Positions 1 to 64,000 of a stretch of 64,000 nt of DNA are shown piece by piece; positions within the stretch are counted from its first letter, which is position 1; each line of letters begins with the position of its first letter. The DNA comes from Candidatus Wolfebacteria bacterium GW2011_GWE2_44_13. GTDB lineage: Bacteria > Patescibacteriota > Minisyncoccia > UBA6257 > UBA9933. Both the position numbers and the translations under genes were made by a program. The stretch lies in NCBI GenBank assembly GCA_001000675.1, contig LCHW01000001.1, positions 488,875-552,874 on the forward strand, in the 5' to 3' direction. The notes beneath the pieces are model-generated. The model did not search any database, had not been told where the DNA came from, and was given only the letters and a program-made list of their open reading frames with translations.

Positions 1-327
1 AATTCCTCCGAGGTAGATTATCTTCTTTACCCCCATCTTTTTGGCGAATTTTCCTGTTCGACTCGCAAACGCGTGATCCATTGCTTCGAAATCTTTTGCG
101 GCAAGCGAATGCACTAAATACACGAGGACATCAACCCCTTCTAAAAACTCTTCGGTCGCTAAATCATCATATAAATTTATTCGCTTCCATTGCACTCGCT
201 CATGCACTAGGCCGGTTTCTTCTTCTCGCCGATACGACGCAATAACCCGATGCTCTGTGGTAGCTATAAGTTGTGCGATGAGCGCTGATCCCACGCATCC
301 ACGCGCTCCAATGATCCCGATGTTCAT
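1..327 (-). CDS. NAD(P)-binding epimerase/NmrA-like oxidoreductase (partial, C-terminus off window)
   Basis: Minus-strand frame opens with ATG near 327 and continues to the window edge. Translation begins MNIGIIGARGCVGSALIAQL, a GxxGxxG Rossmann motif, followed by a DVLVYLVHS-type segment. Confidence 0.5.
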   Translation of the reverse strand, partial: MNIGIIGARGCVGSALIAQLIATTEHRVIASYRREEETGLVHERVQWKRINLYDDLATEEFLEGVDVLVYLVHSLAAKDFEAMDHAFASRTGKFAKKMGVKKIIYLGGI

Positions 328-332
328 ATATT

Positions 333-1610
333 TTATTCTTCTTCTTTTCGTCCCGCTGTTCGTGCGGCATATTCACCTGCAACATACCCCGTACTCCAAC
401 AGAGTTGTAGGTTGAATCCTCCGGTTGGTGCGTCAATATCAAGCACATCTCCTGCGAGATACAAATTCTTTATAATCTTTGACCCCATGGTTTTTGAATC
501 AACTTCTGCTAAATCGACACCTCCACTCGAAGCAATCGCTTTATCAAATCCAAGTAATCCGATTGGGCTCATACGCAAGTCTTTTAACAATTTAACGAGT
601 TTCAATCTATCCTCACGTGTTATTTCGTGCACTGGCTTATTTGGATTTATTTGCGTCATCTTAATAATCGCCGGGATCAGCTTTCTTGGGAGTAAATCAT
701 CAAGACTATTGCGAAATGCTTTATTTTGGAATTTCTTGAAATCTTTCTGCAATCGCTCGTCAAGCTGTGCAATAGACATCGCTGGCTTAAGGTCGAGCGT
801 TAAGATGACATTATCTGTTTTATTTTTTAACACTTCACCCACACGCTTACTGATATCTAAAATCGCCGGGCCACTCATACCAAAGTGGGTAAACAAAATG
901 TTCCCTGTTCGTGCAGCGTCCTTTTTTCCGTTTACGCGCAGCGTTACCGCTACATTATCCATGCTTAGTCCTTGCGTCAACTTGACCCAGTTATCGCTTA
1001 TTTTTAATGGCACGAGTGCGGGAAATGGATTAAGCACGTGGTGCCCTAGGGCAGTGGCCCATTTTAACCCTTCGCCGGTTGCCCCTGTCTCTGGCCTTGA
1101 GCGCCCCCCTGTTGCAAGTACATATGCACCTGCCTCAACATCTGCTCCTTTCAAAATAAGCTGCGTTAACCGGTCTTCTCGCTTATTAAATCCAGCTGCA
1201 ACCGCCTCTTTAAACACAAACACCTTCCCCTTGCGCATATACTCCTCGAGCGCTTTTAGTACGTCGGCAGCATCATTGGAAACTGGGAATACTCGACTGC
1301 GGTCTTCTACTTTTGTCTTTACTCCGAATCGCTCGAAAAATTCAACTGTTTGTTGTGTCCCAAATGTTGCAAGGGGTGAAAAGAAAAATTTGCCGTTCTT
1401 TCCAAGTTTTTCGACAAACTTTCTTGCATCAGGTTCAGCGTTCGTAAGATTACACCTTCCGCCTCCTGTAATAAGCAGCTTCTTACCGAGCTCAGTATTT
1501 TTTTCAACCAAAATAACTCGTGCTCCGAGCTCTGCTGCGCGTCCCGCTGCCATCATTCCAGCAGGTCCGCCCCCGATAACTGCTACATCATAATAATGTC
1601 TGTTTTTCAT
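333..1610 (-). CDS. HI0933/BaiN-family FAD-dependent oxidoreductase (flavoprotein)
   Basis: 425 aa. N-terminal YDVAVIGGGPAGMMAA dinucleotide-binding motif, an ITGGGRCNLTN motif and a C-terminal GGxxxxxC...WSTGYVAG segment typical of the HI0933-like family. Confidence 0.85.
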   Translation of the reverse strand: MKNRHYYDVAVIGGGPAGMMAAGRAAELGARVILVEKNTELGKKLLITGGGRCNLTNAEPDARKFVEKLGKNGKFFFSPLATFGTQQTVEFFERFGVKTKVEDRSRVFPVSNDAADVLKALEEYMRKGKVFVFKEAVAAGFNKREDRLTQLILKGADVEAGAYVLATGGRSRPETGATGEGLKWATALGHHVLNPFPALVPLKISDNWVKLTQGLSMDNVAVTLRVNGKKDAARTGNILFTHFGMSGPAILDISKRVGEVLKNKTDNVILTLDLKPAMSIAQLDERLQKDFKKFQNKAFRNSLDDLLPRKLIPAIIKMTQINPNKPVHEITREDRLKLVKLLKDLRMSPIGLLGFDKAIASSGGVDLAEVDSKTMGSKIIKNLYLAGDVLDIDAPTGGFNLQLCWSTGYVAGEYAARTAGRKEEE

Positions 1611-1734
1611 AGTTGTATTCTCCTATCCGTGCTTTTAGCGATACCACCCCTGAGCATACCAACATTGAGCATAAAAGCAACTTTTTGTCACATTCTACTA
1701 CGGCAGTATACCATATTTCTTTCGTGGCATCACT

Positions 1735-1762
1735 AAAAACCCTCACGCTGTGAGGGTTTTCT
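1735..1762. terminator. bidirectional rho-independent terminator
   Basis: aaaaaCCCTCACgctGTGAGGGtttt hairpin flanked by A and T runs. Confidence 0.6.
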
Positions 1763-1768
1763 CTATTT

Positions 1769-2152
1769 TTATTTATATTGCTGCGGATTGATCAAGAAAT
1801 CCTTAACTTTCTCCACAACCTCTTTAATTGGATGCTGACTTTTTACGAAGTAATCCTTTGCGCCGAGCGCAATTGCCTGCTTTATATCCTCGTCACCGTC
1901 TAGGTTCGAAAGTACAATAACAGGAAGGTTTTCAAGGTCATGATCCGCCTTAATATCTCGCAAAACGTCTATTCCATCACGTTTTGGAAGCATTAAGTCA
2001 AGTAGAACAAGATCCGGCTTCATTTTTTGAATGATTGGGAGTGCTACTTTTCCATCCATTGCGAGCTCTACCTGGAACTCTTCGGTTTCAAATTTTTCTT
2101 TAAGCACTCTTGCTAGAGCCTCCTCGTCTTCGACGATAACAATTTTATGCAT
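1769..2152 (-). CDS. stand-alone response regulator receiver domain protein (CheY-like)
   Basis: 127 aa. Has the IVEDE acidic pocket, the LVLLDLMLP phospho-acceptor Asp region and a conserved Lys, with no output domain. Confidence 0.85.
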   Translation of the reverse strand: MHKIVIVEDEEALARVLKEKFETEEFQVELAMDGKVALPIIQKMKPDLVLLDLMLPKRDGIDVLRDIKADHDLENLPVIVLSNLDGDEDIKQAIALGAKDYFVKSQHPIKEVVEKVKDFLINPQQYK

Positions 2153-2204
2153 AATTTCAGTATAATCTACCTTTCCTTATTTGTTAAGTATACAGGATAT
2201 CTCC

Positions 2205-3932
2205 TTATTTGTTAATATCCCCGATATCCTCAACGATGTATTTACGAGCTCGGTCAAGATTCGTGCTTATTTTCTTTGCCAAGTACTGGATTTCAGAAAC
2301 TTCCGTTTCGTCGATCTTATCATCTGCATATTTTGCTAAAATACCATCTACATCTTTTTTAATAGTTGCGATTGCATTAGCGATATCTCGTTGTGCGATG
2401 ATTACCTTGCGCGCCTGCTGTGCTTCTTTTAATCGCACGTAGAGCCATGCCGCTCCAAAGCCTCCTAATAATATCACAATCAGTAACGTAAAGAACCAGA
2501 ACTGGGTTATCTCAAGCGATCCTAAAATTAACACAGGGCGCTGTTTCACGGTAACTACCTCAGATGTTACTGGCAAGCTTAATGCGCCCCGTGCATCTTT
2601 TGCAATAACTTCAACGATATATTTCCCTGTCTTAAGCGGCTTATCCATTGATACGGCCCAGCTTCCATGATCATCTGCATGCGTATCAACTAATTGCTCT
2701 ACCTGCCCCCCCTCTGTTCGAACGGAAACACTTATCCCGACATCGGGAATCGCGAACCCAAGGACTTCTAGGTTCCCTTCTCCAACAAAAATATTTCTTG
2801 TTATTGAGGTGATCTTCGGTGCTTCTATCGGTAAAATCTCAAGTGAAAGAATGCTCTCAACGCTATTACCCGCTCGGTCTATTGCTCCAACCTTAACCGT
2901 GTAGAGCCCTGGTTTATGTAAATCAAGTTTATACGGAGATTCTGTGACGTCCTTTACTTCTCCGTTATTTTCTTGAATATAGTATCCTTTTAATCCTGAC
3001 AGTCCGTCACTTGCTGCAAATTCAATCGTAGGATCTGGATGATCAGTTACACCTCCTTCGCGAATTTTTGCCTGAAATGCTGGTGGTGGCGTTAAATCGA
3101 TTGCAATACGATAATGGAGTGTTTGACTCCATCCGACATTATTTCGGAAACGGACGTGCAGATACCACACACCCTCTCCAAGCGGTTGGAAAATTTTATT
3201 ATCGAATAATCCTTCCGATTCGGTAGGAATAAATGTTGGATCTTTATTTACTTCGGTTGCGATAGCTGTGATATCGTTAGACAACTGCCATGATGCAGAA
3301 AATCGAGTTGCAAAGTTGTACCACGCTTCTGGGTCGCGATACCCTGCTACTTGTATTTCTGGCTTTGCCGGTACGCGTGCTGCTGGCTCAGCAGGACGCA
3401 CAATCTGTACTGGCTTAGGTGCTATTGTCTCCAGTTCTGTCGATGGAACGCTTGTAATTGACAACCCCCTCATCGAAGAGAGCACGTTCGTTCCACTTCC
3501 GTCACTTGCAGTTACTGCCCCATCGGTAAAGACGATGTCGGTTTTACCGCTCCCCTTCACTTTGTATGTGATCTTAATGATTTGTAATGATCGTCCGGAA
3601 AATCCGCTCGTTGAACCCCCAAGAAAACTCACTTGCCCCGAATCATTCGAAAATGTCGGTTCGGTAAGCCAAAAATTAAATACAGACCCTGTTTTATCAA
3701 CACTCACAATCTCGAGAACATCCTTTGAAATTTGTACGGTTCCTTGTGCGGCATTCACTCCAACTCCTTCACTGTCCGTTAATACACTTACGGTAAACTG
3801 ATCCCCGATTACAAACGTATCTTTTGTTGTGCTCAACTGCAATGTTGCTGCAGATGCAGCCTGTATTGTTGTAAATAGAAATGCTATGCTCGCAACTAAA
3901 AGTGCAAATTTATATTTCATAACTCGATTCAT
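2205..3932 (-). CDS. membrane-anchored surface protein with N-terminal cohesin-like domain
   Basis: 575 aa. It has a signal peptide, then a cohesin-like beta-sandwich segment (FTVSVLTDSEGVGVNAAQGTVQISKDVLEIVSVD...GQVSFLGG...LQIIKITYKVKGSGKTDIVF). An Ig-like middle domain, a single C-terminal TM helix (FWFFTLLIVILLGGFGAAWLYV) and a coiled-coil cytoplasmic tail follow. Confidence 0.55.
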   Translation of the reverse strand: MNRVMKYKFALLVASIAFLFTTIQAASAATLQLSTTKDTFVIGDQFTVSVLTDSEGVGVNAAQGTVQISKDVLEIVSVDKTGSVFNFWLTEPTFSNDSGQVSFLGGSTSGFSGRSLQIIKITYKVKGSGKTDIVFTDGAVTASDGSGTNVLSSMRGLSITSVPSTELETIAPKPVQIVRPAEPAARVPAKPEIQVAGYRDPEAWYNFATRFSASWQLSNDITAIATEVNKDPTFIPTESEGLFDNKIFQPLGEGVWYLHVRFRNNVGWSQTLHYRIAIDLTPPPAFQAKIREGGVTDHPDPTIEFAASDGLSGLKGYYIQENNGEVKDVTESPYKLDLHKPGLYTVKVGAIDRAGNSVESILSLEILPIEAPKITSITRNIFVGEGNLEVLGFAIPDVGISVSVRTEGGQVEQLVDTHADDHGSWAVSMDKPLKTGKYIVEVIAKDARGALSLPVTSEVVTVKQRPVLILGSLEITQFWFFTLLIVILLGGFGAAWLYVRLKEAQQARKVIIAQRDIANAIATIKKDVDGILAKYADDKIDETEVSEIQYLAKKISTNLDRARKYIVEDIGDINK

Positions 3933-3979
3933 ATTAATGATCTTTTATTATAGTATACCATATGCGTCACTTCTCTGCA

Positions 3980-6900
3980 TTATCTATTTACTACCGATCG
4001 AATAAAGACACTGAAGTCTGAGATGTCTACCTTTCCATCATTATTAAGATCAACCTGTTTTCGTGCTTCAGTATCAGTTGATGCGAATCGCGTTAGGAAA
4101 ATACTCCAATCACCAATATCAATGCCACCATTATTGTTAAGGTCTGCTTGTGTTACGAGTGCACGCGACACCATAAATACTTTTGATGGAGACCAGTCGC
4201 TTTCGATACCATCCTTATCCACTTGCTTCATGCGGATAATGTGACCACCGTATGCAAGACCGTTTGTGTTTACTAGTAATCGATACGTCCCATCATTGCC
4301 CACTTGTGCTTGCGCGGCAACTGGTTGCCCATCGACTTCTGCTCGAATCACGCTTCCTGGCGCGGCAGAACCAGCAATACCTGCGTTATTACCAATAGCT
4401 ACTGTTCGTTGTATTAAGCCTGCCGTTGGCGCAATATACAGGTTCTTCTGCTCGGTTGCCCTTGTTATCTTATCCATCGTATACGTCTTTATCTGCGCAA
4501 CGTTTCCGTCCTTGTCAAGAATTGCCAGCCCGAACGATTCCAGTCCGCGCAATGCTCCTGAGAAGTCAATCGTGAACGTGCCGTCTGCCCGCACCTCTAT
4601 ATTACGTTCCAATGGGATATCTTGGCCACCGATACGAGCAAAGAGTGAAACGCTTGCGCCAGGGTATGCTCTCCCGCTAAAGGTTACTGTCGGGGCGACA
4701 TATACACTACCGCCACCACCACCACCCCCAACCGCTACTTGTCGCACAAAGAACATAACATCCTGTGTCGAGGTTATCGCAAGCGTTGAGGTTGATCCAG
4801 TTAAGCGCTCTAATGACAATTGCACCGTCTCGGCAACGCTGTCAGAAATCGTTACAGTTCCAATACCATCTACTACACTCACAAGCGCACGCCCATCTAG
4901 CTTCATTGGCGACGAAGTAATTGATGATGTACTAAACGCGAGGTATACATCTTCTTGCACCGTCGTATCCAAACCACCATCAGCGTCCTGCGCCTGAATA
5001 ATCACAACTATATTTTCATTCAATCCTGCGTCTGGTGGATCAAGTATAATATACCGGTCTGCCACAACTGGTGCTGCGGTTACTATGAGTGAATCCGATG
5101 CATCAGCAATTCCCGTCGCTCCGTCAGCCGTCGTTGCATTATCTGATGCGGTAATGTCCCATGTACCTGCGTCTTCGTCATAGTACCAGAACGTAGTTGA
5201 GGCAAATCCATTCGCAAGCGTTACAAATGAAATAGAGCTCGTGCCTGTTTCGGTTGCTTGGAATCGTGCGCTTGCACCCGTTGAATTACTGTAGAGATAT
5301 ACAAGGTTACTTCCTGATGTTACGGTATTACCATACTGATCTTTTCTGGTTACCGTATATGGTGTGCTCGTTCCTGCGACGATACTTGCCTGATCAGTGA
5401 TAGTAAATTGAGTCACCGCTCCCGCAGTCCATACAAGCGAAGCCGTATCCGTCACCACCAACCCCGTTCCTTGTGAGTCGGACAGTGCCATATTAACCGT
5501 TTCCGCTACTGTGTCCGTTAATGTGATCGTTCCTTCACCATTTACGATATCAATTAGCGCCTGGCCGTTGGTTAGTCCAGTACCACTCACTGACGTCACT
5601 CCCGTGACCAGTGTTATATCATTTTGATAATTTGTATCAATGTTGCCAAAGTCATCCTGTACTTGAATTGTTACTAATGAAGAATTCCCCGCTGTGATTG
5701 TTAGCGGATCAGGATCCGGATTAAATACAAATCGCGTACCCGTTGCCGTTTGCACCGATAGTACATCGGATGCATCGAGAACCCCTACAGCGCCATCGGG
5801 CGCTGTAGCGTTATCCGATGCAGTAATCGTATGTGCTCCACTCGTCTCTTCGTAGTACCATGCATTCTGTGATGACTGCCCACTGCCAATTGCCACACTC
5901 GTCACTACGTTGCCATTGGTTGCGGCATCGTAGAATGACGTTCCTACTCCAGCGGGATCGGCATACAAATATGCCGTCGTATCGCCCGTAGTTACTAAAT
6001 TATTAAATTGATCCTTACGCACTACGGTGTATTGCACACGGCTCGCTGGATTCATACTAGTACGATCGTTGATCGTAAACTTTGCGATTGCCGCTGCGTT
6101 AATGACAATATCGTCATACCCAATTACAGCTCCTGTTTGCGCAGTTACCTGATATGAATCAGCAACTTCGTTGTAGTACCAGAATTGGCCCACGGCATTC
6201 CCCGAGTCAATCGCGACTGACGTAATTACCGAACTTGAAGTTGCGTTACTACTGTAAAATGTCCCTGGGGTCGTTGTCGGGGTCGCCGAAAGATTAACAG
6301 TTATTGAACCGCTGGTTATTTGGTTGTCATATTGATCGGTTCGCGTAACCGTGTATGCAACCAGATCTCCAGCCGTCGCATTGACCACGTTGTTCAGATT
6401 TAACTTTGCAAATGCACCTACTGCAAATACTACATTCTGTGTCGATGTTGCTACTAAGCCTGTGCTTTGCGTGTCTGATAAGGTAAGCGTGACTGTTTCC
6501 GCAACGGTATCACTTACTTGTGTCGTGCCAACGCCGTTTTCAAGATCTACAAGTACTGGATTTGCCACTGCACTGCCTGTTACCAATAGCGTTACGTCTT
6601 CAGTGAAACTCGGGACTACTTGCCCAAATTCATCTAGCGCACGTACTGTCACCGTAATTGGCGCATCTACGGTACCATCAGTCGGATCAACAATTTCAAA
6701 TCGTACTGCGATTGGTGTTACCAGGATTTCGTTTACTGCATCGTTTATATTTGTATCTCCATCTGGCGTAGTCGCATTATCAGACACCGTTACGGTCGTT
6801 GTTGCTGGCGTGTTGCTGTAAAGCCAGAAGCTGGTCGTTGCATTGCCCGGTGTTAATGTGATCGCAGTTATTTCATTTCCACCTGCATCAGCGTCATAAA

Positions 6901-9900
6901 ACTTTGCCGTGCTTGTCGGGCTCGCATAGAGATACGCTTGTGTTGTGCTTGCGCTTACAAAATTTCCGTACTGATCCTTTCTTCCCGCGACAAATTCCTT
7001 GCGCGTGTTCTGTTCCATGTCACCACTATGTGTCAATGAGAATTGTGTAACCTCACCTGGAGCAAAGACCACATCTTGCGTTGAAGATGCAACGTTCAGC
7101 CCCGTGCCTTGAGAATCTGCAAGTGAGAGGAATACCGTCTCGGCTACTGTATTTGAAATAGTCGTCGTTCCCGAACCATTAACAATACCTACTAAGGTGC
7201 TTGTTGCATTTACTAATCCACCCGTGCTCGATGCAATGAGCGTAACATCGTTTTGATAGTCGGTTATCAGGCGACCTAAGTTATCCTGTGCCTGCACAAC
7301 AACGGTAATTGGCGCATCTACTGTGCCATCAGTTGGATCAATAATTACAAAGCGGGTTGCTACTGCATTTACTGTAAGCGTGCTTGTTGCGTCGTTAATT
7401 CCCGTATCGCCATCAGGTGCTGCCCCGTTATCTGAGGCTGTGATTGTATAGACACCTGGGTCTTCATCATAATACCAAGCCATCGTCGTGCTCGCTCCCG
7501 ATCCAATAATTGCAGAGGTTATTGTATTTCCATTTGTCGCGGCGTCATAAAATACTGCCGATGATGAAGTCGATGTTGTGTAGAAATATACCGTGGTATC
7601 TGGCCCACTGGTCACTGGATTACCGTACTGATCCTTTCGCGTCGTTGTAAATTCTGCGCGATCTCCTACATTAAGCGTTGCCGGCCCCGCAAGCGTGAAT
7701 TGCGTTATTGCACCGTGGCCAAATGTTGCCGACGTTGTCGCAGTCACATCAAGGCCTGTGCTTTGTGTGTCTGCTAATGTAAGGGTGACTATTTCCGCAA
7801 CGGTATTCGATATCGTCGTCGTTCCTACTCCGTTGATGATGTTAATTAATACACTTTCTGGCAATGCCGATCCGCTCACGTTGAGCGTTACGTCGTTTTG
7901 ATAATTTGTTACCACGGTTCCGTTCTCTCGCTGTGCCTGTATCGTTATTGTAATTGGCGCATCAACAGTTCCGCTATATGGATGCCCATTAAATACAAAC
8001 TTTGCTGCTCCACGCGTGATGATAAATGAAGATGTCGCCGTACCTCCTCCTGGAACTGGGTTGATAACCGCAACGGTCGAAGTTCCAAATGCGGTTACTA
8101 GTGATGCCGGGATCGTGGTATTAATAGTAGTCGATGACTGCGTATCTATTGTTAGGGGTGTTCCATCAAACGTAACGGTTGCATCGCTTGCAAATCGACT
8201 CCCGCTAATCGTCAATGAAGTCGTAGCACTTCCCTCCTCAATAGTATTTGGAGAAAGCAGTGTAATTATAGGAGTAGGATTATTTACCACCTGTGAAACT
8301 GTGGCGGAGGTACTTGCGTTGAAGTTGGCGTCACCGTTATATACGGCAGTGATTGAGTGTGCGCCAACAGCTAATGCATCGGTTGCAAATGTCGCAATGC
8401 CACCTGTTAAGGTGCTTGTTGCTAAGTTTGTAACTCCATCTTTAAACGTCACTGTTCCGCTTGGTGTTCCAACTCCGCTCGTCGTGGTGGCGGTGAAGGT
8501 TACTAAATCGCCGTACGTGGACGGATTTAATGATGAGTCAAGTGTGATTGTAATATTTGCTTTGTTAACCGTTTGCAAAACCGCAGCCGATGTACTGGCG
8601 TTGAAGTTGGTATCTCCGTTGTATGTTGCAGTTATGGAATGTGTTGCTATAGAAAGCGTGCTTGTTGCGAGTGTCGCTACTCCATCAGTCAGTGTGCTCG
8701 TTGCAAATGCAACACCCCCGTTTTTAAACGTGACCGTTCCGCTTGGCGTACCTACGCCACTTGTTGTCATGGCGGTGAACGTAACTAAATCGCCGTAGGT
8801 AGATGGGTTCAGCGATGACGCCAACGTAATTGTAATGTTCGCTTTATTTACTGTCTGCAAGACTGCAGCAGAAGTGCTGGCGTTGAAATTGGTGTCTCCG
8901 TTATATACGGCCGTGATTGAGTGCACTCCCACCGCTAACGAAGAGGTTGCAAACGTCGCCACTCCGCCAGCTATTGTACTGGTTGCAAGCGGTGTTGCGC
9001 CGTTGAAGAATGTGACATCGCCCGTTGGAGTTCCCGAGAGTGCTGTTGTTGTTGCAGTGAAGGTTACTAAGTCACCATACGCAGATGGATTTAAAGATGA
9101 GCCTAATGTGATTGTGACCGACTTCTTGTTTACTACCTGTGAAACCGCGGCTGAGGTACTGGCGTTGAAGTTAGCGTCACCGTTATATACAGCAGTAATG
9201 GAGTGAGTTCCTACTAGTAATACATCTGTTGCAAACGTCGCAACTCCCCCAGTTAACGTGCTGGTTGCGAGTGGCGTTGTTTCATTAAAGAATGTCACTG
9301 TCCCGGATGGCGTGTCTACTCCACTCGTTGTCGTCGCAGTAAATGTTACGGAATCGCCGTACGTGGACGGGTTCAACGATGAACCCATTATAATCGTAAT
9401 GTTCGCTTTGTTTACTACCTGTGAAACCGCGGCTGACGTACTGGCGTTGAAGTTGGTGTCGCCATTATATGTTGCGGTGATGGAGTGAGTGGTCGCTGAT
9501 AATGTACTGGTTACAAAGGTTGCAACTCCCCCAGTCATTGTACTGGTTGCGAGCGGTGTTGCACCGTTGAAAAATGTGACGGTTCCGCTTGGTGTCCCTG
9601 AAAGTGCTGTTGTCGTTGCGGTGAACGTGACTGAATCGCTATAGGTAGATGGATTTAATGAAGAGCCGAGCGTGATTGTAATATCCATCTTATTCACCAC
9701 CTGTACTACTGCAGCAGACGTGCTTGCATTGAAATTGGTATCACCGTTGTATACTGCGGTGATTGAGTGTGCGCCGACAGTCAATGCACTTGTTGCAAAC
9801 GTTGCAACGCCACCAGTTAGCGTACTTGTTGCTAAGTTTGTAACTCCATCTTTAAACGTTACTGTTCCGCTTGGCGTTCCTGCTCCGCTTGTAGTCGTAG

Positions 9901-12900
9901 CGGTAAACGTGACCAAGTCGCCGTAGGTGGACGGATTTAGTGATGAATCGAGCGTGATTGTAATATCTGCTTTGTTAACCGTCTGCAAAACCGCAGCCGA
10001 AGTGCTTGCATTGAACATATCGTCGCCGTTGTATGTAGCGGTAATGGAATGCGCACCAACAGTGAGTGTACTCGTTGCAACGGTAGCAACACCTCCGGTC
10101 AATGTGCTCGTTGCAAATGCAACGCCACCGTTTTTAAAGGTAACTGTTCCCGATGGTGTACCCAATCCGCTTGTGGTCGTTGCGGTGAATGTTACTAAGT
10201 CACCGTATGTCGACGGGTTTAGCGATGAAGCTAACGTGATTGTAATATTCGCCTTGTTTACTGTCTGTGAAACTGCAGCGGAGGTACTGGCGTTGAAGTT
10301 AGTGTCGCCGTTGTATGTAGCGGTGATGGAGTGTGCTCCGACAGCCAATGAAGATGTTGCGAGTGTCGCTACTCCTCCTGAAAGTGTTCCATCTCCCAAT
10401 GACACTACGCCATCAAAGAATGTTACTGTTCCACTTGGCGTTCCAAATAGTGCGGTCGTGGTTGCGGTAAAGGTTACTGAATCACCATATGTGGATGGAT
10501 TTAGTGAAGAGCCTAATGTGATCGTTATATTTGCCTTGTTTACCGTCTGCGCAACTGCAGCGGAAGTGCTAGCGTTGAAGTTGGCGTCTCCGTTGTATAC
10601 AGCCGTTATTGAATGCACTCCAACAGTCAACGAAGAGGTTGCAAGTGTCGCAACGCCACCGGTTAACGTGCTTGTCGCAAGCGGAGTTGCACCGTTGAAG
10701 AATGTTACCGTTCCGGATGGTGTGCCAACACTACTTGTCGTGGTTGCGGTGAAGGTAACGGCGTCTCCGTAGGTAGATGGATTTAGTGATGAGTCGAGCG
10801 TGATTGTAATATCTGCTTTGTTGACCGTCTGCGCTACTGCAGCTGAGGTACTGACATTGAAGTTGGTATCACCGTTGTATGTTGCGGTGATCGAGTGTGC
10901 GCCGACAGTGAGGGTACTCGTTGCAACTATAGCTACTCCGCCAGTTAACGTGCTCGTTGCAAATGCAACGCCACCGTTTTTAAACGTCACCGTTCCGGAG
11001 GGGGTTCCTGCTGTCGCAGTGGTTGTTGCAGTAAACGTAACTGAATCGCCGTACGTTGATGGATTCAATGACGACGCCAACGTAATTGTAATATTTGCTT
11101 TGTTGACTGTCTGTGAAACTGCAGCGGAGGTACTTGCATTGAATGTAGCGTCACCGTTGTATGTTGCGGTGATCGAGTGTGCGCCGACAGTTAACGCATC
11201 GGTTAAGAACGTTGCTACTCCAGAAGATAGCGTGCTTGTTGCAAGGGGCGTTGCGCCGTTGAAAAATGTGACGGTTCCTGATGGCGTACCTACGCCACTT
11301 GTAGTAGTAGCGATGAAGGTTACGGAATCGCCGTAGGTGGACGGGTTAAGCGAAGACCCTAATGTAATAGTTATATTTGCTTTGTTGACTGTCTGTGAAA
11401 CTGCAGCGGAGGTACTTGCATTGAAATTTGTATCGCCGTTGTATACTGCGATGATTGAGTGTGCGCCTATGGTAAGCACACTTGTTGCAAACGTTGCAAC
11501 GCCACCCGTTAAGGTACTTGTTGCGAGCGGTGTTGCACCATCGAAGAATGTTGCTGTGCCAGTCGGCGTACTAACGGAGCTTGTCGTGGTAGCGGTAAAC
11601 GTCACCAGATTTCCATACGTAGAAGGGTTCAACGATGAGCCCAGTGTAATTGTAATGTTTGCCTTGTTAACCGTCTGCGATACTGCGGCTGAAGTGCTGG
11701 CGTTAAAGTTAGTGTCGCCGTTGTATACAGCCGTTATTGAATGGGTCGCAACATTTAACGACGATGTTGCAAGTGTCGCAACGCCACCCGTTAAGGTACT
11801 TGTTGCGAGCGGTGTTGCACCATCGAAGAATGTAACTGTTCCCGATGGGGTTCCTGCTGTCGCAGTGGTTGTTGCAGTAAACGTAACTGAATCGCCGTAC
11901 GTTGATGGATTCAATGACGACGCCAACGTAATTGTAATATTCGCTTTGTTGACTGTTTGTGAAACTGTAGCTGAGGTGCTGGCGTTGAAATTAGTGTCAC
12001 CGTTATATACGGCGGTAATTGAGTGTGCACCAACAGTCAATGCACTTACTGCAAACGTTGCAACGCCACCAGTTAGCGTACTTGTTGCTAAGTTTGTAAC
12101 CCCATCTTTAAACGTTACTGTTCCGCTTGGCGTTCCTGCTCCACTTGTAGTCGTCGCTGTAAACGTGACCAAGTCGCCGTAGGTGGACGGGTTAAGCGAA
12201 GACCCTAATGTAATAGTAATATTCGCTTTGTTGACTGTCTGTGATACCGCAGCGGAAGTGCTTGCATTGAATGTAGCGTCGCCGTTGTATGTAGCGGTAA
12301 TGGAATGCGCACCAACAGTGAGTGTACTCGTTGCAACGGTAGCTACTCCATCAGTCAGCGTGCTTGTTGCAAATGCAACACCCCCGTTTTTAAACGTGAC
12401 CGTTCCGCTTGGCGTGCCTACGCCACTTGTTGTCGTGGCGGTGAACGTAACTAAATCGCCGTAGGTAGATGGATTTAGCGATGAGTCAAGCGTAATCGTA
12501 ATGTTCGCTTTGTTGACTGTTTGCAAGACTGTAGCTGAGGTGCTGGCGTTGAAATTAGTGTCACCGTTATATACGGCCGTAATGGAATGCGTTGCTATCG
12601 AAAGCGTGCTCGTTGCTAATGTCGCAACACCACCAGTCAATGTACTTGTTGCGAGCGGCGTTGCGCCGTTGAAAAATGTGACTGTGCCAGTGGGGGTGCT
12701 TACGCTGCTTGTTGTTGTGGCGGTGAAGGTTACTGAGTCTCCATACGTAGACGGATTAAGCGAAGATCCTAATGTAATAGTTATATTTGCCTTGTTTACC
12801 GTAAAGGTTTGTGCATTGCTCACGCCTCCCCCTGGTGTTGGATTGAATACGGTAATTTGTGCCGTAGTAGTCGGCGCTGTCATATCGCTTGCTGGAATCG

Positions 12901-14062
12901 TTGCAGTTAGCTGCGTCGAGCTGGCAAAAACTGTCGTTCGGTCCGATCCATTAAGACGCACGACTGATGCGGAAACAAAATTTGTTCCATTGACCGTCAT
13001 CGTGAATTGCGCATCCCCTACTGTTTTAGAGCTCGGCGATATGCCCGTCGTTGTCGGCACTGGATTGCGTACCTGTATGACCGGCGATAACCCAATGCTT
13101 GTCAGCGTTCCTCCAGCGTCAAAACGCGATTGCGTCGTAAATGTATAGTCACCTGCCGTACTCGGCGCAGTGACTCCGCTCGTACCACCTCCACTTCCGT
13201 ATGTTATTGTTGCCGTTCCTGCCGATGGCATCGTCAAAAAGGGCACGTTAACCGTCCACGGTCCCGCGCCTGAAATTGTTGGCGATCCCGGACCAAGTAA
13301 AACATAATCAACAAAAATCGTTCGCGAATCGCATCCGCTTCCTTTACAAATAATACCCACTCCATTTATTGAAGATCGGGCGGCCGTAAGGTCAAAGGTG
13401 AAGTATGTCCAGGTATTCGCTGCTAATGATTGCACATTGAACGTCTCTTCTGCCGCACCATCACCAAGGTCGGTACCCGTTGTACCATCAACGTATGCCA
13501 CCTGGATATAGTTCATTGCCGACGATATTGCAACCGATGAACGGAGCCATACTCCTAGTTTTGTATACCCAGACCAATCGGCATTCGCAAAACGATAGCT
13601 AAAGGAATCCCCATCATCTGGACCGTTTGCCTGCGTATTAATACATTGGATTGATGCAGTACCCTCCTTTACTGTTCCCGCGGTAGCAGACAACGTGCTG
13701 CATGCATCGAAATCATCCTCTTGCCAGCCCGTTGCCGAGTCGGCAGTTGTTACTACATCGCCCACGATACCAGAGGGTGACGTTGCTGTGATATATCCCG
13801 CCGTTCCGATATTTTCTTGTGGTGCTGACCATCCTGCCGGCACAGCAATAGAAATACCGCCTGAGTCCATTGTTTCTGCGGCTGTAGAAGTAAACGTAAA
13901 CGTATTCCCTGTCGATGAAACATCCGTACTTGTCGGCGTGACGGAATTTGTCCCTGAACCGTTTGCTGCATACACGGGTGCGGTACCCAAAAGAACACTT
14001 CCGATCATTAATCCGACTAGTGCGAATATATTAAACAATGGTACACCTTTTTTATGGGACAT
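3980..14062 (-). CDS. giant secreted adhesin (3360 aa)
   Basis: Single open frame with a signal peptide (LVGLMIGSVLLGTAPVYA). It carries about 24 tandem 90-aa Ig-like repeats of the form VNKANITITLGSSLNPSTYGD...HSITAVYNGDTNFNASTSA, an IPT/TIG-like domain and about 8 larger 150-200-aa repeats. The C-terminus carries two calcium-binding dockerin-type segments. Confidence 0.85.
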   Translation of the reverse strand: MSHKKGVPLFNIFALVGLMIGSVLLGTAPVYAANGSGTNSVTPTSTDVSSTGNTFTFTSTAAETMDSGGISIAVPAGWSAPQENIGTAGYITATSPSGIVGDVVTTADSATGWQEDDFDACSTLSATAGTVKEGTASIQCINTQANGPDDGDSFSYRFANADWSGYTKLGVWLRSSVAISSAMNYIQVAYVDGTTGTDLGDGAAEETFNVQSLAANTWTYFTFDLTAARSSINGVGIICKGSGCDSRTIFVDYVLLGPGSPTISGAGPWTVNVPFLTMPSAGTATITYGSGGGTSGVTAPSTAGDYTFTTQSRFDAGGTLTSIGLSPVIQVRNPVPTTTGISPSSKTVGDAQFTMTVNGTNFVSASVVRLNGSDRTTVFASSTQLTATIPASDMTAPTTTAQITVFNPTPGGGVSNAQTFTVNKANITITLGSSLNPSTYGDSVTFTATTTSSVSTPTGTVTFFNGATPLATSTLTGGVATLATSTLSIATHSITAVYNGDTNFNASTSATVLQTVNKANITITLDSSLNPSTYGDLVTFTATTTSGVGTPSGTVTFKNGGVAFATSTLTDGVATVATSTLTVGAHSITATYNGDATFNASTSAAVSQTVNKANITITLGSSLNPSTYGDLVTFTATTTSGAGTPSGTVTFKDGVTNLATSTLTGGVATFAVSALTVGAHSITAVYNGDTNFNASTSATVSQTVNKANITITLASSLNPSTYGDSVTFTATTTATAGTPSGTVTFFDGATPLATSTLTGGVATLATSSLNVATHSITAVYNGDTNFNASTSAAVSQTVNKANITITLGSSLNPSTYGNLVTFTATTTSSVSTPTGTATFFDGATPLATSTLTGGVATFATSVLTIGAHSIIAVYNGDTNFNASTSAAVSQTVNKANITITLGSSLNPSTYGDSVTFIATTTSGVGTPSGTVTFFNGATPLATSTLSSGVATFLTDALTVGAHSITATYNGDATFNASTSAAVSQTVNKANITITLASSLNPSTYGDSVTFTATTTATAGTPSGTVTFKNGGVAFATSTLTGGVAIVATSTLTVGAHSITATYNGDTNFNVSTSAAVAQTVNKADITITLDSSLNPSTYGDAVTFTATTTSSVGTPSGTVTFFNGATPLATSTLTGGVATLATSSLTVGVHSITAVYNGDANFNASTSAAVAQTVNKANITITLGSSLNPSTYGDSVTFTATTTALFGTPSGTVTFFDGVVSLGDGTLSGGVATLATSSLAVGAHSITATYNGDTNFNASTSAAVSQTVNKANITITLASSLNPSTYGDLVTFTATTTSGLGTPSGTVTFKNGGVAFATSTLTGGVATVATSTLTVGAHSITATYNGDDMFNASTSAAVLQTVNKADITITLDSSLNPSTYGDLVTFTATTTSGAGTPSGTVTFKDGVTNLATSTLTGGVATFATSALTVGAHSITAVYNGDTNFNASTSAAVVQVVNKMDITITLGSSLNPSTYSDSVTFTATTTALSGTPSGTVTFFNGATPLATSTMTGGVATFVTSTLSATTHSITATYNGDTNFNASTSAAVSQVVNKANITIIMGSSLNPSTYGDSVTFTATTTSGVDTPSGTVTFFNETTPLATSTLTGGVATFATDVLLVGTHSITAVYNGDANFNASTSAAVSQVVNKKSVTITLGSSLNPSAYGDLVTFTATTTALSGTPTGDVTFFNGATPLATSTIAGGVATFATSSLAVGVHSITAVYNGDTNFNASTSAAVLQTVNKANITITLASSLNPSTYGDLVTFTAMTTSGVGTPSGTVTFKNGGVAFATSTLTDGVATLATSTLSIATHSITATYNGDTNFNASTSAAVLQTVNKANITITLDSSLNPSTYGDLVTFTATTTSGVGTPSGTVTFKDGVTNLATSTLTGGIATFATDALAVGAHSITAVYNGDANFNASTSATVSQVVNNPTPIITLLSPNTIEEGSATTSLTISGSRFASDATVTFDGTPLTIDTQSSTTINTTIPASLVTAFGTSTVAVINPVPGGGTATSSFIITRGAAKFVFNGHPYSGTVDAPITITIQAQRENGTVVTNYQNDVTLNVSGSALPESVLINIINGVGTTTISNTVAEIVTLTLADTQSTGLDVTATTSATFGHGAITQFTLAGPATLNVGDRAEFTTTRKDQYGNPVTSGPDTTVYFYTTSTSSSAVFYDAATNGNTITSAIIGSGASTTMAWYYDEDPGVYTITASDNGAAPDGDTGINDATSTLTVNAVATRFVIIDPTDGTVDAPITVVVQAQDNLGRLITDYQNDVTLIASSTGGLVNATSTLVGIVNGSGTTTISNTVAETVFLSLADSQGTGLNVASSTQDVVFAPGEVTQFSLTHSGDMEQNTRKEFVAGRKDQYGNFVSASTTQAYLYASPTSTAKFYDADAGGNEITAITLTPGNATTSFWLYSNTPATTTVTVSDNATTPDGDTNINDAVNEILVTPIAVRFEIVDPTDGTVDAPITVTVRALDEFGQVVPSFTEDVTLLVTGSAVANPVLVDLENGVGTTQVSDTVAETVTLTLSDTQSTGLVATSTQNVVFAVGAFAKLNLNNVVNATAGDLVAYTVTRTDQYDNQITSGSITVNLSATPTTTPGTFYSSNATSSSVITSVAIDSGNAVGQFWYYNEVADSYQVTAQTGAVIGYDDIVINAAAIAKFTINDRTSMNPASRVQYTVVRKDQFNNLVTTGDTTAYLYADPAGVGTSFYDAATNGNVVTSVAIGSGQSSQNAWYYEETSGAHTITASDNATAPDGAVGVLDASDVLSVQTATGTRFVFNPDPDPLTITAGNSSLVTIQVQDDFGNIDTNYQNDITLVTGVTSVSGTGLTNGQALIDIVNGEGTITLTDTVAETVNMALSDSQGTGLVVTDTASLVWTAGAVTQFTITDQASIVAGTSTPYTVTRKDQYGNTVTSGSNLVYLYSNSTGASARFQATETGTSSISFVTLANGFASTTFWYYDEDAGTWDITASDNATTADGATGIADASDSLIVTAAPVVADRYIILDPPDAGLNENIVVIIQAQDADGGLDTTVQEDVYLAFSTSSITSSPMKLDGRALVSVVDGIGTVTISDSVAETVQLSLERLTGSTSTLAITSTQDVMFFVRQVAVGGGGGGGSVYVAPTVTFSGRAYPGASVSLFARIGGQDIPLERNIEVRADGTFTIDFSGALRGLESFGLAILDKDGNVAQIKTYTMDKITRATEQKNLYIAPTAGLIQRTVAIGNNAGIAGSAAPGSVIRAEVDGQPVAAQAQVGNDGTYRLLVNTNGLAYGGHIIRMKQVDKDGIESDWSPSKVFMVSRALVTQADLNNNGGIDIGDWSIFLTRFASTDTEARKQVDLNNDGKVDISDFSVFIRSVVNR
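3983..4150 (-). other. C-terminal dockerin-type module of the giant adhesin
   Basis: Duplicated DxNxDGxIDxxD segments (DLNNNGGIDIGDWSIF...DLNNDGKVDISDFSVF) match the dockerin type I calcium-binding repeat pattern. Confidence 0.6.
8270..12800 (-). repeat. intragenic tandem array, about 24 copies of a roughly 270-bp unit (Ig-like repeat)
   Basis: Near-identical 270-bp units visible directly in the sequence. They generate the run of spurious plus-strand ORFs at 8016-13148 in the ORF track. Confidence 0.85.
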
Positions 14063-14142
14063 AGACAGGTATTTTGTTTACGTTTATTACTTTTATAAGT
14101 ATATCACTCTTATATATGTGCGTGTATGGGGATAACTTTTTT

Positions 14143-15324
14143 TCATTGTACACCTCCCCTTGTGTAGTTGCTTGATGGGTTCCATAACATATACCCAGCG
14201 TAGTTCTCGCCCAATACATCTTCCGTTGCTTTAATCTGTTTACCAATCATTACGCTGTCATAATCCGCGCCAAGGTCAAAGTCTTGCAACCATGGTCTTA
14301 GTTGTGCAGTCGTTGATGCGGTCGTTCGATATATATCTAATCGTTGCTGTCCTTTTTGCATTGAATCCGCAACGATTTCATAGGGCCACGCTGCTGGCTT
14401 TTTATATCCCATGAATCCGTTTGGGTAGTGTGATGGGTACACCATTGGAGCGATGTAATCGAAATTCGCGTACGCATCTTCTACAATTTGTCCGATTCCA
14501 ATATCCTCCGCCTTAATCATCGTAAAGCCAAACAAGTCTGCCGAAATGATAGTTCCCTTTGTTTGTTCACGCAGATAGCGCATGAACTTTTTTATTGCCT
14601 CTGTCTTTGACGCGTCTACGGGTGTAATGGGATAGCCTATATTTGATAACGATCCATCAGACGGAAATCGAATGTAATCGTAATTCACTTCATCAAACCC
14701 GTAACTCAAAACATCTTTTGATAGCGCTACAACATATTCGTGCACCTCTGTTGATGATGGGTCAACCCATGCGAGTTTTTTATTATCACGCCAAAGGGTC
14801 TTCCCCGATATCACACCACCTGCAGCACGTAGCTTTGCCACGTCTTGCACCGCAAGGTCGGGACGTGCTTCTGCAAAAGCACTGTCTTGGAATACTGCGA
14901 CGCGCGCGATGACGTAAATCTCTTCGTCGTGAAATCTCTGTACTAAGCCCGCGAGATCTTTGATAAATTTTTGACGCAACTTATACTGTTTAACAATTTC
15001 CAGTTGCGAGTCATATGCCACCATGCCAAACGAATCTTTGACATCTATCACAACTGCGTTGAGCCCATCTTTTTTCATATTGATAACCGCCTGCACTTTA
15101 TCTTCGCGGCCACCGGAAGGCGCAGTTAAATATACCGCCTTCATAATTTTTGGCGTTGCCATTCTTTTTATTATTGGCTCTTCTTTTTTTAACAATGCTT
15201 CTTCGCGTGAAGACGGTGTAGAAGTTGCAGTTGGATTGATGAGTGCGTTATTTGTTTGCGACAAACCAAACGCTGCTGCGCTTACCATTACTCCGCCAAC
15301 TCCAATAAAAAATAACTTCTTCAT
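14143..15324 (-). CDS. putative TIM-barrel glycoside hydrolase (DUF4015/GHL10-like), secreted
   Basis: Signal/TM N-terminus. Motifs AVVIDVKD..G.VAYDS, YVIARVAVFQD and GFDEVNYDYIRFP recall the DUF4015 putative glycosyl hydrolase family. Start is placed at the first true ATG (MKKLFF) because the upstream M in the track is a GTG. Confidence 0.55.
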   Translation of the reverse strand: MKKLFFIGVGGVMVSAAAFGLSQTNNALINPTATSTPSSREEALLKKEEPIIKRMATPKIMKAVYLTAPSGGREDKVQAVINMKKDGLNAVVIDVKDSFGMVAYDSQLEIVKQYKLRQKFIKDLAGLVQRFHDEEIYVIARVAVFQDSAFAEARPDLAVQDVAKLRAAGGVISGKTLWRDNKKLAWVDPSSTEVHEYVVALSKDVLSYGFDEVNYDYIRFPSDGSLSNIGYPITPVDASKTEAIKKFMRYLREQTKGTIISADLFGFTMIKAEDIGIGQIVEDAYANFDYIAPMVYPSHYPNGFMGYKKPAAWPYEIVADSMQKGQQRLDIYRTTASTTAQLRPWLQDFDLGADYDSVMIGKQIKATEDVLGENYAGYMLWNPSSNYTRGGVQ

Positions 15325-15535
15325 ATATCTAAAGTATATCACGTATATTCACTATGTAATATAGCAAACAACTCGTACAGTACTGCATTTTTCATTTTTT
15401 AACTTCTCTTTTGTTACATATATTTTCCAAACAAAAATTTATTCCACATCCTTAAGCGGTAGCCCTCTCGGCTTTTGTCGATTACTTAAATATACCATCC
15501 TCACGTATCAATATTACGCATACTGTACGGATCTC

Positions 15536-15712
15536 TATTTGTGTCATTCCCACCCTTCGTCCGCCAACCGGCGGATCAGAGTAAACTGCGGCGGGAATCC
15601 AGAATTCTTCCGAGTACGCCCTCCCAATCCTAGAGGGCTTATGAGTAAGAACAGACTCTAAGGAGAATCTGGCGATTTCCTAGATTCCCGCCTGCGCGGG
15701 AATGACAATCAG
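15536..15712. repeat. REP/MITE-like palindromic element (long copy)
   Basis: Terminal inverted repeats TGTCATTCCC...GGCGGGAATCCAGAATTC and CTAGATTCCCGCCTGCGCGGGAATGACA flank about 120 bp. It belongs to the same family as the elements at 36.6, 46.7, 48.0, 49.05, 51.5 and 61.1 kb. Confidence 0.6.
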
Positions 15713-15912
15713 TTGAAGCTTATGGAGCCAATGCGTTTTTACGAATTTCGAGCGCACCACGAAAGCAGAGCATCCACATATCCGGTATTATCCCCACTAT
15801 ACATTCTCCAGCTCCCTTCTTAGGCTTATCCGTTCTACTTTTGTTCTACATACATTCACTACGCTATATACACGTTCATTATCGTATGTTCTACATCTGT
15901 TCTATATCTACC

Positions 15913-15946
15913 AAAAAAGAGGCTTTTCTATTGCCTCTTTCTTTTT
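15913..15946 (-). terminator. rho-independent terminator downstream of proB
   Basis: AAGAGGCaatagaaaaGCCTCTT hairpin followed by a T-run on the minus strand. Confidence 0.5.
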
Positions 15947-16668
15947 ACCTTAAACGTCGTTCCTATTTCTTTTCCATCTATTGCATCAATGATCGCGTTG
16001 CGCTTTTTGCCAGGCACAAGCCATACGCCAACCCCCTTTTTACATACCATATCAGCAACCGTCAGCTTACTTTGCATCCCCCCACTTCCCACAGCGCTTT
16101 TCCCCCGCACAAGCTGAGATGCCTTTTGTATATCATCCACCGCATGAATAACCTCACCCGTGTCGTAATTAATCAAGCCTTTTTCTCTAATAAGAAGGTA
16201 TAGCTGATCAGCTGCAATCATCGTTGCAACACGTGCCGCAAGGATGTCATTATCTGCATATTCTTTTATTGCATCCAGCTCTTCCCCACTCACGCTGTCA
16301 TTTGCGTTAATTACGGGAATGATTCCGTTCTTCATGGCTTCTAAGAGTACCTTTTTCGTATACGTACTGCGCTCGCCGCTCAGATCTTCATGTGTATAGA
16401 GTAGCTGACATACTTCGCGTCCAAATTTATTACAGTAACTCCCATACAGTTGCATCAACTTTGGCTGCCCAATTGCCGCACGAAGGCTTTTAGAAAACGT
16501 CGTAGTTGGACAACTTGCCACTGCCCCCGAAGATACCAACGCAACCGAGTGTCCGCGGCTAATTAGTTCGTTTACCTGCTCCACGATAGATGCGATAGTG
16601 CGTCGGTCTATTACCCCGCCTTCTTTCTTCACAAGTACCGCGCTCCCAATTTTTATCACGATCTTCAT
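15928..16668 (-). CDS. proB: glutamate 5-kinase (no PUA domain)
   Basis: Has the KIVIKIGSAVL N-terminus, the AVGSGGMQSK ATP-binding motif and the amino-acid kinase fold pattern. Start is placed at the internal ATG (MKIVIKIGS). Confidence 0.85.
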   Translation of the reverse strand: MKIVIKIGSAVLVKKEGGVIDRRTIASIVEQVNELISRGHSVALVSSGAVASCPTTTFSKSLRAAIGQPKLMQLYGSYCNKFGREVCQLLYTHEDLSGERSTYTKKVLLEAMKNGIIPVINANDSVSGEELDAIKEYADNDILAARVATMIAADQLYLLIREKGLINYDTGEVIHAVDDIQKASQLVRGKSAVGSGGMQSKLTVADMVCKKGVGVWLVPGKKRNAIIDAIDGKEIGTTFKVKRKRQ

Positions 16669-16699
16669 ACTTTTATTATATATGTTTGTCCATATAAAT

Positions 16700-16728
16700 A
16701 AAATCCGCGGGCATACGCCCGCGGCTCT
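16700..16728 (-). terminator. rho-independent terminator
   Basis: CCGCGGGCgtatGCCCGCGG hairpin followed by attttattt on the minus strand, directly after the 16730 gene stop. Confidence 0.5.
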
Positions 16729-16729
16729 G

Positions 16730-16915
16730 TTATCCACTTCCCCGCCAATCACTTTCCTTTTCCTCTTTCTCCTGCACAACACATGTTCCGATCTGTACCT
16801 TATCAAAACAACTTACACAGGCCATGATCTCATTGCCTTTTCTGTCCCTATCGGACAGCGGCTTCATTTTTCCTCTGAACAGATACGGCTTGCCACATAG
16901 CATACAGTGGGGCAT
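16730..16915 (-). CDS. small zinc-ribbon protein (CxxC...CxxC)
   Basis: 61 aa with two CxxC pairs. A strong GAGGAGGG Shine-Dalgarno sits 6 nt upstream of the ATG, and a dedicated terminator follows. Confidence 0.55.
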   Translation of the reverse strand: MPHCMLCGKPYLFRGKMKPLSDRDRKGNEIMACVSCFDKVQIGTCVVQEKEEKESDWRGSG

Positions 16916-16938
16916 GTTCCCTCCTCGTCTTTTCGAAT

Positions 16939-17733
16939 TTATTTGCTGTCATTAGTGTCTTCCACTTGCTTCTTATTGTCAAACCGCAGACTATCGCCAA
17001 TTGCATATGGCCCTACGCTTGTTCGCACTAATCGGGCGAGTATCGCGTCTGCGCCCAACTGTCTTCCTATTGTATGTGCAAGCGTGCGGATATATGTTCC
17101 ACTCCCGCATTGCACCGTTACGCGTACAACGTCGAATATTTCCTTTTCTTTTTCACCCAACAAAGCATTCCATTGAGCTACTATTGCTTCTTGTCTAAAA
17201 TCTCCTGCTACGTTTCCAATATTTTTTTTAATCACATCTTGTAGCGCTAACCCCGTTACACTTCTTCGCTCTATCACGCGCATCGATTGTACACACATTA
17301 ATCGCGTTGGGGTTTTTATTTCATGCATTCTATTTTCGCGCGCCCATTGAAATAATGGTTTACCTTCTACCGGTTTTGACGAGTATATCGGAAACGCATA
17401 TTCTTTTTCACCATGCATATTTTTGATCGCTTCTTCTAGTTGCTCATTTGTAATCTTTTGGGCTGCGCGTATCGTCGGCATACCTAAAAGATCGTGCGTA
17501 TCTGTTCCAATACCGAACATAATATCAGCCTCGTATGTTTTATCGAGTTTTGTATATTCTTCTTTTGTATGCACCGCCTCCCCTACAAGTACCACTAATA
17601 CGCCTTCTGCCATGGGATCAAGTCGCCCTGCATATGTCATCTTTGCGTCCTGTAATTCTGGACGCACTTTGCGCAATGCATCGAGCGCCTGTAATGGCGT
17701 CCATCCTAGGGGTTTATAAATATTCAATACCAT
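16939..17733 (-). CDS. truB: tRNA pseudouridine synthase, TruB-family
   Basis: The YAGRLDPMAEGVLVVLVGEA segment matches the TruB/Cbf5 catalytic-Asp motif (GTLDPxAxGVL). Confidence 0.75.
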   Translation of the reverse strand: MVLNIYKPLGWTPLQALDALRKVRPELQDAKMTYAGRLDPMAEGVLVVLVGEAVHTKEEYTKLDKTYEADIMFGIGTDTHDLLGMPTIRAAQKITNEQLEEAIKNMHGEKEYAFPIYSSKPVEGKPLFQWARENRMHEIKTPTRLMCVQSMRVIERRSVTGLALQDVIKKNIGNVAGDFRQEAIVAQWNALLGEKEKEIFDVVRVTVQCGSGTYIRTLAHTIGRQLGADAILARLVRTSVGPYAIGDSLRFDNKKQVEDTNDSK

Positions 17734-17764
17734 TTTTTCTCAAGCGTAAGCATTCAGACATTCG

Positions 17765-18778
17765 TTACAACGAATACGCCCAACTAAATATCTCTTCTAT
17801 TGTTTTACTATCGAGATGCGGACTATGCGTGCTCTCATCTATGGATGTTGCCGGATTATTTTTGAAAATGTTTAATCGTACTTGATTCGTATTTTTTATT
17901 TGCTCATATAATTTTGGCTGAGCCTTGTTGCATATTGAATCTCTTTCTCCACAATTAAGCAGAATTCGCGCAGGGCTTTTTATTGCAATGTTTACAGTCT
18001 CGCTACTCACGAAGTTTGTCGTACACGTGCCCGACCCATCATCTTTTTTTAGTTGCGATGGATGAAACCCCGCATCAACAACCACCCCTCGTATGTCTTG
18101 TACCATGTCGTTAACAAGCATTGAAAAAACTGCCCCTTCGGAAAAGCCATACACAACAAAACCCTTTACTCCGAGATTACGCATCGCCCAGCTTCTTGCA
18201 TCTTGCACCATTTCTATATCCACATTCCCGCTTTTTTCAAGCCTAAACTGCCTCTTGCTGCAATACGGGCATTCCGCCTGAAATAAAATAACGGCAATTC
18301 CTTCGGAAAGCGCCTTTTCTATTATGGGCTGTGCCTTTAGTGCAAACTGACACGCAATACCGTTTGTTCCAGGAAACATAAGGAGTCCCTGCTCGGCTTT
18401 TTGTGTGCCTTCAGGAAGAAGATAGACGATGTTTGCCCCGTGGGCTAAGGCCTCTGTTTTTGCTGCTACTCCAAAAATCGAAGATAGCCGATTTATGTCG
18501 CATCGGCTGGAAATTTCACATGTAAAACCACTAGGACTGCTAATTGAGTCTACTTCTTCTTGCGTATCCTTTTTTCTGCTTTCGTCACTGGTATTTCCTT
18601 TGCCCACCTCTTCCTGTACGAGTATTTGCTGCTGACTGTTTTTCTCTTCTTTAATAGCGCCAACCGACTTTTCCTTGTTGCTCTCCTCTAAACGTGCCGT
18701 GTACATAAATATAAACCCGCATATCATAAGCGCGCCACATACCCCCCCTCCAATTATTACTTTTCTTTGTGTAGCCAT
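17765..18778 (-). CDS. membrane-anchored alpha/beta-hydrolase fold protein (esterase/lipase-like)
   Basis: N-terminal TM helix, a charged linker, a GFSEGA (GxSxG) nucleophile elbow, and later acidic and His residues. Confidence 0.55.
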   Translation of the reverse strand: MATQRKVIIGGGVCGALMICGFIFMYTARLEESNKEKSVGAIKEEKNSQQQILVQEEVGKGNTSDESRKKDTQEEVDSISSPSGFTCEISSRCDINRLSSIFGVAAKTEALAHGANIVYLLPEGTQKAEQGLLMFPGTNGIACQFALKAQPIIEKALSEGIAVILFQAECPYCSKRQFRLEKSGNVDIEMVQDARSWAMRNLGVKGFVVYGFSEGAVFSMLVNDMVQDIRGVVVDAGFHPSQLKKDDGSGTCTTNFVSSETVNIAIKSPARILLNCGERDSICNKAQPKLYEQIKNTNQVRLNIFKNNPATSIDESTHSPHLDSKTIEEIFSWAYSL

Positions 18779-18860
18779 TTTTATATATGCATCGTATCGT
18801 ATTCAATTATATAAGACAATAAAAACGCCTGCACCATGCAGACGTTTTTTGTTCTTACTA

Positions 18861-20018
18861 TTATCGCTTCAACCACACCTTTTGATACAGCATCATAGAA
18901 ATACTTCCGAGTGATGCGATGAGGAGCAAGAAGGCGAACAACCAACCTACGATTGGAATCATTCCAACTACTTGAAACACGAACACACCGATTACCGCAT
19001 TTTGCCAGTTCACTTCGTATGCACTCGCTTTCTTAATCATCTTCACTAATACCGTTCCAACAATAATGCCTGCGAGCACCTTTGCTGCCATGATCAGTAA
19101 TGTGTATAACAGTATTCCTGCGATACCAAGACCGATCCCAATAATACTCATAAATGCGAGAATGATTGCTGCGGGGCAAACAATCAATACCACAAATCCA
19201 CGAACCATTTCTTTACCGAAATTATCCGCGACTGTTTTTGTAAGTGACTGAATACCTTTACGGAACAATGTAACTCCCAGTACCGCGATAAGCATAGCGG
19301 CGATTAACTTTAACAATGCTACCGCTCCAACCATCGCCACCATTGCAGCTCCAGCTCGTTTGTCTACGCGTGTTGGTCGCTCTACTTTTTCAAACTTTGT
19401 TTCTCCTTGAATGACAGCGCCTTCAGCGACGATTACGGCGTCGGCTGCTTTATACCAAAGATTGCCATCAATCTTTGCGCTTCTTCCTATTGAAAATTGT
19501 TTATCTGATCGAACAGAAACGTCTTTACCAACGGTTCCATTGATCGTTACTTCTCCGGCTGCAACCTTTACACTCCCTTGTACTGTGCCATCGATAATTA
19601 CTTGTCCACCAGCGACAATAACATCTCCCGCAACTGTTGCACCAGAAATAATATGGAGTACACCTCCTGCGGCAACCACATCTCCTCCAACGGCATTCCC
19701 AATTGTGATTGTTCCGCCAACTACACGAACATCGTCTCCGACCACTCCTAACAACTCAACTGTTCCTCCTGCTGCAAACAAATCTCCCTCAACACTTCCT
19801 GTGAGTAACATATTTGCACCCGCTGCGGCTAAATCTCCTGACACCTCCCCTGCTACTACATTCGTCTGTGCGGCGACGTAAAGATCGCTCGCAACTGCAT
19901 CACCTTTTTGTAAGGTGTAATCACGCACTGCCTTAAGCTCTGCCCCCTGTGCCATTGCTGGCACGAGCACTATTGCAACCGCAAACACCAACGCTATCGT
20001 TTGTTTTATGTTTTTCAT
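18861..20018 (-). CDS. secreted bactofilin-like beta-helical repeat domain fused to polytopic membrane domain
   Basis: Signal peptide followed by repeated V.GDV.AAGG.V.I.G motifs characteristic of polymer-forming cytoskeletal proteins (DUF583). About 4 C-terminal TM helices follow. Confidence 0.5.
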   Translation of the reverse strand: MKNIKQTIALVFAVAIVLVPAMAQGAELKAVRDYTLQKGDAVASDLYVAAQTNVVAGEVSGDLAAAGANMLLTGSVEGDLFAAGGTVELLGVVGDDVRVVGGTITIGNAVGGDVVAAGGVLHIISGATVAGDVIVAGGQVIIDGTVQGSVKVAAGEVTINGTVGKDVSVRSDKQFSIGRSAKIDGNLWYKAADAVIVAEGAVIQGETKFEKVERPTRVDKRAGAAMVAMVGAVALLKLIAAMLIAVLGVTLFRKGIQSLTKTVADNFGKEMVRGFVVLIVCPAAIILAFMSIIGIGLGIAGILLYTLLIMAAKVLAGIIVGTVLVKMIKKASAYEVNWQNAVIGVFVFQVVGMIPIVGWLFAFLLLIASLGSISMMLYQKVWLKR

Positions 20019-20100
20019 AAAAAATAATACGAGTATTAGTTAGCGACTATTACTCGTATTATACCCCTTTTTATGCAATTGTTCCACACATTCGTCCAGC

Positions 20101-21555
20101 TCACTCCATCTTCCCTAGGTCAAGCTCTTCGTCAATACGAATCTGTTTAATAAACTCTGGCATATGGCTTACGATAATCATCGCTCCTTCATACTTATCG
20201 AGCGCCTTTGCGATGATTGGCAAGTGACGGAAATTGATATGGTTGGTAGGCTCATCGAGGATCAAGAGCCCTGGCTTTTGCAACATAAAGCGAGCAAATG
20301 ACAATAGCCCTTTCTGTCCTTCGGATAGGCTTTCTACTTTTGAGCCAAGCAAGTCTGCAGTGATTAAGAATCGTGCTGCAGCTCCGCGCACATCTTGATC
20401 GGTTGCTTCTATCGCAACTTCCTTTAACACATCGTATACGGTTGCATCAAAATCGAGTGTTGAAAAATCTTGACGATAATATCCCACAATCGTTCCGCTT
20501 TCTATTTTAGCGCCCTTGGCTGTGCCGTTGTAGAGCGATTCCAAAAGTGTGCTCTTGCCGATACCGTTTGGACCGGCAATTAACAAGTGCATTTTCTTAC
20601 GCAAAATTAAATCGAATTTCTTTTCAATTTTCTTGTGATCTTTCACAATACCAACCGATTCGAAACGTACTGCTGGATGTGAAATATCCTGATTCTCAAG
20701 CGTGAAGCTTGGAATCGTTTTGTCGTCACGGCGAACATCCACTTTGTCCTCCTCAAGCTCTTCGATTTTTTCTCGCATTGTTGCGGCGATGTTGCGCAAC
20801 TTACCTCCCTTCTGTGCGAAAAAGTTTGCCTGCTCTTTGCGGTTAATAATATCCTTTTCAAGACGCGCATTCTTACTGCGCTCTCGTTCTAAGCGCAGTT
20901 TAATTTCTTCCATCACCTTATAATAGTCTCCGGTATACTGTTCAACTTTTCGGGTAAATATATCGAGATACAATACGCCATGTGTAAATGCATTTAAGAA
21001 TTCCGCATCATGCGAAATAACGATACAGGTTTTATCATATGCTTTAAGATAGTCGGTTAAATGCGCAATACCTGCTTTATCTAAATTGTTCGTAGGTTCA
21101 TCAAGTAATAAAATATCTGGCTCCTGAATAAGCGCTGAGGCAAGTAATAATCGGGCTTGCTGTCCTCCGGAGAATGTTTTCATCTGTCGCTCAAGCGGCG
21201 CTTTTACATTGACGATTTCCAATACCGCGGCTATCTTCGGATCAATGTCGTATACTTTCTTATCGAACATACTCTCGAAGAAATCCTTCACCGTAAGCTC
21301 TAGCTGTTCGCGCGTTAAGACTTGGCGTGCAATTGCAATAGTAGAACCTTTTTCGATAGCAATCGAACCATCGAGCGGCTTTAACTCGCCGAGCAATAAT
21401 TTAAATAGCGTGCTCTTACCTGCACCATTTTGTCCCATGATGGTTACCTTTGCGCCTTCTCGGATAGAAAAATCAGCCTCTTCTAAGAGGGGCTTTGTAT
21501 GCTTGTATCCAAAGGATACTTCGTTGAATCTGATTATTACGTTCCCGTTGCTCAT
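20101..21555 (-). CDS. ABC-F family ATPase (two tandem ABC cassettes, no TM domain)
   Basis: Two Walker A motifs (GQNGAGKST and GPNGIGKST) and two ABC signature regions separated by a charged linker. Confidence 0.85.
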   Translation of the reverse strand: MSNGNVIIRFNEVSFGYKHTKPLLEEADFSIREGAKVTIMGQNGAGKSTLFKLLLGELKPLDGSIAIEKGSTIAIARQVLTREQLELTVKDFFESMFDKKVYDIDPKIAAVLEIVNVKAPLERQMKTFSGGQQARLLLASALIQEPDILLLDEPTNNLDKAGIAHLTDYLKAYDKTCIVISHDAEFLNAFTHGVLYLDIFTRKVEQYTGDYYKVMEEIKLRLERERSKNARLEKDIINRKEQANFFAQKGGKLRNIAATMREKIEELEEDKVDVRRDDKTIPSFTLENQDISHPAVRFESVGIVKDHKKIEKKFDLILRKKMHLLIAGPNGIGKSTLLESLYNGTAKGAKIESGTIVGYYRQDFSTLDFDATVYDVLKEVAIEATDQDVRGAAARFLITADLLGSKVESLSEGQKGLLSFARFMLQKPGLLILDEPTNHINFRHLPIIAKALDKYEGAMIIVSHMPEFIKQIRIDEELDLGKME

Positions 21556-21818
21556 AGTTTTAAAACTTTTAGGTTTGACGAATTACTATGTTGCCTTCCT
21601 CGATCGCTTCCTCGAAGTAGCTTATCTACATCTCAGTCGCAATCTCGTCGGCGCCTTGTACTTCATTCAAACCAACAAGTTTTCAATCTTTTCAGAACTA
21701 AAAACGGCCTCTTTGCCGTATTTGTGGATATATACTAGCATACTTTATTTTATTTGACAATATCTAACTTGTATAGCAGAATATAGACAGCTGTTTCATT
21801 TTTTTCAGGAGGCATCAC

Positions 21819-22178
21819 ATGAAGATTGCAATTGTCCGTGGTATACCGAAAACCGTTCTGCCCTCGGCCATCCTCGAAGAAGTCCGGAAACGGGAACAGG
21901 ACGATGATCGCAGGGCCGTTATTCTGCTCCCATCCATCTTGCATACCAATCCGCTGTTAGCAACATATCGCGTCGCTCTGCGCTATTTGGCAAACGACGT
22001 GAGCTCGCTTACACTCGATGCACTGCAGCGAGCGGTACAGAAAGCGCACGCACATCTGCATCCGTCTGTACGGATACCTTTTGTCATTGCAACATATCCT
22101 GGAAACGTTCGGGGTCATTTGCTCGACAAGGACGGCGTGGTGTTCTCCCTTTCCCAAGGGCTTCTCGTCCAGAGTTAA
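21819..22178 (+). CDS. hypothetical protein (GC-rich ORFan)
   Basis: An AGGAGG Shine-Dalgarno sits 8 nt before the ATG. Local GC is about 53%, against about 40% for the flanks, and the gene has its own terminator. Confidence 0.55.
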   Translation: MKIAIVRGIPKTVLPSAILEEVRKREQDDDRRAVILLPSILHTNPLLATYRVALRYLANDVSSLTLDALQRAVQKAHAHLHPSVRIPFVIATYPGNVRGHLLDKDGVVFSLSQGLLVQS

Positions 22179-22195
22179 CCCAAGGGATTCCCCAA

Positions 22196-22225
22196 ACTGC
22201 CGGCGCACCAGCGCCGGCTTTTTTA
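22196..22225 (+). terminator. rho-independent terminator
   Basis: GCCGGCGcaccaGCGCCGGC hairpin followed by tttttt. Confidence 0.6.
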
Positions 22226-22245
22226 TTACTCTATTTATCAATTTA

Positions 22246-22272
22246 AAAAACAGCCCCTAAGGAGGGGCTGCT
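22246..22272 (-). terminator. rho-independent terminator for the convergent minus-strand gene
   Basis: CAGCCCCtccttaGGGGCTG hairpin followed by tttttt when read on the minus strand. Confidence 0.55.
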
Positions 22273-22296
22273 ACTATGATGCGCGAACATGCTGGC

Positions 22297-22608
22297 CTAC
22301 TGTTGCGCTGCTCGTTGTTGCTGGCGATCGATTGCGGCGGCGGTTTCTTCGCCCGTGCGACGGGCATGCGCCACCATAATGTCATTACGCAGGCTCCAGG
22401 TGGCCGGCGCTGCCGCTGCCATCCAGAAGACGATGCCGAGACCGAGAAGGGGCATCGTAAGAGTGGCGATAAGATAGAGAATCGCCGTGGCAATGAATGC
22501 CCCCCATTTGCCCTTCAAGCCGTAATAGATCGGTGTAAGGAAAATTGCCAGCACATACTGCCCGAACCCCGGGATCTCCGTTTTTTGACTTACTTCCTGA
22601 ATCGACAT
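22297..22608 (-). CDS. small two-TM membrane protein (GC-rich)
   Basis: An AAGGAG Shine-Dalgarno precedes the ATG (MSIQEV...). Two hydrophobic helices are present and a terminator lies downstream. The overlapping plus-strand ORF 22276..22695 was rejected. Confidence 0.5.
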   Translation of the reverse strand: MSIQEVSQKTEIPGFGQYVLAIFLTPIYYGLKGKWGAFIATAILYLIATLTMPLLGLGIVFWMAAAAPATWSLRNDIMVAHARRTGEETAAAIDRQQQRAAQQ

Positions 22609-22720
22609 CGGCTCTACTCCTTTGCAATGGGTTTGGTGTATCTTTTCTATCCTCGCCTCTTGAGTACTAGGTACAGTATTACAATAATACTGTAATCGTG
22701 TCAATGATTTTGTAATCAAC

Positions 22721-23182
22721 TTACATCTCCGCCCCTCCTGCCATTTCAAGGCGCTCAACGTTTATTATTCCCTCTCCATTTATACTCCCCATAACCCAGA
22801 CTCGTTGCCCTTGCTCGAATGCTGCTGTGTTGCAGAACTCGGCACGCGCATCAATAACACAGCTACTGCTCGTGGTAAATACAAGCTCCTTTGTTAACGC
22901 GGGTGCTCCCGGCTTTTCATAAATCAACACCCATTCATCTTCTTCGACATCGCCTGAGGCAATATTTTTAATATTTCCTTTTTCATTAAATGCGTATACC
23001 TGTTCTACTTTCTTTTCAACAGTCAATGCAACTTTACCTTTTAATCCTTCAGCGATTTCCATTGCAGTGCGACTTTTTTGGTAGAACGATCCAATGTATG
23101 CGCCAAGCACAAAAATACCGATACCTACTATGACGGCTAAAAATTTTGAATACCATATCACCACATTCCACTGTATGTTCAT
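22721..23182 (-). CDS. membrane-anchored hypothetical protein
   Basis: N-terminal TM helix. Lies in the same orientation as the two upstream phage-like genes and overlaps their operon end. Confidence 0.5.
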   Translation of the reverse strand: MNIQWNVVIWYSKFLAVIVGIGIFVLGAYIGSFYQKSRTAMEIAEGLKGKVALTVEKKVEQVYAFNEKGNIKNIASGDVEEDEWVLIYEKPGAPALTKELVFTTSSSCVIDARAEFCNTAAFEQGQRVWVMGSINGEGIINVERLEMAGGAEM

Positions 23183-23187
23183 ATTTT

Positions 23188-23853
23188 TTAGTTATTGTAA
23201 TACCCTGCGATTGCTCGACGAATCGCATTGATGAATAAGCGATATAGGCCCTCGTCTTCTTGTAATGCATCGCGAAGTTTTCGGCTTATCTCAAGCTCAA
23301 CCCCTCCTCCCGACATACCCCGATTGCATATATTTTCAAAGCTCTCTGGATGCATTCGCTCGTCAAACGGTTTTATCGTAATATCTACTGCCCTTAGCTG
23401 CTCTTGTATTTGCTGGACGAGTTTTTCACAAAGCCCACCAACCATAACAAATTCATCTTCTGTATCGTGCTTTCCATGAATTGCAATTACAATTTCTGCG
23501 ACACGTACCATATCCAGCGCTTGCGGTTCATTAAAATAAGCGCTGGTTATGTGGAGCTGTGCATTATCTTTTTCCCTTATCCCTTCAAAAAGATACACGT
23601 CATACTCTTCTCCTGCAATTGATTCAGCAATATTTGAAGTAAACGGCTCAATGCGCCCGCCGTGAATTCCTGCGATAAGATACGGGCTATTTCTTTTTTT
23701 TGTTACAATTCGATAGTCCTGCCCTTCTTGCATATGTGCCGCGAGATCTTCAAAGGCTCTGTATGTGTCGATCATATCTTCAGTATATCCTCTTCTCTTT
23801 AAAAAATAAAAAGGGGCGGTATGTACCGCCCCACTGTCGTTAAATGCACTCAT
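23188..23853 (-). CDS. poly-gamma-glutamate hydrolase (PghP)-like zinc peptidase family protein
   Basis: The YLIAGIHGGRIEPFT segment resembles the HGGxIEPGT metal-binding motif of the phage-associated PghP/DUF867 family. Confidence 0.5.
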   Translation of the reverse strand: MSAFNDSGAVHTAPFYFLKRRGYTEDMIDTYRAFEDLAAHMQEGQDYRIVTKKRNSPYLIAGIHGGRIEPFTSNIAESIAGEEYDVYLFEGIREKDNAQLHITSAYFNEPQALDMVRVAEIVIAIHGKHDTEDEFVMVGGLCEKLVQQIQEQLRAVDITIKPFDERMHPESFENICNRGMSGGGVELEISRKLRDALQEDEGLYRLFINAIRRAIAGYYNN

Positions 23854-24601
23854 GCGCTAACCCGAGCGCACAAGCTTGTGCGCCGTCGATTCGCTCGCTT
23901 TGACGCATTAACGCATTAACGTCTTTTACCGCTAGGCCACTCCGGCGCGCGATGATGCCTGCGTAAATGTACCCCCTGCGTTCCGCGTCGTCTGTCATCC
24001 CCTTTAAGAGTTTAATTACCGCGGGGCTCTTTTCGCAACAATGCACTCCTTTAATAATTTGTCGGGATATCGCCGCGAGCTCTCGCGTATACGGATTCCA
24101 TAGGCGCTTTCTTCGCCTACTTGTTCCTAACAGACCTCTCATAAGAATACGCACATTCACATCTGCGCATAAACAATGCTCTTGTTTACTGATTGCCGCT
24201 AAAGAATCCTTAATCGCTTGCGCCGGCACGTTCTGCCCTTTGGGCCCCATCGACACAACTCCCTCATGGAATTTCAACTCTGCGCTTTGCGACATACAGC
24301 GATGATCTCCTGCCATAAACAGCACAATCCCCGCCGATGAAACTTCTCCGACAGCGCATGTCCATAATGGCACTGCTTTTCCGTCTTGGCGCGCGTTTGC
24401 CCGCATCATTTTCCAGATACGCGCATAGAGCTGAAATGCAATCCATCCATCTCCACCTCCCGAGCAAATTGATACTATGATTTTATCTACTCCTTCGTTC
24501 AGCGCCTTGCATATTGCATCCAATAAACACATGGCCATCTTTTCGTTTACTTCGCCGAGGAACTCAATGTGATTCCCCGTTCTTCGGACTGTCCCGTTCA
24601 T
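23840..24601 (-). CDS. ClpP-family serine protease (phage prohead protease-like)
   Basis: SICSGGGDG, GEVSSAGIVLFMAG (Ser) and KFHEG (His) line up with the ClpP/S14 fold motifs. Confidence 0.6.
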   Translation of the reverse strand: MNGTVRRTGNHIEFLGEVNEKMAMCLLDAICKALNEGVDKIIVSICSGGGDGWIAFQLYARIWKMMRANARQDGKAVPLWTCAVGEVSSAGIVLFMAGDHRCMSQSAELKFHEGVVSMGPKGQNVPAQAIKDSLAAISKQEHCLCADVNVRILMRGLLGTSRRRKRLWNPYTRELAAISRQIIKGVHCCEKSPAVIKLLKGMTDDAERRGYIYAGIIARRSGLAVKDVNALMRQSERIDGAQACALGLAHECI

Positions 24602-24721
24602 AGGCGCCTCCTCCGGTTGGGGTTATTAAAAAGTTTCTGCCCCTAGCGTACCAAGCGTAACCCGCGCTGTCAAAGAAGCCATTCCATTTTACAATCTGCA
24701 CAAATATCCTATACTACCGAC

Positions 24722-25285
24722 ATGTCATCTACTGTCACAAAACCAAAACTTGTTCTCCATATCTGTTGCTCTATTTGTGGGGCATATCTTTCTGAGCTTC
24801 TTAAAGATCGCTTCGAGATTATCTACTATTACTACAACCCCAACATTCACCCCGAGGAGGAGTATGAGAAACGTAAAGCATCTGTGCAAAAACTTGCAGC
24901 CCTCTACAATTCTGAATTCATCGAGGGTGATTATGCGGTGCAGGAATGGTACAAAACGATTAGTGGATTTGAAGGCGAACCTGAAGGTGGCAAGCGTTGC
25001 CCGTTGTGCTTCCGTATGCGTCTCGCAAAAACTGCGCAGCTCGCCGTCGCAAAAGGTGCAACGCATTTTACAACCACCCTTGCAACGAGTCCTTATAAAA
25101 ACGAAGATGTTATCGGTGCTATTGGTACAGAAATTGCCAAGGAGCTCGGCCTCACCTTTCTTACTGTTGCTGACTTCGGGGAATCTAAAAAAGATATCTG
25201 GGCAAAAACACGTACACTTGCCAAGGAGCACAACTTCTATCATCAAAATTACTGCGGATGCACCTTTAGTATTTGGAAAAAATAA
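24722..25285 (+). CDS. queH: epoxyqueuosine reductase QueH (DUF208)
   Basis: LVLHICCSICGAY, YYYYNPNIHPEEEY, CPLCFRMRL and the C-terminal CGCTFS Cys cluster are typical of QueH. Confidence 0.85.
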   Translation: MSSTVTKPKLVLHICCSICGAYLSELLKDRFEIIYYYYNPNIHPEEEYEKRKASVQKLAALYNSEFIEGDYAVQEWYKTISGFEGEPEGGKRCPLCFRMRLAKTAQLAVAKGATHFTTTLATSPYKNEDVIGAIGTEIAKELGLTFLTVADFGESKKDIWAKTRTLAKEHNFYHQNYCGCTFSIWKK

Positions 25286-25286
25286 A

Positions 25287-25315
25287 ACCGGCGATTGCCG
25301 GTTTTATTTTTCCTT
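25287..25315. terminator. bidirectional rho-independent terminator
   Basis: aaaaCCGGCgattGCCGGtttt hairpin. Confidence 0.6.
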
Positions 25316-25945
25316 CTTAAATATGAGGTATGAGTAGAGCACAGTCCAAATCGTGCTTATTATAATAGGGATGAGTATTAACCCAATAACATATTGCGGA
25401 AATAGAAATCCAAGCAATATAATCAATCCGCATGCTTTAAATAATTTACTCCCTAATGCATGGGTTTTATCCCACACAACGTCACTGCTCATTGTCCATG
25501 GCGTACGAATACCCATAAACCAATTACGCTTCACTTCATGTAAAAGTATCCCTATCCCATAGAATAGTACGGCAAATGCCGGAACGAGTGCTGTTGTCAT
25601 CGAAAATACTACCCCCTTATTCCATACTAATATCGCTCCAAACAAATACGCCATAAATACCGCAAACAATAATGCAAATTCTTCAAACTGTTTTTTAAAG
25701 ATTGTACTATTACTTTTTAATGGATCCATTTTAGGCAGTACCGCAAAAAGCATTTGTATAGCAGTCATCACTAAAGGAACCAAAAACAATCCGAAGAGCT
25801 TTCCCGAATGTCCATCGGCCTCTCCCATCGCATTCCAATGCGTTGCCATGCGTTCTGGCATAGTCGCATACAATCCGATTGCGGCAATCCACACAGCCCC
25901 TGTAAGTATCCACGTAATTTTTTGCGTAGGTATCTGCTTATTCAT
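25304..25945 (-). CDS. SdpI/YhfL-family membrane protein (DUF1648 N-domain)
   Basis: Multi-TM protein carrying the GIRTPWT signature of the SdpI immunity-protein family. Start is placed at the first true ATG. Confidence 0.65.
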   Translation of the reverse strand: MNKQIPTQKITWILTGAVWIAAIGLYATMPERMATHWNAMGEADGHSGKLFGLFLVPLVMTAIQMLFAVLPKMDPLKSNSTIFKKQFEEFALLFAVFMAYLFGAILVWNKGVVFSMTTALVPAFAVLFYGIGILLHEVKRNWFMGIRTPWTMSSDVVWDKTHALGSKLFKACGLIILLGFLFPQYVIGLILIPIIISTIWTVLYSYLIFKKEK

Positions 25946-25998
25946 ATACCCTAAGGATACCACATATCCGTACGACTCTTACAAATCCGTTAAGCCCC

Positions 25999-26027
25999 TT
26001 GACATTCATTCGTTCCCATGCAATACT
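25999..26027 (+). promoter_or_regulatory. sigma70-type promoter (TTGACA-17-tgcAATACT, extended -10)
   Basis: Exact -35 TTGACA, a 17-bp spacer, and TGnAATACT. Confidence 0.5.
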
Positions 26028-26033
26028 ACTCCT

Positions 26034-26128
26034 ACGTAGCAGCAAACAGGCAATTTGCAAGTCGCAAGACGAGTGGAAGGTTTCTAGCTGCTACGTATTA
26101 AAAGAACCTCTTCGGAGGTTCTTTTAAT
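26034..26128 (+). ncRNA. candidate small RNA, copy 1 (about 95 nt)
   Basis: Lies between its own promoter and an intrinsic terminator (GAACCTCttcgGAGGTTC followed by TTTT). It contains a 5' stem ACGTAGCAGC...GCTGCTACGT enclosing a variable loop. No ORF and no downstream gene lie on this strand. Confidence 0.45.
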
Positions 26129-26214
26129 ACGTACTCCATTTACATCAATTCCCGTAGCGTTTATTCCCGCGGATACAAGGACCTTAATTTAGAAATGACA
26201 AACTAGTATAAACC

Positions 26215-26244
26215 CTTGACATTCATTTTATACTATGCAATACT
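26215..26244 (+). promoter_or_regulatory. sigma70-type promoter, duplicate
   Basis: Identical -35 and extended -10 as the copy-1 promoter. Confidence 0.5.
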
Positions 26245-26250
26245 ACTCCT

Positions 26251-26346
26251 ACGTAGCAGCAACTAGCAGTTCACGAGTCGCAAGACAAGCAGAAGGTTTC
26301 TAGCTGCTACGTATTAAAAACACCTCTTCGGAGGTGTTTTTAATAC
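26251..26346 (+). ncRNA. candidate small RNA, copy 2 (tandem duplicate with divergent central loop)
   Basis: Same promoter, closing stem and terminator as copy 1. The central roughly 35 nt differ. Confidence 0.45.
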
Positions 26347-26374
26347 GTACTCCATTTCTATATTCTTCATAACA

Positions 26375-26408
26375 AAAAACGGAACGCATTATGTGCGTTC
26401 CGTTTTTT
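26375..26408. terminator. bidirectional terminator downstream of the helicase gene
   Basis: aaaaaaCGGAACGCAttatgTGCGTTCCGtttttt hairpin. Confidence 0.6.
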
Positions 26409-26410
26409 CA

Positions 26411-27958
26411 TTACCGACTATCCGCTTTCGGACGTGACTTCTTACCGAACATACGTCCATGAGACGATGCTCCGCGATCACTCTTCTTTCCTGCTCCTCG
26501 TTGTACCGGCTTGCGTCGGTCTTCGCGATTTCCTGCTGGCGCTGGACGCTCATTTGAGAATCCTGCTGTCGCTGGTCGGCGTGACGGGAATGCATCATTG
26601 CGTGGGCTTGGTGTCCCTACTGACATCGAATTGCGTGCTGGAAATGCATCGGTGCGTGGGCCGCGATCGCTCGCGCCTCCCATTGTCATTGGTCGGCGTG
26701 GTGCGAATGAATCGCGTGATCCGCGATCACCGCCCCGTCCTTGCGGACGACGATCTCCTCCGCGTCCTCCCCCGCCAAAGCGGCCTCCACGAGATTCTTC
26801 CTCCTCTTCACGATATGCTGGCTCGCGATGTGGTGGTAATGTCGGTAATGGAGATGTTCCAATTTGTGAATTTACTAAACGCTCAATCGTTCGAACCTTG
26901 AATCGCTGATCAGGTGCAGCAAAAGAAATAGCTCTTCCCTTTGCGCCTGCTCGGCCAGTTCGTCCAATGCGGTGTACGTAATCCTCTGGACTATCCGGTA
27001 AATCATAGTTGATAACCAATTCGATTCCTGTTACGTCGATACCACGGGCAGCAATATCAGTTGCTACCAACATGCGGTACTTACCCATTTTAAATCCAAG
27101 CAATGCTTCTTTTCGCTGTGATAATGACTTATCAGAGTGAATTTCCGAAGCGCTGTGTCCCATTCGCTTTATTGCTCTGCAAATTTTCGTTGCACCATGT
27201 CGTGTTCGTGAGAATACGAGTACGGTTCCTTGATATTTTTCAAGTAATGCTTCAAGTAAACGATCTTTATCATCCTTGCGAACGATAAACATTTCTTGAA
27301 TCACGTTTGCTGCAGTTGTTCCTGGACGCGCCATTTCGATGCGTACTGGTAACTGCATGTGCTTTTCGGCAATGCGCACAATATCAGTAGGCATGGTTGC
27401 TGAAAACAGCAACGTCTGACGTACCTTTGGCAATGCTTCAATAATCTTGTTGATCTGCGGTGCAAATCCCATGTCGAGCATGCGATCTGCTTCGTCGAGT
27501 ACTAACATGTTCACCGCTTGCAAATGCAATGTGCGCTGATTCATGTGGTCAAGAAATCTTCCCGGAGTTGCAACGATAATGTGCGGGTTTCGGCGGAGTA
27601 ATTTCTTTTGTGCTTCAATAGATGCACCACCAATTAATACGGCAGTCATTAAGCCAAGCTCGTGTCCGATTGCCTGTATCTGTTCGTCAACCTGCAATGC
27701 AAGTTCACGAGTCGGCACTAAAATAACGCCTTGGTTATCGCCTGTCGCAAGTCGCTGGATCATCGGGATACCGAAGGCGAGCGTTTTACCTGTTCCGGTT
27801 TGCGCAATACCAATCATATCCTTACCGCTAATGGCAATAGGAATACCCTCCTTTTGAATAGGAGTTGGTGTGGTGAATTTTTTCTTGTCGAGAATTTCAA
27901 GCAGCTTGGGCGCGATGCCTAAGCCGTAAAAACCCTCCGTTGGTTTTTTTGTTGTCAT
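26411..27958 (-). CDS. DEAD-box ATP-dependent RNA helicase with C-terminal RG/RGG-rich tail
   Basis: Q-motif, AQTGTGKT, DEAD, SAT and HRIGRTGR motifs. The GC-rich 3' end encodes Arg/Gly repeats. Confidence 0.9.
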   Translation of the reverse strand: MTTKKPTEGFYGLGIAPKLLEILDKKKFTTPTPIQKEGIPIAISGKDMIGIAQTGTGKTLAFGIPMIQRLATGDNQGVILVPTRELALQVDEQIQAIGHELGLMTAVLIGGASIEAQKKLLRRNPHIIVATPGRFLDHMNQRTLHLQAVNMLVLDEADRMLDMGFAPQINKIIEALPKVRQTLLFSATMPTDIVRIAEKHMQLPVRIEMARPGTTAANVIQEMFIVRKDDKDRLLEALLEKYQGTVLVFSRTRHGATKICRAIKRMGHSASEIHSDKSLSQRKEALLGFKMGKYRMLVATDIAARGIDVTGIELVINYDLPDSPEDYVHRIGRTGRAGAKGRAISFAAPDQRFKVRTIERLVNSQIGTSPLPTLPPHREPAYREEEEESRGGRFGGGGRGGDRRPQGRGGDRGSRDSFAPRRPMTMGGASDRGPRTDAFPARNSMSVGTPSPRNDAFPSRRPATAGFSNERPAPAGNREDRRKPVQRGAGKKSDRGASSHGRMFGKKSRPKADSR

Positions 27959-28146
27959 ACTATTTGATTATGTGATTCCTTGTATCAACTCGAATCACAT
28001 AGCAATAACATGACAAGAAGTTCGTTCGCCTACATATCCGCACAGCGGATGGCGATAAGGAATCTATTGGCGTCTTTCGAGACCAATATGATTTAATTTG
28101 AACTGACGTTTCAATATACAATAGATACCTTTTCGTGTCAACCCTA

Positions 28147-29436
28147 CTACCTTAAGTAGATCGTATGGCTCAGATAGCCTGTAATATACTCGGGATTTAG
28201 GCGATTAGCCCTGTCTTCCTCAATCTTTTTGATTAATTCCATAAAGAATAGGTCTACGTCTTTTTCTTCATGATATTCGGTCAAATTTCTCTTATTAAAA
28301 TACCGCGTTAACGCATCGATTACCTTTTTATAAAAATCTTTGTCCGTAACCCCACTTGCAATGAGATATAGTAACACCATATATGCCGGCGACGCCTTTG
28401 CATCCGCTAATGCCTCCAGTTCAGTTACCATCGTGCCGAACAATGGATCATTTTTATCACTCTTTATTACTGCGTGATACATTGCAGATTTTGCAACAAG
28501 CTCGTTGAAAATCAATTTCGCATCTTTTATAACCAACGTTTCGTATATCTTTACGAGGTTTGCCTTTGTCGCCTTCTCAATTGTTCCTACTTTTATTTCT
28601 GGTCGATAGAGATGAAACGCATTATAATATTGCCGCAAAAATCGCTCTTGTATGGCGTGATTAATTACATTTTCCAAAAATAAATTCCACCCTTTAAAGG
28701 CTTCATCAATATCCATTCCGCCACGTTCCAATTCAGAAAGCATTTTATTTTTAATCAAATCCCCTGCTGCTAACGGTACGCCGCGATCGTTCAATCCTTC
28801 AAACAACATAAATGCATCCGCGTGTGAACTAACCTCGATCATTACTACGAGAATACTATCAATCCATGTAAAAAGCTTTTTCAGTCCTTCCAAGTCATAC
28901 TCTTTCAATCTGCCTAGAAAGTAGTCATACGCTTTATATATTTTTCTCGCCTTTCTTCCCCGTACCTCTGTTCCTATTTTTAACAATCCAAGGTCAGCTA
29001 ATAGCGCCTCAAAGTCCACGAGATTTCCATGCTGTTCTGATAAGATAATGCGCGTCCACGCCTCCCCTCCTCCCTGCACTATGCGCGTTTTAATTGTCTG
29101 CAATAATTCATTTGCTCCTCCCGCTGCATCAGCCGGCAACGCCTTAAGCGCCGCGTGTAATGCACAATACAATACTGTAATAGTTGCGAGACGTTGCTGC
29201 CCGTCAACCACTTCCAATTCCTGCACCCCCAACGTCGCTGTATTCTCATTTTTTACACATAAAATCGAGCCGATGAAATTTCCTTCTCCATTGCCTTCCA
29301 CCATATCATCAAACAATACCTGCCAATTTTCACGAGACCAGATATATTCCCGCTGAAATTTAGGAATAACATACCGAACGTTCCCTCCCTCACGAAAAAG
29401 ATCCGAAATCGTATAGTGGTTTGTATTGTATATCAT
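28147..29436 (-). CDS. DUF262 (GmrSD N-terminal ParB/Srx-like domain) protein, stand-alone
   Basis: The VIPKFQREYIWSRENWQVLFDDM...IGSIL...VVDGQQRLATI segment is the DUF262 signature including DGQQR. No C-terminal DUF1524/HNH motif could be found. Confidence 0.75.
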   Translation of the reverse strand: MIYNTNHYTISDLFREGGNVRYVIPKFQREYIWSRENWQVLFDDMVEGNGEGNFIGSILCVKNENTATLGVQELEVVDGQQRLATITVLYCALHAALKALPADAAGGANELLQTIKTRIVQGGGEAWTRIILSEQHGNLVDFEALLADLGLLKIGTEVRGRKARKIYKAYDYFLGRLKEYDLEGLKKLFTWIDSILVVMIEVSSHADAFMLFEGLNDRGVPLAAGDLIKNKMLSELERGGMDIDEAFKGWNLFLENVINHAIQERFLRQYYNAFHLYRPEIKVGTIEKATKANLVKIYETLVIKDAKLIFNELVAKSAMYHAVIKSDKNDPLFGTMVTELEALADAKASPAYMVLLYLIASGVTDKDFYKKVIDALTRYFNKRNLTEYHEEKDVDLFFMELIKKIEEDRANRLNPEYITGYLSHTIYLR

Positions 29437-29452
29437 GTATGTTTTATGGACG

Positions 29453-30838
29453 TTACGCTATTTCTTTTTTCGCTTCCTTATATGGGAAGGTAATTGTAAA
29501 TTTCGAACCCACTCCTTCCATACTCTCTACGGAAATATCTCCGTCCATTTGTTCACAAATAGCTTTTGTAATCCATAATCCAAGCCCTGTTCCTGAAATA
29601 TGTTCTGTATGTTCTGTTTTAACTCGATAGAATTTTTGGAACAAGCTTCGCTGTGCAATTGCTGACATTCCCAACCCGGTATCCTCAATGATAAGCACAA
29701 ATCGTTTGTGAATTTTATCTACTTTTGTAATCACCTGAACCGTTCCTTTCTCGGTATACTTAATTGAGTTTCCAATTAAGTTGATAAGCACCTGTCTTAA
29801 TCGCTTTGTATCAATAGCTACTACTGCAGGCTCTGCAACTTCTTTATTCTCATACTCAAGCACAAGACCCTTCTGTTCTGCGCTATCACGTATTGTGTCA
29901 ACAACTTCTTGGATCATCGGATACGGTGATTCGTCACTCATCTCAAGCACAAGTCGTCCTTGTTCGATACGTGAAACATCAAGAATATCAGAAATAAGCG
30001 TCATTAGGTTGTCCGCATACGAAACAATCATTCTTAATCGATCGGTTCGTTGCTCCTCGGTCAACTTGCTAGCAGCCTGTTGTAACAACTCTGCATATCC
30101 CTTCATAACCACAACAGGTGTCTTAAGTTCATGTGCCGCCATGGAAATAAAGTCGTCTTTCATCTTGTCTATTTCCTGCAATTTTCCAAAAAGCACCGCG
30201 TATTGGAACATGCGCGTATGATTGATAATCAATATCAATACCAAGATAATAACCCCAAATAAGACATAATACGCCTGCTCCTGTGCTCGACGAGATAGCT
30301 CATCAGCATCACTTACTGACATTGCCATACGAATTAACCCAACCGCCTCCCCTTCTTTATTATGTAATGGCTTAATAACATTCCACTGACGCAATCCTCC
30401 GTCATTACTATCAAATCCAATTCCATCAGCATTCTTATTCCATGCAATCGCACTTAAGTCTTGCATCTTTTTTTCCGTATCAGTAGACATCTGCTGTCCC
30501 TCGCGCACCATAGACGCAATAGGCGCGTATCCTTCGCGATCACTTCCTGTAATTTCAATAAATTCGATATCTGGATTTGCATCCATGACGGCGTTTATTT
30601 TTTCTTGCAATTCTTCCTTTTCTGTATATTCAGTTACAAAAACGCCGAGCATTTTTTCTGCTGCAAATACCTGCGATTGCACAATCTCATCGATATTTCT
30701 TGTAAACGCATCAACGGTTGTTTTTACGTTGTAATACAATGCAACTGGTATTACAACCAGCAACACGAGTGATGATAATATCCCTGGATTTTTTCGTACA
30801 AACCCAAAGGCTTTTTTTACATATTCTATAACGATCAT
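29453..30838 (-). CDS. sensor histidine kinase
   Basis: N-terminal TM, periplasmic-type domain and second TM. Has a HisKA H-box (AAHELKTP) and a HATPase_c domain with N, G1 (DTGLGM) and G2 (GTGLGL) boxes. Confidence 0.85.
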   Translation of the reverse strand: MIVIEYVKKAFGFVRKNPGILSSLVLLVVIPVALYYNVKTTVDAFTRNIDEIVQSQVFAAEKMLGVFVTEYTEKEELQEKINAVMDANPDIEFIEITGSDREGYAPIASMVREGQQMSTDTEKKMQDLSAIAWNKNADGIGFDSNDGGLRQWNVIKPLHNKEGEAVGLIRMAMSVSDADELSRRAQEQAYYVLFGVIILVLILIINHTRMFQYAVLFGKLQEIDKMKDDFISMAAHELKTPVVVMKGYAELLQQAASKLTEEQRTDRLRMIVSYADNLMTLISDILDVSRIEQGRLVLEMSDESPYPMIQEVVDTIRDSAEQKGLVLEYENKEVAEPAVVAIDTKRLRQVLINLIGNSIKYTEKGTVQVITKVDKIHKRFVLIIEDTGLGMSAIAQRSLFQKFYRVKTEHTEHISGTGLGLWITKAICEQMDGDISVESMEGVGSKFTITFPYKEAKKEIA

Positions 30839-30839
30839 A

Positions 30840-32663
30840 TCAAATAAAATCCTGCTTCTGGCCTTTTGGCGCACGAAGCATAAGGAATACTCCCGCTAGT
30901 AAACCTACTCCAATAAGAAGAAAGGCTATCAATGAATACTGACGTTTTGCCGCTTGTACGGGGTCTTCTGTTGAAGCCTCCGCACGACCAAGTGCTCCAA
31001 AATCTTCTACGGTAACAGCCTCAGCAGTCTTTACGAAGCCAAATCGCGCACTCTTTGCAACAACTTTCCCTGTCTTATCGTTTATGGTTACATATGCCTC
31101 ATGATCCCCATCTGCTAATTTATTATCTAGCTCGTATACCCAATTTCCATTGCGATCTGTTTTTACTACGGCAATGGTTGGCACTTCACTATACACATAA
31201 ATAGTTACGTATATGTCGGGCAATGCCTTTCCTGCTAATCGTAGCTTTTCTTTCACTACTGTTCTTTTTTCGTTTACCGTCACCGCCTTCCCCTCTGCGG
31301 TTGTTGTCACTATCGGAACAATAACTTCTGCGGTTGTTGTGGAAAGTGCAATATTTTCAACTTGCAATACCGAAGCATTGACGGTCGTACCAAATGTCTT
31401 TGCACTTTGATATTGCGTCTTTGCTCGTACCTCAGGACTCGTTGGGTTTACATCTCCCCATAATTCTTTTTTCAATACTTCAATTTCACGTGTAGTCGTC
31501 ACAGAACCTCCTCCTTGTAATCCCGTGGAGATACTTTGAATACGCTGCACGATTGGAGGTGTTATTGTTTGTAGCAGAGGCACTTCCTCCCGCTTCTCTT
31601 CTCTTTTCTCCTCTCTTCTTTTCTCTTCTTGTTTTATTTCTTCTCTCTTTTTCTCCTCCTCCTGTTTCTTCTTTAACAATTCTATTTGTGTCTCAAATCT
31701 GCCCGCAACCGTTGTAGTCGAGGCATTCTTAGCGGGTGCTTCTTGTGGAGCTGTCATCTCAAGAAGTACTTCCTCTAGCGTATCTTCACTGGACGATGCT
31801 GTAGGGTCTACTGGCACTACTGGCTGCTCTACGGTGTTTACAATTTTTATTGTTGTTTCTCCCGCTTTGTATGGCTCTCCATTGTTATACGCATTCTTAA
31901 CCTTTGCAATTATCGTGTAGCTACCATCGGGGACCTGCTTCGTATCCCATTGATAGGCCCATTCTCCAAAAGAAGTTCCACTTACAAAAACGGCATTCCC
32001 TATTCTTATTGGTTGCGCTCCTCCTGTTGGAACGTGCATAAATTCAACTGTAGACGCTTGCTCAATTCTTCCTCTTATTATTATTTCTCCTCTCACAGGA
32101 TTCGGCAAAGAAGAGAACGTAAATACCTGATTTATATTATTGATGTACACAAGAATCTCATTACTTCTTATTATTGCACCATCAGTATATGTTGCCTGTG
32201 CAATAATAGAATATTTTCCATTTCCCACTTCTCGCGTATCAAATTCTTTTCTGCATTCTGTTTTAATTGCTTGCGTACTAGCACATTCGGCTAATACTCT
32301 TCTTTCTATCGTAGTACCTATATTTCTTATGCTAAATGTTACGCCCTCTGGATTATCATTTACAGAAACACCAAGCATGTGCATTCCTGTTAGCTGTTGA
32401 TTCGCAACAAGATTATTCAAAACCGCTACACGCACAACAACGGGGTCAGGCTCTGTCTGTACAGTTGCAGGTCCTACTGGATCGATATTTGGAGTTGAGC
32501 TCGCAGGCACGTCTACGACAACTGGAGCCGTTGTTGTCGCCGCAGGCAAATCATTAATAACTAGCATAGCTGCAAACATATTACTTGCTCCCCCTACTCC
32601 CAATAATGCAAAAGTAAGCCCAATTGCCATTACACCTAAAAACCCTAGTAGATAATTTTTCAT
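30840..32663 (-). CDS. secreted and anchored surface protein with Glu/Lys/Arg-rich repeat linker
   Basis: Signal peptide, Ig-like beta-rich domains and a central KKKQEEEKKREEIKQEEKRREEKREEKREE low-complexity linker. A C-terminal hydrophobic anchor is present. The gene lies between the RR and HK genes. Confidence 0.6.
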   Translation of the reverse strand: MKNYLLGFLGVMAIGLTFALLGVGGASNMFAAMLVINDLPAATTTAPVVVDVPASSTPNIDPVGPATVQTEPDPVVVRVAVLNNLVANQQLTGMHMLGVSVNDNPEGVTFSIRNIGTTIERRVLAECASTQAIKTECRKEFDTREVGNGKYSIIAQATYTDGAIIRSNEILVYINNINQVFTFSSLPNPVRGEIIIRGRIEQASTVEFMHVPTGGAQPIRIGNAVFVSGTSFGEWAYQWDTKQVPDGSYTIIAKVKNAYNNGEPYKAGETTIKIVNTVEQPVVPVDPTASSSEDTLEEVLLEMTAPQEAPAKNASTTTVAGRFETQIELLKKKQEEEKKREEIKQEEKRREEKREEKREEVPLLQTITPPIVQRIQSISTGLQGGGSVTTTREIEVLKKELWGDVNPTSPEVRAKTQYQSAKTFGTTVNASVLQVENIALSTTTAEVIVPIVTTTAEGKAVTVNEKRTVVKEKLRLAGKALPDIYVTIYVYSEVPTIAVVKTDRNGNWVYELDNKLADGDHEAYVTINDKTGKVVAKSARFGFVKTAEAVTVEDFGALGRAEASTEDPVQAAKRQYSLIAFLLIGVGLLAGVFLMLRAPKGQKQDFI

Positions 32664-32675
32664 AACAATATTCTA

Positions 32676-33062
32676 TTATTTAGTTTTATTTATTATCTCC
32701 GCAATCTTCGGAATAAACTCTGCAAAATCCGCCGCCTTGCTCCAATAATCAACTGCACCTACTTCTTTAGCGGCTTTTATATCCTCTGGCCGATCATCAA
32801 TGCTTGTCAAGAATACAACAGGAATATCTTTGCAGTCAGAATCACTTTTTAACATATCAAGTGCTTCAGGACCATCAGCTTCTGGCATTATTACATCGAG
32901 TAGTATAAAATCTGGCTTTTCTGCTTTTGCCATAGCATACCCTTCGTTTCCGTTTTTTGCATACAAAACAAAATAACCTGCCATCGTAAGGCGTTCTCCA
33001 AATATCTCTCTTAACGCAGGGTCATCATCAACTACGAGTATCCTTTTTTGTGTTTCATTCAT
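32676..33062 (-). CDS. stand-alone response regulator receiver domain protein
   Basis: 128 aa receiver with ILVVDDD, a phospho-acceptor Asp (ILLDVIMP) and a conserved Lys. It is first in an apparent RR, surface protein, HK operon. Confidence 0.85.
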   Translation of the reverse strand: MNETQKRILVVDDDPALREIFGERLTMAGYFVLYAKNGNEGYAMAKAEKPDFILLDVIMPEADGPEALDMLKSDSDCKDIPVVFLTSIDDRPEDIKAAKEVGAVDYWSKAADFAEFIPKIAEIINKTK

Positions 33063-33139
33063 GCGCCGTTTGTATTGCCATCTCTGTTTATAATTATTCG
33101 CAGTATACCATATATTCCTATTTTAAAACAAAAAAGGCG

Positions 33140-33170
33140 GGACACAGGGTCCCGCCATCTTACTATATAG
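33140..33170 (-). terminator. rho-independent terminator
   Basis: GGCGGGACcctgtgtCCCGCC hairpin followed by tttttt on the minus strand. Confidence 0.5.
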
Positions 33171-33180
33171 GTAAAGTTTA

Positions 33181-34587
33181 TTAGTTGAGTACTTGCCCCT
33201 CTTTGCTGATCAGAAGAATTTTGCCTGCCGTGTAGGGCATGTACAAAATCCCATCCGCCGCGTGTAAGGCGCCAGGGTGCGTGTCCGGCATCCGCCACGG
33301 AAACACCGGTGGATTATCGGGGTTTATCCGAACGGTATTGTTCTCCCCGTCCCACCCGTAGAGATCGCCGTTATCGACAACCATAAGGCTAAAGGAAAGG
33401 TCTAGGAATCCCGGCTCGTTTACGTAACCCCACGCAAATGTGCCGTCCGCAGACGACGCATCGATGCGAAAAACTGCTCCCCGAAACACATCGGCCGTAT
33501 ATCCGATCACACCGCTAAAATAGAGCGCGTCGGTCGTCGAGTCAATGACAAGCGCCTGGTAGTACATCGAATCGCTTTCCATGTTCGCATCGACAGCATT
33601 GACCTGGCTTTCCCACTGGAAAGCTCCGGAATGCTTCTCGACCTTGCGGACGTACATCCGCTGTTGGCAGCCCGACCCGTTGGTAACGGTCCCGCCAAAA
33701 TACAGCGAGGTTGCGTCGACGGCAACCGAGTGAATACGTGGAGATTCCTCCCAGCCCTGCTCAAATATTACAGCTGCATCGGTAACGCGAATTCCGACCA
33801 CGGCGGTTTTATGCTCACCGAGCTGTCCATGGAAGGCGAACGCAATATAAATTGCACCACCAGCGTTATCGGCCGTGAAGCCGGTAAATTCACCTCCCAA
33901 CATGATGATCTCCTCCGTCACCTCGCCTGTAGCGAGGTTAATCTTCTGAAGGAAGCCTTCACCGAAGCCGGCTATTGCGCTTTCGTCCCATGCGCGCACA
34001 CTCACCACATAGGCGTACTCGCCGCTGGGAACAAAGATTCCATGCGGATAATTCACCCCTTGGCTTGTCGCTACGAGGACGTCGGTTTTGTCTGCGATAG
34101 CAACTTTGTCACCGTTCGCATCAAACCGACACAGGAAAGTCTTGTTGTCGTTGGCATACGCCACATACAGCAAACCGTCCACGGCTTTAACCATTTCCTG
34201 TCCGCCCGCAGTTACCGCGGTCACCCACGGCTTCGCCTTCACAACGAAGGTCTTAGTTGCGCCATCGACGGAGATTTCTTTTTCGCCGACCGTTGCAATG
34301 TCTGCTGCAGTAACAGGGATAGTGATCGTGGACGAATCCACAACCACCGCGTCTGCCCGTACTGTGTCGTCAAACTTGACGACACAGGCGGGTTTGAAGT
34401 TCTTACCCTCGATGGTCAGCGTAAACGCTGCACCACCGACGACAACCGACTCCGGGCTCAAGCTGACAATCTTCGCAACCTTGGGAACGGGCTTGGGGTC
34501 ATCCCCGCCACCGCTTCCACACCCGGCAACCAACAGCGACATTACCGCGACGATCAACATCGTCGCAAACCATTTGAGACTCTTCAT
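33181..34587 (-). CDS. lipoprotein with IPT/TIG-like domain and beta-propeller-like region (GC-rich, likely acquired)
   Basis: A lipobox (LLVAGCGSGG) follows the ATG, which has an AAAGGAG Shine-Dalgarno. GC is about 56%, against about 40% background. An upstream non-ATG extension was discounted. Confidence 0.6.
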   Translation of the reverse strand: MKSLKWFATMLIVAVMSLLVAGCGSGGGDDPKPVPKVAKIVSLSPESVVVGGAAFTLTIEGKNFKPACVVKFDDTVRADAVVVDSSTITIPVTAADIATVGEKEISVDGATKTFVVKAKPWVTAVTAGGQEMVKAVDGLLYVAYANDNKTFLCRFDANGDKVAIADKTDVLVATSQGVNYPHGIFVPSGEYAYVVSVRAWDESAIAGFGEGFLQKINLATGEVTEEIIMLGGEFTGFTADNAGGAIYIAFAFHGQLGEHKTAVVGIRVTDAAVIFEQGWEESPRIHSVAVDATSLYFGGTVTNGSGCQQRMYVRKVEKHSGAFQWESQVNAVDANMESDSMYYQALVIDSTTDALYFSGVIGYTADVFRGAVFRIDASSADGTFAWGYVNEPGFLDLSFSLMVVDNGDLYGWDGENNTVRINPDNPPVFPWRMPDTHPGALHAADGILYMPYTAGKILLISKEGQVLN

Positions 34588-34740
34588 GCCCGTACTCCTT
34601 TTCGCTCGCTCGTGCGAGCGGGTTCGTATTGCGTTAACGTACCAATCTTTCACCCTTTCGCCTTATATATAATTCACTTATCTATATGTCAAAATTACTG
34701 TCTATTTTATACCATATATCCAAAAATAATGCAATAGCTA

Positions 34741-34766
34741 AAAAACGCCTTTTATAGGCGTTTTTT
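34741..34766 (-). terminator. rho-independent terminator
   Basis: aaaaaCGCCtttataGGCGtttttt hairpin. Confidence 0.55.
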
Positions 34767-34772
34767 GTCATT

Positions 34773-36581
34773 TTACTTATATCCCTCCGCTTGAATAGTG
34801 AATGCATTATGGTATTTACCCTTTAGCGCCATTAGCTCCTCGTGGCTCCCACTTTCCGCGATTGATCCATTGTCCATTACGTATATCTTATCCGCGTTGC
34901 GTACTGTCGAAAATCTATGCGAAATTGTGATAACCGTTTTGTCTTTGAAAAATTCGTAAATCTGTCCAAATATTTCAGCCTCCGAAACTGCATCAATTGA
35001 GGCGGTCGGCTCGTCAAATATTACTACCGGCGAATTGCGATAGAAGAAGCGGGCAATTGCAATCTTTTGCCACTGGCCCGTGCTCGGGCGCGTACCCCCT
35101 TTAAACTTTTCATCAAGTACCTGATCGTATCCGTTCGTATAATCGTCGATAAACGAACTTACATTCGCTCTGCTCGCCGCCAATTTCATCCTTGCTTCAT
35201 TTGGCTCTATATGTGAGTCACCTAAAAGAATATTTTCTTTAAGCGTAAGCGAGCCATATGTATTGTAGTCCTGAAACAATACTCCTAACTTTTTATACCA
35301 ACTATCTATCTTTATATTATTTATGTTCTCGTCGTTTAGATAAATACCGCCCTCCTCCACTTTGTAAAATCTACTTAACAGTTTTACTAATGTGGTTTTC
35401 CCTGCACCGTTTTCTCCAACGATTGCAATTTTCTCTCCCGATTTTATTTCAAGATCTAGGCCATTTATCACATATCGATCTGAATTAGGGTATTTAAAGT
35501 TAACCCCCTTAAATACCATACTCGGCGCGACCCCGCCTTCTTCTATTGCAACATTTCCGTCAGCAACCATCGACTTCATATCAAATACTTCTTTAACTTC
35601 ACTGATCCGCATGCACTGCTCGTATAGCGCACTATAACGGCCCCCCACTTGGGAAAAATTATTTACAAATATATCCAACGATCGCATTTGGAATGTCACA
35701 TCTCCGATTGAAATAAACCTACTGAAGAAATTTTTGAATATGCTAAAGTACCCAAAAATACTCGCCCCTACAGTCAACACTTTAAACGAAAATCCGAACA
35801 ACTCCCTTCTCTTAATGATTGCAAACTCTTCTTTTGCATATCGATCCGCAAAAGTCTTGAATACATTACTTAAATACTTATATGCGGAAGTTATTGTTAT
35901 TTCCTGAAGATTCACTGTTTCTATTAATGCACCGGATACAGAATTTGCCCTCCTCCTATTTTCTGTCTCTCTACGGAATAGTTGCCAATGTTTCCGTACA
36001 TAATATTTATTGGAATAAAAACCAGGTATCATCGCAACAAATACCACTAAGACCACCCATGGCATTATTTTTATGACCACAGCTGTTGCAACAATAAGCA
36101 CTACTATACGCGCGATAAATTCAATCGCTCCACGAAAGTGGTCACTTAAATTACCCAACATTTCTTTCGCCCGCTGTATTTTATTCACGACCTCTGGATT
36201 TTCCAACGTTTGAATACCCAGCGCATGAATATGTTTATAAAGCACCATTGGTGATTTAAAACTTGACGCGCTCGTCAGTACTCTTCCGAAATATGCTCTC
36301 GTAGATTGCGCTGCGGATATAAACAAATTATAACTAAGCAACAAGCCCAACATCGGAAAAATCTCGTTTGGGCTTACGTGAGTGGTAGCAATCCTTATAA
36401 CATCATCAAGTAATAAGGCAAAAATATATGCGTTGATTACCGGCGATACTTCTATAAGAATAGCAAGTACAATTTCAACTATAGCCGCCGTTGGCGCCAA
36501 TTTTATGTTATACGCGACAAGCCATCTTAATGTGCCGAGAAACTGCCCAAACGATAATTTTTTATCTTTATCTTCTTCCAT
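34773..36581 (-). CDS. ABC transporter, fused permease/ATPase (exporter type)
   Basis: Six TM helices at the N-terminus. Has Walker A (GENGAGKTT), an ABC signature region and Walker B (IFDEPTASID). Confidence 0.85.
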   Translation of the reverse strand: MEEDKDKKLSFGQFLGTLRWLVAYNIKLAPTAAIVEIVLAILIEVSPVINAYIFALLLDDVIRIATTHVSPNEIFPMLGLLLSYNLFISAAQSTRAYFGRVLTSASSFKSPMVLYKHIHALGIQTLENPEVVNKIQRAKEMLGNLSDHFRGAIEFIARIVVLIVATAVVIKIMPWVVLVVFVAMIPGFYSNKYYVRKHWQLFRRETENRRRANSVSGALIETVNLQEITITSAYKYLSNVFKTFADRYAKEEFAIIKRRELFGFSFKVLTVGASIFGYFSIFKNFFSRFISIGDVTFQMRSLDIFVNNFSQVGGRYSALYEQCMRISEVKEVFDMKSMVADGNVAIEEGGVAPSMVFKGVNFKYPNSDRYVINGLDLEIKSGEKIAIVGENGAGKTTLVKLLSRFYKVEEGGIYLNDENINNIKIDSWYKKLGVLFQDYNTYGSLTLKENILLGDSHIEPNEARMKLAASRANVSSFIDDYTNGYDQVLDEKFKGGTRPSTGQWQKIAIARFFYRNSPVVIFDEPTASIDAVSEAEIFGQIYEFFKDKTVITISHRFSTVRNADKIYVMDNGSIAESGSHEELMALKGKYHNAFTIQAEGYK

Positions 36582-36606
36582 AATTTAGAAATTATACCAC
36601 ATCTAA

Positions 36607-36680
36607 TAGATTCCCGCCGGAGTTTTACCCTGAGCTATGCGGTGAGCTTGGCGAACCGCTGTCGAATGGGCGGGAATGAC
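36607..36680. repeat. REP/MITE-like element (arms TAGATTCCCGCC...GGGCGGGAATGACA with insert)
   Basis: Shares the GGGAATGACA/TGTCATTCCC arms of the dispersed family. Confidence 0.5.
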
Positions 36681-36697
36681 AGGGTGAGGAGGTGTAT

Positions 36698-37306
36698 TCA
36701 TCGATGAAACCCTAAATCCGCAGGATTATCGTCCCCTGATATATGTTGCACGCTGCCGCCGGCTGCCTCGAACTCATCGCGGAGTTTTTTTACCGCAAAC
36801 GCGAGCGTGCGCGTTTCAGGTGCGATACCCTCAACTTTAATCCTTCCTTTTGACCAATATTCGATAATAATTTTACTATCTCCGAACACTCGTAGCTCCC
36901 CCTCTTGTAATGCCAGCTCAATTGCATACTTACATGCAAGCAGTTCGCCGTAGTTGTTTGTTTTTTCTTTGCTTAATAAATGCTTACCGTGTTCGTTGAT
37001 AAACTCTTTTGCAATTACTTTTTGCAACAAGTCTTTTCCTGCTTCATCGGTTACGCTTATTTCCACGCCAAAGCCACGTCCTGTTCCTGCGTCAAAATAA
37101 ATACCTTTCTCTATTTCTTTTTTCACTTTCACTTCATAGTGCGCGCCTAAGCGCAACCACTCCTCTGCCTCTTGTCGTGTTTTAAATCCTTTATACCGAG
37201 CATCGTGCTTGCCCGATACAATTTCCTTACATACATCCCAATCGTCCGTTATTCCGTGCGCACCAATCGATGCAACATTGTATGCGTAGTATTTTTTTGG
37301 TTTCAT
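36698..37306 (-). CDS. rnhA: ribonuclease HI with N-terminal viroplasmin-type hybrid-binding domain
   Basis: KKYYAY...W..C...V.G....YKGFKTRQEAEEWL forms the N-terminal hybrid-binding domain. TNNYGELLA, FGDSKII and GDDNPADLG then carry the RNase H catalytic residues. Confidence 0.8.
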   Translation of the reverse strand: MKPKKYYAYNVASIGAHGITDDWDVCKEIVSGKHDARYKGFKTRQEAEEWLRLGAHYEVKVKKEIEKGIYFDAGTGRGFGVEISVTDEAGKDLLQKVIAKEFINEHGKHLLSKEKTNNYGELLACKYAIELALQEGELRVFGDSKIIIEYWSKGRIKVEGIAPETRTLAFAVKKLRDEFEAAGGSVQHISGDDNPADLGFHR

Positions 37307-37310
37307 AGTA

Positions 37311-37994
37311 TTAATTTTCTCGCACCGCGGTTCTAATTGCATCAGTAATTCGTTCAACTTCATCAGTCGTCAATTGTTGCACTTCTTGTCGTTCGATAAG
37401 TCGAACAAGTTGATCAACACCCACCACATACGCGTCTTCTGCTTTGTTTAATTCAATCCCTGTTTTCGCATGGGGGCTCGAAAATACCACGACAGGTTGT
37501 ATATGGAGTGTTTTAGGAATGCGCCGTTTCAGCGCATCTTTTAATGCGTACGTTGCTCCCCATACCTGTCGAATGAAATTTTTATCGAATGGTTTTCCGT
37601 CGCGGAGCAGTCTTCCACCTTCAATCTTTATACGTCCTTTATGGCTCTTTACTTCGATTACCCATGTGCCTGTTGGTCCAACCACCACAAAGTCCATATC
37701 TCCTTTATTCCCAATCACGACGCTTCCAAGTACGCGAAACCGATGGTCTAACCCGCGTAAGACTGTTCGTACCACCATTTCTCCTCCTGCTCCTTGCATA
37801 CGTACGCGAATATCGCGTACTACATTTAATAATAGCTTCAATAGAATACCTATAATAATCACGTGCACTGCCAATGCCGCGCCCGACCCGCCAAGAAGTA
37901 CATATAACGGCTCTACGATACTCGCTCCGATAAGCACAACGATAAACGCAGCCTTACCAATATTTTTCCCAATTTGTTTTTCGTTATGCGCCAT
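37311..37994 (-). CDS. NERD (nuclease-related domain) protein with N-terminal TM helices
   Basis: The DMDFVVVGPTGTWVIEVKSHKG segment matches the NERD core. Two N-terminal hydrophobic helices are present. Confidence 0.75.
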   Translation of the reverse strand: MAHNEKQIGKNIGKAAFIVVLIGASIVEPLYVLLGGSGAALAVHVIIIGILLKLLLNVVRDIRVRMQGAGGEMVVRTVLRGLDHRFRVLGSVVIGNKGDMDFVVVGPTGTWVIEVKSHKGRIKIEGGRLLRDGKPFDKNFIRQVWGATYALKDALKRRIPKTLHIQPVVVFSSPHAKTGIELNKAEDAYVVGVDQLVRLIERQEVQQLTTDEVERITDAIRTAVREN

Positions 37995-38058
37995 ATGTTT
38001 CAGTATATCGAGTATCGCTTATTTTTCCAACAATCAAAACAGGAGTATACTTATATAC

Positions 38059-40533
38059 ATGAAACGCACTGCTCCTTCTCCCGCACAATCAACTGGGCTT
38101 ACTTCTTCCGAGGCGCGCAAGCGATTGGCGCAATACGGCGACAATACTATCTACAAGAAAAAGCGACTTCGGCCAATTGTTGTGTTCTTAGAGAAATTTA
38201 ATAGCCCGCTTCTTATCATCCTTATTGTTGCAGCTATTATTGCATTCTTTCTTGGAGAGCGCGTTAATTCGATCATTATCCTCCTTATGGTCGTTCTTTC
38301 GGCTATTTTGGATTTTGTAAATTCATACCGATCAGAAAAAGCTGTTTCTCGCCTTACCTCGCGCGTTGCAACCTCTGCCACCGTAGTGCGCGATGGCATA
38401 CCACAGGAAATTGATTTTTCTCTCCTCGTCCCGGGTGATGTTATTTTTCTTTCTGCAGGAGACGTTGTTCCTGCTGATGCAGAAGTCACCCAAGCCGAAG
38501 ACTTCTTTGTGAATCAAGCCACGCTAACGGGAGAATCATTCCCCGTCGAAAAGCACCCCCTTTCCACAACTGACCACCCTATTATTTTTATGGGTACGAG
38601 CGTCGTTACGGGAACAGCAACCGCAACTGTTGTTATGACTGGTTCAATGACTGAATTTGGCAAGATTGCTAAACGACTTAGCCAAGAAGCGCCGGAATCT
38701 AGCTTTGATACAGCCATTAAAAACTTTAGTTATTTCATAATGAAAGTAACTATCGTGCTCGTCCTGCTTGTTTTTCTGATTCATATATTTCTCGGGCATA
38801 CTATGTTTACGACGTTTCTCTTTGCCGTAGCAATTGCCGTAGGTATTACACCCGAGCTCCTCCCTGTTATTATTTCTGTTTCCTTGAGCCGTGGATCCAT
38901 GATCATGGCTAAGAAGGACGTTATCGTAAAACATCTTCCCGCCATTCAAAATTTCGGCAGTATGAATGTTTTATGCACGGATAAAACAGGAACGCTTACT
39001 GAAGACAAGATTGTTATGGTTAACTATCTTGATACCTTTGGCGAAGTTTACGAGCCAATTCTCTTCTATTCATATATCACCACGGCACTCCATTCTGGCA
39101 TTCGCAGTCCGCTCGACACTGCTATCGCAGAGCATAAACAATTTGATATTTCTGCCTATACAAAAATTGACGAGATTCCCTTTGATTTTGAACGCAAGCG
39201 CGGCAGCCTCGTTATCGAACACGATAGCAAGGGTATTCTTGTCACTAAGGGTACTCCTGAAGACGTTCTCTCTATCTCTACTGCGTGCGAACGAAGTGGA
39301 GCGAATTGTGCATTCTCTCCCGATCTTGTGCGCGCTGCGCATGAGCGTTATCAGCAGCTTAGTGCCGAAGGATATCGCGTCCTTGCGGTTGCTACGCGCG
39401 AAATTACACTGACGGAAGAAGTGTACACAAAAGACGCTGAACACGATATGACGTTTCTTGGATTTATTATTTTTCTCGATCCTCCCAAAGCAACTGCCGC
39501 CGAAGCTGTTCGCGATTTGCATGAGCTTGGTGTAGAAATAAAAATCCTTACGGGTGACAGCGACATTCTTACCAAAAAGATTTGTCTTGATATTGGCCTT
39601 CCTGTGCGCGGTATCGTTACGGGAACAGACGTTGCACAAATGAATGATGCAGAGCTTATGCATCGCGCAACCACAACCACTATTTTTGCACGCATTAATC
39701 CTGAGCAAAAGGAACGCATTATTCTTGCGCTTAAACGCGGCGGGGCTGTTGTTGGCTATCTTGGCGACGGCATCAATGACGCACCCGCTCTTCGTGCTGC
39801 TGATGTAAGTATTTCCGTGAACAACGCCGTTGACGTTGCAAAAGAAACGGCAAGTATTATTTTGCTTCGTAAAAGTTTGCGTGCATTGCGCGATGGTGTT
39901 ATCGAGGGCCGTAAAACGTTCCACAACACAACGAAATATATTCTTATGGGGTTGAGCTCTAACTTTGGGAATATGCTCTCCATGACCGCGGTATCGTTGT
40001 TTATTCCGTTTCTTCCTATGCTTCCGGCACAAATTCTCTTGAATAACTTCCTCTATGATTCATCTCAAATTACGCTCCCTACCGATACGGTTGATGCTAC
40101 AGATATTCGCATGCCACCAAAGTGGGATATTCATTTCTTGAAGCGGTTCATGCTTGTCTTTGGACTTATTAGTACGTTCTTCGATTTTATCACGTTTGGC
40201 TTTCTCTTCTTCGTTTTTAAGCTTTCGGAAAGCCAATTTCAAACAGGGTGGTTTATTGAATCCCTTGCAACACAAGTGTTCGTAATTTATATCATCCGCA
40301 CTAAAAAAATTCCGTTTCTCGAAAGCGCGCCAGGGCCACTCCTTTTTGCTACGACTTTCGCCGCCGTTCTTATTGGATGGATTATTCCATTCACCTCCCT
40401 TGGCGATTACTTCCTCTTTGAATCGCTTCCTCTGCAAGTAATTATCGGTATTGTTTCCATCGCGGTTGTATATCTCATTGCCGTTGAATTTGCTAAGCGC
40501 ATATTCTATCGACGTATGGCAGCTACATCATAA
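38059..40533 (+). CDS. cation-transporting P-type ATPase (MgtA/Ca2+-ATPase-like)
   Basis: CTDKTGTLT phosphorylation motif, TGD, and a GDGINDAPAL hinge, with about 10 TM helices. An AGGAG Shine-Dalgarno precedes the ATG at 38059. The long upstream extension in the ORF track is antisense to the NERD gene. Confidence 0.9.
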   Translation: MKRTAPSPAQSTGLTSSEARKRLAQYGDNTIYKKKRLRPIVVFLEKFNSPLLIILIVAAIIAFFLGERVNSIIILLMVVLSAILDFVNSYRSEKAVSRLTSRVATSATVVRDGIPQEIDFSLLVPGDVIFLSAGDVVPADAEVTQAEDFFVNQATLTGESFPVEKHPLSTTDHPIIFMGTSVVTGTATATVVMTGSMTEFGKIAKRLSQEAPESSFDTAIKNFSYFIMKVTIVLVLLVFLIHIFLGHTMFTTFLFAVAIAVGITPELLPVIISVSLSRGSMIMAKKDVIVKHLPAIQNFGSMNVLCTDKTGTLTEDKIVMVNYLDTFGEVYEPILFYSYITTALHSGIRSPLDTAIAEHKQFDISAYTKIDEIPFDFERKRGSLVIEHDSKGILVTKGTPEDVLSISTACERSGANCAFSPDLVRAAHERYQQLSAEGYRVLAVATREITLTEEVYTKDAEHDMTFLGFIIFLDPPKATAAEAVRDLHELGVEIKILTGDSDILTKKICLDIGLPVRGIVTGTDVAQMNDAELMHRATTTTIFARINPEQKERIILALKRGGAVVGYLGDGINDAPALRAADVSISVNNAVDVAKETASIILLRKSLRALRDGVIEGRKTFHNTTKYILMGLSSNFGNMLSMTAVSLFIPFLPMLPAQILLNNFLYDSSQITLPTDTVDATDIRMPPKWDIHFLKRFMLVFGLISTFFDFITFGFLFFVFKLSESQFQTGWFIESLATQVFVIYIIRTKKIPFLESAPGPLLFATTFAAVLIGWIIPFTSLGDYFLFESLPLQVIIGIVSIAVVYLIAVEFAKRIFYRRMAATS

Positions 40534-40539
40534 TGACAT

Positions 40540-40572
40540 TAATAAAAACGTACGCCCTAGGGCGTACGATTT
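40540..40572 (+). terminator. rho-independent terminator
   Basis: aaaaACGTACGCCCtaGGGCGTACGattttatt hairpin. Confidence 0.55.
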
Positions 40573-40584
40573 TATTATTGTGTA

Positions 40585-40794
40585 TTAATTCCACTCCCCT
40601 GCCTCCATGCGCATTTTGATTTCTTCGTTGAGCATTGCAATATGCTTTTTATCATCCTCGAGTATCTGCTTTAGTGCATCCACACTATGACACTGCACTT
40701 TTTCTGCGTCTTCGATATAGTGCTTTTCAAGACGCCACACGGTATCTAACTTTGTATGCAATAACTTTAATAAATCGTAGTTGATGTTTTTCAT
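40585..40794 (-). CDS. small helical hypothetical protein
   Basis: 69-aa ORF immediately downstream of the hemerythrin gene on the same strand. No recognisable domain. Confidence 0.4.
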   Translation of the reverse strand: MKNINYDLLKLLHTKLDTVWRLEKHYIEDAEKVQCHSVDALKQILEDDKKHIAMLNEEIKMRMEAGEWN

Positions 40795-40821
40795 AATTGT
40801 TATATTGATTAGTATGTTTAT

Positions 40822-41229
40822 TTAGCACAACCCATGCTCATGGAAACAATCTACGTATTTTTTATCGGTTTCCATAATATGCCCAATAATCCAGCCTTCT
40901 AGAAATTCGACCATTTCGCTTGCCATTTCCACATCTCCCTCGTGATAGCGGCTTTCAAAGTCTGCAACCGTTGCCGCAAGATCACGATGTCGCTCCTTAT
41001 GATCCTCGGTATATTCGTAGTTGAATTCTTCAAAATACTTTTCCTCGGTGGCAAAGTGGTTTGCGGTATGTGCTACTAGCTTTGCGATAACACCCCCAAT
41101 TTTATGCCCTGTATCTAGTGAGCTAATTGCTTCAAACATTTCGTCTAGCAGGCCAAAAAAATGCTTGTGCTGCTCGTCGATTAATTCCACACCAACGCTA
41201 TATTCATCTGTCCATTTAATATGTGCCAT
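40822..41229 (-). CDS. hemerythrin-like (bacteriohemerythrin) protein
   Basis: His/Glu/Asp spacing (H..H...E...H...H....H..D) of the hemerythrin HHE cation-binding fold. Confidence 0.85.
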   Translation of the reverse strand: MAHIKWTDEYSVGVELIDEQHKHFFGLLDEMFEAISSLDTGHKIGGVIAKLVAHTANHFATEEKYFEEFNYEYTEDHKERHRDLAATVADFESRYHEGDVEMASEMVEFLEGWIIGHIMETDKKYVDCFHEHGLC

Positions 41230-41323
41230 ACCAGTAATTTTATTTAGTATACCATAGGTGCCCTATCCATTGCATCTCTATTATGAATACGCTACCATAT
41301 ACAGCATCACTCTCATTATTATC

Positions 41324-41734
41324 ATGAAACGCACACAAACAAAGCAGCCGTTTACTGTTCGTCGCGCAGCAGCTGGAGCAGGACTTGGCTTGTTCGCAAC
41401 CGCTCCCATCAAAAAAGGGGCTTTCATCATAGAATATACCGGCGAGAAAATAACCAACGCAGAGGCTGATCGCCGCGGTGGTCGCTATCTGTTTAACATC
41501 AATTCTAAGTGGACCCTTGACGGTAAAGAACACCACAATACTGCTCGCTATATCAACCACTCGTGCCAGCCAAATTGTGAATCACGCATTGTCGGCGGTA
41601 AGGTAAAAATTTACGCCACTGAAGAAATAATCCCAGGCGAAGAACTTGCCTATGATTATGGCGAAGAATATTTTGAAGAGTTTCTTAAGCCACACGGATG
41701 CCGCTGCGTAAAGTGTCATCACCCTAAAAAATAA
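41324..41734 (+). CDS. SET-domain protein lysine methyltransferase
   Basis: GLF.T..I.KGAFIIEYTGE, NHSCQPNCE and a post-SET CRCVKCH Cys cluster. Confidence 0.8.
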   Translation: MKRTQTKQPFTVRRAAAGAGLGLFATAPIKKGAFIIEYTGEKITNAEADRRGGRYLFNINSKWTLDGKEHHNTARYINHSCQPNCESRIVGGKVKIYATEEIIPGEELAYDYGEEYFEEFLKPHGCRCVKCHHPKK

Positions 41735-41735
41735 A

Positions 41736-41762
41736 AGACCTATTGGTCTTTTATTTTTTTAC
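41736..41762. terminator. terminator hairpin
   Basis: aaaAGACCtattGGTCTtttatttttt. Confidence 0.5.
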
Positions 41763-42509
41763 CATAATCCCTACCGGACAATGATCTGACCCTCTTACGC
41801 TAGGAAGTATGAACGCTTTTTTAACCCTCGTAGCAAACATCTTTGAAACAAATACGTAGTCGATGCGCCAGCCTAAATTCCTTTCCCGCGCATTCGCAAA
41901 ATAAGGCCACCAAGAATAATTACCTCCTTCTTTATTCTCCGTGCGAAATGTATCCACGAAACCAAGCTTTTCAAGCGCATCAAGCTTCTCGCGTTCTTCT
42001 GGGGTGAACATGATATTCTTCGTGTTTTGTTTTGGACGTGCTAAATCGAGTTCTGTGTGCGCAATATTCAAATCCCCTATCACAATTACATTTTTACCTT
42101 TTAGTTTTTTAAGGTATACCAATAGCGTATCGTATACTTCTAGCTTATATGTAAGGTTTCTTTTATCGCGCGCTCCTTGTGGTATATACAATGCAATCAC
42201 AATAAAATCGTCATAGTCCAATCGCAAAAATCTTCCCTCACAATCAAATCGCTCCATGCCTAGCGTTGTACTCACCTTGCGCGGTATCTGTTTCGTATAT
42301 ACTGCCACGCCCGCATATCCCTTACGCGTTCCGGTATTATAATATGCTGTATACCCCTTAATCACCCGCAGTTCTTCGGGAATTTGCTCTTCCTGTAATT
42401 TTATTTCCTGTAAACAAACAATGTCTGCCTCCTCCTTTTTAAACCACTCCAAAAATCCTTTCTTATGTACTGATCGTAATCCGTTTACATTCCAAGAATA
42501 AATTTTCAT
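41751..42509 (-). CDS. xth: exodeoxyribonuclease III
   Basis: MKIYSWNVNGLRS N-terminus, QE.K catalytic motif and DHCPV C-terminus of the ExoIII/APE family. Start is placed at the first true ATG. Confidence 0.85.
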   Translation of the reverse strand: MKIYSWNVNGLRSVHKKGFLEWFKKEEADIVCLQEIKLQEEQIPEELRVIKGYTAYYNTGTRKGYAGVAVYTKQIPRKVSTTLGMERFDCEGRFLRLDYDDFIVIALYIPQGARDKRNLTYKLEVYDTLLVYLKKLKGKNVIVIGDLNIAHTELDLARPKQNTKNIMFTPEEREKLDALEKLGFVDTFRTENKEGGNYSWWPYFANARERNLGWRIDYVFVSKMFATRVKKAFILPSVRGSDHCPVGIMVKK

Positions 42510-42569
42510 AGATACTTTAGTATACAAAAATAGCCGACATACGGCTATTTTTGTATACGCTTACCGATA

Positions 42570-43976
42570 TTACTTACACTGTCTGCATGCCTCCTGTCCG
42601 CGTGGATCCGGAATCATATCGCAGGATGGCACATTTGTGAACATACCGCAGGATGGTGCTGGCGCAGCCCCTCCTTGTGGCGATACCGCCCCTGTAGGAG
42701 CCGATTGATACCCACCTGCCGCCTCAGGAATCTGCTGTCTGATACTTTCAGGAATTTGTTGTTGTAGCTCTTTTGGTATTTGCTGTTGCAACTCTTTTGG
42801 TATTTGTTGCATCATTTCCTTTGGAATCCCTTGTGGCGCAGATCCTCCTCCATAGCTACCCCCGCCTTCTTGCATCATTTTTGCACGCATAGTTTCCGCA
42901 TATTTTTTCATTGCATCTTCAAAACAAAATTGGATGCTTGTTCCTATTGCTTGTGTTGGCACTATTTCCTTTGCCATAAGCTTGCGATATGTTTCTGCTC
43001 CCATCTTGTTCTCAAAACATGCTTCGACATTTTTTTGCGCCTCCGGATCAATCCCTGCAAGCCCTTGCTGTATTTTTTCCGTGACGTTTTTAATGTTCTC
43101 TTTGTCTTCCTCACTAATCAATCCTTTTTCAATACCAAACTGCACACACTCACTTGCGTGGGCTTGATCATTACAATACGTCGCACATGTTTCTTTTGAT
43201 GTGCATCCTCCAGGGCCCTTCCCGCCGGTTTTCTTCGCTAGCTCGATATCCTCTTTCGTAGCAAGTCCGGCTGCTTCGGCAAAATTTATACATTCATCAA
43301 AATGCTGTTCACTCTTACAATAGCTCTCGCACGATTGTTTTGTTTTACATGCCCCTGGCGTTGTGCCTGCCTTCAAGAACGAAGCAATTTTTCTTGCTTC
43401 CGCTATTTCATTTGCTGGAAGAATGTCTGCTTTTTCCGCAAAAACCAAGCATTCATCAAGGTGGTCCGTAGCTGAACAATATAAGTCACACAACTGTTTG
43501 TCTGTGCATGTTCCTGGCAGCTTTGCTCCGCCCTCTAGTGCCTGTGCAACCTTTTTTGCCTGTGCAAGCTCGGCAGGGGGAAGAATACTAAGCTCTTCTG
43601 CAAACGATACACACGCTTTTATATTTGCTACATTACCTTGGCAGAATTTTTCACATTCCCCGCGCGTTTTGCATTGCCCTGGCGTTTTGCCGGCCACAAT
43701 TCTTTTAATAACGCGCTCTGACTTTTCTATGTCACCCGTACTCAATAATGCGTTCTTTTTTGCAAAATCAATACACGATTGCATATTACCTGTCTGCTCA
43801 CAATATGTTTCGCAATTTTTCTTATCGCTACAGCTCCCTAAGTCTGCTATCGGATATGTTATTTTCCCCAACGCGCTATCTGCGCTTTGCAACTGCGCAA
43901 ATGTTGCTGGGCCAAATAATATGATTCCGCATGCTATAATCCCGGACACACACAGCACTGTTATGGATTTATACAT
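42570..43976 (-). CDS. secreted cysteine-rich repeat protein
   Basis: Signal peptide from the MYKSITVLC start. Six roughly 40-aa repeats with a fixed G.C....C..YC......EC..FA Cys pattern are followed by QQIPKELQQQIP tandem repeats and a C-terminal Cys cluster. Confidence 0.6.
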   Translation of the reverse strand: MYKSITVLCVSGIIACGIILFGPATFAQLQSADSALGKITYPIADLGSCSDKKNCETYCEQTGNMQSCIDFAKKNALLSTGDIEKSERVIKRIVAGKTPGQCKTRGECEKFCQGNVANIKACVSFAEELSILPPAELAQAKKVAQALEGGAKLPGTCTDKQLCDLYCSATDHLDECLVFAEKADILPANEIAEARKIASFLKAGTTPGACKTKQSCESYCKSEQHFDECINFAEAAGLATKEDIELAKKTGGKGPGGCTSKETCATYCNDQAHASECVQFGIEKGLISEEDKENIKNVTEKIQQGLAGIDPEAQKNVEACFENKMGAETYRKLMAKEIVPTQAIGTSIQFCFEDAMKKYAETMRAKMMQEGGGSYGGGSAPQGIPKEMMQQIPKELQQQIPKELQQQIPESIRQQIPEAAGGYQSAPTGAVSPQGGAAPAPSCGMFTNVPSCDMIPDPRGQEACRQCK

Positions 43977-43995
43977 AGTAGAGAATGTTGTTATA

Positions 43996-44232
43996 TTATT
44001 GTTGAGCGAAAGGATTCTCATATCCTTCATACGGACTGACCTTTACATCAAACGGATTTGTTTTTTCAACTGTATCGGAAATCGATGTATTAATCGCTTC
44101 CACAACCGGCGGTATATATTGCTCCTGTTCCGGCACGCTTTCTTTTTTTACCCTCATTGCATAATATACTCCCCCCAGAATCACAAGCACCGCAATAGCA
44201 CCCAACAGTATGTTCCTCTGTTTTGTATTCAT
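43996..44232 (-). CDS. small N-terminally anchored membrane protein
   Basis: 78 aa with one TM helix (LLGAIAVLVILGGVYYA). Confidence 0.4.
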   Translation of the reverse strand: MNTKQRNILLGAIAVLVILGGVYYAMRVKKESVPEQEQYIPPVVEAINTSISDTVEKTNPFDVKVSPYEGYENPFAQQ

Positions 44233-44320
44233 AGATAAAGCATTAGATTATTATGGTTACTCCATTCAGTATACTCCTAAAATCACCTCAACACACAGAA
44301 AAGTTATCCACAGGAGATAT

Positions 44321-44698
44321 TTATTCTTCCGTTTTACGTAACTCAAGACATGCCGAATTAATACAAAACCGCTTTCCTCCTTTTTCACTCGGTCCATCAT
44401 TAAACACATGCCCTAAATGCGCTCCACATGTTTTACAGACAACTTCTGTGCGTTGCATGCCTCCTGCCGTATCTTCTTTTAGTATGACATGCTCTAAATT
44501 TACTGGCTCAGTAAAGCTTGGCCATCCTGTTCCAGAATCAAATTTTGTGTCCGAAGAAAAAAGTTCTGTTCCGCAAATAGTGCATGTGTAGACGCCTTTT
44601 TCATGTGCATCCCAATACTTTCCTGTAAACGGAGCTTCTGTTCCTTTTTCTCGTGCAATGCGACGCACTTCTGGTTCTAATTCTTCATCTTTCTTCAT
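44321..44698 (-). CDS. msrB: peptide methionine (R)-S-oxide reductase MsrB
   Basis: Two CxxC zinc motifs, GWPSF and RTEVVC...HLGHVFNDGP. Confidence 0.9.
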   Translation of the reverse strand: MKKDEELEPEVRRIAREKGTEAPFTGKYWDAHEKGVYTCTICGTELFSSDTKFDSGTGWPSFTEPVNLEHVILKEDTAGGMQRTEVVCKTCGAHLGHVFNDGPSEKGGKRFCINSACLELRKTEE

Positions 44699-44700
44699 CC

Positions 44701-45258
44701 TTATTTTGTATGTGATGTAAGCAGTGCGGCAAACTGCTTTTGTAATTTTTCTAGCTTTTGATCGATAATTGCTTGACAGTAGGGAGCGTCTTTATGTTTT
44801 TCATAATAGCGCTGATGATAATCTTCTGCTTCGTAAAATTCTGTAAACGGTTTTATTTCAGTAATAATAGGATCTGAAAACGAATCCTGAACACTAGTAA
44901 TATATTCTCTCGCCTGTCGTTCTTGCGCTTCGCTTGTGTAGAGAATAATGGAACGATACTGTGTCCCCACATCATTCCCTTGCCTGTTAAGCGTCGTTGG
45001 GTCATGCGTTGCAAAAAACACCGTAAGTAGATCGTTCACCGTAATTATACTTGGATTGAACTCTATCTTTGTCACCTCTGCATGCCCTGTTTCGCCCGAG
45101 CTTACGACATCGTAGGTTGGGTTGTGTGTAGTACCCCCAGCGTAGCCTGGTGTCGCAGAAACGATGCCTTTCAAATTCGCGAATATCGCTTCCGTGCACC
45201 AAAAGCATCCGCCTCCAAATACAATTGTTTCACTTTTTTCTTTTATGATTTTGTCCAT
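44701..45258 (-). CDS. msrA: peptide methionine (S)-S-oxide reductase MsrA
   Basis: GGGCFWCTEAIF active-site motif and GYAGG. Confidence 0.9.
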   Translation of the reverse strand: MDKIIKEKSETIVFGGGCFWCTEAIFANLKGIVSATPGYAGGTTHNPTYDVVSSGETGHAEVTKIEFNPSIITVNDLLTVFFATHDPTTLNRQGNDVGTQYRSIILYTSEAQERQAREYITSVQDSFSDPIITEIKPFTEFYEAEDYHQRYYEKHKDAPYCQAIIDQKLEKLQKQFAALLTSHTK

Positions 45259-45313
45259 AGTGTGTATTACTTTACTTATGCAATAAAAAAGTCACTATGC
45301 AGTGACCTTTTTA

Positions 45314-45691
45314 TTAGCTCATCTTTAATTCTTTTTTAACTGCACGCACAACATCCTCGAGTGTCCAATTTGCCTTCATCAAAAAATAAGAGAAATCGAG
45401 TGGCGCTTTGTGTCTTACTATTTCATCATCAGGGTTAAGATTGGATAAGATAACGACAGGGACTGTCTTGCCCCATGCATCTTGCCGTAATTCATTGATC
45501 ATAGTAATGCCATCCATAATGGGCATCACAATATCAGCTAAGATTAAGTCTGGATGATCCATGAACGCTCGCTCAAGACCCTTCTTTCCATTCTCTGCCG
45601 TAGTCACCGAGAACCCTTCCTGCGAAAACTTTTCCAGAAGCACATTCGCCTCTGCCTTATCGTCTTCTACAATTAAGATTTTTTTATCCAT
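45314..45691 (-). CDS. stand-alone response regulator receiver domain protein
   Basis: MDKKILIVEDD..., a phospho-acceptor Asp in LILADIVMP, and a conserved Lys. There is no output domain. Confidence 0.8.
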   Translation of the reverse strand: MDKKILIVEDDKAEANVLLEKFSQEGFSVTTAENGKKGLERAFMDHPDLILADIVMPIMDGITMINELRQDAWGKTVPVVILSNLNPDDEIVRHKAPLDFSYFLMKANWTLEDVVRAVKKELKMS

Positions 45692-45805
45692 ATTACCTAT
45701 AGTATACCACACAATATTGTTATTTTATATATAATTTGACATATATCCACCTTTGTGACACTCTGTTTTTAGAACCTACCATACCCGAAAGGAGCTATAA
45801 GTATC

Positions 45806-46303
45806 ATGACGAAGAAGGTGCTAAAGGACGTGCAACAAGGCGACCCTGTTATTCGTGTCAGCCACGGCTTCACGTATAGTCAACTCTTCCGCAATAATGG
45901 CACTGTCACCGCAGTTACCGCGTCAGTCATCACCTGCGAAATAGCCGTCGACGTACCCCGTACAATGGAGTTTGATGCTCGCACGGGTATCAATGTGCTG
46001 GGTGCTAATTTCGGATGGATTGAGCTCCCTTGCGACACTAGTGAAGGCGCCCGCCTTACGCGCAATGCTATCGTTCCCCTACTCAATGCAGCGGAGCGTG
46101 CGTTTGTCAGTGGCAGCCCGCAAGAGCACACTCGTATCCAACAGAAACTGGTCGACGGCATCTACGGCATGACGCGTATTCGCCCTACCGAGGGTCCGCT
46201 GTATGAGCGCATGCGGTTACTCGAATCCCTCTTTGCTAAAAAGGGCTACCTGGGTGCTGCCGATGATCTTCCGGATATCTACCTCGATTACATGACTCCT
46301 TAA
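45806..46303 (+). CDS. hypothetical protein (GC-rich ORFan)
   Basis: A GAAAGGAG Shine-Dalgarno precedes the ATG. GC is about 55%. A terminator (CCCTCttcgGAGGGtcattttt) lies at 46312-46335. Confidence 0.55.
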   Translation: MTKKVLKDVQQGDPVIRVSHGFTYSQLFRNNGTVTAVTASVITCEIAVDVPRTMEFDARTGINVLGANFGWIELPCDTSEGARLTRNAIVPLLNAAERAFVSGSPQEHTRIQQKLVDGIYGMTRIRPTEGPLYERMRLLESLFAKKGYLGAADDLPDIYLDYMTP

Positions 46304-46389
46304 CCCTTTCGCGACCCTCTTCGGAGGGTCATTTTTATCCCCCACTATTATTTGCACAAACCGCACAAACATACTATTCTATACGCATT

Positions 46390-46608
46390 ATGGAAAACAC
46401 AACACAACAAACCCCCGAGGGATGGCATGCTGAAGCATGGGAAGCATTCAATGCAAAGATGAAGACGATGTCAAAAGAAGAGCTTATTAAGGCATTTGAG
46501 GATCTCGATCTCGTATTCGAAGAGCCGGAAGAGCTTACTGCTGAAGATGTCATCTCTATTGCCGATGTCTTGTCCGAAGAAGATGTGCGCGCATATTTCA
46601 AAATATAA
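46390..46608 (+). CDS. small acidic hypothetical protein
   Basis: 72 aa, followed by a strong terminator. A degraded paralogous copy lies at 60.0-60.16 kb. Confidence 0.5.
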   Translation: MENTTQQTPEGWHAEAWEAFNAKMKTMSKEELIKAFEDLDLVFEEPEELTAEDVISIADVLSEEDVRAYFKI

Positions 46609-46618
46609 CGTTATATAA

Positions 46619-46648
46619 AATACCCCCGAAATTCGGGGGTATTTTATA
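46619..46648 (+). terminator. rho-independent terminator
   Basis: aaaaTACCCCCGaaatTCGGGGGTAtttta hairpin. Confidence 0.6.
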
Positions 46649-46675
46649 GTGGCTATGAACACGAATATGGAAAGC

Positions 46676-46712
46676 TTAGCTTGTCATTCCCGCGGATGCG
46701 GGAATCCAGAAT
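46676..46712. repeat. REP-like hairpin (single arm: TGTCATTCCCGCGgatGCGGGAATCCAGAATT)
   Basis: Member of the dispersed GTCATTCCCGCG family. Confidence 0.5.
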
Positions 46713-46722
46713 TTTCTATATT

Positions 46723-47121
46723 TTATTCAGTCGTTACTCCATCGAATTCTGCTTCGTTTGCCATTGCATCCTCCTTGGTCGTTCGCACAATGCCATCCTT
46801 GTGATGTGCTGGGGAATAGATCGTGTACAGCTTTAATGCTTCTGTTTCTGATGTATTGATAATATTATGCTCTGCTCCTGCTGGCACAATGATTACTGAA
46901 CCATCAGTAAGTGCGTATTCATTACCATCAATAATACATTTACCACTCCCCTGTTCAAATCGGAAAAACTGATCATTTTCTTCGTGCACTTCCATCCCAA
47001 TATCTTCGTTTGGCTTAAGACTCATCAATACGAGCTGACAATGCTTTCCCGTATAGAGAACTCTTCTAAAATTTTCATTCTCTACCGTTTCTTTTTCGAT
47101 ATTTGCATTAAATCCTTTCAT
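46723..47121 (-). CDS. cupin-domain protein
   Basis: G.HCQLVLMSL...EVHEENDQFF..G.G...IDG....L..G....VPAGAEHNI is the cupin two-motif pattern. Start is placed at the true ATG because the upstream M in the track is a TTG inside a terminator hairpin. Confidence 0.7.
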   Translation of the reverse strand: MKGFNANIEKETVENENFRRVLYTGKHCQLVLMSLKPNEDIGMEVHEENDQFFRFEQGSGKCIIDGNEYALTDGSVIIVPAGAEHNIINTSETEALKLYTIYSPAHHKDGIVRTTKEDAMANEAEFDGVTTE

Positions 47122-47154
47122 GGTTTTTATGTAGTTAGTTTTTATAGCATACAA

Positions 47155-47188
47155 CGCATCTTAAAAAGATGCGTTGTATGTAAATCGT
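47155..47188 (-). terminator. rho-independent terminator
   Basis: CATACAACGCATCTttttaAGATGCGTTGTATG perfect hairpin. Confidence 0.5.
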
Positions 47189-47194
47189 ATTCTT

Positions 47195-47614
47195 TTATTT
47201 GCCCTTTTTCGCTACTTTCTTAACCGCTTTTTTAACTACTGCCTTAACATTCTTTACGCTCTTTACGGCATCCTTTTTTGTTGCTTTTGCAGAGCTATTG
47301 ATCGTTTTCCAGTGCTTTTTAAGATCCTTTGCCAAATCGATGATTTCTTCTGCGCTTGCCTTTCGTCCTTTTGCATAGGTTGCGGCAACGGAATCGATGA
47401 TTTCAGCATATACTGGCTCGCTGATTTCTTTTGCCATTTCAAGCTTTTCTACCACATCACCTTTCATCTTAATTGCCCATGCTTTTGCATGCTTTTGATT
47501 CTTTGCTCCCTTTGGTCCAAAGAAGAAATATGCAGTTGCTGCTAAACCAGCAAGTCCTGCTCCAACGGCTGCCATCTTCACCCCACTTCCTGCGTTCTTT
47601 TTTGCTTTTTTCAT
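47195..47614 (-). CDS. hypothetical protein with Lys/Ala-rich (H1-like) C-terminal tail
   Basis: 139 aa. An N-terminal hydrophobic segment is followed by a KKAVKKVAKKGK-type tail. Confidence 0.5.
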   Translation of the reverse strand: MKKAKKNAGSGVKMAAVGAGLAGLAATAYFFFGPKGAKNQKHAKAWAIKMKGDVVEKLEMAKEISEPVYAEIIDSVAATYAKGRKASAEEIIDLAKDLKKHWKTINSSAKATKKDAVKSVKNVKAVVKKAVKKVAKKGK

Positions 47615-47641
47615 TGTTGTAAATTATTTATTATTTTTTTA

Positions 47642-47908
47642 TTATGTGTCCTTTTTTGTTGCTTTCTTTTTCCTTCGTGCTGGAGGGAAAAACATTCGAA
47701 ACACCAAATTGTCTTCTAGACGCTCTCGTAATTCTTCAACAAATTCTTGCGAATCCGTAAAGCATTCTTTGAGTGTCTCTGAGAGCATATAGAGATTTTT
47801 TCCTGCCTTGATGAGATAAACCACAAGGACAGAAAGTAGAATCGCTAATACGACCGTTGCCACAGATGCAATAAAGAAAAAGATATCTGCTTTTATTAAT
47901 GATTCCAT
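47642..47908 (-). CDS. small single-TM membrane protein
   Basis: The MESLIKADIFFFIASVATVVLAILLSVLVVYLI start is chosen because the longer upstream extension runs into the MITE copy. Confidence 0.4.
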   Translation of the reverse strand: MESLIKADIFFFIASVATVVLAILLSVLVVYLIKAGKNLYMLSETLKECFTDSQEFVEELRERLEDNLVFRMFFPPARRKKKATKKDT

Positions 47909-47981
47909 AGTTCTATTATACCACGCCCCTGTAAAAAACGTAAAGCAATCCCATTTATGCCATCCCCGAGCAGCCATTGCA

Positions 47982-48050
47982 TTTTGTCATTCCCGCGTAG
48001 GCGGGAATCCATCCCCATAATACTGGATCCCCGCCTACGCGGGGATGACA
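47982..48050. repeat. MITE-like 68-bp compound palindrome
   Basis: TGTCATTCCCGCGTAGGCGGGAATCCATCCCCATAATACTGGATCCCCGCCTACGCGGGGATGACA. The two arms are near-perfect reverse complements and each contains its own sub-hairpin. Confidence 0.6.
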
Positions 48051-48081
48051 TGTACACAGCAATGATTAATTGGAAATCGCA

Positions 48082-48999
48082 TTATCTAAATATCACCGAT
48101 CCGGTGTCATACGGCAACTCCAAAATTAACTCACCTTTTGAGGTAAACAAGTAGCTTTGCGCTTCACTAAGCATTTTTGAAAAATCCCCTTCTTGCGAAT
48201 TTTCGCAGTACATGAGCGTAGACATCATCCGCGTGAATGCTATTTTATTTCCGTCTACTGCATATTCACCTCCGACACCATTACAATCGGTTGATGCAGA
48301 AAATCTCTTCCCATCTGTAAACGTAAGTACAAACTTTTTATTCGCGCGCGGTATTATTTCTGTGTCGTTATTATATATCGTGCGCTCCCATGTCCACGGC
48401 TTCATAGTAAGCGTCATTCGTGCTGGGTCTGCTTCTCCTTCAAAATTTTGCGCTACTTCTCCAAATTGCATCGTTGCTGTATCGAGCAAGAGCCATATAC
48501 TTTTTCCAACCGATGGTTGCGTTGTAAAACTTTCTCCGCTCTTTCTCTCCGCATAATTTACTACCACAATAGTTCCCTTCCCCATACTTGTTGATTGCGG
48601 AGCAATGCGATCGCCTAACAATACGCCATGCGATCCAATAGGCCCGTTTGCCGTGTCCAGTCGCGCAACCACATAAAAGAACGTACCGCTTCCGCCCATT
48701 TCTTGCGTTACTAAAAATACACTATCTTCTCTTCCGTCGCCGTTAAAATCATGACGCACTTCGTTACCAAAATAGCGCGTAATTACTTTAGTCGCCGACC
48801 TTGGAGCTGCTTCGACTTCTGAAACTCCATTCACAAGCGTTACGCTCGTCCCATTAATTATATATATTCCATCGTGTTCTCCTATTTGCGTTCGGCTTTC
48901 GCTATTCTCAATGCTATCTGTTACGTTGCGCGTGTATATCCCAAATCCAAGTGCTAATACCGCAAGAACTGCCGCGATGATTATTGCTATTTTTTTCAT
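48082..48999 (-). CDS. membrane-anchored protein with C-terminal META/HslJ-like (DUF306) domain
   Basis: N-terminal TM helix. The C-terminal DCNGVGGEYAVDGNKIAFTRMMSTLMYC segment is typical of META/HslJ. Confidence 0.55.
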   Translation of the reverse strand: MKKIAIIIAAVLAVLALGFGIYTRNVTDSIENSESRTQIGEHDGIYIINGTSVTLVNGVSEVEAAPRSATKVITRYFGNEVRHDFNGDGREDSVFLVTQEMGGSGTFFYVVARLDTANGPIGSHGVLLGDRIAPQSTSMGKGTIVVVNYAERKSGESFTTQPSVGKSIWLLLDTATMQFGEVAQNFEGEADPARMTLTMKPWTWERTIYNNDTEIIPRANKKFVLTFTDGKRFSASTDCNGVGGEYAVDGNKIAFTRMMSTLMYCENSQEGDFSKMLSEAQSYLFTSKGELILELPYDTGSVIFR

Positions 49000-49035
49000 A
49001 GTTTTATTATACCTTATTTTAATTATCTATAGCAT

Positions 49036-49108
49036 AGCTTGTCATTCCCGCGAAAGCGGGAATCCATCCCCATACTACTGGATCCCCGCCTACGCGGGGA
49101 TGACAGAA
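49036..49108. repeat. MITE-like compound palindrome, second near-identical copy
   Basis: TTGTCATTCCCGCGAAAGCGGGAATCCATCCCCATACTACTGGATCCCCGCCTACGCGGGGATGACA. It is at least 90% identical to the copy at 47982-48050. Confidence 0.6.
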
Positions 49109-49153
49109 GGTGAACAATAAAAATAGCCCGCTTTGGGGCTATTTTATATCTAC

Positions 49154-49900
49154 TTATTTCTTAGCAAATCCTTCAAGTGCCTTAAGTACTTCCATTGGAA
49201 CCATATACACAACGGTATTTGATTGATCCGAAGACATATCGTTTATCGACTGCAATGTTCGTAAGTGCAACGCACCAGGGATTGCGCTCAATGCTTCTGC
49301 TGCCTTTGCGATGTTTTGAGAAGCTGCGAGTTCTCCTTCTGAATTAATAATAACGGCTCGCTTTTCACGTTCTGCTTCTGCCTGCTTGCCGATTGTTCGT
49401 TCCATTTCTGGTGGCAAGCTTACGTCCTTTAACTCAACATTATTCACTTTAAGTCCCCATGCGTCTGTTTCAATATCAACAATTTCTCGAATTCTGTCTG
49501 CAATTTTATCCCGGCTTGAAAGCAATTCGTCTAAGGTAACTTCTCCGACAATATTGCGCATTGTTGTTTGTGCATATTGCGAAATGGCATAGCGAAAATC
49601 TTCTACTTCGATGATTGCCTTTGGTGCGTCGCTTACCTTGTAATAAATAACTGCGTTTACGCGCACCGACACGTTATCTCGGGTAATTGCGTTTTGATCG
49701 GGCACATCTACTGCCTTTACGCGTACGTCTACTTTTTGATACCCCTGAATAATAGGGAGTACTATTCTCCATCCTGGCTCCATTATTGAGGTAAACTTTC
49801 CAAACGTAAATTTAATACCTTTTTCGTATTGATTAATCTGACGAATACTTCCGATGATTATAAGGATAACGACAATGGCTAGAAATTGAACAAGGGGCAT
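49154..49900 (-). CDS. SPFH/Band-7 (stomatin/prohibitin-like) protein
   Basis: N-terminal TM helix followed by a Band-7 core (the RDNVSVRVNAVIYYKV region) and a coiled-coil tail. Confidence 0.85.
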   Translation of the reverse strand: MPLVQFLAIVVILIIIGSIRQINQYEKGIKFTFGKFTSIMEPGWRIVLPIIQGYQKVDVRVKAVDVPDQNAITRDNVSVRVNAVIYYKVSDAPKAIIEVEDFRYAISQYAQTTMRNIVGEVTLDELLSSRDKIADRIREIVDIETDAWGLKVNNVELKDVSLPPEMERTIGKQAEAEREKRAVIINSEGELAASQNIAKAAEALSAIPGALHLRTLQSINDMSSDQSNTVVYMVPMEVLKALEGFAKK

Positions 49901-49962
49901 AGGTGTAAGTTATTAGTGATTATTATCTATCATACTGCAGTCGCCGTGGGATAACAAATGGG

Positions 49963-50607
49963 TTATCGTTTGAGCCGCTTATCCAAAAGATATAGCGCAA
50001 TGCCTACAATAAGCAACCACGAGAGCCCAAGGGTAAGGAATGTTATCCATCCGACGTTAATAAAGGCTTCGCCTCCATATACGGCAATATAGACAAAGGG
50101 CAATTCTGCAACAAGCGTTATGCACATATATTTCCAAAAACTATAGTGCAGTGTGCCAAACACATATCCTGTTTCCGATGGCGTTGCCAAGCGAAACAAA
50201 AACGCAACAGAAATATCTATTTTTTCAGACAGTGTTTCCATCCATTTTTCCAAGTTTCTCTTTGGCGCAATCTTTTGCACCACTGGATATCCCAAAAAGT
50301 AACCAATACTATACGAAATTCCTCCGCCTAACACCCAACCTGTTAATAACAGCAACGCTGTTGTTTCCGTACCCCACACTACTATTGCTAGTGGCACAAG
50401 TGGTACGCTTGAAAATGGACTTAGCAATGCGCTCATTGCTGCGAACCCTACGAATACCAATGGGCCCAGTACAGAATGTGCATGTGCATAGGCATCCAGC
50501 TTATCGGTTACACGAAAAAATACATCCTGAAAAATTGCCGATGAGGCAAACAGGATAAATATAAATAGTAGTAATGCACCTACAATAAAAATCTGCTTCT
50601 TATGCAT
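49963..50607 (-). CDS. TVP38/TMEM64-family (DedA-related) membrane protein
   Basis: Polytopic membrane protein with the VTDKLDAY...PF..VPLVPLAIV pattern of SNARE-associated/TVP38 proteins. Confidence 0.65.
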   Translation of the reverse strand: MHKKQIFIVGALLLFIFILFASSAIFQDVFFRVTDKLDAYAHAHSVLGPLVFVGFAAMSALLSPFSSVPLVPLAIVVWGTETTALLLLTGWVLGGGISYSIGYFLGYPVVQKIAPKRNLEKWMETLSEKIDISVAFLFRLATPSETGYVFGTLHYSFWKYMCITLVAELPFVYIAVYGGEAFINVGWITFLTLGLSWLLIVGIALYLLDKRLKR

Positions 50608-50692
50608 AACACGCTTATGATGTAATTAACGCCGATCCAGTCTTTACCTCCTTAGTATATCCCACTTCCTTTTCTTGGTATATCTGCGACTT

Positions 50693-51397
50693 TTAATCGC
50701 TTAAGTCCTCTTTTTTGAATGTTTCCTGAATATCTTCGTACGTCACCTGTTCAGGCAATTCTTTTACCGTCTTTGGTTCTCGCTTGTACCGAATATATTC
50801 AATACCCATCGGAATAAACGATGCCAATACAATTCCAATCACAATGTATTCAAAATTTTCTTTTACAAACGGAAGTCCTCCGAAGAAATAGCCAATACTC
50901 GTAAAACTCGTCACCCAAACGAATGCACCCGCAACGTTGTACATAAAAAATGTACCGTAATGCATTTTCCCTATTCCAGCCACAAAGGGCGCAAACGTTC
51001 TAATGATAGGCAAGAAGCGTGCAATAATAACCGTCTTCCCTCCGTGCTTTTCATAAAACTCTCGCGTCTTTTCTAAGTATTCTTTTTTAAAAAATCGCGC
51101 ATTATCTTTGTAAAATACTTTCGGTCCCACATGGTGCCCAATCCAATAGTTCACCGTATCGCCTAAAATAGCCGCTGCGATCATAATACTGTATGCAACC
51201 CCTATTTTAAGAAACCCCCCTCCTGCAAGCACGCCCACGGCAAAAAGCAACGAATCCCCTGGGAGAATCGGCGCAATAACCAGACCTGTTTCCGCGAAAA
51301 GCACAAGGAATATAATCGCGTACGCCCACGCGCCAAAAAGCGCAATGACGCTTTCTAGATATATATCAACATGCAAAATAAAATCGATAATTTCCAT
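50693..51397 (-). CDS. DedA-family membrane protein
   Basis: LFAETGLVIAPILPGDSLLFAVG is the DedA signature. Start is placed at the first true ATG (MEIIDF). Confidence 0.8.
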   Translation of the reverse strand: MEIIDFILHVDIYLESVIALFGAWAYAIIFLVLFAETGLVIAPILPGDSLLFAVGVLAGGGFLKIGVAYSIMIAAAILGDTVNYWIGHHVGPKVFYKDNARFFKKEYLEKTREFYEKHGGKTVIIARFLPIIRTFAPFVAGIGKMHYGTFFMYNVAGAFVWVTSFTSIGYFFGGLPFVKENFEYIVIGIVLASFIPMGIEYIRYKREPKTVKELPEQVTYEDIQETFKKEDLSD

Positions 51398-51483
51398 TTC
51401 CTTCAATCGGTTACTCCTCTTAGTTGTTCAATAGTAGCAAATTCTTACCCATTATGTAACTATCGCACGATTCTTTTTGTCAT

Positions 51484-51572
51484 TCCCAAACTCAGGTCCC
51501 CGCGTCCGCGAGGATAAACTCCGGCGGGAATCCATAACATGCTAGATTCCCGCCTTCGCGGGAATGACACGC
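51484..51572. repeat. REP/MITE-like element (GTCATTCCC...GGCGGGAATCCATAACATGCTAGATTCCCGCCTTCGCGGGAATGACA)
   Basis: Two family arms with a divergent spacer. Confidence 0.5.
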
Positions 51573-51627
51573 ATTGCGTCTTCGTACTAATAAAAAATAC
51601 GCTCCCATGAACGTATTTTTACTTCCT

Positions 51628-52116
51628 TTAATTAACAATCTCCACCCCTCCCAATATTGCAGCTCCTTTGATGCGAAGCGTTACCTCGTCTCCCTTCTCT
51701 GTATTCGATTCGTATCCGCCTATAATTGAAGTTCCTTGCATAACTACCTTCCATGTTTTTGGCACGATTATTTTAATGCCCGACAAAATTGCCGAAATTT
51801 CAAGCTCGATTTCTTTCCCCTCCGGTTGCGCTTCACGCAAATCGAGTTCTCCGCCTGACAAGATCATAACAACCTTTCCACCGGTAAAGTTTTCCGCATG
51901 AATAGCTCGATTAAAAGAGCTTAATACGACGGTTTCGTTTAGTGTGTCTTCTCGTGAAATCGTTTTTTTATCCCAATTACTTTTTCTTTTCTTTCCTACA
52001 AGAAGCGAAATTCCCCAAAATACCAAAAGGAATGCAAAGATGAGTTTAAACAAAAATGTTCCCAAGAAAATGCTTAACCCTATTACGATAAGGACGAGTC
52101 CAAAAAATATATTCAT
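51628..52116 (-). CDS. LiaF/DUF4097-like membrane protein (putative cell-envelope stress)
   Basis: Two N-terminal TM helices. The C-terminal beta-rich domain carries repeated ILSGGELDL and ILGGVEI motifs. Confidence 0.5.
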   Translation of the reverse strand: MNIFFGLVLIVIGLSIFLGTFLFKLIFAFLLVFWGISLLVGKKRKSNWDKKTISREDTLNETVVLSSFNRAIHAENFTGGKVVMILSGGELDLREAQPEGKEIELEISAILSGIKIIVPKTWKVVMQGTSIIGGYESNTEKGDEVTLRIKGAAILGGVEIVN

Positions 52117-52168
52117 TCGTTTATTTGTATTATGTCTGTTGTTTCTATTAGAGAATAAGGATCGGATG

Positions 52169-52834
52169 TTATTCTTTTATCTCAACCAATACTTCATTGC
52201 GTACCATCCATGGCGGAGTCCACGGTGCATTGTACCCCGCATATGCAACACTTCCTTGCGCCACAACTCCATCGCGCGTAAGTGATACAGACAACTTCTC
52301 TTGCATACGCTTAATTCGTGCATCTGAACGATACCACGAAAATTCCATTACTGCATATTGCTTAGTAGGCATCATTACAATTTTTACTCGCGAGTCATCG
52401 GGGGTTGGCAATGTTTCAAGTGTATAAGAGCGCGGCATACCAAACGAAATAGTCTGCACATCCCCTTCGGTTGTCGCCACCACAGGCGCAGTCATCGCAA
52501 TATTCTCCCCTTCTTTAGTTTCTGTTTCTTTTTGTGCGACTACGGGCGCGGTCATCGCAATTCTTTCTTTCTTCGTATTTCCACCAAAAATATATCCCGC
52601 TACGATACTAAACCCACTCTCCAATGATTCCCCATACGGTCCTGTTACCGTTGTTTGCGCCACAATATGCGATGGATATTCGCGTATTTCGTAATCATCC
52701 ATTTTTTTTATCACCGTATAATCTGCCTGCTCAACGTGAGAACCAAAAAATCCCCAGACAGACCAAAGCGCGATAATACCAACAGCACCCCAAGCGATGT
52801 ATGTATAGTTCATATGCTTATTATTTATATACAT
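52169..52834 (-). CDS. SOUL heme-binding protein family, membrane-anchored
   Basis: The YEIREYP...VAQTTVTG....GF..VAGYIFGGN...IAMTAPV segment is the SOUL/HBP pattern. An AAGGA Shine-Dalgarno precedes the ATG. Confidence 0.7.
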   Translation of the reverse strand: MYINNKHMNYTYIAWGAVGIIALWSVWGFFGSHVEQADYTVIKKMDDYEIREYPSHIVAQTTVTGPYGESLESGFSIVAGYIFGGNTKKERIAMTAPVVAQKETETKEGENIAMTAPVVATTEGDVQTISFGMPRSYTLETLPTPDDSRVKIVMMPTKQYAVMEFSWYRSDARIKRMQEKLSVSLTRDGVVAQGSVAYAGYNAPWTPPWMVRNEVLVEIKE

Positions 52835-52881
52835 GGTATCAAATTTTTCCTTGTTTATGTACTATGCAGATTTATTTTTCA

Positions 52882-52911
52882 GTATTGACAAATTATCAAA
52901 TAATGGTATTG
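52882..52911 (+). promoter_or_regulatory. sigma70-type promoter (TTGACA-16-TGgTATTGT, extended -10)
   Basis: Exact -35. A TGn extended -10 sits upstream of the candidate ncRNA. Confidence 0.4.
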
Positions 52912-52914
52912 TAT

Positions 52915-53135
52915 ATTCATGTCAACGCGATGGGGCGCTTATGCGTAAGTAGTTGACTAGCAACACACAGACCCTATCCTCGGCCCGTACATAAGCGAAA
53001 GATTTTAATGGCATTCAGTATGGCGGTGTATCGCTCACCGCTGCCTGCAACACATACTGACTCCCGAGGAATGACTTTGGGCCAAAGTTATTCCTCCCCC
53101 TACTTATTTCACCGCCAGATTTTGGCGGTTTTTAT
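52915..53135 (+). ncRNA. candidate structured ncRNA (about 220 nt), identity unknown
   Basis: GC-rich with no ORF. Several stems are present (GCGCTTATGCG/CGTACATAAGCG, GGCGGTG/CACCGC, GAGGAATGACTTTGG/CCAAAGTTATTCCTC). The last stem has a G-U pair that is only valid on the plus strand. An intrinsic terminator (ACCGCCagattttGGCGGTttttattttt) ends it. Confidence 0.4.
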
Positions 53136-53159
53136 TTTTGTATTATTGTTGACGTAAAA

Positions 53160-53185
53160 AATCCCCCGTCTTTCAACGGAGGTCA
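53160..53185 (-). terminator. rho-independent terminator
   Basis: CCTCCGTTGaaaGACGGGGG hairpin followed by attttttac on the minus strand. Confidence 0.5.
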
Positions 53186-53196
53186 ATCTTGCAAAA

Positions 53197-53478
53197 CTAG
53201 AGTTCGTATTGCCACGGAAGATCTGCGTGAGCAGCCCCGACAGCTTGCGTTGCCGTGTAAGCCATGCCGCCACCGATTGCTGCCAGTGTCGCCTCTTTGG
53301 TATGATGTCCCGCGAGTATCAAATGTTCCGGATATCGTGGATGCCCGTCCACTCTAGCCATTAAGCCATTAGCAAGACGATATAACTCCGAAGCATGCCA
53401 TTCCCCGCCTACCCTGTGCAACACGGTAAGTTTTACTTTGGCCTTTTTCTCATCATAGTCTATTGCGCCTAAGTCCAT
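53197..53478 (-). CDS. hypothetical protein (GC-rich ORFan)
   Basis: An AGGAG Shine-Dalgarno precedes the second ATG (MDLGAIDYDEKK). GC is about 57%. Its promoter carries the same CCCATATGGG palindrome as the gene at 62176..62517. Confidence 0.5.
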   Translation of the reverse strand: MDLGAIDYDEKKAKVKLTVLHRVGGEWHASELYRLANGLMARVDGHPRYPEHLILAGHHTKEATLAAIGGGMAYTATQAVGAAHADLPWQYEL

Positions 53479-53496
53479 AACTTCTCCTGCTCTCAT

Positions 53497-53550
53497 TTAA
53501 TTTTTCGTACTGAAAATAAAATATCCCATATGGGCTATTTTGTCAAATTT
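53497..53550 (-). promoter_or_regulatory. promoter with palindromic operator (TTGACAaaatagCCCATATGGGaTATTTTA)
   Basis: -35 TTGACA, a 17-bp spacer containing the perfect palindrome CCCATATGGG, and -10 TATTTT. A near-identical copy lies at 62553-62600. Confidence 0.5.
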
Positions 53551-53643
53551 ATTTTTGGGGTTGCCACCCTCCTTTTGCTTCTAGGAGAGATTTAAAGGTA
53601 TCTGCCCCTTTTAGCGCAAGGTATTTAGCGCGGATAAATTTTA

Positions 53644-55320
53644 TTACGTCAGCCAATTTAATGCTTTTTGTACAATTCCATCGTACCATTCTAATTCTGA
53701 GTTAGTTGTACTTGCCAACTCATTTGAATGCTCAAAAAATCGTTGAATATGTCTTGGTTCTGGCACATAATCAACATTGTGAGAATCCTCAACCATTTTA
53801 ATAAATACGCTTAACGGCAATGGGACAATAGTTGAAGTTCCACCATAATAACCAATGTTCATTTTATGTAAGGCATAAAAATGAGCTATACAAGCATCGT
53901 TTATTTTTGGTGCAATAAACAAGCAATAAGCAGGCTTATTAGTTTCTCTTTTTACTTTAGCAAGATGCCTTGCTACTGGCTCCCCTTCAGTTTCGTATTG
54001 TCGCTGTCCGCTTTGCATCGTAACTTCTACCGTTAATCCAAAGTCGCCATAATCGCATGTGATGTCCGCCATATTCCCCTGTGCAGTTGACATTGGTTTT
54101 CCAAAATCGTCAAATTTTAAATTTGCTTTTATATTGCCACCGTCTAACATTGTCATTGCTCTCCAAGTGTTCCATTCCAACATCAAAGGAGTGTCATAAA
54201 GTGAATTATCTAAAATTTGGTCAAATGTAGAATTAATCTCTTCAAACAAATGGTAATCTTTTATCGCAGTAACTTGCTCTGTAATAATTTGTTCTCTTCT
54301 ATTTTCTAATTCACCAGCGAATACATCTTTTAATTGTTGCAAGGTTAACGTTTTATTTACATCAATTTGAGGAAATTCTGTTCTTATTTTTTGCTCAAGC
54401 AATGATCGATTATCGCTTAATAAACTAGGGGCTGCTGCATTTCCAAGATAAGCTACATATTGTATTTCATCATCTATAAAGCAAGGCTCTCTATCAGTAT
54501 GCTGTAAAAAGTAATCTACTTCTTGTATTTTTTCAGGAACAATTGAAATTGACTTCCCAATGTGTGAAATATTGACTAATCCCGTTACTCGAATATACCT
54601 AACACAGGCATCAGCATAATCTCGCAGATTACTTGCTTTTGTTTTTAAGAATTTTTCAATAGAAGCATCGTCTGTTTGTCTTGTCTTAGTTTTACCCGAA
54701 ACAATATCGCAACCATAGATTTGTCTTAGTTCTGCGTCTAAATATTCTGACTTAAATTTTTTAGAATTTCCTTGATATTGTGCTTTTGCAATTCGAAAAT
54801 TTTCAATTTTTAAAACAATATTATCAAATTGATGATAGTCGACTAATTGCAAACCAAAGATCATTAGCTCATCAAATTTAAGCGAGCCAAAATGACGGAT
54901 TAAACGAAATAATTCAAGATAAGGTTTTATCAAAAAGTCGGCAGAATTTTTCGAAGGCTCATGATAGGGCGATGGAACTTGAAACTTTAGTAACTGCCTT
55001 AAGAAAATTTCCTCTTTTCGTCTTGATGTAACTAATTCTAAACCTGCCGGCGTTAAGCTCACAGTAGGAGATAAAGTTACGAATCCAAGTGATTTTGGTG
55101 CTCTGTTAATTCTATCTCTTGCACTAAATGCAGGATCATTCGCCCCTTCGCCATTAAAAAAATTCTCTTGTTTTAAGAGCTCCATAAAGGCAAGTTGTGT
55201 TTCTCTGTTCCACACCTGTCCTGAAAAATGAGCATTCAATAACTCAATTTCGGGGATCATTTTAGACGGCGTTCTCGGAGATGTTGTAACAAATATTACT
55301 TTACTATCAATCTTTGCCAT
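53644..55320 (-). CDS. type II restriction endonuclease, AlwI/BstNBI/PleI family
   Basis: 558 aa. The N-terminus (VIFVTTSPRTPSKMIPEIELL...FSARDRINRAPKSLGFV) and C-terminal region (EPVARHL...YCLFIAPKIND...VPLPLSVF) parallel the conserved blocks of Nt.BstNBI/AlwI-family enzymes, recalled from memory. The gene is immediately downstream of and co-oriented with a Dam-type methyltransferase. Confidence 0.6.
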   Translation of the reverse strand: MAKIDSKVIFVTTSPRTPSKMIPEIELLNAHFSGQVWNRETQLAFMELLKQENFFNGEGANDPAFSARDRINRAPKSLGFVTLSPTVSLTPAGLELVTSRRKEEIFLRQLLKFQVPSPYHEPSKNSADFLIKPYLELFRLIRHFGSLKFDELMIFGLQLVDYHQFDNIVLKIENFRIAKAQYQGNSKKFKSEYLDAELRQIYGCDIVSGKTKTRQTDDASIEKFLKTKASNLRDYADACVRYIRVTGLVNISHIGKSISIVPEKIQEVDYFLQHTDREPCFIDDEIQYVAYLGNAAAPSLLSDNRSLLEQKIRTEFPQIDVNKTLTLQQLKDVFAGELENRREQIITEQVTAIKDYHLFEEINSTFDQILDNSLYDTPLMLEWNTWRAMTMLDGGNIKANLKFDDFGKPMSTAQGNMADITCDYGDFGLTVEVTMQSGQRQYETEGEPVARHLAKVKRETNKPAYCLFIAPKINDACIAHFYALHKMNIGYYGGTSTIVPLPLSVFIKMVEDSHNVDYVPEPRHIQRFFEHSNELASTTNSELEWYDGIVQKALNWLT

Positions 55321-55326
55321 ACATTT

Positions 55327-56235
55327 TTAATACACTAATTTCTTACTAAATTCTAATTCAGAAAAGTTATTTTTAGCTACGTTCCCATAATTTGAAATTA
55401 AAATATGCGATGCAGTAGATTTAAACCTATTTCTAATATTTACGGAATACGATTTACCGTATTCATCTACTATCATATCTCCATAAAGTTTTTCCGTTAA
55501 TGGAGTCCTACCAATCACCATCAATGCCTTACATTTTAGATTTTTATAGGCGCTAGCTAATTCAATATGGTTTCGCTCATTAAATCCATCTTTATGCTCT
55601 ATGTTCCCATAGTCAGAAAAAATACAGTCATAAGGTGGGTCTAAAAACATAAAATCATCTTCTCCCGCTATTTCAAAAATGTGTTTGTAATCTACATTAT
55701 AAATTTCTGTATTTGAAAGCAATTCGCTATGATTTTTCGTAACTAATGCAGTATTCAAATTAGAATATCTACCATAAGGAACATTAAACTCTCCTTTGGA
55801 ATTGTATCTGATCATTCCTGAATAAGCTGTTTTATTTATAAAAAAATACAACAAGGCATCTGAAAATTTTTTTTCAGCCAAATCATTAAACATATCTCGA
55901 ATTTGATAATATAAGACTTCATTATCATCTTTAACTCTCAATTCAGGGGTTTTACTTTTAAGTTCTTCAAATTTTCTACGATTTAAAGTGTAAACTTTTT
56001 CTATTTGTGTAAGTTCATTTTGAATTAATTCAAAATCTGTTTTTATGCCATTGTAAAATGATATTAATTTAGAATTAATATCATTTATCACTGCTTTTCT
56101 TGGCTCCAAATAAAAATACAAGGCACCGCCACCAAAAAAAGGTTCGATGTATTTGCCATCGAATTTTGGGATATGTTTTATAATGTGTGGAATTTCTTTT
56201 GATTTACCACCCCTATATTTAACTAATGGTTTCAT
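55327..56235 (-). CDS. DNA N6-adenine methyltransferase, Dam/D12 class (alpha group)
   Basis: KYRGGKS, EPFFGGGALYF (motif I) and FLDPPY (motif IV) follow the Dam/DpnM motif order. Confidence 0.85.
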   Translation of the reverse strand: MKPLVKYRGGKSKEIPHIIKHIPKFDGKYIEPFFGGGALYFYLEPRKAVINDINSKLISFYNGIKTDFELIQNELTQIEKVYTLNRRKFEELKSKTPELRVKDDNEVLYYQIRDMFNDLAEKKFSDALLYFFINKTAYSGMIRYNSKGEFNVPYGRYSNLNTALVTKNHSELLSNTEIYNVDYKHIFEIAGEDDFMFLDPPYDCIFSDYGNIEHKDGFNERNHIELASAYKNLKCKALMVIGRTPLTEKLYGDMIVDEYGKSYSVNIRNRFKSTASHILISNYGNVAKNNFSELEFSKKLVY

Positions 56236-56315
56236 GTTTATTTAAGTATACCATTTTTGAGATAATGTGGTCAGTCACCATTTATTCCACTTTCTAATTC
56301 CCCTTTCATCAACTC

Positions 56316-56382
56316 CTCAATCTTACCAAATTTTGACCTGTTATGTAACCAACACAAAACGAGGCCTGCGGGCCTCGTTTTT
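56316..56382 (-). promoter_or_regulatory. terminator-plus-promoter intergenic cassette, copy A
   Basis: Read on the minus strand: hairpin AAAACGAGGCCcgcaGGCCTCGTTTTgtgttgg, then TTACAT-17-TAAGAT. It serves the NYN-1 3' end and the MTase 5' end. Confidence 0.55.
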
Positions 56383-56482
56383 AGGTGAATTTGATGTGGG
56401 GGGGTGGATTCTTTAATGCAATACAATAGCAACTCTGAATTCTCGCCCACGTAAAGTCCGCCGGGGGCGGACCACGGGGCGA

Positions 56483-56593
56483 GCGAGACTAGGATAATCT
56501 GCTGTGGATAGCTTGCTTTTGCTTTCCATGGAAATAGCTTTAGCCACCTTAAGCATTACCCACCATTGACATTAACTGCTTGCTTGGTATACT
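56483..56593. repeat. conserved roughly 100-bp module downstream of the NYN gene, copy A
   Basis: About 92% identical to 61118-61216. It contains a plus-strand promoter TTGACA-16-TATACT at 56566-56593. Confidence 0.6.
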
Positions 56594-56599
56594 TTAAAT

Positions 56600-56657
56600 A
56601 TCACGACGAGGGCAGGTTCATAAGGGTTGGTCCTTATGTAATTGGCCCTCTTTTTTG
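56600..56657 (+). ncRNA. predicted short cis-antisense RNA overlapping the NYN-1 3' end
   Basis: Starts about 7 nt after the -10 TATACT. GAGGGC...GCCCTC hairpin followed by TTTTTTGT. It overlaps the last roughly 13 codons and the stop of the minus-strand NYN gene. Confidence 0.4.
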
Positions 56658-57163
56658 TACTCCAATCTATTCCGTAGATTATTCATGAAATCTATTTTAT
56701 CTACGGCAACGGAATTAAGCAGATTCGAATATGCCTCCTTATTAGGCACTAATAATTTATGCAGCTTTTTATTATTGTTTAGATACTCGACAAGACAATA
56801 GAAATCGCCATCCCCCGAAACTATTAACGCTTTCTCATAATTTATATATTCGATCATGGCATGCAAAACCATCTCGGCATCAGCGTTTCCCTTTACCTTG
56901 CCATTTGGCAACTCGAGCGTTGGCTTAAATATTAATATATATCCAAATTTTTGTAACGCCGTATAGAGCCTCTGGTTTGTTGGCACATACCCGATAAAAA
57001 TAAATGCCTTTGTTACTCCATATTTATCCTTTAAATAAACTCTAAAACGTTCAAAATCAAGCTTCCATCCTTCGTAAACTTTTTCACCCTGCTTATCATA
57101 AACGTCATTACCAACTCCAAGATTTAAATTTTGACTATCAATAAATGCGTAATTATTAGCCAT
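56618..57163 (-). CDS. NYN-domain (LabA-like, PIN-fold) nuclease, copy 1
   Basis: NYAFIDSQNL, GNADAEMVL and SGDGDF give the four conserved Asp of the NYN/PIN fold. Start is placed at the internal ATG because the upstream 44 codons translate the repeated intergenic cassette. Confidence 0.75.
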   Translation of the reverse strand: MANNYAFIDSQNLNLGVGNDVYDKQGEKVYEGWKLDFERFRVYLKDKYGVTKAFIFIGYVPTNQRLYTALQKFGYILIFKPTLELPNGKVKGNADAEMVLHAMIEYINYEKALIVSGDGDFYCLVEYLNNNKKLHKLLVPNKEAYSNLLNSVAVDKIDFMNNLRNRLEYKKEGQLHKDQPL

Positions 57164-57179
57164 ACTTTTATATATAAAT

Positions 57180-57243
57180 AATCTTACCAAATTTTGGCCT
57201 GTTATGTAACCAACACAAAACGAGGCCGTAGGGCCTCGATTTA
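57180..57243 (-). promoter_or_regulatory. terminator-plus-promoter cassette, copy B
   Basis: AAATCGAGGCCctacGGCCTCGTTTTgtg followed by TTACAT-17-TAAGAT directly upstream of NYN-1. Confidence 0.55.

Positions 57244-64000: not shown

Follow-up and report, generated by a model that had tools for sequence, protein, structure and literature searches.

A tiny-genome groundwater member of the Parcubacteria appears to fasten a surface fibre of 3360 residues to a membrane protein through a cohesin-dockerin contact of the kind known from cellulosomes. Within the window (the whole 64-kb stretch of DNA analysed here), two minus-strand open reading frames, 47 nt apart, encode a giant Ig-repeat protein, hereafter the passenger, and an adjacent 575-aa protein, hereafter the socket, just as the sequence-only reading had described them. 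We propose, at a probability of roughly 70%, that the two genes specify a two-part surface-display device in which a dockerin-tethered fibre, a variable adhesin or surface fibre, is carried on a transmembrane-anchored cohesin. In almost 80 related species the two genes are neighbours, so the pair probably represents a conserved means by which these bacteria present surface or attachment proteins. It has not been described in the literature we searched on cohesins and dockerins in CPR, Patescibacteria or Parcubacteria, and it bears on host attachment by ultra-small CPR bacteria; to our knowledge, almost none of these organisms has been cultured. The coordinates of all features are collected in Table 1.

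Table 1. Features of the socket-passenger locus, by position in the 64-kb window (aa, residues of the respective product)
Feature	Position	Strand	Basis or remark
Palindromic terminator-like hairpin, AAAACCCTCAC-AGC-GTGAGGGTTTTT	1736..1760	.	Immediately past the regulator stop codon
CheY-like single-domain response regulator	1769..2152	-	Pfam Response_reg, 87 bits
Socket gene	2205..3932	-	ORF translation; ATG start, 575-aa product
Socket cytoplasmic helical tail, aa 499-575	2208..2438	-	AF2 helices 477-534 and 542-574
Socket single transmembrane helix, aa 477-498, FWFFTLLIVILLGGFGAAWLYV	2439..2504	-	Translation; start of predicted helix 477-534
Socket stalk, three beta domains, aa 193-280, 285-368, 372-465	2538..3356	-	AF2, Pfam
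Socket Pro-rich linker, aa 163-192	3357..3446	-	Precedes the stalk
Socket cohesin domain, aa 29-162	3447..3848	-	Pfam, AF2 model, Foldseek
Passenger gene	3980..14062	-	ORF translation and Pfam; ATG start, 3360-aa secreted Ig-repeat product
Passenger dockerin module, aa 3304-3358, two calcium loops	3989..4153	-	Pfam Dockerin_1, loop scan, 78-homologue alignment
Dockerin calcium loops	4118..4144 and 4025..4051	-	[WF]S[IV]F predicted helix start after each
Two Ig-like domains (Big_6/Big_13) directly before the dockerin	4178..4885	-	Pfam Big_6, 32.2 bits
Big_3_5 Ig-like repeat array, ~94 aa per repeat	8288..12799	-	Pfam, 16 stretches, 931 bits
Passenger N-terminal (distal tip) domain, aa ~33-345	13028..13966	-	blastp; kept in 14 of 80 related loci
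Passenger signal peptide, aa 1-32, MSHKKGVPLFNIFALVGLMIGSVLLGTAPVYA followed by A	13967..14062	-	Inferred from the n-h-c pattern in the translation
DUF4015 putative glycosyl hydrolase	14143..15342		ORF flanking the passenger gene, just upstream

From its N to its C terminus the passenger comprises a signal peptide, an N-terminal domain of ~310 aa, a TIG domain, 16 Big_3_5 domains, a second TIG domain and a C-terminal part built, in order, of ~1100 aa of Ig-like domain pairs, Big_6/Big_13 Ig domains and the dockerin. Pfam returns the 16 Big_3_5 and two TIG matches and no catalytic domain, in keeping with the non-enzymatic cargo that had been proposed, and the translation contains no LPXTG motif at the C terminus. 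TRF resolves the Big_3_5 array over 8762..12799 into 14.3 copies of a 282-nt period with 70% matches. We considered and rejected the possibility that this array is an assembly artefact, because the DNA repeats are merely 70% alike and the identical 3360-aa product is called in independent ENA, NCBI and JGI assemblies.

Judged by its sequence, the C terminus of the passenger is a canonical two-loop dockerin. The two strings previously quoted as calcium-binding dockerin-type segments, DLNNNGGIDIGDWSIF and DLNNDGKVDISDFSVF, make up its last ~55 residues, and a six-frame scan of the whole 64 kb for D-x-[NDS]-x-[DN]-G-x-h-[DNST] returns two loops only, in segments DLNNNGGIDIGD and DLNNDGKVDISD, 31 residues apart. 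Dockerin_1 (PF00404, gathering score 22.9 bits) matches residues 3306-3356 at 24.1 bits within the full passenger and at 31.9 bits when the segment is scanned alone, with a single alignment spanning both loops (profile positions 2-55 of 57). Each of the duplicated segments, of ~22 residues, reads as a putative 12-residue calcium loop (D1, N/D3, D/N5, D/N9, D12) followed by a predicted helix; in both segments D1 and D12 are invariant across 78 homologues, and N3, D5, G6, S14 and F16 are nearly so, a pattern in line with the calcium-binding dockerin-type segments read there earlier. In the homologue alignment and in the other passengers alike, the module is always the extreme C terminus of a secreted protein: Dockerin_1 is found at the same C-terminal place in all 10 complete passengers from other loci, reaching the gathering score in nine.

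The partner domain lies at the other end of the adjacent protein. Cohesin (PF00963, gathering score 24.1 bits) is not listed by a Pfam scan of the full-length 575-aa socket and reaches its threshold only in a scan of the isolated domain, residues 29-176 then scoring a modest 28.0 bits (E 2.8e-6); the family is also precomputed on most socket homologues. Both of the profile searches proposed at the outset are thus above their gathering scores, with that scope for the cohesin. The AF2 model of the isolated domain (pLDDT 89.3, pTM 0.84) is all beta and agrees with the nine-stranded, jelly-roll beta-sandwich of cohesins, and the top 50 Foldseek matches in the PDB are cohesins without exception (E 6e-9 to 1e-6, TM 0.6-0.78), among them the OlpC and OlpA cohesin complexes (4dh2, 3ul4) and the non-cellulosomal cohesins of Clostridium perfringens and Archaeoglobus fulgidus (2jh2, 2vo8, 2w1n, 2xdh; TM 0.66-0.77). 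On the strength of this model, the N-terminal domain of the socket has a cohesin fold. At the level of PDB sequences the cohesin profile finds weak matches only (best E 0.022), five of the six being cohesin-bearing cellulosomal proteins, and the full-length socket returns no relevant sequence match there, its full-length model recovering generic tandem Ig/FnIII chains in Foldseek.

The remainder of the socket has the layout of a membrane-anchored display protein: a signal-peptide-like segment (MNRVMKYKFALLVASIAFLFTTIQAASA followed by A in the translation) precedes the cohesin, three Ig-like domains follow it, and a single transmembrane helix leads into a helical cytoplasmic tail. Since the cohesin is N-terminal, it lies farthest from the membrane; it is also better conserved than any other extracellular part of the protein. 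AF2 predicts the secondary structure of the stalk with pLDDT mostly of 86-95, and Pfam assigns InlK_D3/Y_Y_Y and Big_13 to it. The topology signals agree with one another, with N-terminal signal peptides on both proteins, a distal cohesin and basic residues (RLKEAQQARK) directly after the transmembrane helix. The protein has neither an SLH domain by Pfam nor an LPXTG motif, its C terminus consisting of the transmembrane helix and the 77-aa helical tail. The sequence-only reading was correct as to the signal peptide, the cohesin and the one membrane helix, but its cytoplasmic coiled coil amounts to a predicted helical hairpin. No Pfam family is found on this tail, in which R515, D516, D527, Y565 and I573 are conserved in 28 homologues.

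Indirect evidence for the pairing of the two proteins comes from gene order. In 80 loci of ~20 kb each, sampled from other Parcubacteria-type species, homologues of the passenger’s C-terminal 306 aa, that is, of its Ig-Ig-dockerin end, are encoded in 78 cases by the ORF immediately upstream of the cohesin gene, on the same strand. Of the two remaining loci, one is truncated by a contig end, and the other (L066) shows a cohesin gene that lacks a dockerin partner gene within 10 kb. The 64-kb window, like each of the ~20-kb loci, contains a single dockerin and a single cohesin, and the adjacency spans lineages whose sockets are only 36-49% identical to the query, so that the suggested check of co-occurrence in relatives came out in favour of the pair. 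The computational checks suggested at the outset thus gave positive results wherever they were run, and neither of the refuting outcomes named there was seen. The two Ig-like domains together with the dockerin form the conserved plug of the passenger. The heads attached to it vary from one species to the next (Beta_helix, a Sortilin-Vps10 propeller, fn3, TIG, Flg_new_2, YDG, Big_3_5), and the 10 other passengers that were checked have no catalytic Pfam domain.

These data are compatible with a simple mechanism. The socket would be exported, lose its signal peptide and be kept in the membrane by its C-terminal helix, with the three-Ig stalk and Pro-rich linker holding the N-terminal cohesin off the membrane; the passenger would be exported on its own through Sec, and its C-terminal dockerin would fold around two calcium ions and bind the cohesin non-covalently. 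With the dockerin held by the cohesin, the Ig-repeat fibre would be tethered C-terminally and the N-terminal domain would form a free distal tip. Both the physical binding and its calcium dependence are predictions. Across Parcubacteria-type bacteria the socket and the Ig-Ig-dockerin plug are conserved, but the passenger is otherwise exchanged freely, as would suit a variable adhesin or surface fibre that contacts a host cell or particle; adhesion, including a role in host attachment, is a plausible function. The arrangement further provides a simple genomic rule, a conserved and readily recognised socket gene next to its cargo gene, by which the main displayed surface protein of each species may be found, and the cohesin-dockerin junction is a defined protein-protein contact, amenable to testing with small recombinant domains and a possible handle for blocking or labelling attachment.

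The closest known system is that of Ruminococcus flavefaciens, where CttA, through its X-dockerin, binds the cell-wall-anchored cohesin of ScaE and so keeps the cell attached to cellulose (PMC4266597). As predicted here for the passenger and socket, CttA is a surface protein without catalytic function that carries binding modules at its N terminus and is held by its C-terminal dockerin in a cell-anchored single-cohesin protein (PMC4266597). Sortase links ScaE covalently to the cell wall, whereas the socket relies on a transmembrane helix and a conserved cytoplasmic tail; CttA belongs to the multi-scaffoldin cellulosome of a Firmicute, whereas the present pair has one cohesin, one dockerin and no enzymes in a Parcubacteria host, its passenger is far larger and variable between species, and the module is accompanied by a CheY-like regulator and a histidine kinase. 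In the R. flavefaciens sca cluster, cttA presumably lies directly upstream of scaE, the same gene order as in the socket-passenger pair. The OlpA, OlpC and SdbA proteins of Clostridium thermocellum are likewise surface proteins with a single cohesin, each tethering one partner that bears a dockerin, but they are anchored to the cell wall through SLH repeats and their partners are cellulosomal enzymes or scaffoldins. Cohesin and dockerin folds also occur outside cellulose degradation in the toxin complexes of C. perfringens and in A. fulgidus; a survey of such non-cellulosomal modules was reportedly made by Peer et al. in 2009. The C. perfringens dockerin-like module 2jnk is among the PDB matches of our dockerin profile. 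These modules link secreted glycoside hydrolases to one another or are without a known role, and none is known to be a conserved, syntenic socket-cargo pair with a transmembrane anchor. In overall shape the passenger resembles the fibrillar adhesins of Gram-positive bacteria, with an N-terminal tip, a long Ig-like repeat stalk and C-terminal cell attachment, but those are joined to the cell by a sortase-mediated LPXTG anchor and the passenger by a predicted non-covalent cohesin-dockerin link to a separate membrane protein. By analogy, the pair is best read as a conserved membrane socket showing variable plug-in fibres, similar to CttA-ScaE but transmembrane-anchored, which would extend cohesin-dockerin biology to a role without enzymes or cellulose, with a membrane-anchored cohesin and a genetic link to two-component signalling.

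The alternative that survives best accepts the binding and differs on its purpose: the complex could be a general envelope or fibre coat, S-layer-like or glycocalyx-like, or a CttA-like tether onto polysaccharide particles via a carbohydrate-binding tip, rather than a host-attachment device. The great size and uniformity of the socket family would suit a housekeeping component of the envelope (at least 475 homologues, of which the best 120 are nearly all full length at 93-100% coverage; 2835 library proteins match at E<=1e-30), CttA-ScaE itself binds substrate and not a host, and a DUF4015 putative glycosyl hydrolase stands just upstream in this lineage. The tip domain has no above-threshold Pfam match and no PDB sequence match; in four of 13 homologues it yields CBM_11/CBM_4_9 hits, and it may accordingly adopt a CBM-like jelly roll, but every one of those hits is sub-threshold, the tip occurs in just 14 of the 80 loci, and the hydrolase is conserved only in three Wolfebacteria loci. 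The exchange of passenger heads for unrelated folds between relatives would moreover be unusual for lattice-forming surface-layer proteins, and we consider this explanation possible but unlikely.

A second alternative denies the docking altogether: the C-terminal module would be a generic EF-hand-type calcium stabilizer, or a ligand-binding module in its own right, and the adjacency of two independent proteins would reflect co-regulation of surface proteins. On the isolated dockerin segment EF-hand_1 scores 31.7 bits against the 31.9 bits of Dockerin_1, and although the best PDB match of the dockerin family profile is a dockerin (2y3n_B, 9.9e-8), true EF-hand calcium-binding proteins score similarly and are among its best matches. 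Covariation between dockerin and cohesin columns (MI/APC) does not stand out from that with a control domain at this depth of 78 pairs: it peaks at 0.45, compared with 0.33 for the control, and the highest-scoring pairs use a column outside the dockerin. Peer et al. (2009) are said to have noted many non-cellulosomal dockerin-like modules in genomes without a cohesin. Set against this are the adjacency kept in 78 of the 80 loci despite the divergence of the sockets, each locus having a single dockerin and a single cohesin, the single Dockerin_1 alignment over both loops, the invariable placement of the module at the extreme C terminus of a secreted protein, and the conservation of the cohesin above every other extracellular part of the socket; together they make independent proteins very improbable. 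A minimal cellulosome, in which a scaffoldin displays dockerin-bearing carbohydrate-active enzymes, can be practically dismissed: both domain families are present and a putative hydrolase lies nearby, but the socket has a single cohesin, the sole dockerin in 64 kb sits on a non-catalytic Ig-repeat protein, the hydrolase carries no dockerin and is not conserved beside the pair, Pfam detects no catalytic domain in the 10 other passengers, and neither the window nor the loci hold a multi-cohesin scaffoldin with several dockerin-bearing enzymes.

The two genes flanking the socket-passenger pair differ in how far they belong to it. The glycoside hydrolase noted earlier does adjoin the pair here; we reject it as part of the system and place it outside the conserved module, since it accompanies the pair in three of the 80 loci only. 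The response regulator, in turn, is probably co-transcribed with the pair, and a homologue is present in 72 of the 80; in 43 it immediately follows the cohesin gene, and in 18 it immediately precedes the dockerin gene. It had been called an orphan, which holds less well because in relatives it adjoins a PAS histidine kinase; the kinase accompanies the pair in 55 of the 80 loci. A functional link between the pair and these signalling proteins is conceivable from this neighbourhood. In its strongest and rather doubtful form, the pair would be the core of a Parcubacteria-wide contact-sensing adhesion receptor, whose tail hairpin (R515, D516, Y565) would talk to the CheY-like regulator and PAS histidine kinase and signal fibre load or engagement on the host into the episymbiont, or else the socket would be regulated from inside. 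Such a receptor, if real, would give a cohesin-dockerin junction its first signalling role and would offer a handle on how CPR bacteria sense attachment to their hosts.

The two minus-strand open reading frames, 47 nt apart, were recovered at the positions given by the sequence-only reading, which had pictured a cohesin-dockerin latch tethering a giant Ig-repeat adhesin to the membrane. The groundwater bin ACD_81 and assembly GCA_003508115.1 each encode a protein identical to the 575-aa, cohesin-bearing socket protein, the 3360-aa giant product is also found in independent ENA, NCBI and JGI assemblies, and named relatives comprise Wolfe-, Colwell-, Uhr- and Staskawiczbacteria (Parcubacteria/Paceibacteria, CPR). 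The gap between the two genes (3933..3979) contains TGGTATACT / TATAAT, a -10-like element.

Features of the gene pair, of its products and of other parts of the window
Feature	Position	Strand	Basis or context
Giant gene	3980..14062	minus	ORF, 3360 aa
Cohesin gene	2205..3932	minus	ORF, 575 aa
Signal helix	socket protein N-terminus		AF2 model
Four beta domains	socket residues 29-162, 193-278, 302-366, 373-475		AF2 model
Long helix opening with hydrophobic TM stretch	socket residues 477-534		AF2 model
Second helix	socket residues 542-574		AF2 model
Dockerin_1	giant-protein residues 3306-3356		Pfam, 24.1 bits in full protein, 31.9 bits alone
490-aa TIG-domain protein	33181..34653	minus	second cluster
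CheY-like regulator	32676..33062	minus	second cluster
607-aa protein: N-terminal hydrophobic segment, Big_13, C-terminal TM helix	30840..32663	minus	second cluster
HisKA/HATPase_c kinase	29453..30874	minus	second cluster
GmrSD-type restriction endonuclease gene	28147..29436
AlwI-type restriction endonuclease gene	53644..55320

A Pfam scan of the full-length socket protein returned Ig-like families only; with residues 29-176 scanned alone, and only then, the Cohesin profile PF00963 passes its gathering score (28.0 bits, E 2.8e-6, vs. 24.1), and most socket homologues carry a precomputed PF00963 annotation. The fold search with the full-length, multi-domain AF2 model (pLDDT 83.6) likewise gave only generic tandem Ig/FnIII chains, and residues 24-167 were therefore modelled alone (pLDDT 89.3, pTM 0.84): the best 50 Foldseek matches of this isolated domain in the PDB are all cohesin modules (E 6e-9 to 1e-6, TM 0.61-0.78), spanning type I, II and III cellulosomal and OlpA/OlpC anchoring cohesins as well as the non-cellulosomal ones of C. 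perfringens and A. fulgidus. The cohesin sequence profile found weak PDB matches only, five of the six being cohesin-bearing cellulosomal proteins. Given this uniform structural outcome and the weak profile matches, the N-terminal socket domain, as modelled, holds as a cohesin at the level of fold while being divergent in sequence. Model and Foldseek thus agree on the cohesin-like domain first read from the sequence, and the single C-terminal TM helix claimed with it falls at the hydrophobic start of the long AF2 helix.

The socket family is large: homologues number at least 475, and the top 120 share 40-77% identity over 93-100% of the query, most being about 570-580 aa long. Among the 50%-identity representatives of a protein library, 2835 reach E <= 1e-30, and of the 150 best over 100 are single-stretch matches of 550-610 aa. 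Conservation is highest in the cohesin domain (motifs NAAQ, SVFNFW, F-GGSTSG and DGAVTASDGSGTN) and in the second beta domain, and the cytoplasmic tail retains a few strongly conserved residues (R515, D516, D527, Y565 and I573). Giant proteins of 2400-6900 aa elsewhere in the library, among them representative-library matches P0121, P0197 and P0220, contain 13-44 repeats of the socket's Ig-like stalk domain (profile positions ~245-365).

The giant protein (16 Big_3_5 repeats, two TIG domains and Dockerin_1 by Pfam) ends in ...QADLNNNGGIDIGDWSIFLTRFASTDTEARKQVDLNNDGKVDISDFSVFIRSVVNR, where PF00404 exceeds its gathering score of 22.9 both in the full-length scan and alone. Its two segments, D-L-N-N-N-G-G-I-D-I-G-D-WSIF and D-L-N-N-D-G-K-V-D-I-S-D-FSVF, fit the canonical D1-x-N3-x-D/N5-G-x-h-D9-x-x-D12 loop and run on into the beginning of a helix; scanning all six frames of the 64-kb window for the calcium-loop pattern returned no others. 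Across 78 orthologues neither segment shows any variation at D1 or D12, and very little at N3, D5, G6, S14 and F16. The dockerin-family profile finds dockerin 2y3n_B as its top PDB match (9.9e-8), with many further dockerins after it; true EF-hand proteins occur in the same score range, and on the isolated C-terminal segment EF-hand_1 scores the same as Dockerin_1, so that dockerin and generic EF-hand are inseparable by sequence alone. Rather, it is the duplication of the loop 31 residues apart, its position at the very end of a secreted protein and its genomic context that argue for a dockerin. The Big_3_5 array (8762..12799) has a 282-nt period and 14.3 copies with only 70% DNA identity between them; the repeats are old and not recently expanded, and an assembly artefact is rejected on this divergence and on the recurrence of the 3360-aa product in independent assemblies. 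The N-terminal domain has no confident annotation, CBM_11/CBM_4_9 hints being sub-threshold.

The gene pair extends across relatives. A scan of one genome per species yielded 182 stretches with a socket relative, 80 of which were kept as loci, and in 78 of these the same-strand ORF ending just 5' of the cohesin gene has a region homologous to the C-terminal ~300 residues of the giant protein, which comprise the dockerin and two Ig-like domains. The two exceptions are L012, truncated by a contig end, and L066, the sole evaluable locus genuinely devoid of the upstream dockerin gene; in L066 the cargo gene may lie elsewhere or have been lost. Gene order in L066 (7362..11710) is kinase, kinase, regulator, cohesin, regulator. 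HMMs built from both families detect a single dockerin and a single cohesin in each locus, as also in the 64-kb window; dockerin-cohesin covariation over the 78 pairs was not above control. In ten complete passengers from other loci Dockerin_1 lies right at the C-terminal end, its score in nine of them reaching or exceeding the gathering score, and their bodies are mutually unrelated, featuring Beta_helix, Sortilin-Vps10-type propeller, fn3, TIG, InlB-type B repeats, YDG or Big_3_5, with no catalytic domain detected by Pfam; the N-terminal domain of the window's own giant protein is found in just 14 of the 80 loci. As read from these sequences, the system is a conserved socket and a conserved plug with freely exchanged cargo. 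Several pair-bearing records (L020, L030, L040 and many titled 'binchicken') are labelled Gammaproteobacteria, Methylococcaceae or Saccharibacteria; with their Parcubacteria-type pair, they are probably mislabelled or contaminated bins.

In the window the pair is flanked by a DUF4015 putative hydrolase, a single-domain response regulator and an HI0933-like flavoprotein (Pfam). The hydrolase and regulator proposed as flanks are thus present, but the former is rejected as a module member because it is conserved in three Wolfebacteria loci only. In 72 of 80 loci the pair comes with a CheY-like single-domain regulator, sometimes in two to four copies; the regulator lies directly 3' of the cohesin gene in 43 loci and, in 18, directly 5' of the dockerin gene. 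It is adjoined in 55 loci by a PAS/GAF histidine kinase, almost always on the same strand (e.g., L076, 5149..11434; L040, 5429..14538). In the window the regulator lies 3' of the cohesin gene, with a strong hairpin terminator directly after it, and the nearest kinase of the pair-flanking family is 25 kb off, in the second cluster described below. Single-domain response regulators have no DNA-binding output; a candidate target is the socket's conserved cytoplasmic tail. In the gap between the cohesin and regulator genes (2159..2215, minus), the 14-nt sequence TTAACAAATAAGGA is present as two direct repeats 28 nt apart; the stop codon of the cohesin gene overlaps with the first, and both yield a promoter-like TTAACA-17-TATACT match.

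We propose that both proteins are exported, as their topology signals suggest, and that the socket would be held in the membrane by its C-terminal helix; the basic RLKEAQQARK would face the cytoplasm, and the cohesin would project outward on a Pro-rich linker and three Ig-like domains. The C-terminal dockerin would then capture the passenger on the socket, which would make the N-terminal domain the distal tip. We infer physical binding, its calcium dependence and adhesion to a host; the assembly may instead serve as a structural coat or in substrate binding. Fibrillar adhesins share this layout, except that a non-covalent cohesin-dockerin junction here replaces the sortase link. Among known systems R. 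flavefaciens CttA-ScaE comes closest: there, a dockerin-bearing binding protein on a cell-anchored single cohesin keeps the cell on cellulose (PMC4266597). An adhesin role has been suggested for non-cellulosomal dockerins on Omnitrophota giant ORFs (PMC10066038). The anchoring principle is already known, and databases already name the socket 'cohesin domain-containing protein'; a literature search of incomplete coverage found no description of such a gene pair or anchoring system in CPR, Patescibacteria or Parcubacteria. New are the TM-anchored socket, conservation with synteny throughout a CPR class, cargo that is variable and non-enzymatic, and a genetic connection with a two-component system.

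A second minus-strand cluster (29453..34653) combines surface proteins with a two-component system and is devoid of cohesin or dockerin; of all proteins in the window, this cluster's kinase best matches the kinase family flanking the pair in relatives. The AlwI-type gene lies in a low-GC stretch (54001..62000, GC 0.32-0.38 vs. about 0.43 elsewhere), and this could be an acquired defence island.

Follow-up and report, generated by a model that had tools for sequence, protein, structure and literature searches.

In the window, by which we mean the whole 64-kb stretch of DNA that was analyzed, two minus-strand genes are separated by an intergenic region in which two similar units are read on the plus strand, each consisting of a promoter and a predicted small RNA. 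The features of this locus are as follows.

25304..25945, minus strand: gene for an SdpI/DUF1648 membrane protein of 213 aa (Pfam PF13630 and PF07853), divergent from copy 1
25946-26410: intergenic region between the SdpI/DUF1648 gene and the DEAD-box helicase gene
25996-26141, plus strand: repeat unit, copy 1
25999..26027, plus strand: promoter of copy 1 (-35 TTGACA at 25999-26004; 17-nt spacer ending in TG at 26019-26020; -10 AATACT at 26022-26027)
26033..26141, plus strand: predicted RNA of copy 1, about 100-109 nt (fold, inverted repeats I3 and I6, covariance model R1)
26033-26043 and 26087-26097, plus strand: closing stem P1 of copy 1
26061-26070, plus strand: apical hairpin GUC-GCAA-GAC of copy 1, which caps an inner irregular helix
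26092-26110 and 26115-26133, plus strand: arms of the 3' hairpin of copy 1, with a TTCG loop
26134-26141, plus strand: tail of copy 1, CTCCATTT
26142..26215, plus strand: inter-copy spacer, whose ATTCCCGCGG segment matches, by direct reading, the DNA just 3' of the single copy in the orthologous locus L041
26213-26357, plus strand: repeat unit, copy 2
26216..26244, plus strand: promoter of copy 2 (TTGACA, 17 nt with TG, AATACT; promoter scan)
26250..26357, plus strand: predicted RNA of copy 2 (fold, inverted repeats I4 and I8, covariance model R1)
26250-26260 and 26303-26313, plus strand: closing stem P1 of copy 2
26277-26286, plus strand: apical hairpin GUC-GCAA-GAC of copy 2
26308-26326 and 26331-26349, plus strand: arms of the 3' hairpin of copy 2
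26374..26408, both strands: bidirectional terminator AAAAAACGGAACGCA...TGCGTTCCGTTTTTT (inverted repeat I5), which ends the helicase gene on the minus strand
26411..27958, minus strand: gene for a DEAD-box RNA helicase of 515 aa (Pfam PF00270 and PF00271), convergent with the RNA copies

The SdpI protein is present with its exact sequence on 23 contigs, the longest of 789,550 bp, and is identical to ACD_81C00177G0002 of the Rifle aquifer bins; its nearest named relatives, among other Parcubacteria proteins, are those of Candidatus Wolfebacteria. These matches assign the window to a groundwater genome of the Parcubacteria, within the candidate phyla radiation (CPR). Contigs L001-L008, which come from at least seven independent metagenome assemblies of Rifle and other groundwater (Logan, ENA, JGI, and NCBI), are 100.000% identical to positions 22304-28945 of the window over up to 6.6 kb, and they are, as judged by this identity, the same clonal population sampled repeatedly. 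The translated helicase has an Arg/Gly-rich C-terminal tail. This tail (26411-26900, minus strand) is long, of low complexity and rich in Arg, Gly, and Pro (RGGRFGGGGRGGDRRPQGRGGDRGSRD...), and some RNA helicases have similar tails that bind RNA. Further neighbours of the RNA locus are QueH and a GmrSD restriction gene. On the plus strand, no gene was found downstream of the RNA copies, as had been stated in a preliminary description of this DNA. Most genes of the 64-kb window lie on the minus strand, and the GC skew is negative nearly throughout. The GC content of positions 54000-58000 is 0.32-0.37, compared to about 0.43-0.45 elsewhere, and this stretch, with minus-strand ORFs at 53644-55320, 55327-56235, 56618-57295, and 57334-58155, may be an acquired island.

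The two units are direct repeats with a start-to-start offset of 216-217 bp and 87% identity over 146 nt, so that the two tandem units about 215 bp apart of the preliminary description were confirmed. Confirmed as well were three further elements that it had assigned to each unit: an exact TTGACA-17-TGnAATACT promoter, which the promoter scan recovered as TTGACA-17-TGcAATACT in both units (copy 1 scored 10/12 with the TG); a closing stem, P1 (TACGTAGCAGC/GCTGCTACGTA), which is formed in each unit by a perfect inverted repeat of 11 nt; and a conserved core, AGTCGCAAGAC, which is carried by both and consists of a 3-bp stem and a GCAA tetraloop. A search of the window with a 37-nt core pattern returned two exact matches in 64 kb, compared to 0 expected. 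The 216-bp duplication was not among the repeats that TRF reported.

The plus-strand RNA of each unit is predicted to fold into two abutting hairpins and to be almost entirely helical. The predicted energy is -45.1 kcal/mol for copy 1 (z = -8.0 against shuffled sequences) and -41.5 kcal/mol for copy 2 (z = -7.0), and the z-scores ranged from -7 to -8.7 in every species tested. In both units the 3' hairpin has perfect 19-nt arms around a TTCG loop. Inside P1, the preliminary description had perceived about 35 nt that differed completely between the copies, and it had accordingly proposed a stable scaffold with different specificity loops and distinct targets. The alignment contradicts this view. 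Among the inner 43 columns, 33 are identical between the copies, with 9 substitutions and 1 indel; the region is conserved in the orthologues too; and the differences (10/43 columns) are located mostly at paired positions. What had been taken for a loop is an irregular helix, which is conserved and closed at its tip by a tetraloop that is GCAA, GUAA, GAAA, or GCGA among the orthologues and always GNRA. The tails and the 3' strands of the junction are identical in copies 1 and 2. In the inner helix P3 of copy 2, a tandem U·G/G·U is replaced with C·A/A·C, and the hairpin of copy 1 shows compensated changes (GAACC/GGTTC vs. ACACC/GGTGT). Together, these changes indicate that both copies have been under structural constraint since the duplication.

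Orthologues were obtained from gene-neighbourhood look-ups of SdpI relatives and from one metagenome pattern scan, and 11 further distinct versions of the RNA element were found. Those of the main clade are L041, which is the Wolfebacteria orthologue (identical in L039, L040, and L053), L042, L043 (identical in L052), L044 (identical in L045), L054, L059, L060, L062, L064, and L065, while L057 (identical in L058) is a divergent version. On every contig long enough to show it, the RNA is convergent with the helicase gene and lies upstream of SdpI/QueH, giving the orthologous order helicase, RNA, SdpI, QueH. An extra small gene is found between the RNA and SdpI in L054 (280-543; 87 aa) and L060 (1845-2179; 43 and 75 aa called); it has no Pfam match and is absent in the other genomes. 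One SdpI relative, P0014 (51% identity; L055 and L056), was rejected as neither syntenic nor accompanied by the RNA.

In the metagenome scan, the fixed-spacing pattern identified 5 true loci (3 distinct sequences, one of which is that of L041) and 6 chance matches, with the window's own genome not among them. Viral contigs scanned by pattern gave 0 matches. A further 30 genome-contig matches of GTCGCAAGAC-N(4-12)-AAGGTTTCTA included no homologue, as 27 of them encode LGRKTGKGFY and its relatives and 3 are unrelated. It should be noted that GTCGCAAGAC-N5-AAGGTTTCTA recurs over many phyla (L009-L038) since its translation, GRKTGxGFY, lies close to the C-terminal end of a conserved protein, which we take to be 3-hydroxyacyl-CoA dehydrogenase, and is thus a trap for nucleotide pattern scans.

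The covariance model R1, which was built from 12 main-clade sequences, scored copy 1 at 112.4 bits and copy 2 at 111.9 bits, with a range of 111-123 bits across the 12 main-clade sequences and 34 bits for L057. Applied to the 64-kb window, R1 found the two copies only, and nothing was found in the non-syntenic and control loci searched; a weak match at 46607-46665 of the window was rejected as an ordinary terminator hairpin. In each relative's locus, which for most comprises only a few kb around the site, R1 gave one same-strand match. On this evidence, the tandem pair would be a recent duplication particular to the source genome, one copy being seen per relative's locus. The predicted RNA represents a new small RNA family of restricted distribution, which the searches made recovered from a narrow Parcubacteria clade only.

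In L057, P1 is fully rewritten (GCCACCGC/GCGGUGGC), a CUC-GAAA-GAG hairpin is added and the terminator is an ordinary one of 13 bp. L057 retains RAAC and UUCGCC-AGUC-GCGA-GAU, and the apical helix is the sole sequence that the main clade and L057 have in common. Because L057 keeps the apical helix while rewriting P1, this helix is the sequence-conserved core of the RNA.

The promoter is conserved along with the RNA. In 12/12 main-clade units the -35 element TTGAC(A/T), the 17-nt spacing, the TG and positions A2 and T6 of the -10 element are kept, while the sequence of the spacer drifts; after the TG and one further nucleotide, the -10 element of these units reads R-A-Y-A-N-T. The predicted transcription start is located at the foot of P1. 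Promoters of the same type precede protein genes elsewhere in the window. At 2145-2215 (minus strand), a direct repeat TTAACAAATAAGGA(G/A)..., 28 bp apart, creates a pair of overlapping sites that look like promoters (TTAACA-17-TATACT) and closely precede an ATG at about 2151.

Across ten main-clade species, the identity of the RNA to the window copy varies from 79 to 90%. In the same comparison, the nucleotide identity is 62-71% for the SdpI gene and 77-79% for the helicase core, whose protein identity is 90-93%. The RNA thus evolves more slowly than the neighbouring membrane-protein gene, its nucleotide conservation is similar to that of the helicase core, and its sequence is under strong purifying selection. 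Given the strong promoter and this slow evolution, the RNA is likely to matter to the cell.

The pattern of substitution follows the predicted fold, which RNAalifold found independently. In the 12-sequence alignment, 98% of the cells form standard pairs, compared to 35-48% in slid controls. In the 3' hairpin, each of the 19 pairs is intact in 12/12 sequences (228 cells), and 5 of them change on both sides, although the main clade is so closely related (mean column identity, 91%) that few of these events are independent. Among the pairs of this hairpin, 61:100 occurs as AU, GC, and UA, 67:94 as UA and GC, and 68:93 as four types. With L057 added, changes on both sides were found in 4/8 pairs of P1 and 9/16 pairs of the hairpin; this total of 13 was reached in 0/500 shuffles, with the qualification that L057 is a single lineage and was aligned to the model, so that the alignment is fitted to the model. 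The inner helices P2-P4 are 95% paired and show one-sided changes only (G·U to A-U or G-C), with no double compensatory change, and their exact pairing rests on thermodynamics. Compensation of the stems in homologous loci had been named in advance as a check on the preliminary description, and compensatory changes were present. Furthermore, the alignment has 53 G·U cells, and the 5' domain is 96% paired when read on the plus strand but 77% when read on the minus strand; both results argue against an element that acts at the DNA level or on the minus strand.

Further analyses of coding potential revealed no ORF that is conserved across the orthologues on either strand, as frames and lengths differ. 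The only ATG lies within the -10 element, upstream of the predicted start. It opens a frame of 22-35 codons in several orthologues, and a 1-nt indel in 3/12 sequences shifts that frame. The frame-shifting indel and the position of the ATG led us to reject a coding reading of the RNA region, and the earlier statement that it contains no plausible ORF holds. An antisense ORF of L041 (about 3786-3945 on the plus strand of that locus; AAGGAG-N5-ATG, 43-50 codons) was rejected as well, as it is not conserved in other species. Three of the features by which a free-standing sRNA gene is recognized, namely a conserved promoter of its own, a strand-specific structure with compensatory changes and a lack of conserved coding potential, were found.

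The 3' end was described previously as a long perfect terminator hairpin. The hairpin is indeed long and perfect, but it does not appear to be a canonical terminator, since its T-run sits within the 3' arm, for which reason a simple terminator scan called none in this region. By eye, the upper 7-9 bp and the following UUUU fit a canonical terminator. Pairing runs 6-8 bp past the internal U-run and covaries there (the pairs 61:100, 67:94, and 68:93), and the hairpin is followed by a tail, ACUCC(A/U)UUU, whose ACUCC is kept in 10/12 main-clade sequences; the tail is absent in L059 and L057. The covariation past the U-run and the conservation of the tail make it probable that the whole 19-bp hairpin belongs to the mature RNA. 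The first canonical hairpin with a U-run 3' of the RNA copies on the plus strand is the terminator at 26374-26408. It has equivalents in L041, L042, L054, L059, L060, L062, L064, and L057, with compensated variants across species (CGGAGCGC/GCGCTCCG, CGGCTCGCG/CGCGAGCCG, and GCTCCGCC/GGCGGAGC).

Searches against known families, a match to which had been named in advance as grounds for refuting the preliminary description, gave no assignment. With Rfam 15, the whole 64-kb window had 0 matches at the gathering threshold. Searches at E ≤ 1 or E ≤ 10 with the RNA in isolation, with the region around it and with the divergent orthologue gave only hairpin-driven noise well under the family thresholds, such as rsmX at 23.7 bits, compared to a threshold of 56. 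No SRP, 6S, tmRNA, RNase P, antitoxin, or riboswitch family of Rfam matched the isolated RNA at E ≤ 10, which for the first four agrees with the preliminary description. ARAGORN identified no tRNA or tmRNA in the window. In the full-text literature on sRNAs of CPR bacteria, Parcubacteria, and Wolfebacteria, we found no description of this RNA or of regulatory or structural RNAs specific to these bacteria.

Taken together, these results are best explained if both units are genes that are transcribed independently of each other and specify a structured noncoding RNA of about 100 nt, which belongs to an uncatalogued family of a narrow, Wolfebacteria-like clade of Parcubacteria and whose 5' domain would serve as a recognition surface for a protein or RNP. 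We put the probability of this reading at roughly 60%. It keeps the earlier conception of each unit as an independent promoter-sRNA-hairpin gene that is noncoding and outside Rfam. From a sigma-70-type promoter, the predicted transcript would begin at the foot of P1, a closing stem of 8-11 bp. The 5' domain, above all the apical helix UUYGCC-AGUC-GNRA-GAUY, would be the functional part, and instead of pairing as a linear antisense seed it would most likely present a folded surface that a protein or RNP partner recognizes. A folded, probably protein-bound function is favored over seed pairing because the GNRA motif is kept while the sequence of the loop varies. Likewise, P1 is a helix rather than a seed, given that it is completely rewritten in L057. 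A recognition element is also suggested by the finding that only the apical helix is deeply conserved in sequence, and by the fact that no target stood out in the window-limited scan described below. The 3' hairpin (18-19 bp, UNCG loop) would contribute 3'-end formation and stability. The two copies probably represent dosage or incipient divergence, not two specificities.

An alternative that we consider unlikely, though it has to be taken seriously, is that the units encode a pair of trans-acting base-pairing sRNAs that act on different mRNA targets near ribosome-binding sites. Each unit has its own promoter and hairpin without a downstream gene, and tandem sRNA paralogues are common in bacteria. 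The likeliest seed would be the pyrimidine-rich, anti-Shine-Dalgarno-like tail ACUCC(A/U)UUU, which could be single-stranded and whose ACUCC most main-clade sequences keep, or the strands of the junction. It is difficult, however, to reconcile distinct targets with copies that differ at so few inner columns and are identical in precisely these tails and 3' junction strands. The RNA is nearly all helical, its loop varies as a GNRA motif does and not as a conserved seed would, and the tail is missing in two versions. Target prediction for the two copies, which had been suggested earlier, was run on the 82 start regions of the 64-kb window (the genome is about 0.8 Mb), and the duplex energies were no better than those of shuffled sequences: the best was -39 kcal/mol, compared to a mean of -38 kcal/mol for the shuffles, which reached -48 kcal/mol.

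The hexamer UACGUA raises the possibility of a moving part. It occurs three times in the main-clade RNA, and its middle copy is able to pair with either the 5' copy, in P1, or the 3' copy, in the basal part of the hairpin. The 5' arm of the 3' hairpin shares nucleotides with the 3' strand of P1. In the alignment, column 61 covaries with both partners. All three hexamers are altered in concert in L041, while in L059 only the middle and 3' hexamers are altered and one pair of P1 is broken. The RNA could thus be a lineage-specific RNP component or conformational device in which the 5' and 3' copies compete for the central one, so that the junction between the recognition hairpin and the 19-bp duplex can migrate. 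This could gate the binding of a partner, e.g., RNase III or another enzyme that binds dsRNA, or the DEAD-box helicase, which is always adjacent. We hold this for rather improbable, and the linkage to the helicase may simply reflect the generally conserved gene order of the clade. If true, this RNA would count among the earliest functional regulatory RNAs to be described for the candidate phyla radiation.

The TACGTA palindromes, three in number, and the long perfect inverted repeats, which fold as hairpins on the minus strand too, could also be taken for an element that acts in the DNA or on transcription alone, e.g., protein-binding palindromes, a cruciform, or an insulator or terminator block between the helicase and SdpI genes. 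This is very improbable: the 53 G·U cells would not pair in DNA or on the opposite strand, where they become A·C mismatches, a conserved promoter is directed into the element, the minus-strand hairpin is without a following U-run in most orthologues, and covariation is seen in P1 and the hairpin, whereas L057 lacks the TACGTA hexamers.

There is equally little to be said for an RNA antitoxin, of type I or type III, or for a cis-antisense regulator of a neighbour. A short, structured, strongly promoted and tandem RNA that adjoins a GmrSD restriction gene and lies between two minus-strand genes might suggest either, and an RNA antitoxin had been among the earlier proposals. That proposal is contradicted by the lack of a conserved small ORF for a toxin on either strand, and no toxin-like gene is adjacent in any locus, the neighbours being SdpI, the DEAD-box helicase, QueH, and GmrSD. 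A single copy per relative's locus is unlike the repeat arrays of type III antitoxins. As for cis-antisense regulation, the predicted RNA begins about 54 bp past the start codon of SdpI and stops short of the helicase terminator, and L054 and L060 have another small gene between the RNA and SdpI. The chance is just as slight that the RNA is a stand-alone, riboswitch-like switch, in which a ligand or partner that stabilizes P1 would alter the hairpin and hence read-through. The alternative pairing of the middle UACGUA, the covariation of column 61 with both of its partners and the concerted changes in L041 (all three hexamers) and L059 (middle and 3') are consistent with a switch. Nevertheless, at least 13 bp of the hairpin (13-19 bp) are retained in either state of the junction, so that termination would hardly be altered; nothing lies downstream to be regulated; and the overlap between P1 and the hairpin is missing in L057, with no match to a riboswitch family.

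The least probable of the readings, a divergent housekeeping RNA and above all a small SRP (4.5S) RNA, accommodates the size, the strong promoter of its own, the strong conservation, the reduced genome, the irregular hairpin of 60 nt, which has purine-rich 2x2 internal loops and ends in a GNRA tetraloop, and a window without any detected RNA family, SRP RNA included, but it fails on the absence of an SRP, 6S, tmRNA, or RNase P match in Rfam even at E ≤ 10, on the missing symmetric-loop bases of 4.5S RNA, on a separate 19-bp 3' hairpin that is foreign to SRP RNA, on a tandem duplicate with altered loop-proximal bases, which would be unusual for an essential RNP RNA, and on a distribution that is confined to a narrow clade by the searches possible.

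The reading of the units as genes for a structured noncoding RNA with a folded recognition surface is a modest claim, as the family is narrow in distribution. It nonetheless provides a concrete candidate for an Rfam family, with 12 main-clade sequences, one divergent sequence and a model, as well as a target for metatranscriptomics. Bacteria of the candidate phyla radiation have tiny genomes and are mostly uncultured. The duplication in the source genome also amounts to a natural experiment on the divergence of a structured RNA.

Among known systems, the small SRP RNA (4.5S, RF00169) is alike in size class, in its elongated irregular hairpin closed by the 5' end, in the apical GNRA loop, in the purine-rich internal loops and in having its own promoter. 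In 4.5S RNA, the symmetric loop has 5' AGG and 3' AGCA beside the GGAA loop. The RNA described here has the GNRA loop, but the strands that flank this loop read CA/AA 5' of it and GAGUGG, AAGCAG, or UAGUAA 3' of it, and the RNA differs from RF00169 in being without the conserved bases of the symmetric and asymmetric loops, in its extra 19-bp 3' hairpin, in its duplication and in its restriction to one clade. The 3' hairpin resembles an intrinsic terminator in its upper part, where (G/A)CACCUC-UUCG-GAGGUG followed by UUUU looks standard and A-rich bases upstream pair with the U-run. In contrast to such a terminator, pairing and covariation here continue past the U-run and are followed by the conserved ACUCC(A/U)UUU tail. 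Generic intergenic sRNA genes, e.g., PrrF1 and PrrF2, which are tandem sRNA paralogues, differ from the units described here, which match no curated family, are almost fully helical with no obvious single-stranded seed and belong to a CPR lineage; they are alike in their free-standing promoter, a transcript of about 100 nt (predicted here), a stable terminal hairpin, the absence of an ORF and tandem duplication in one lineage.
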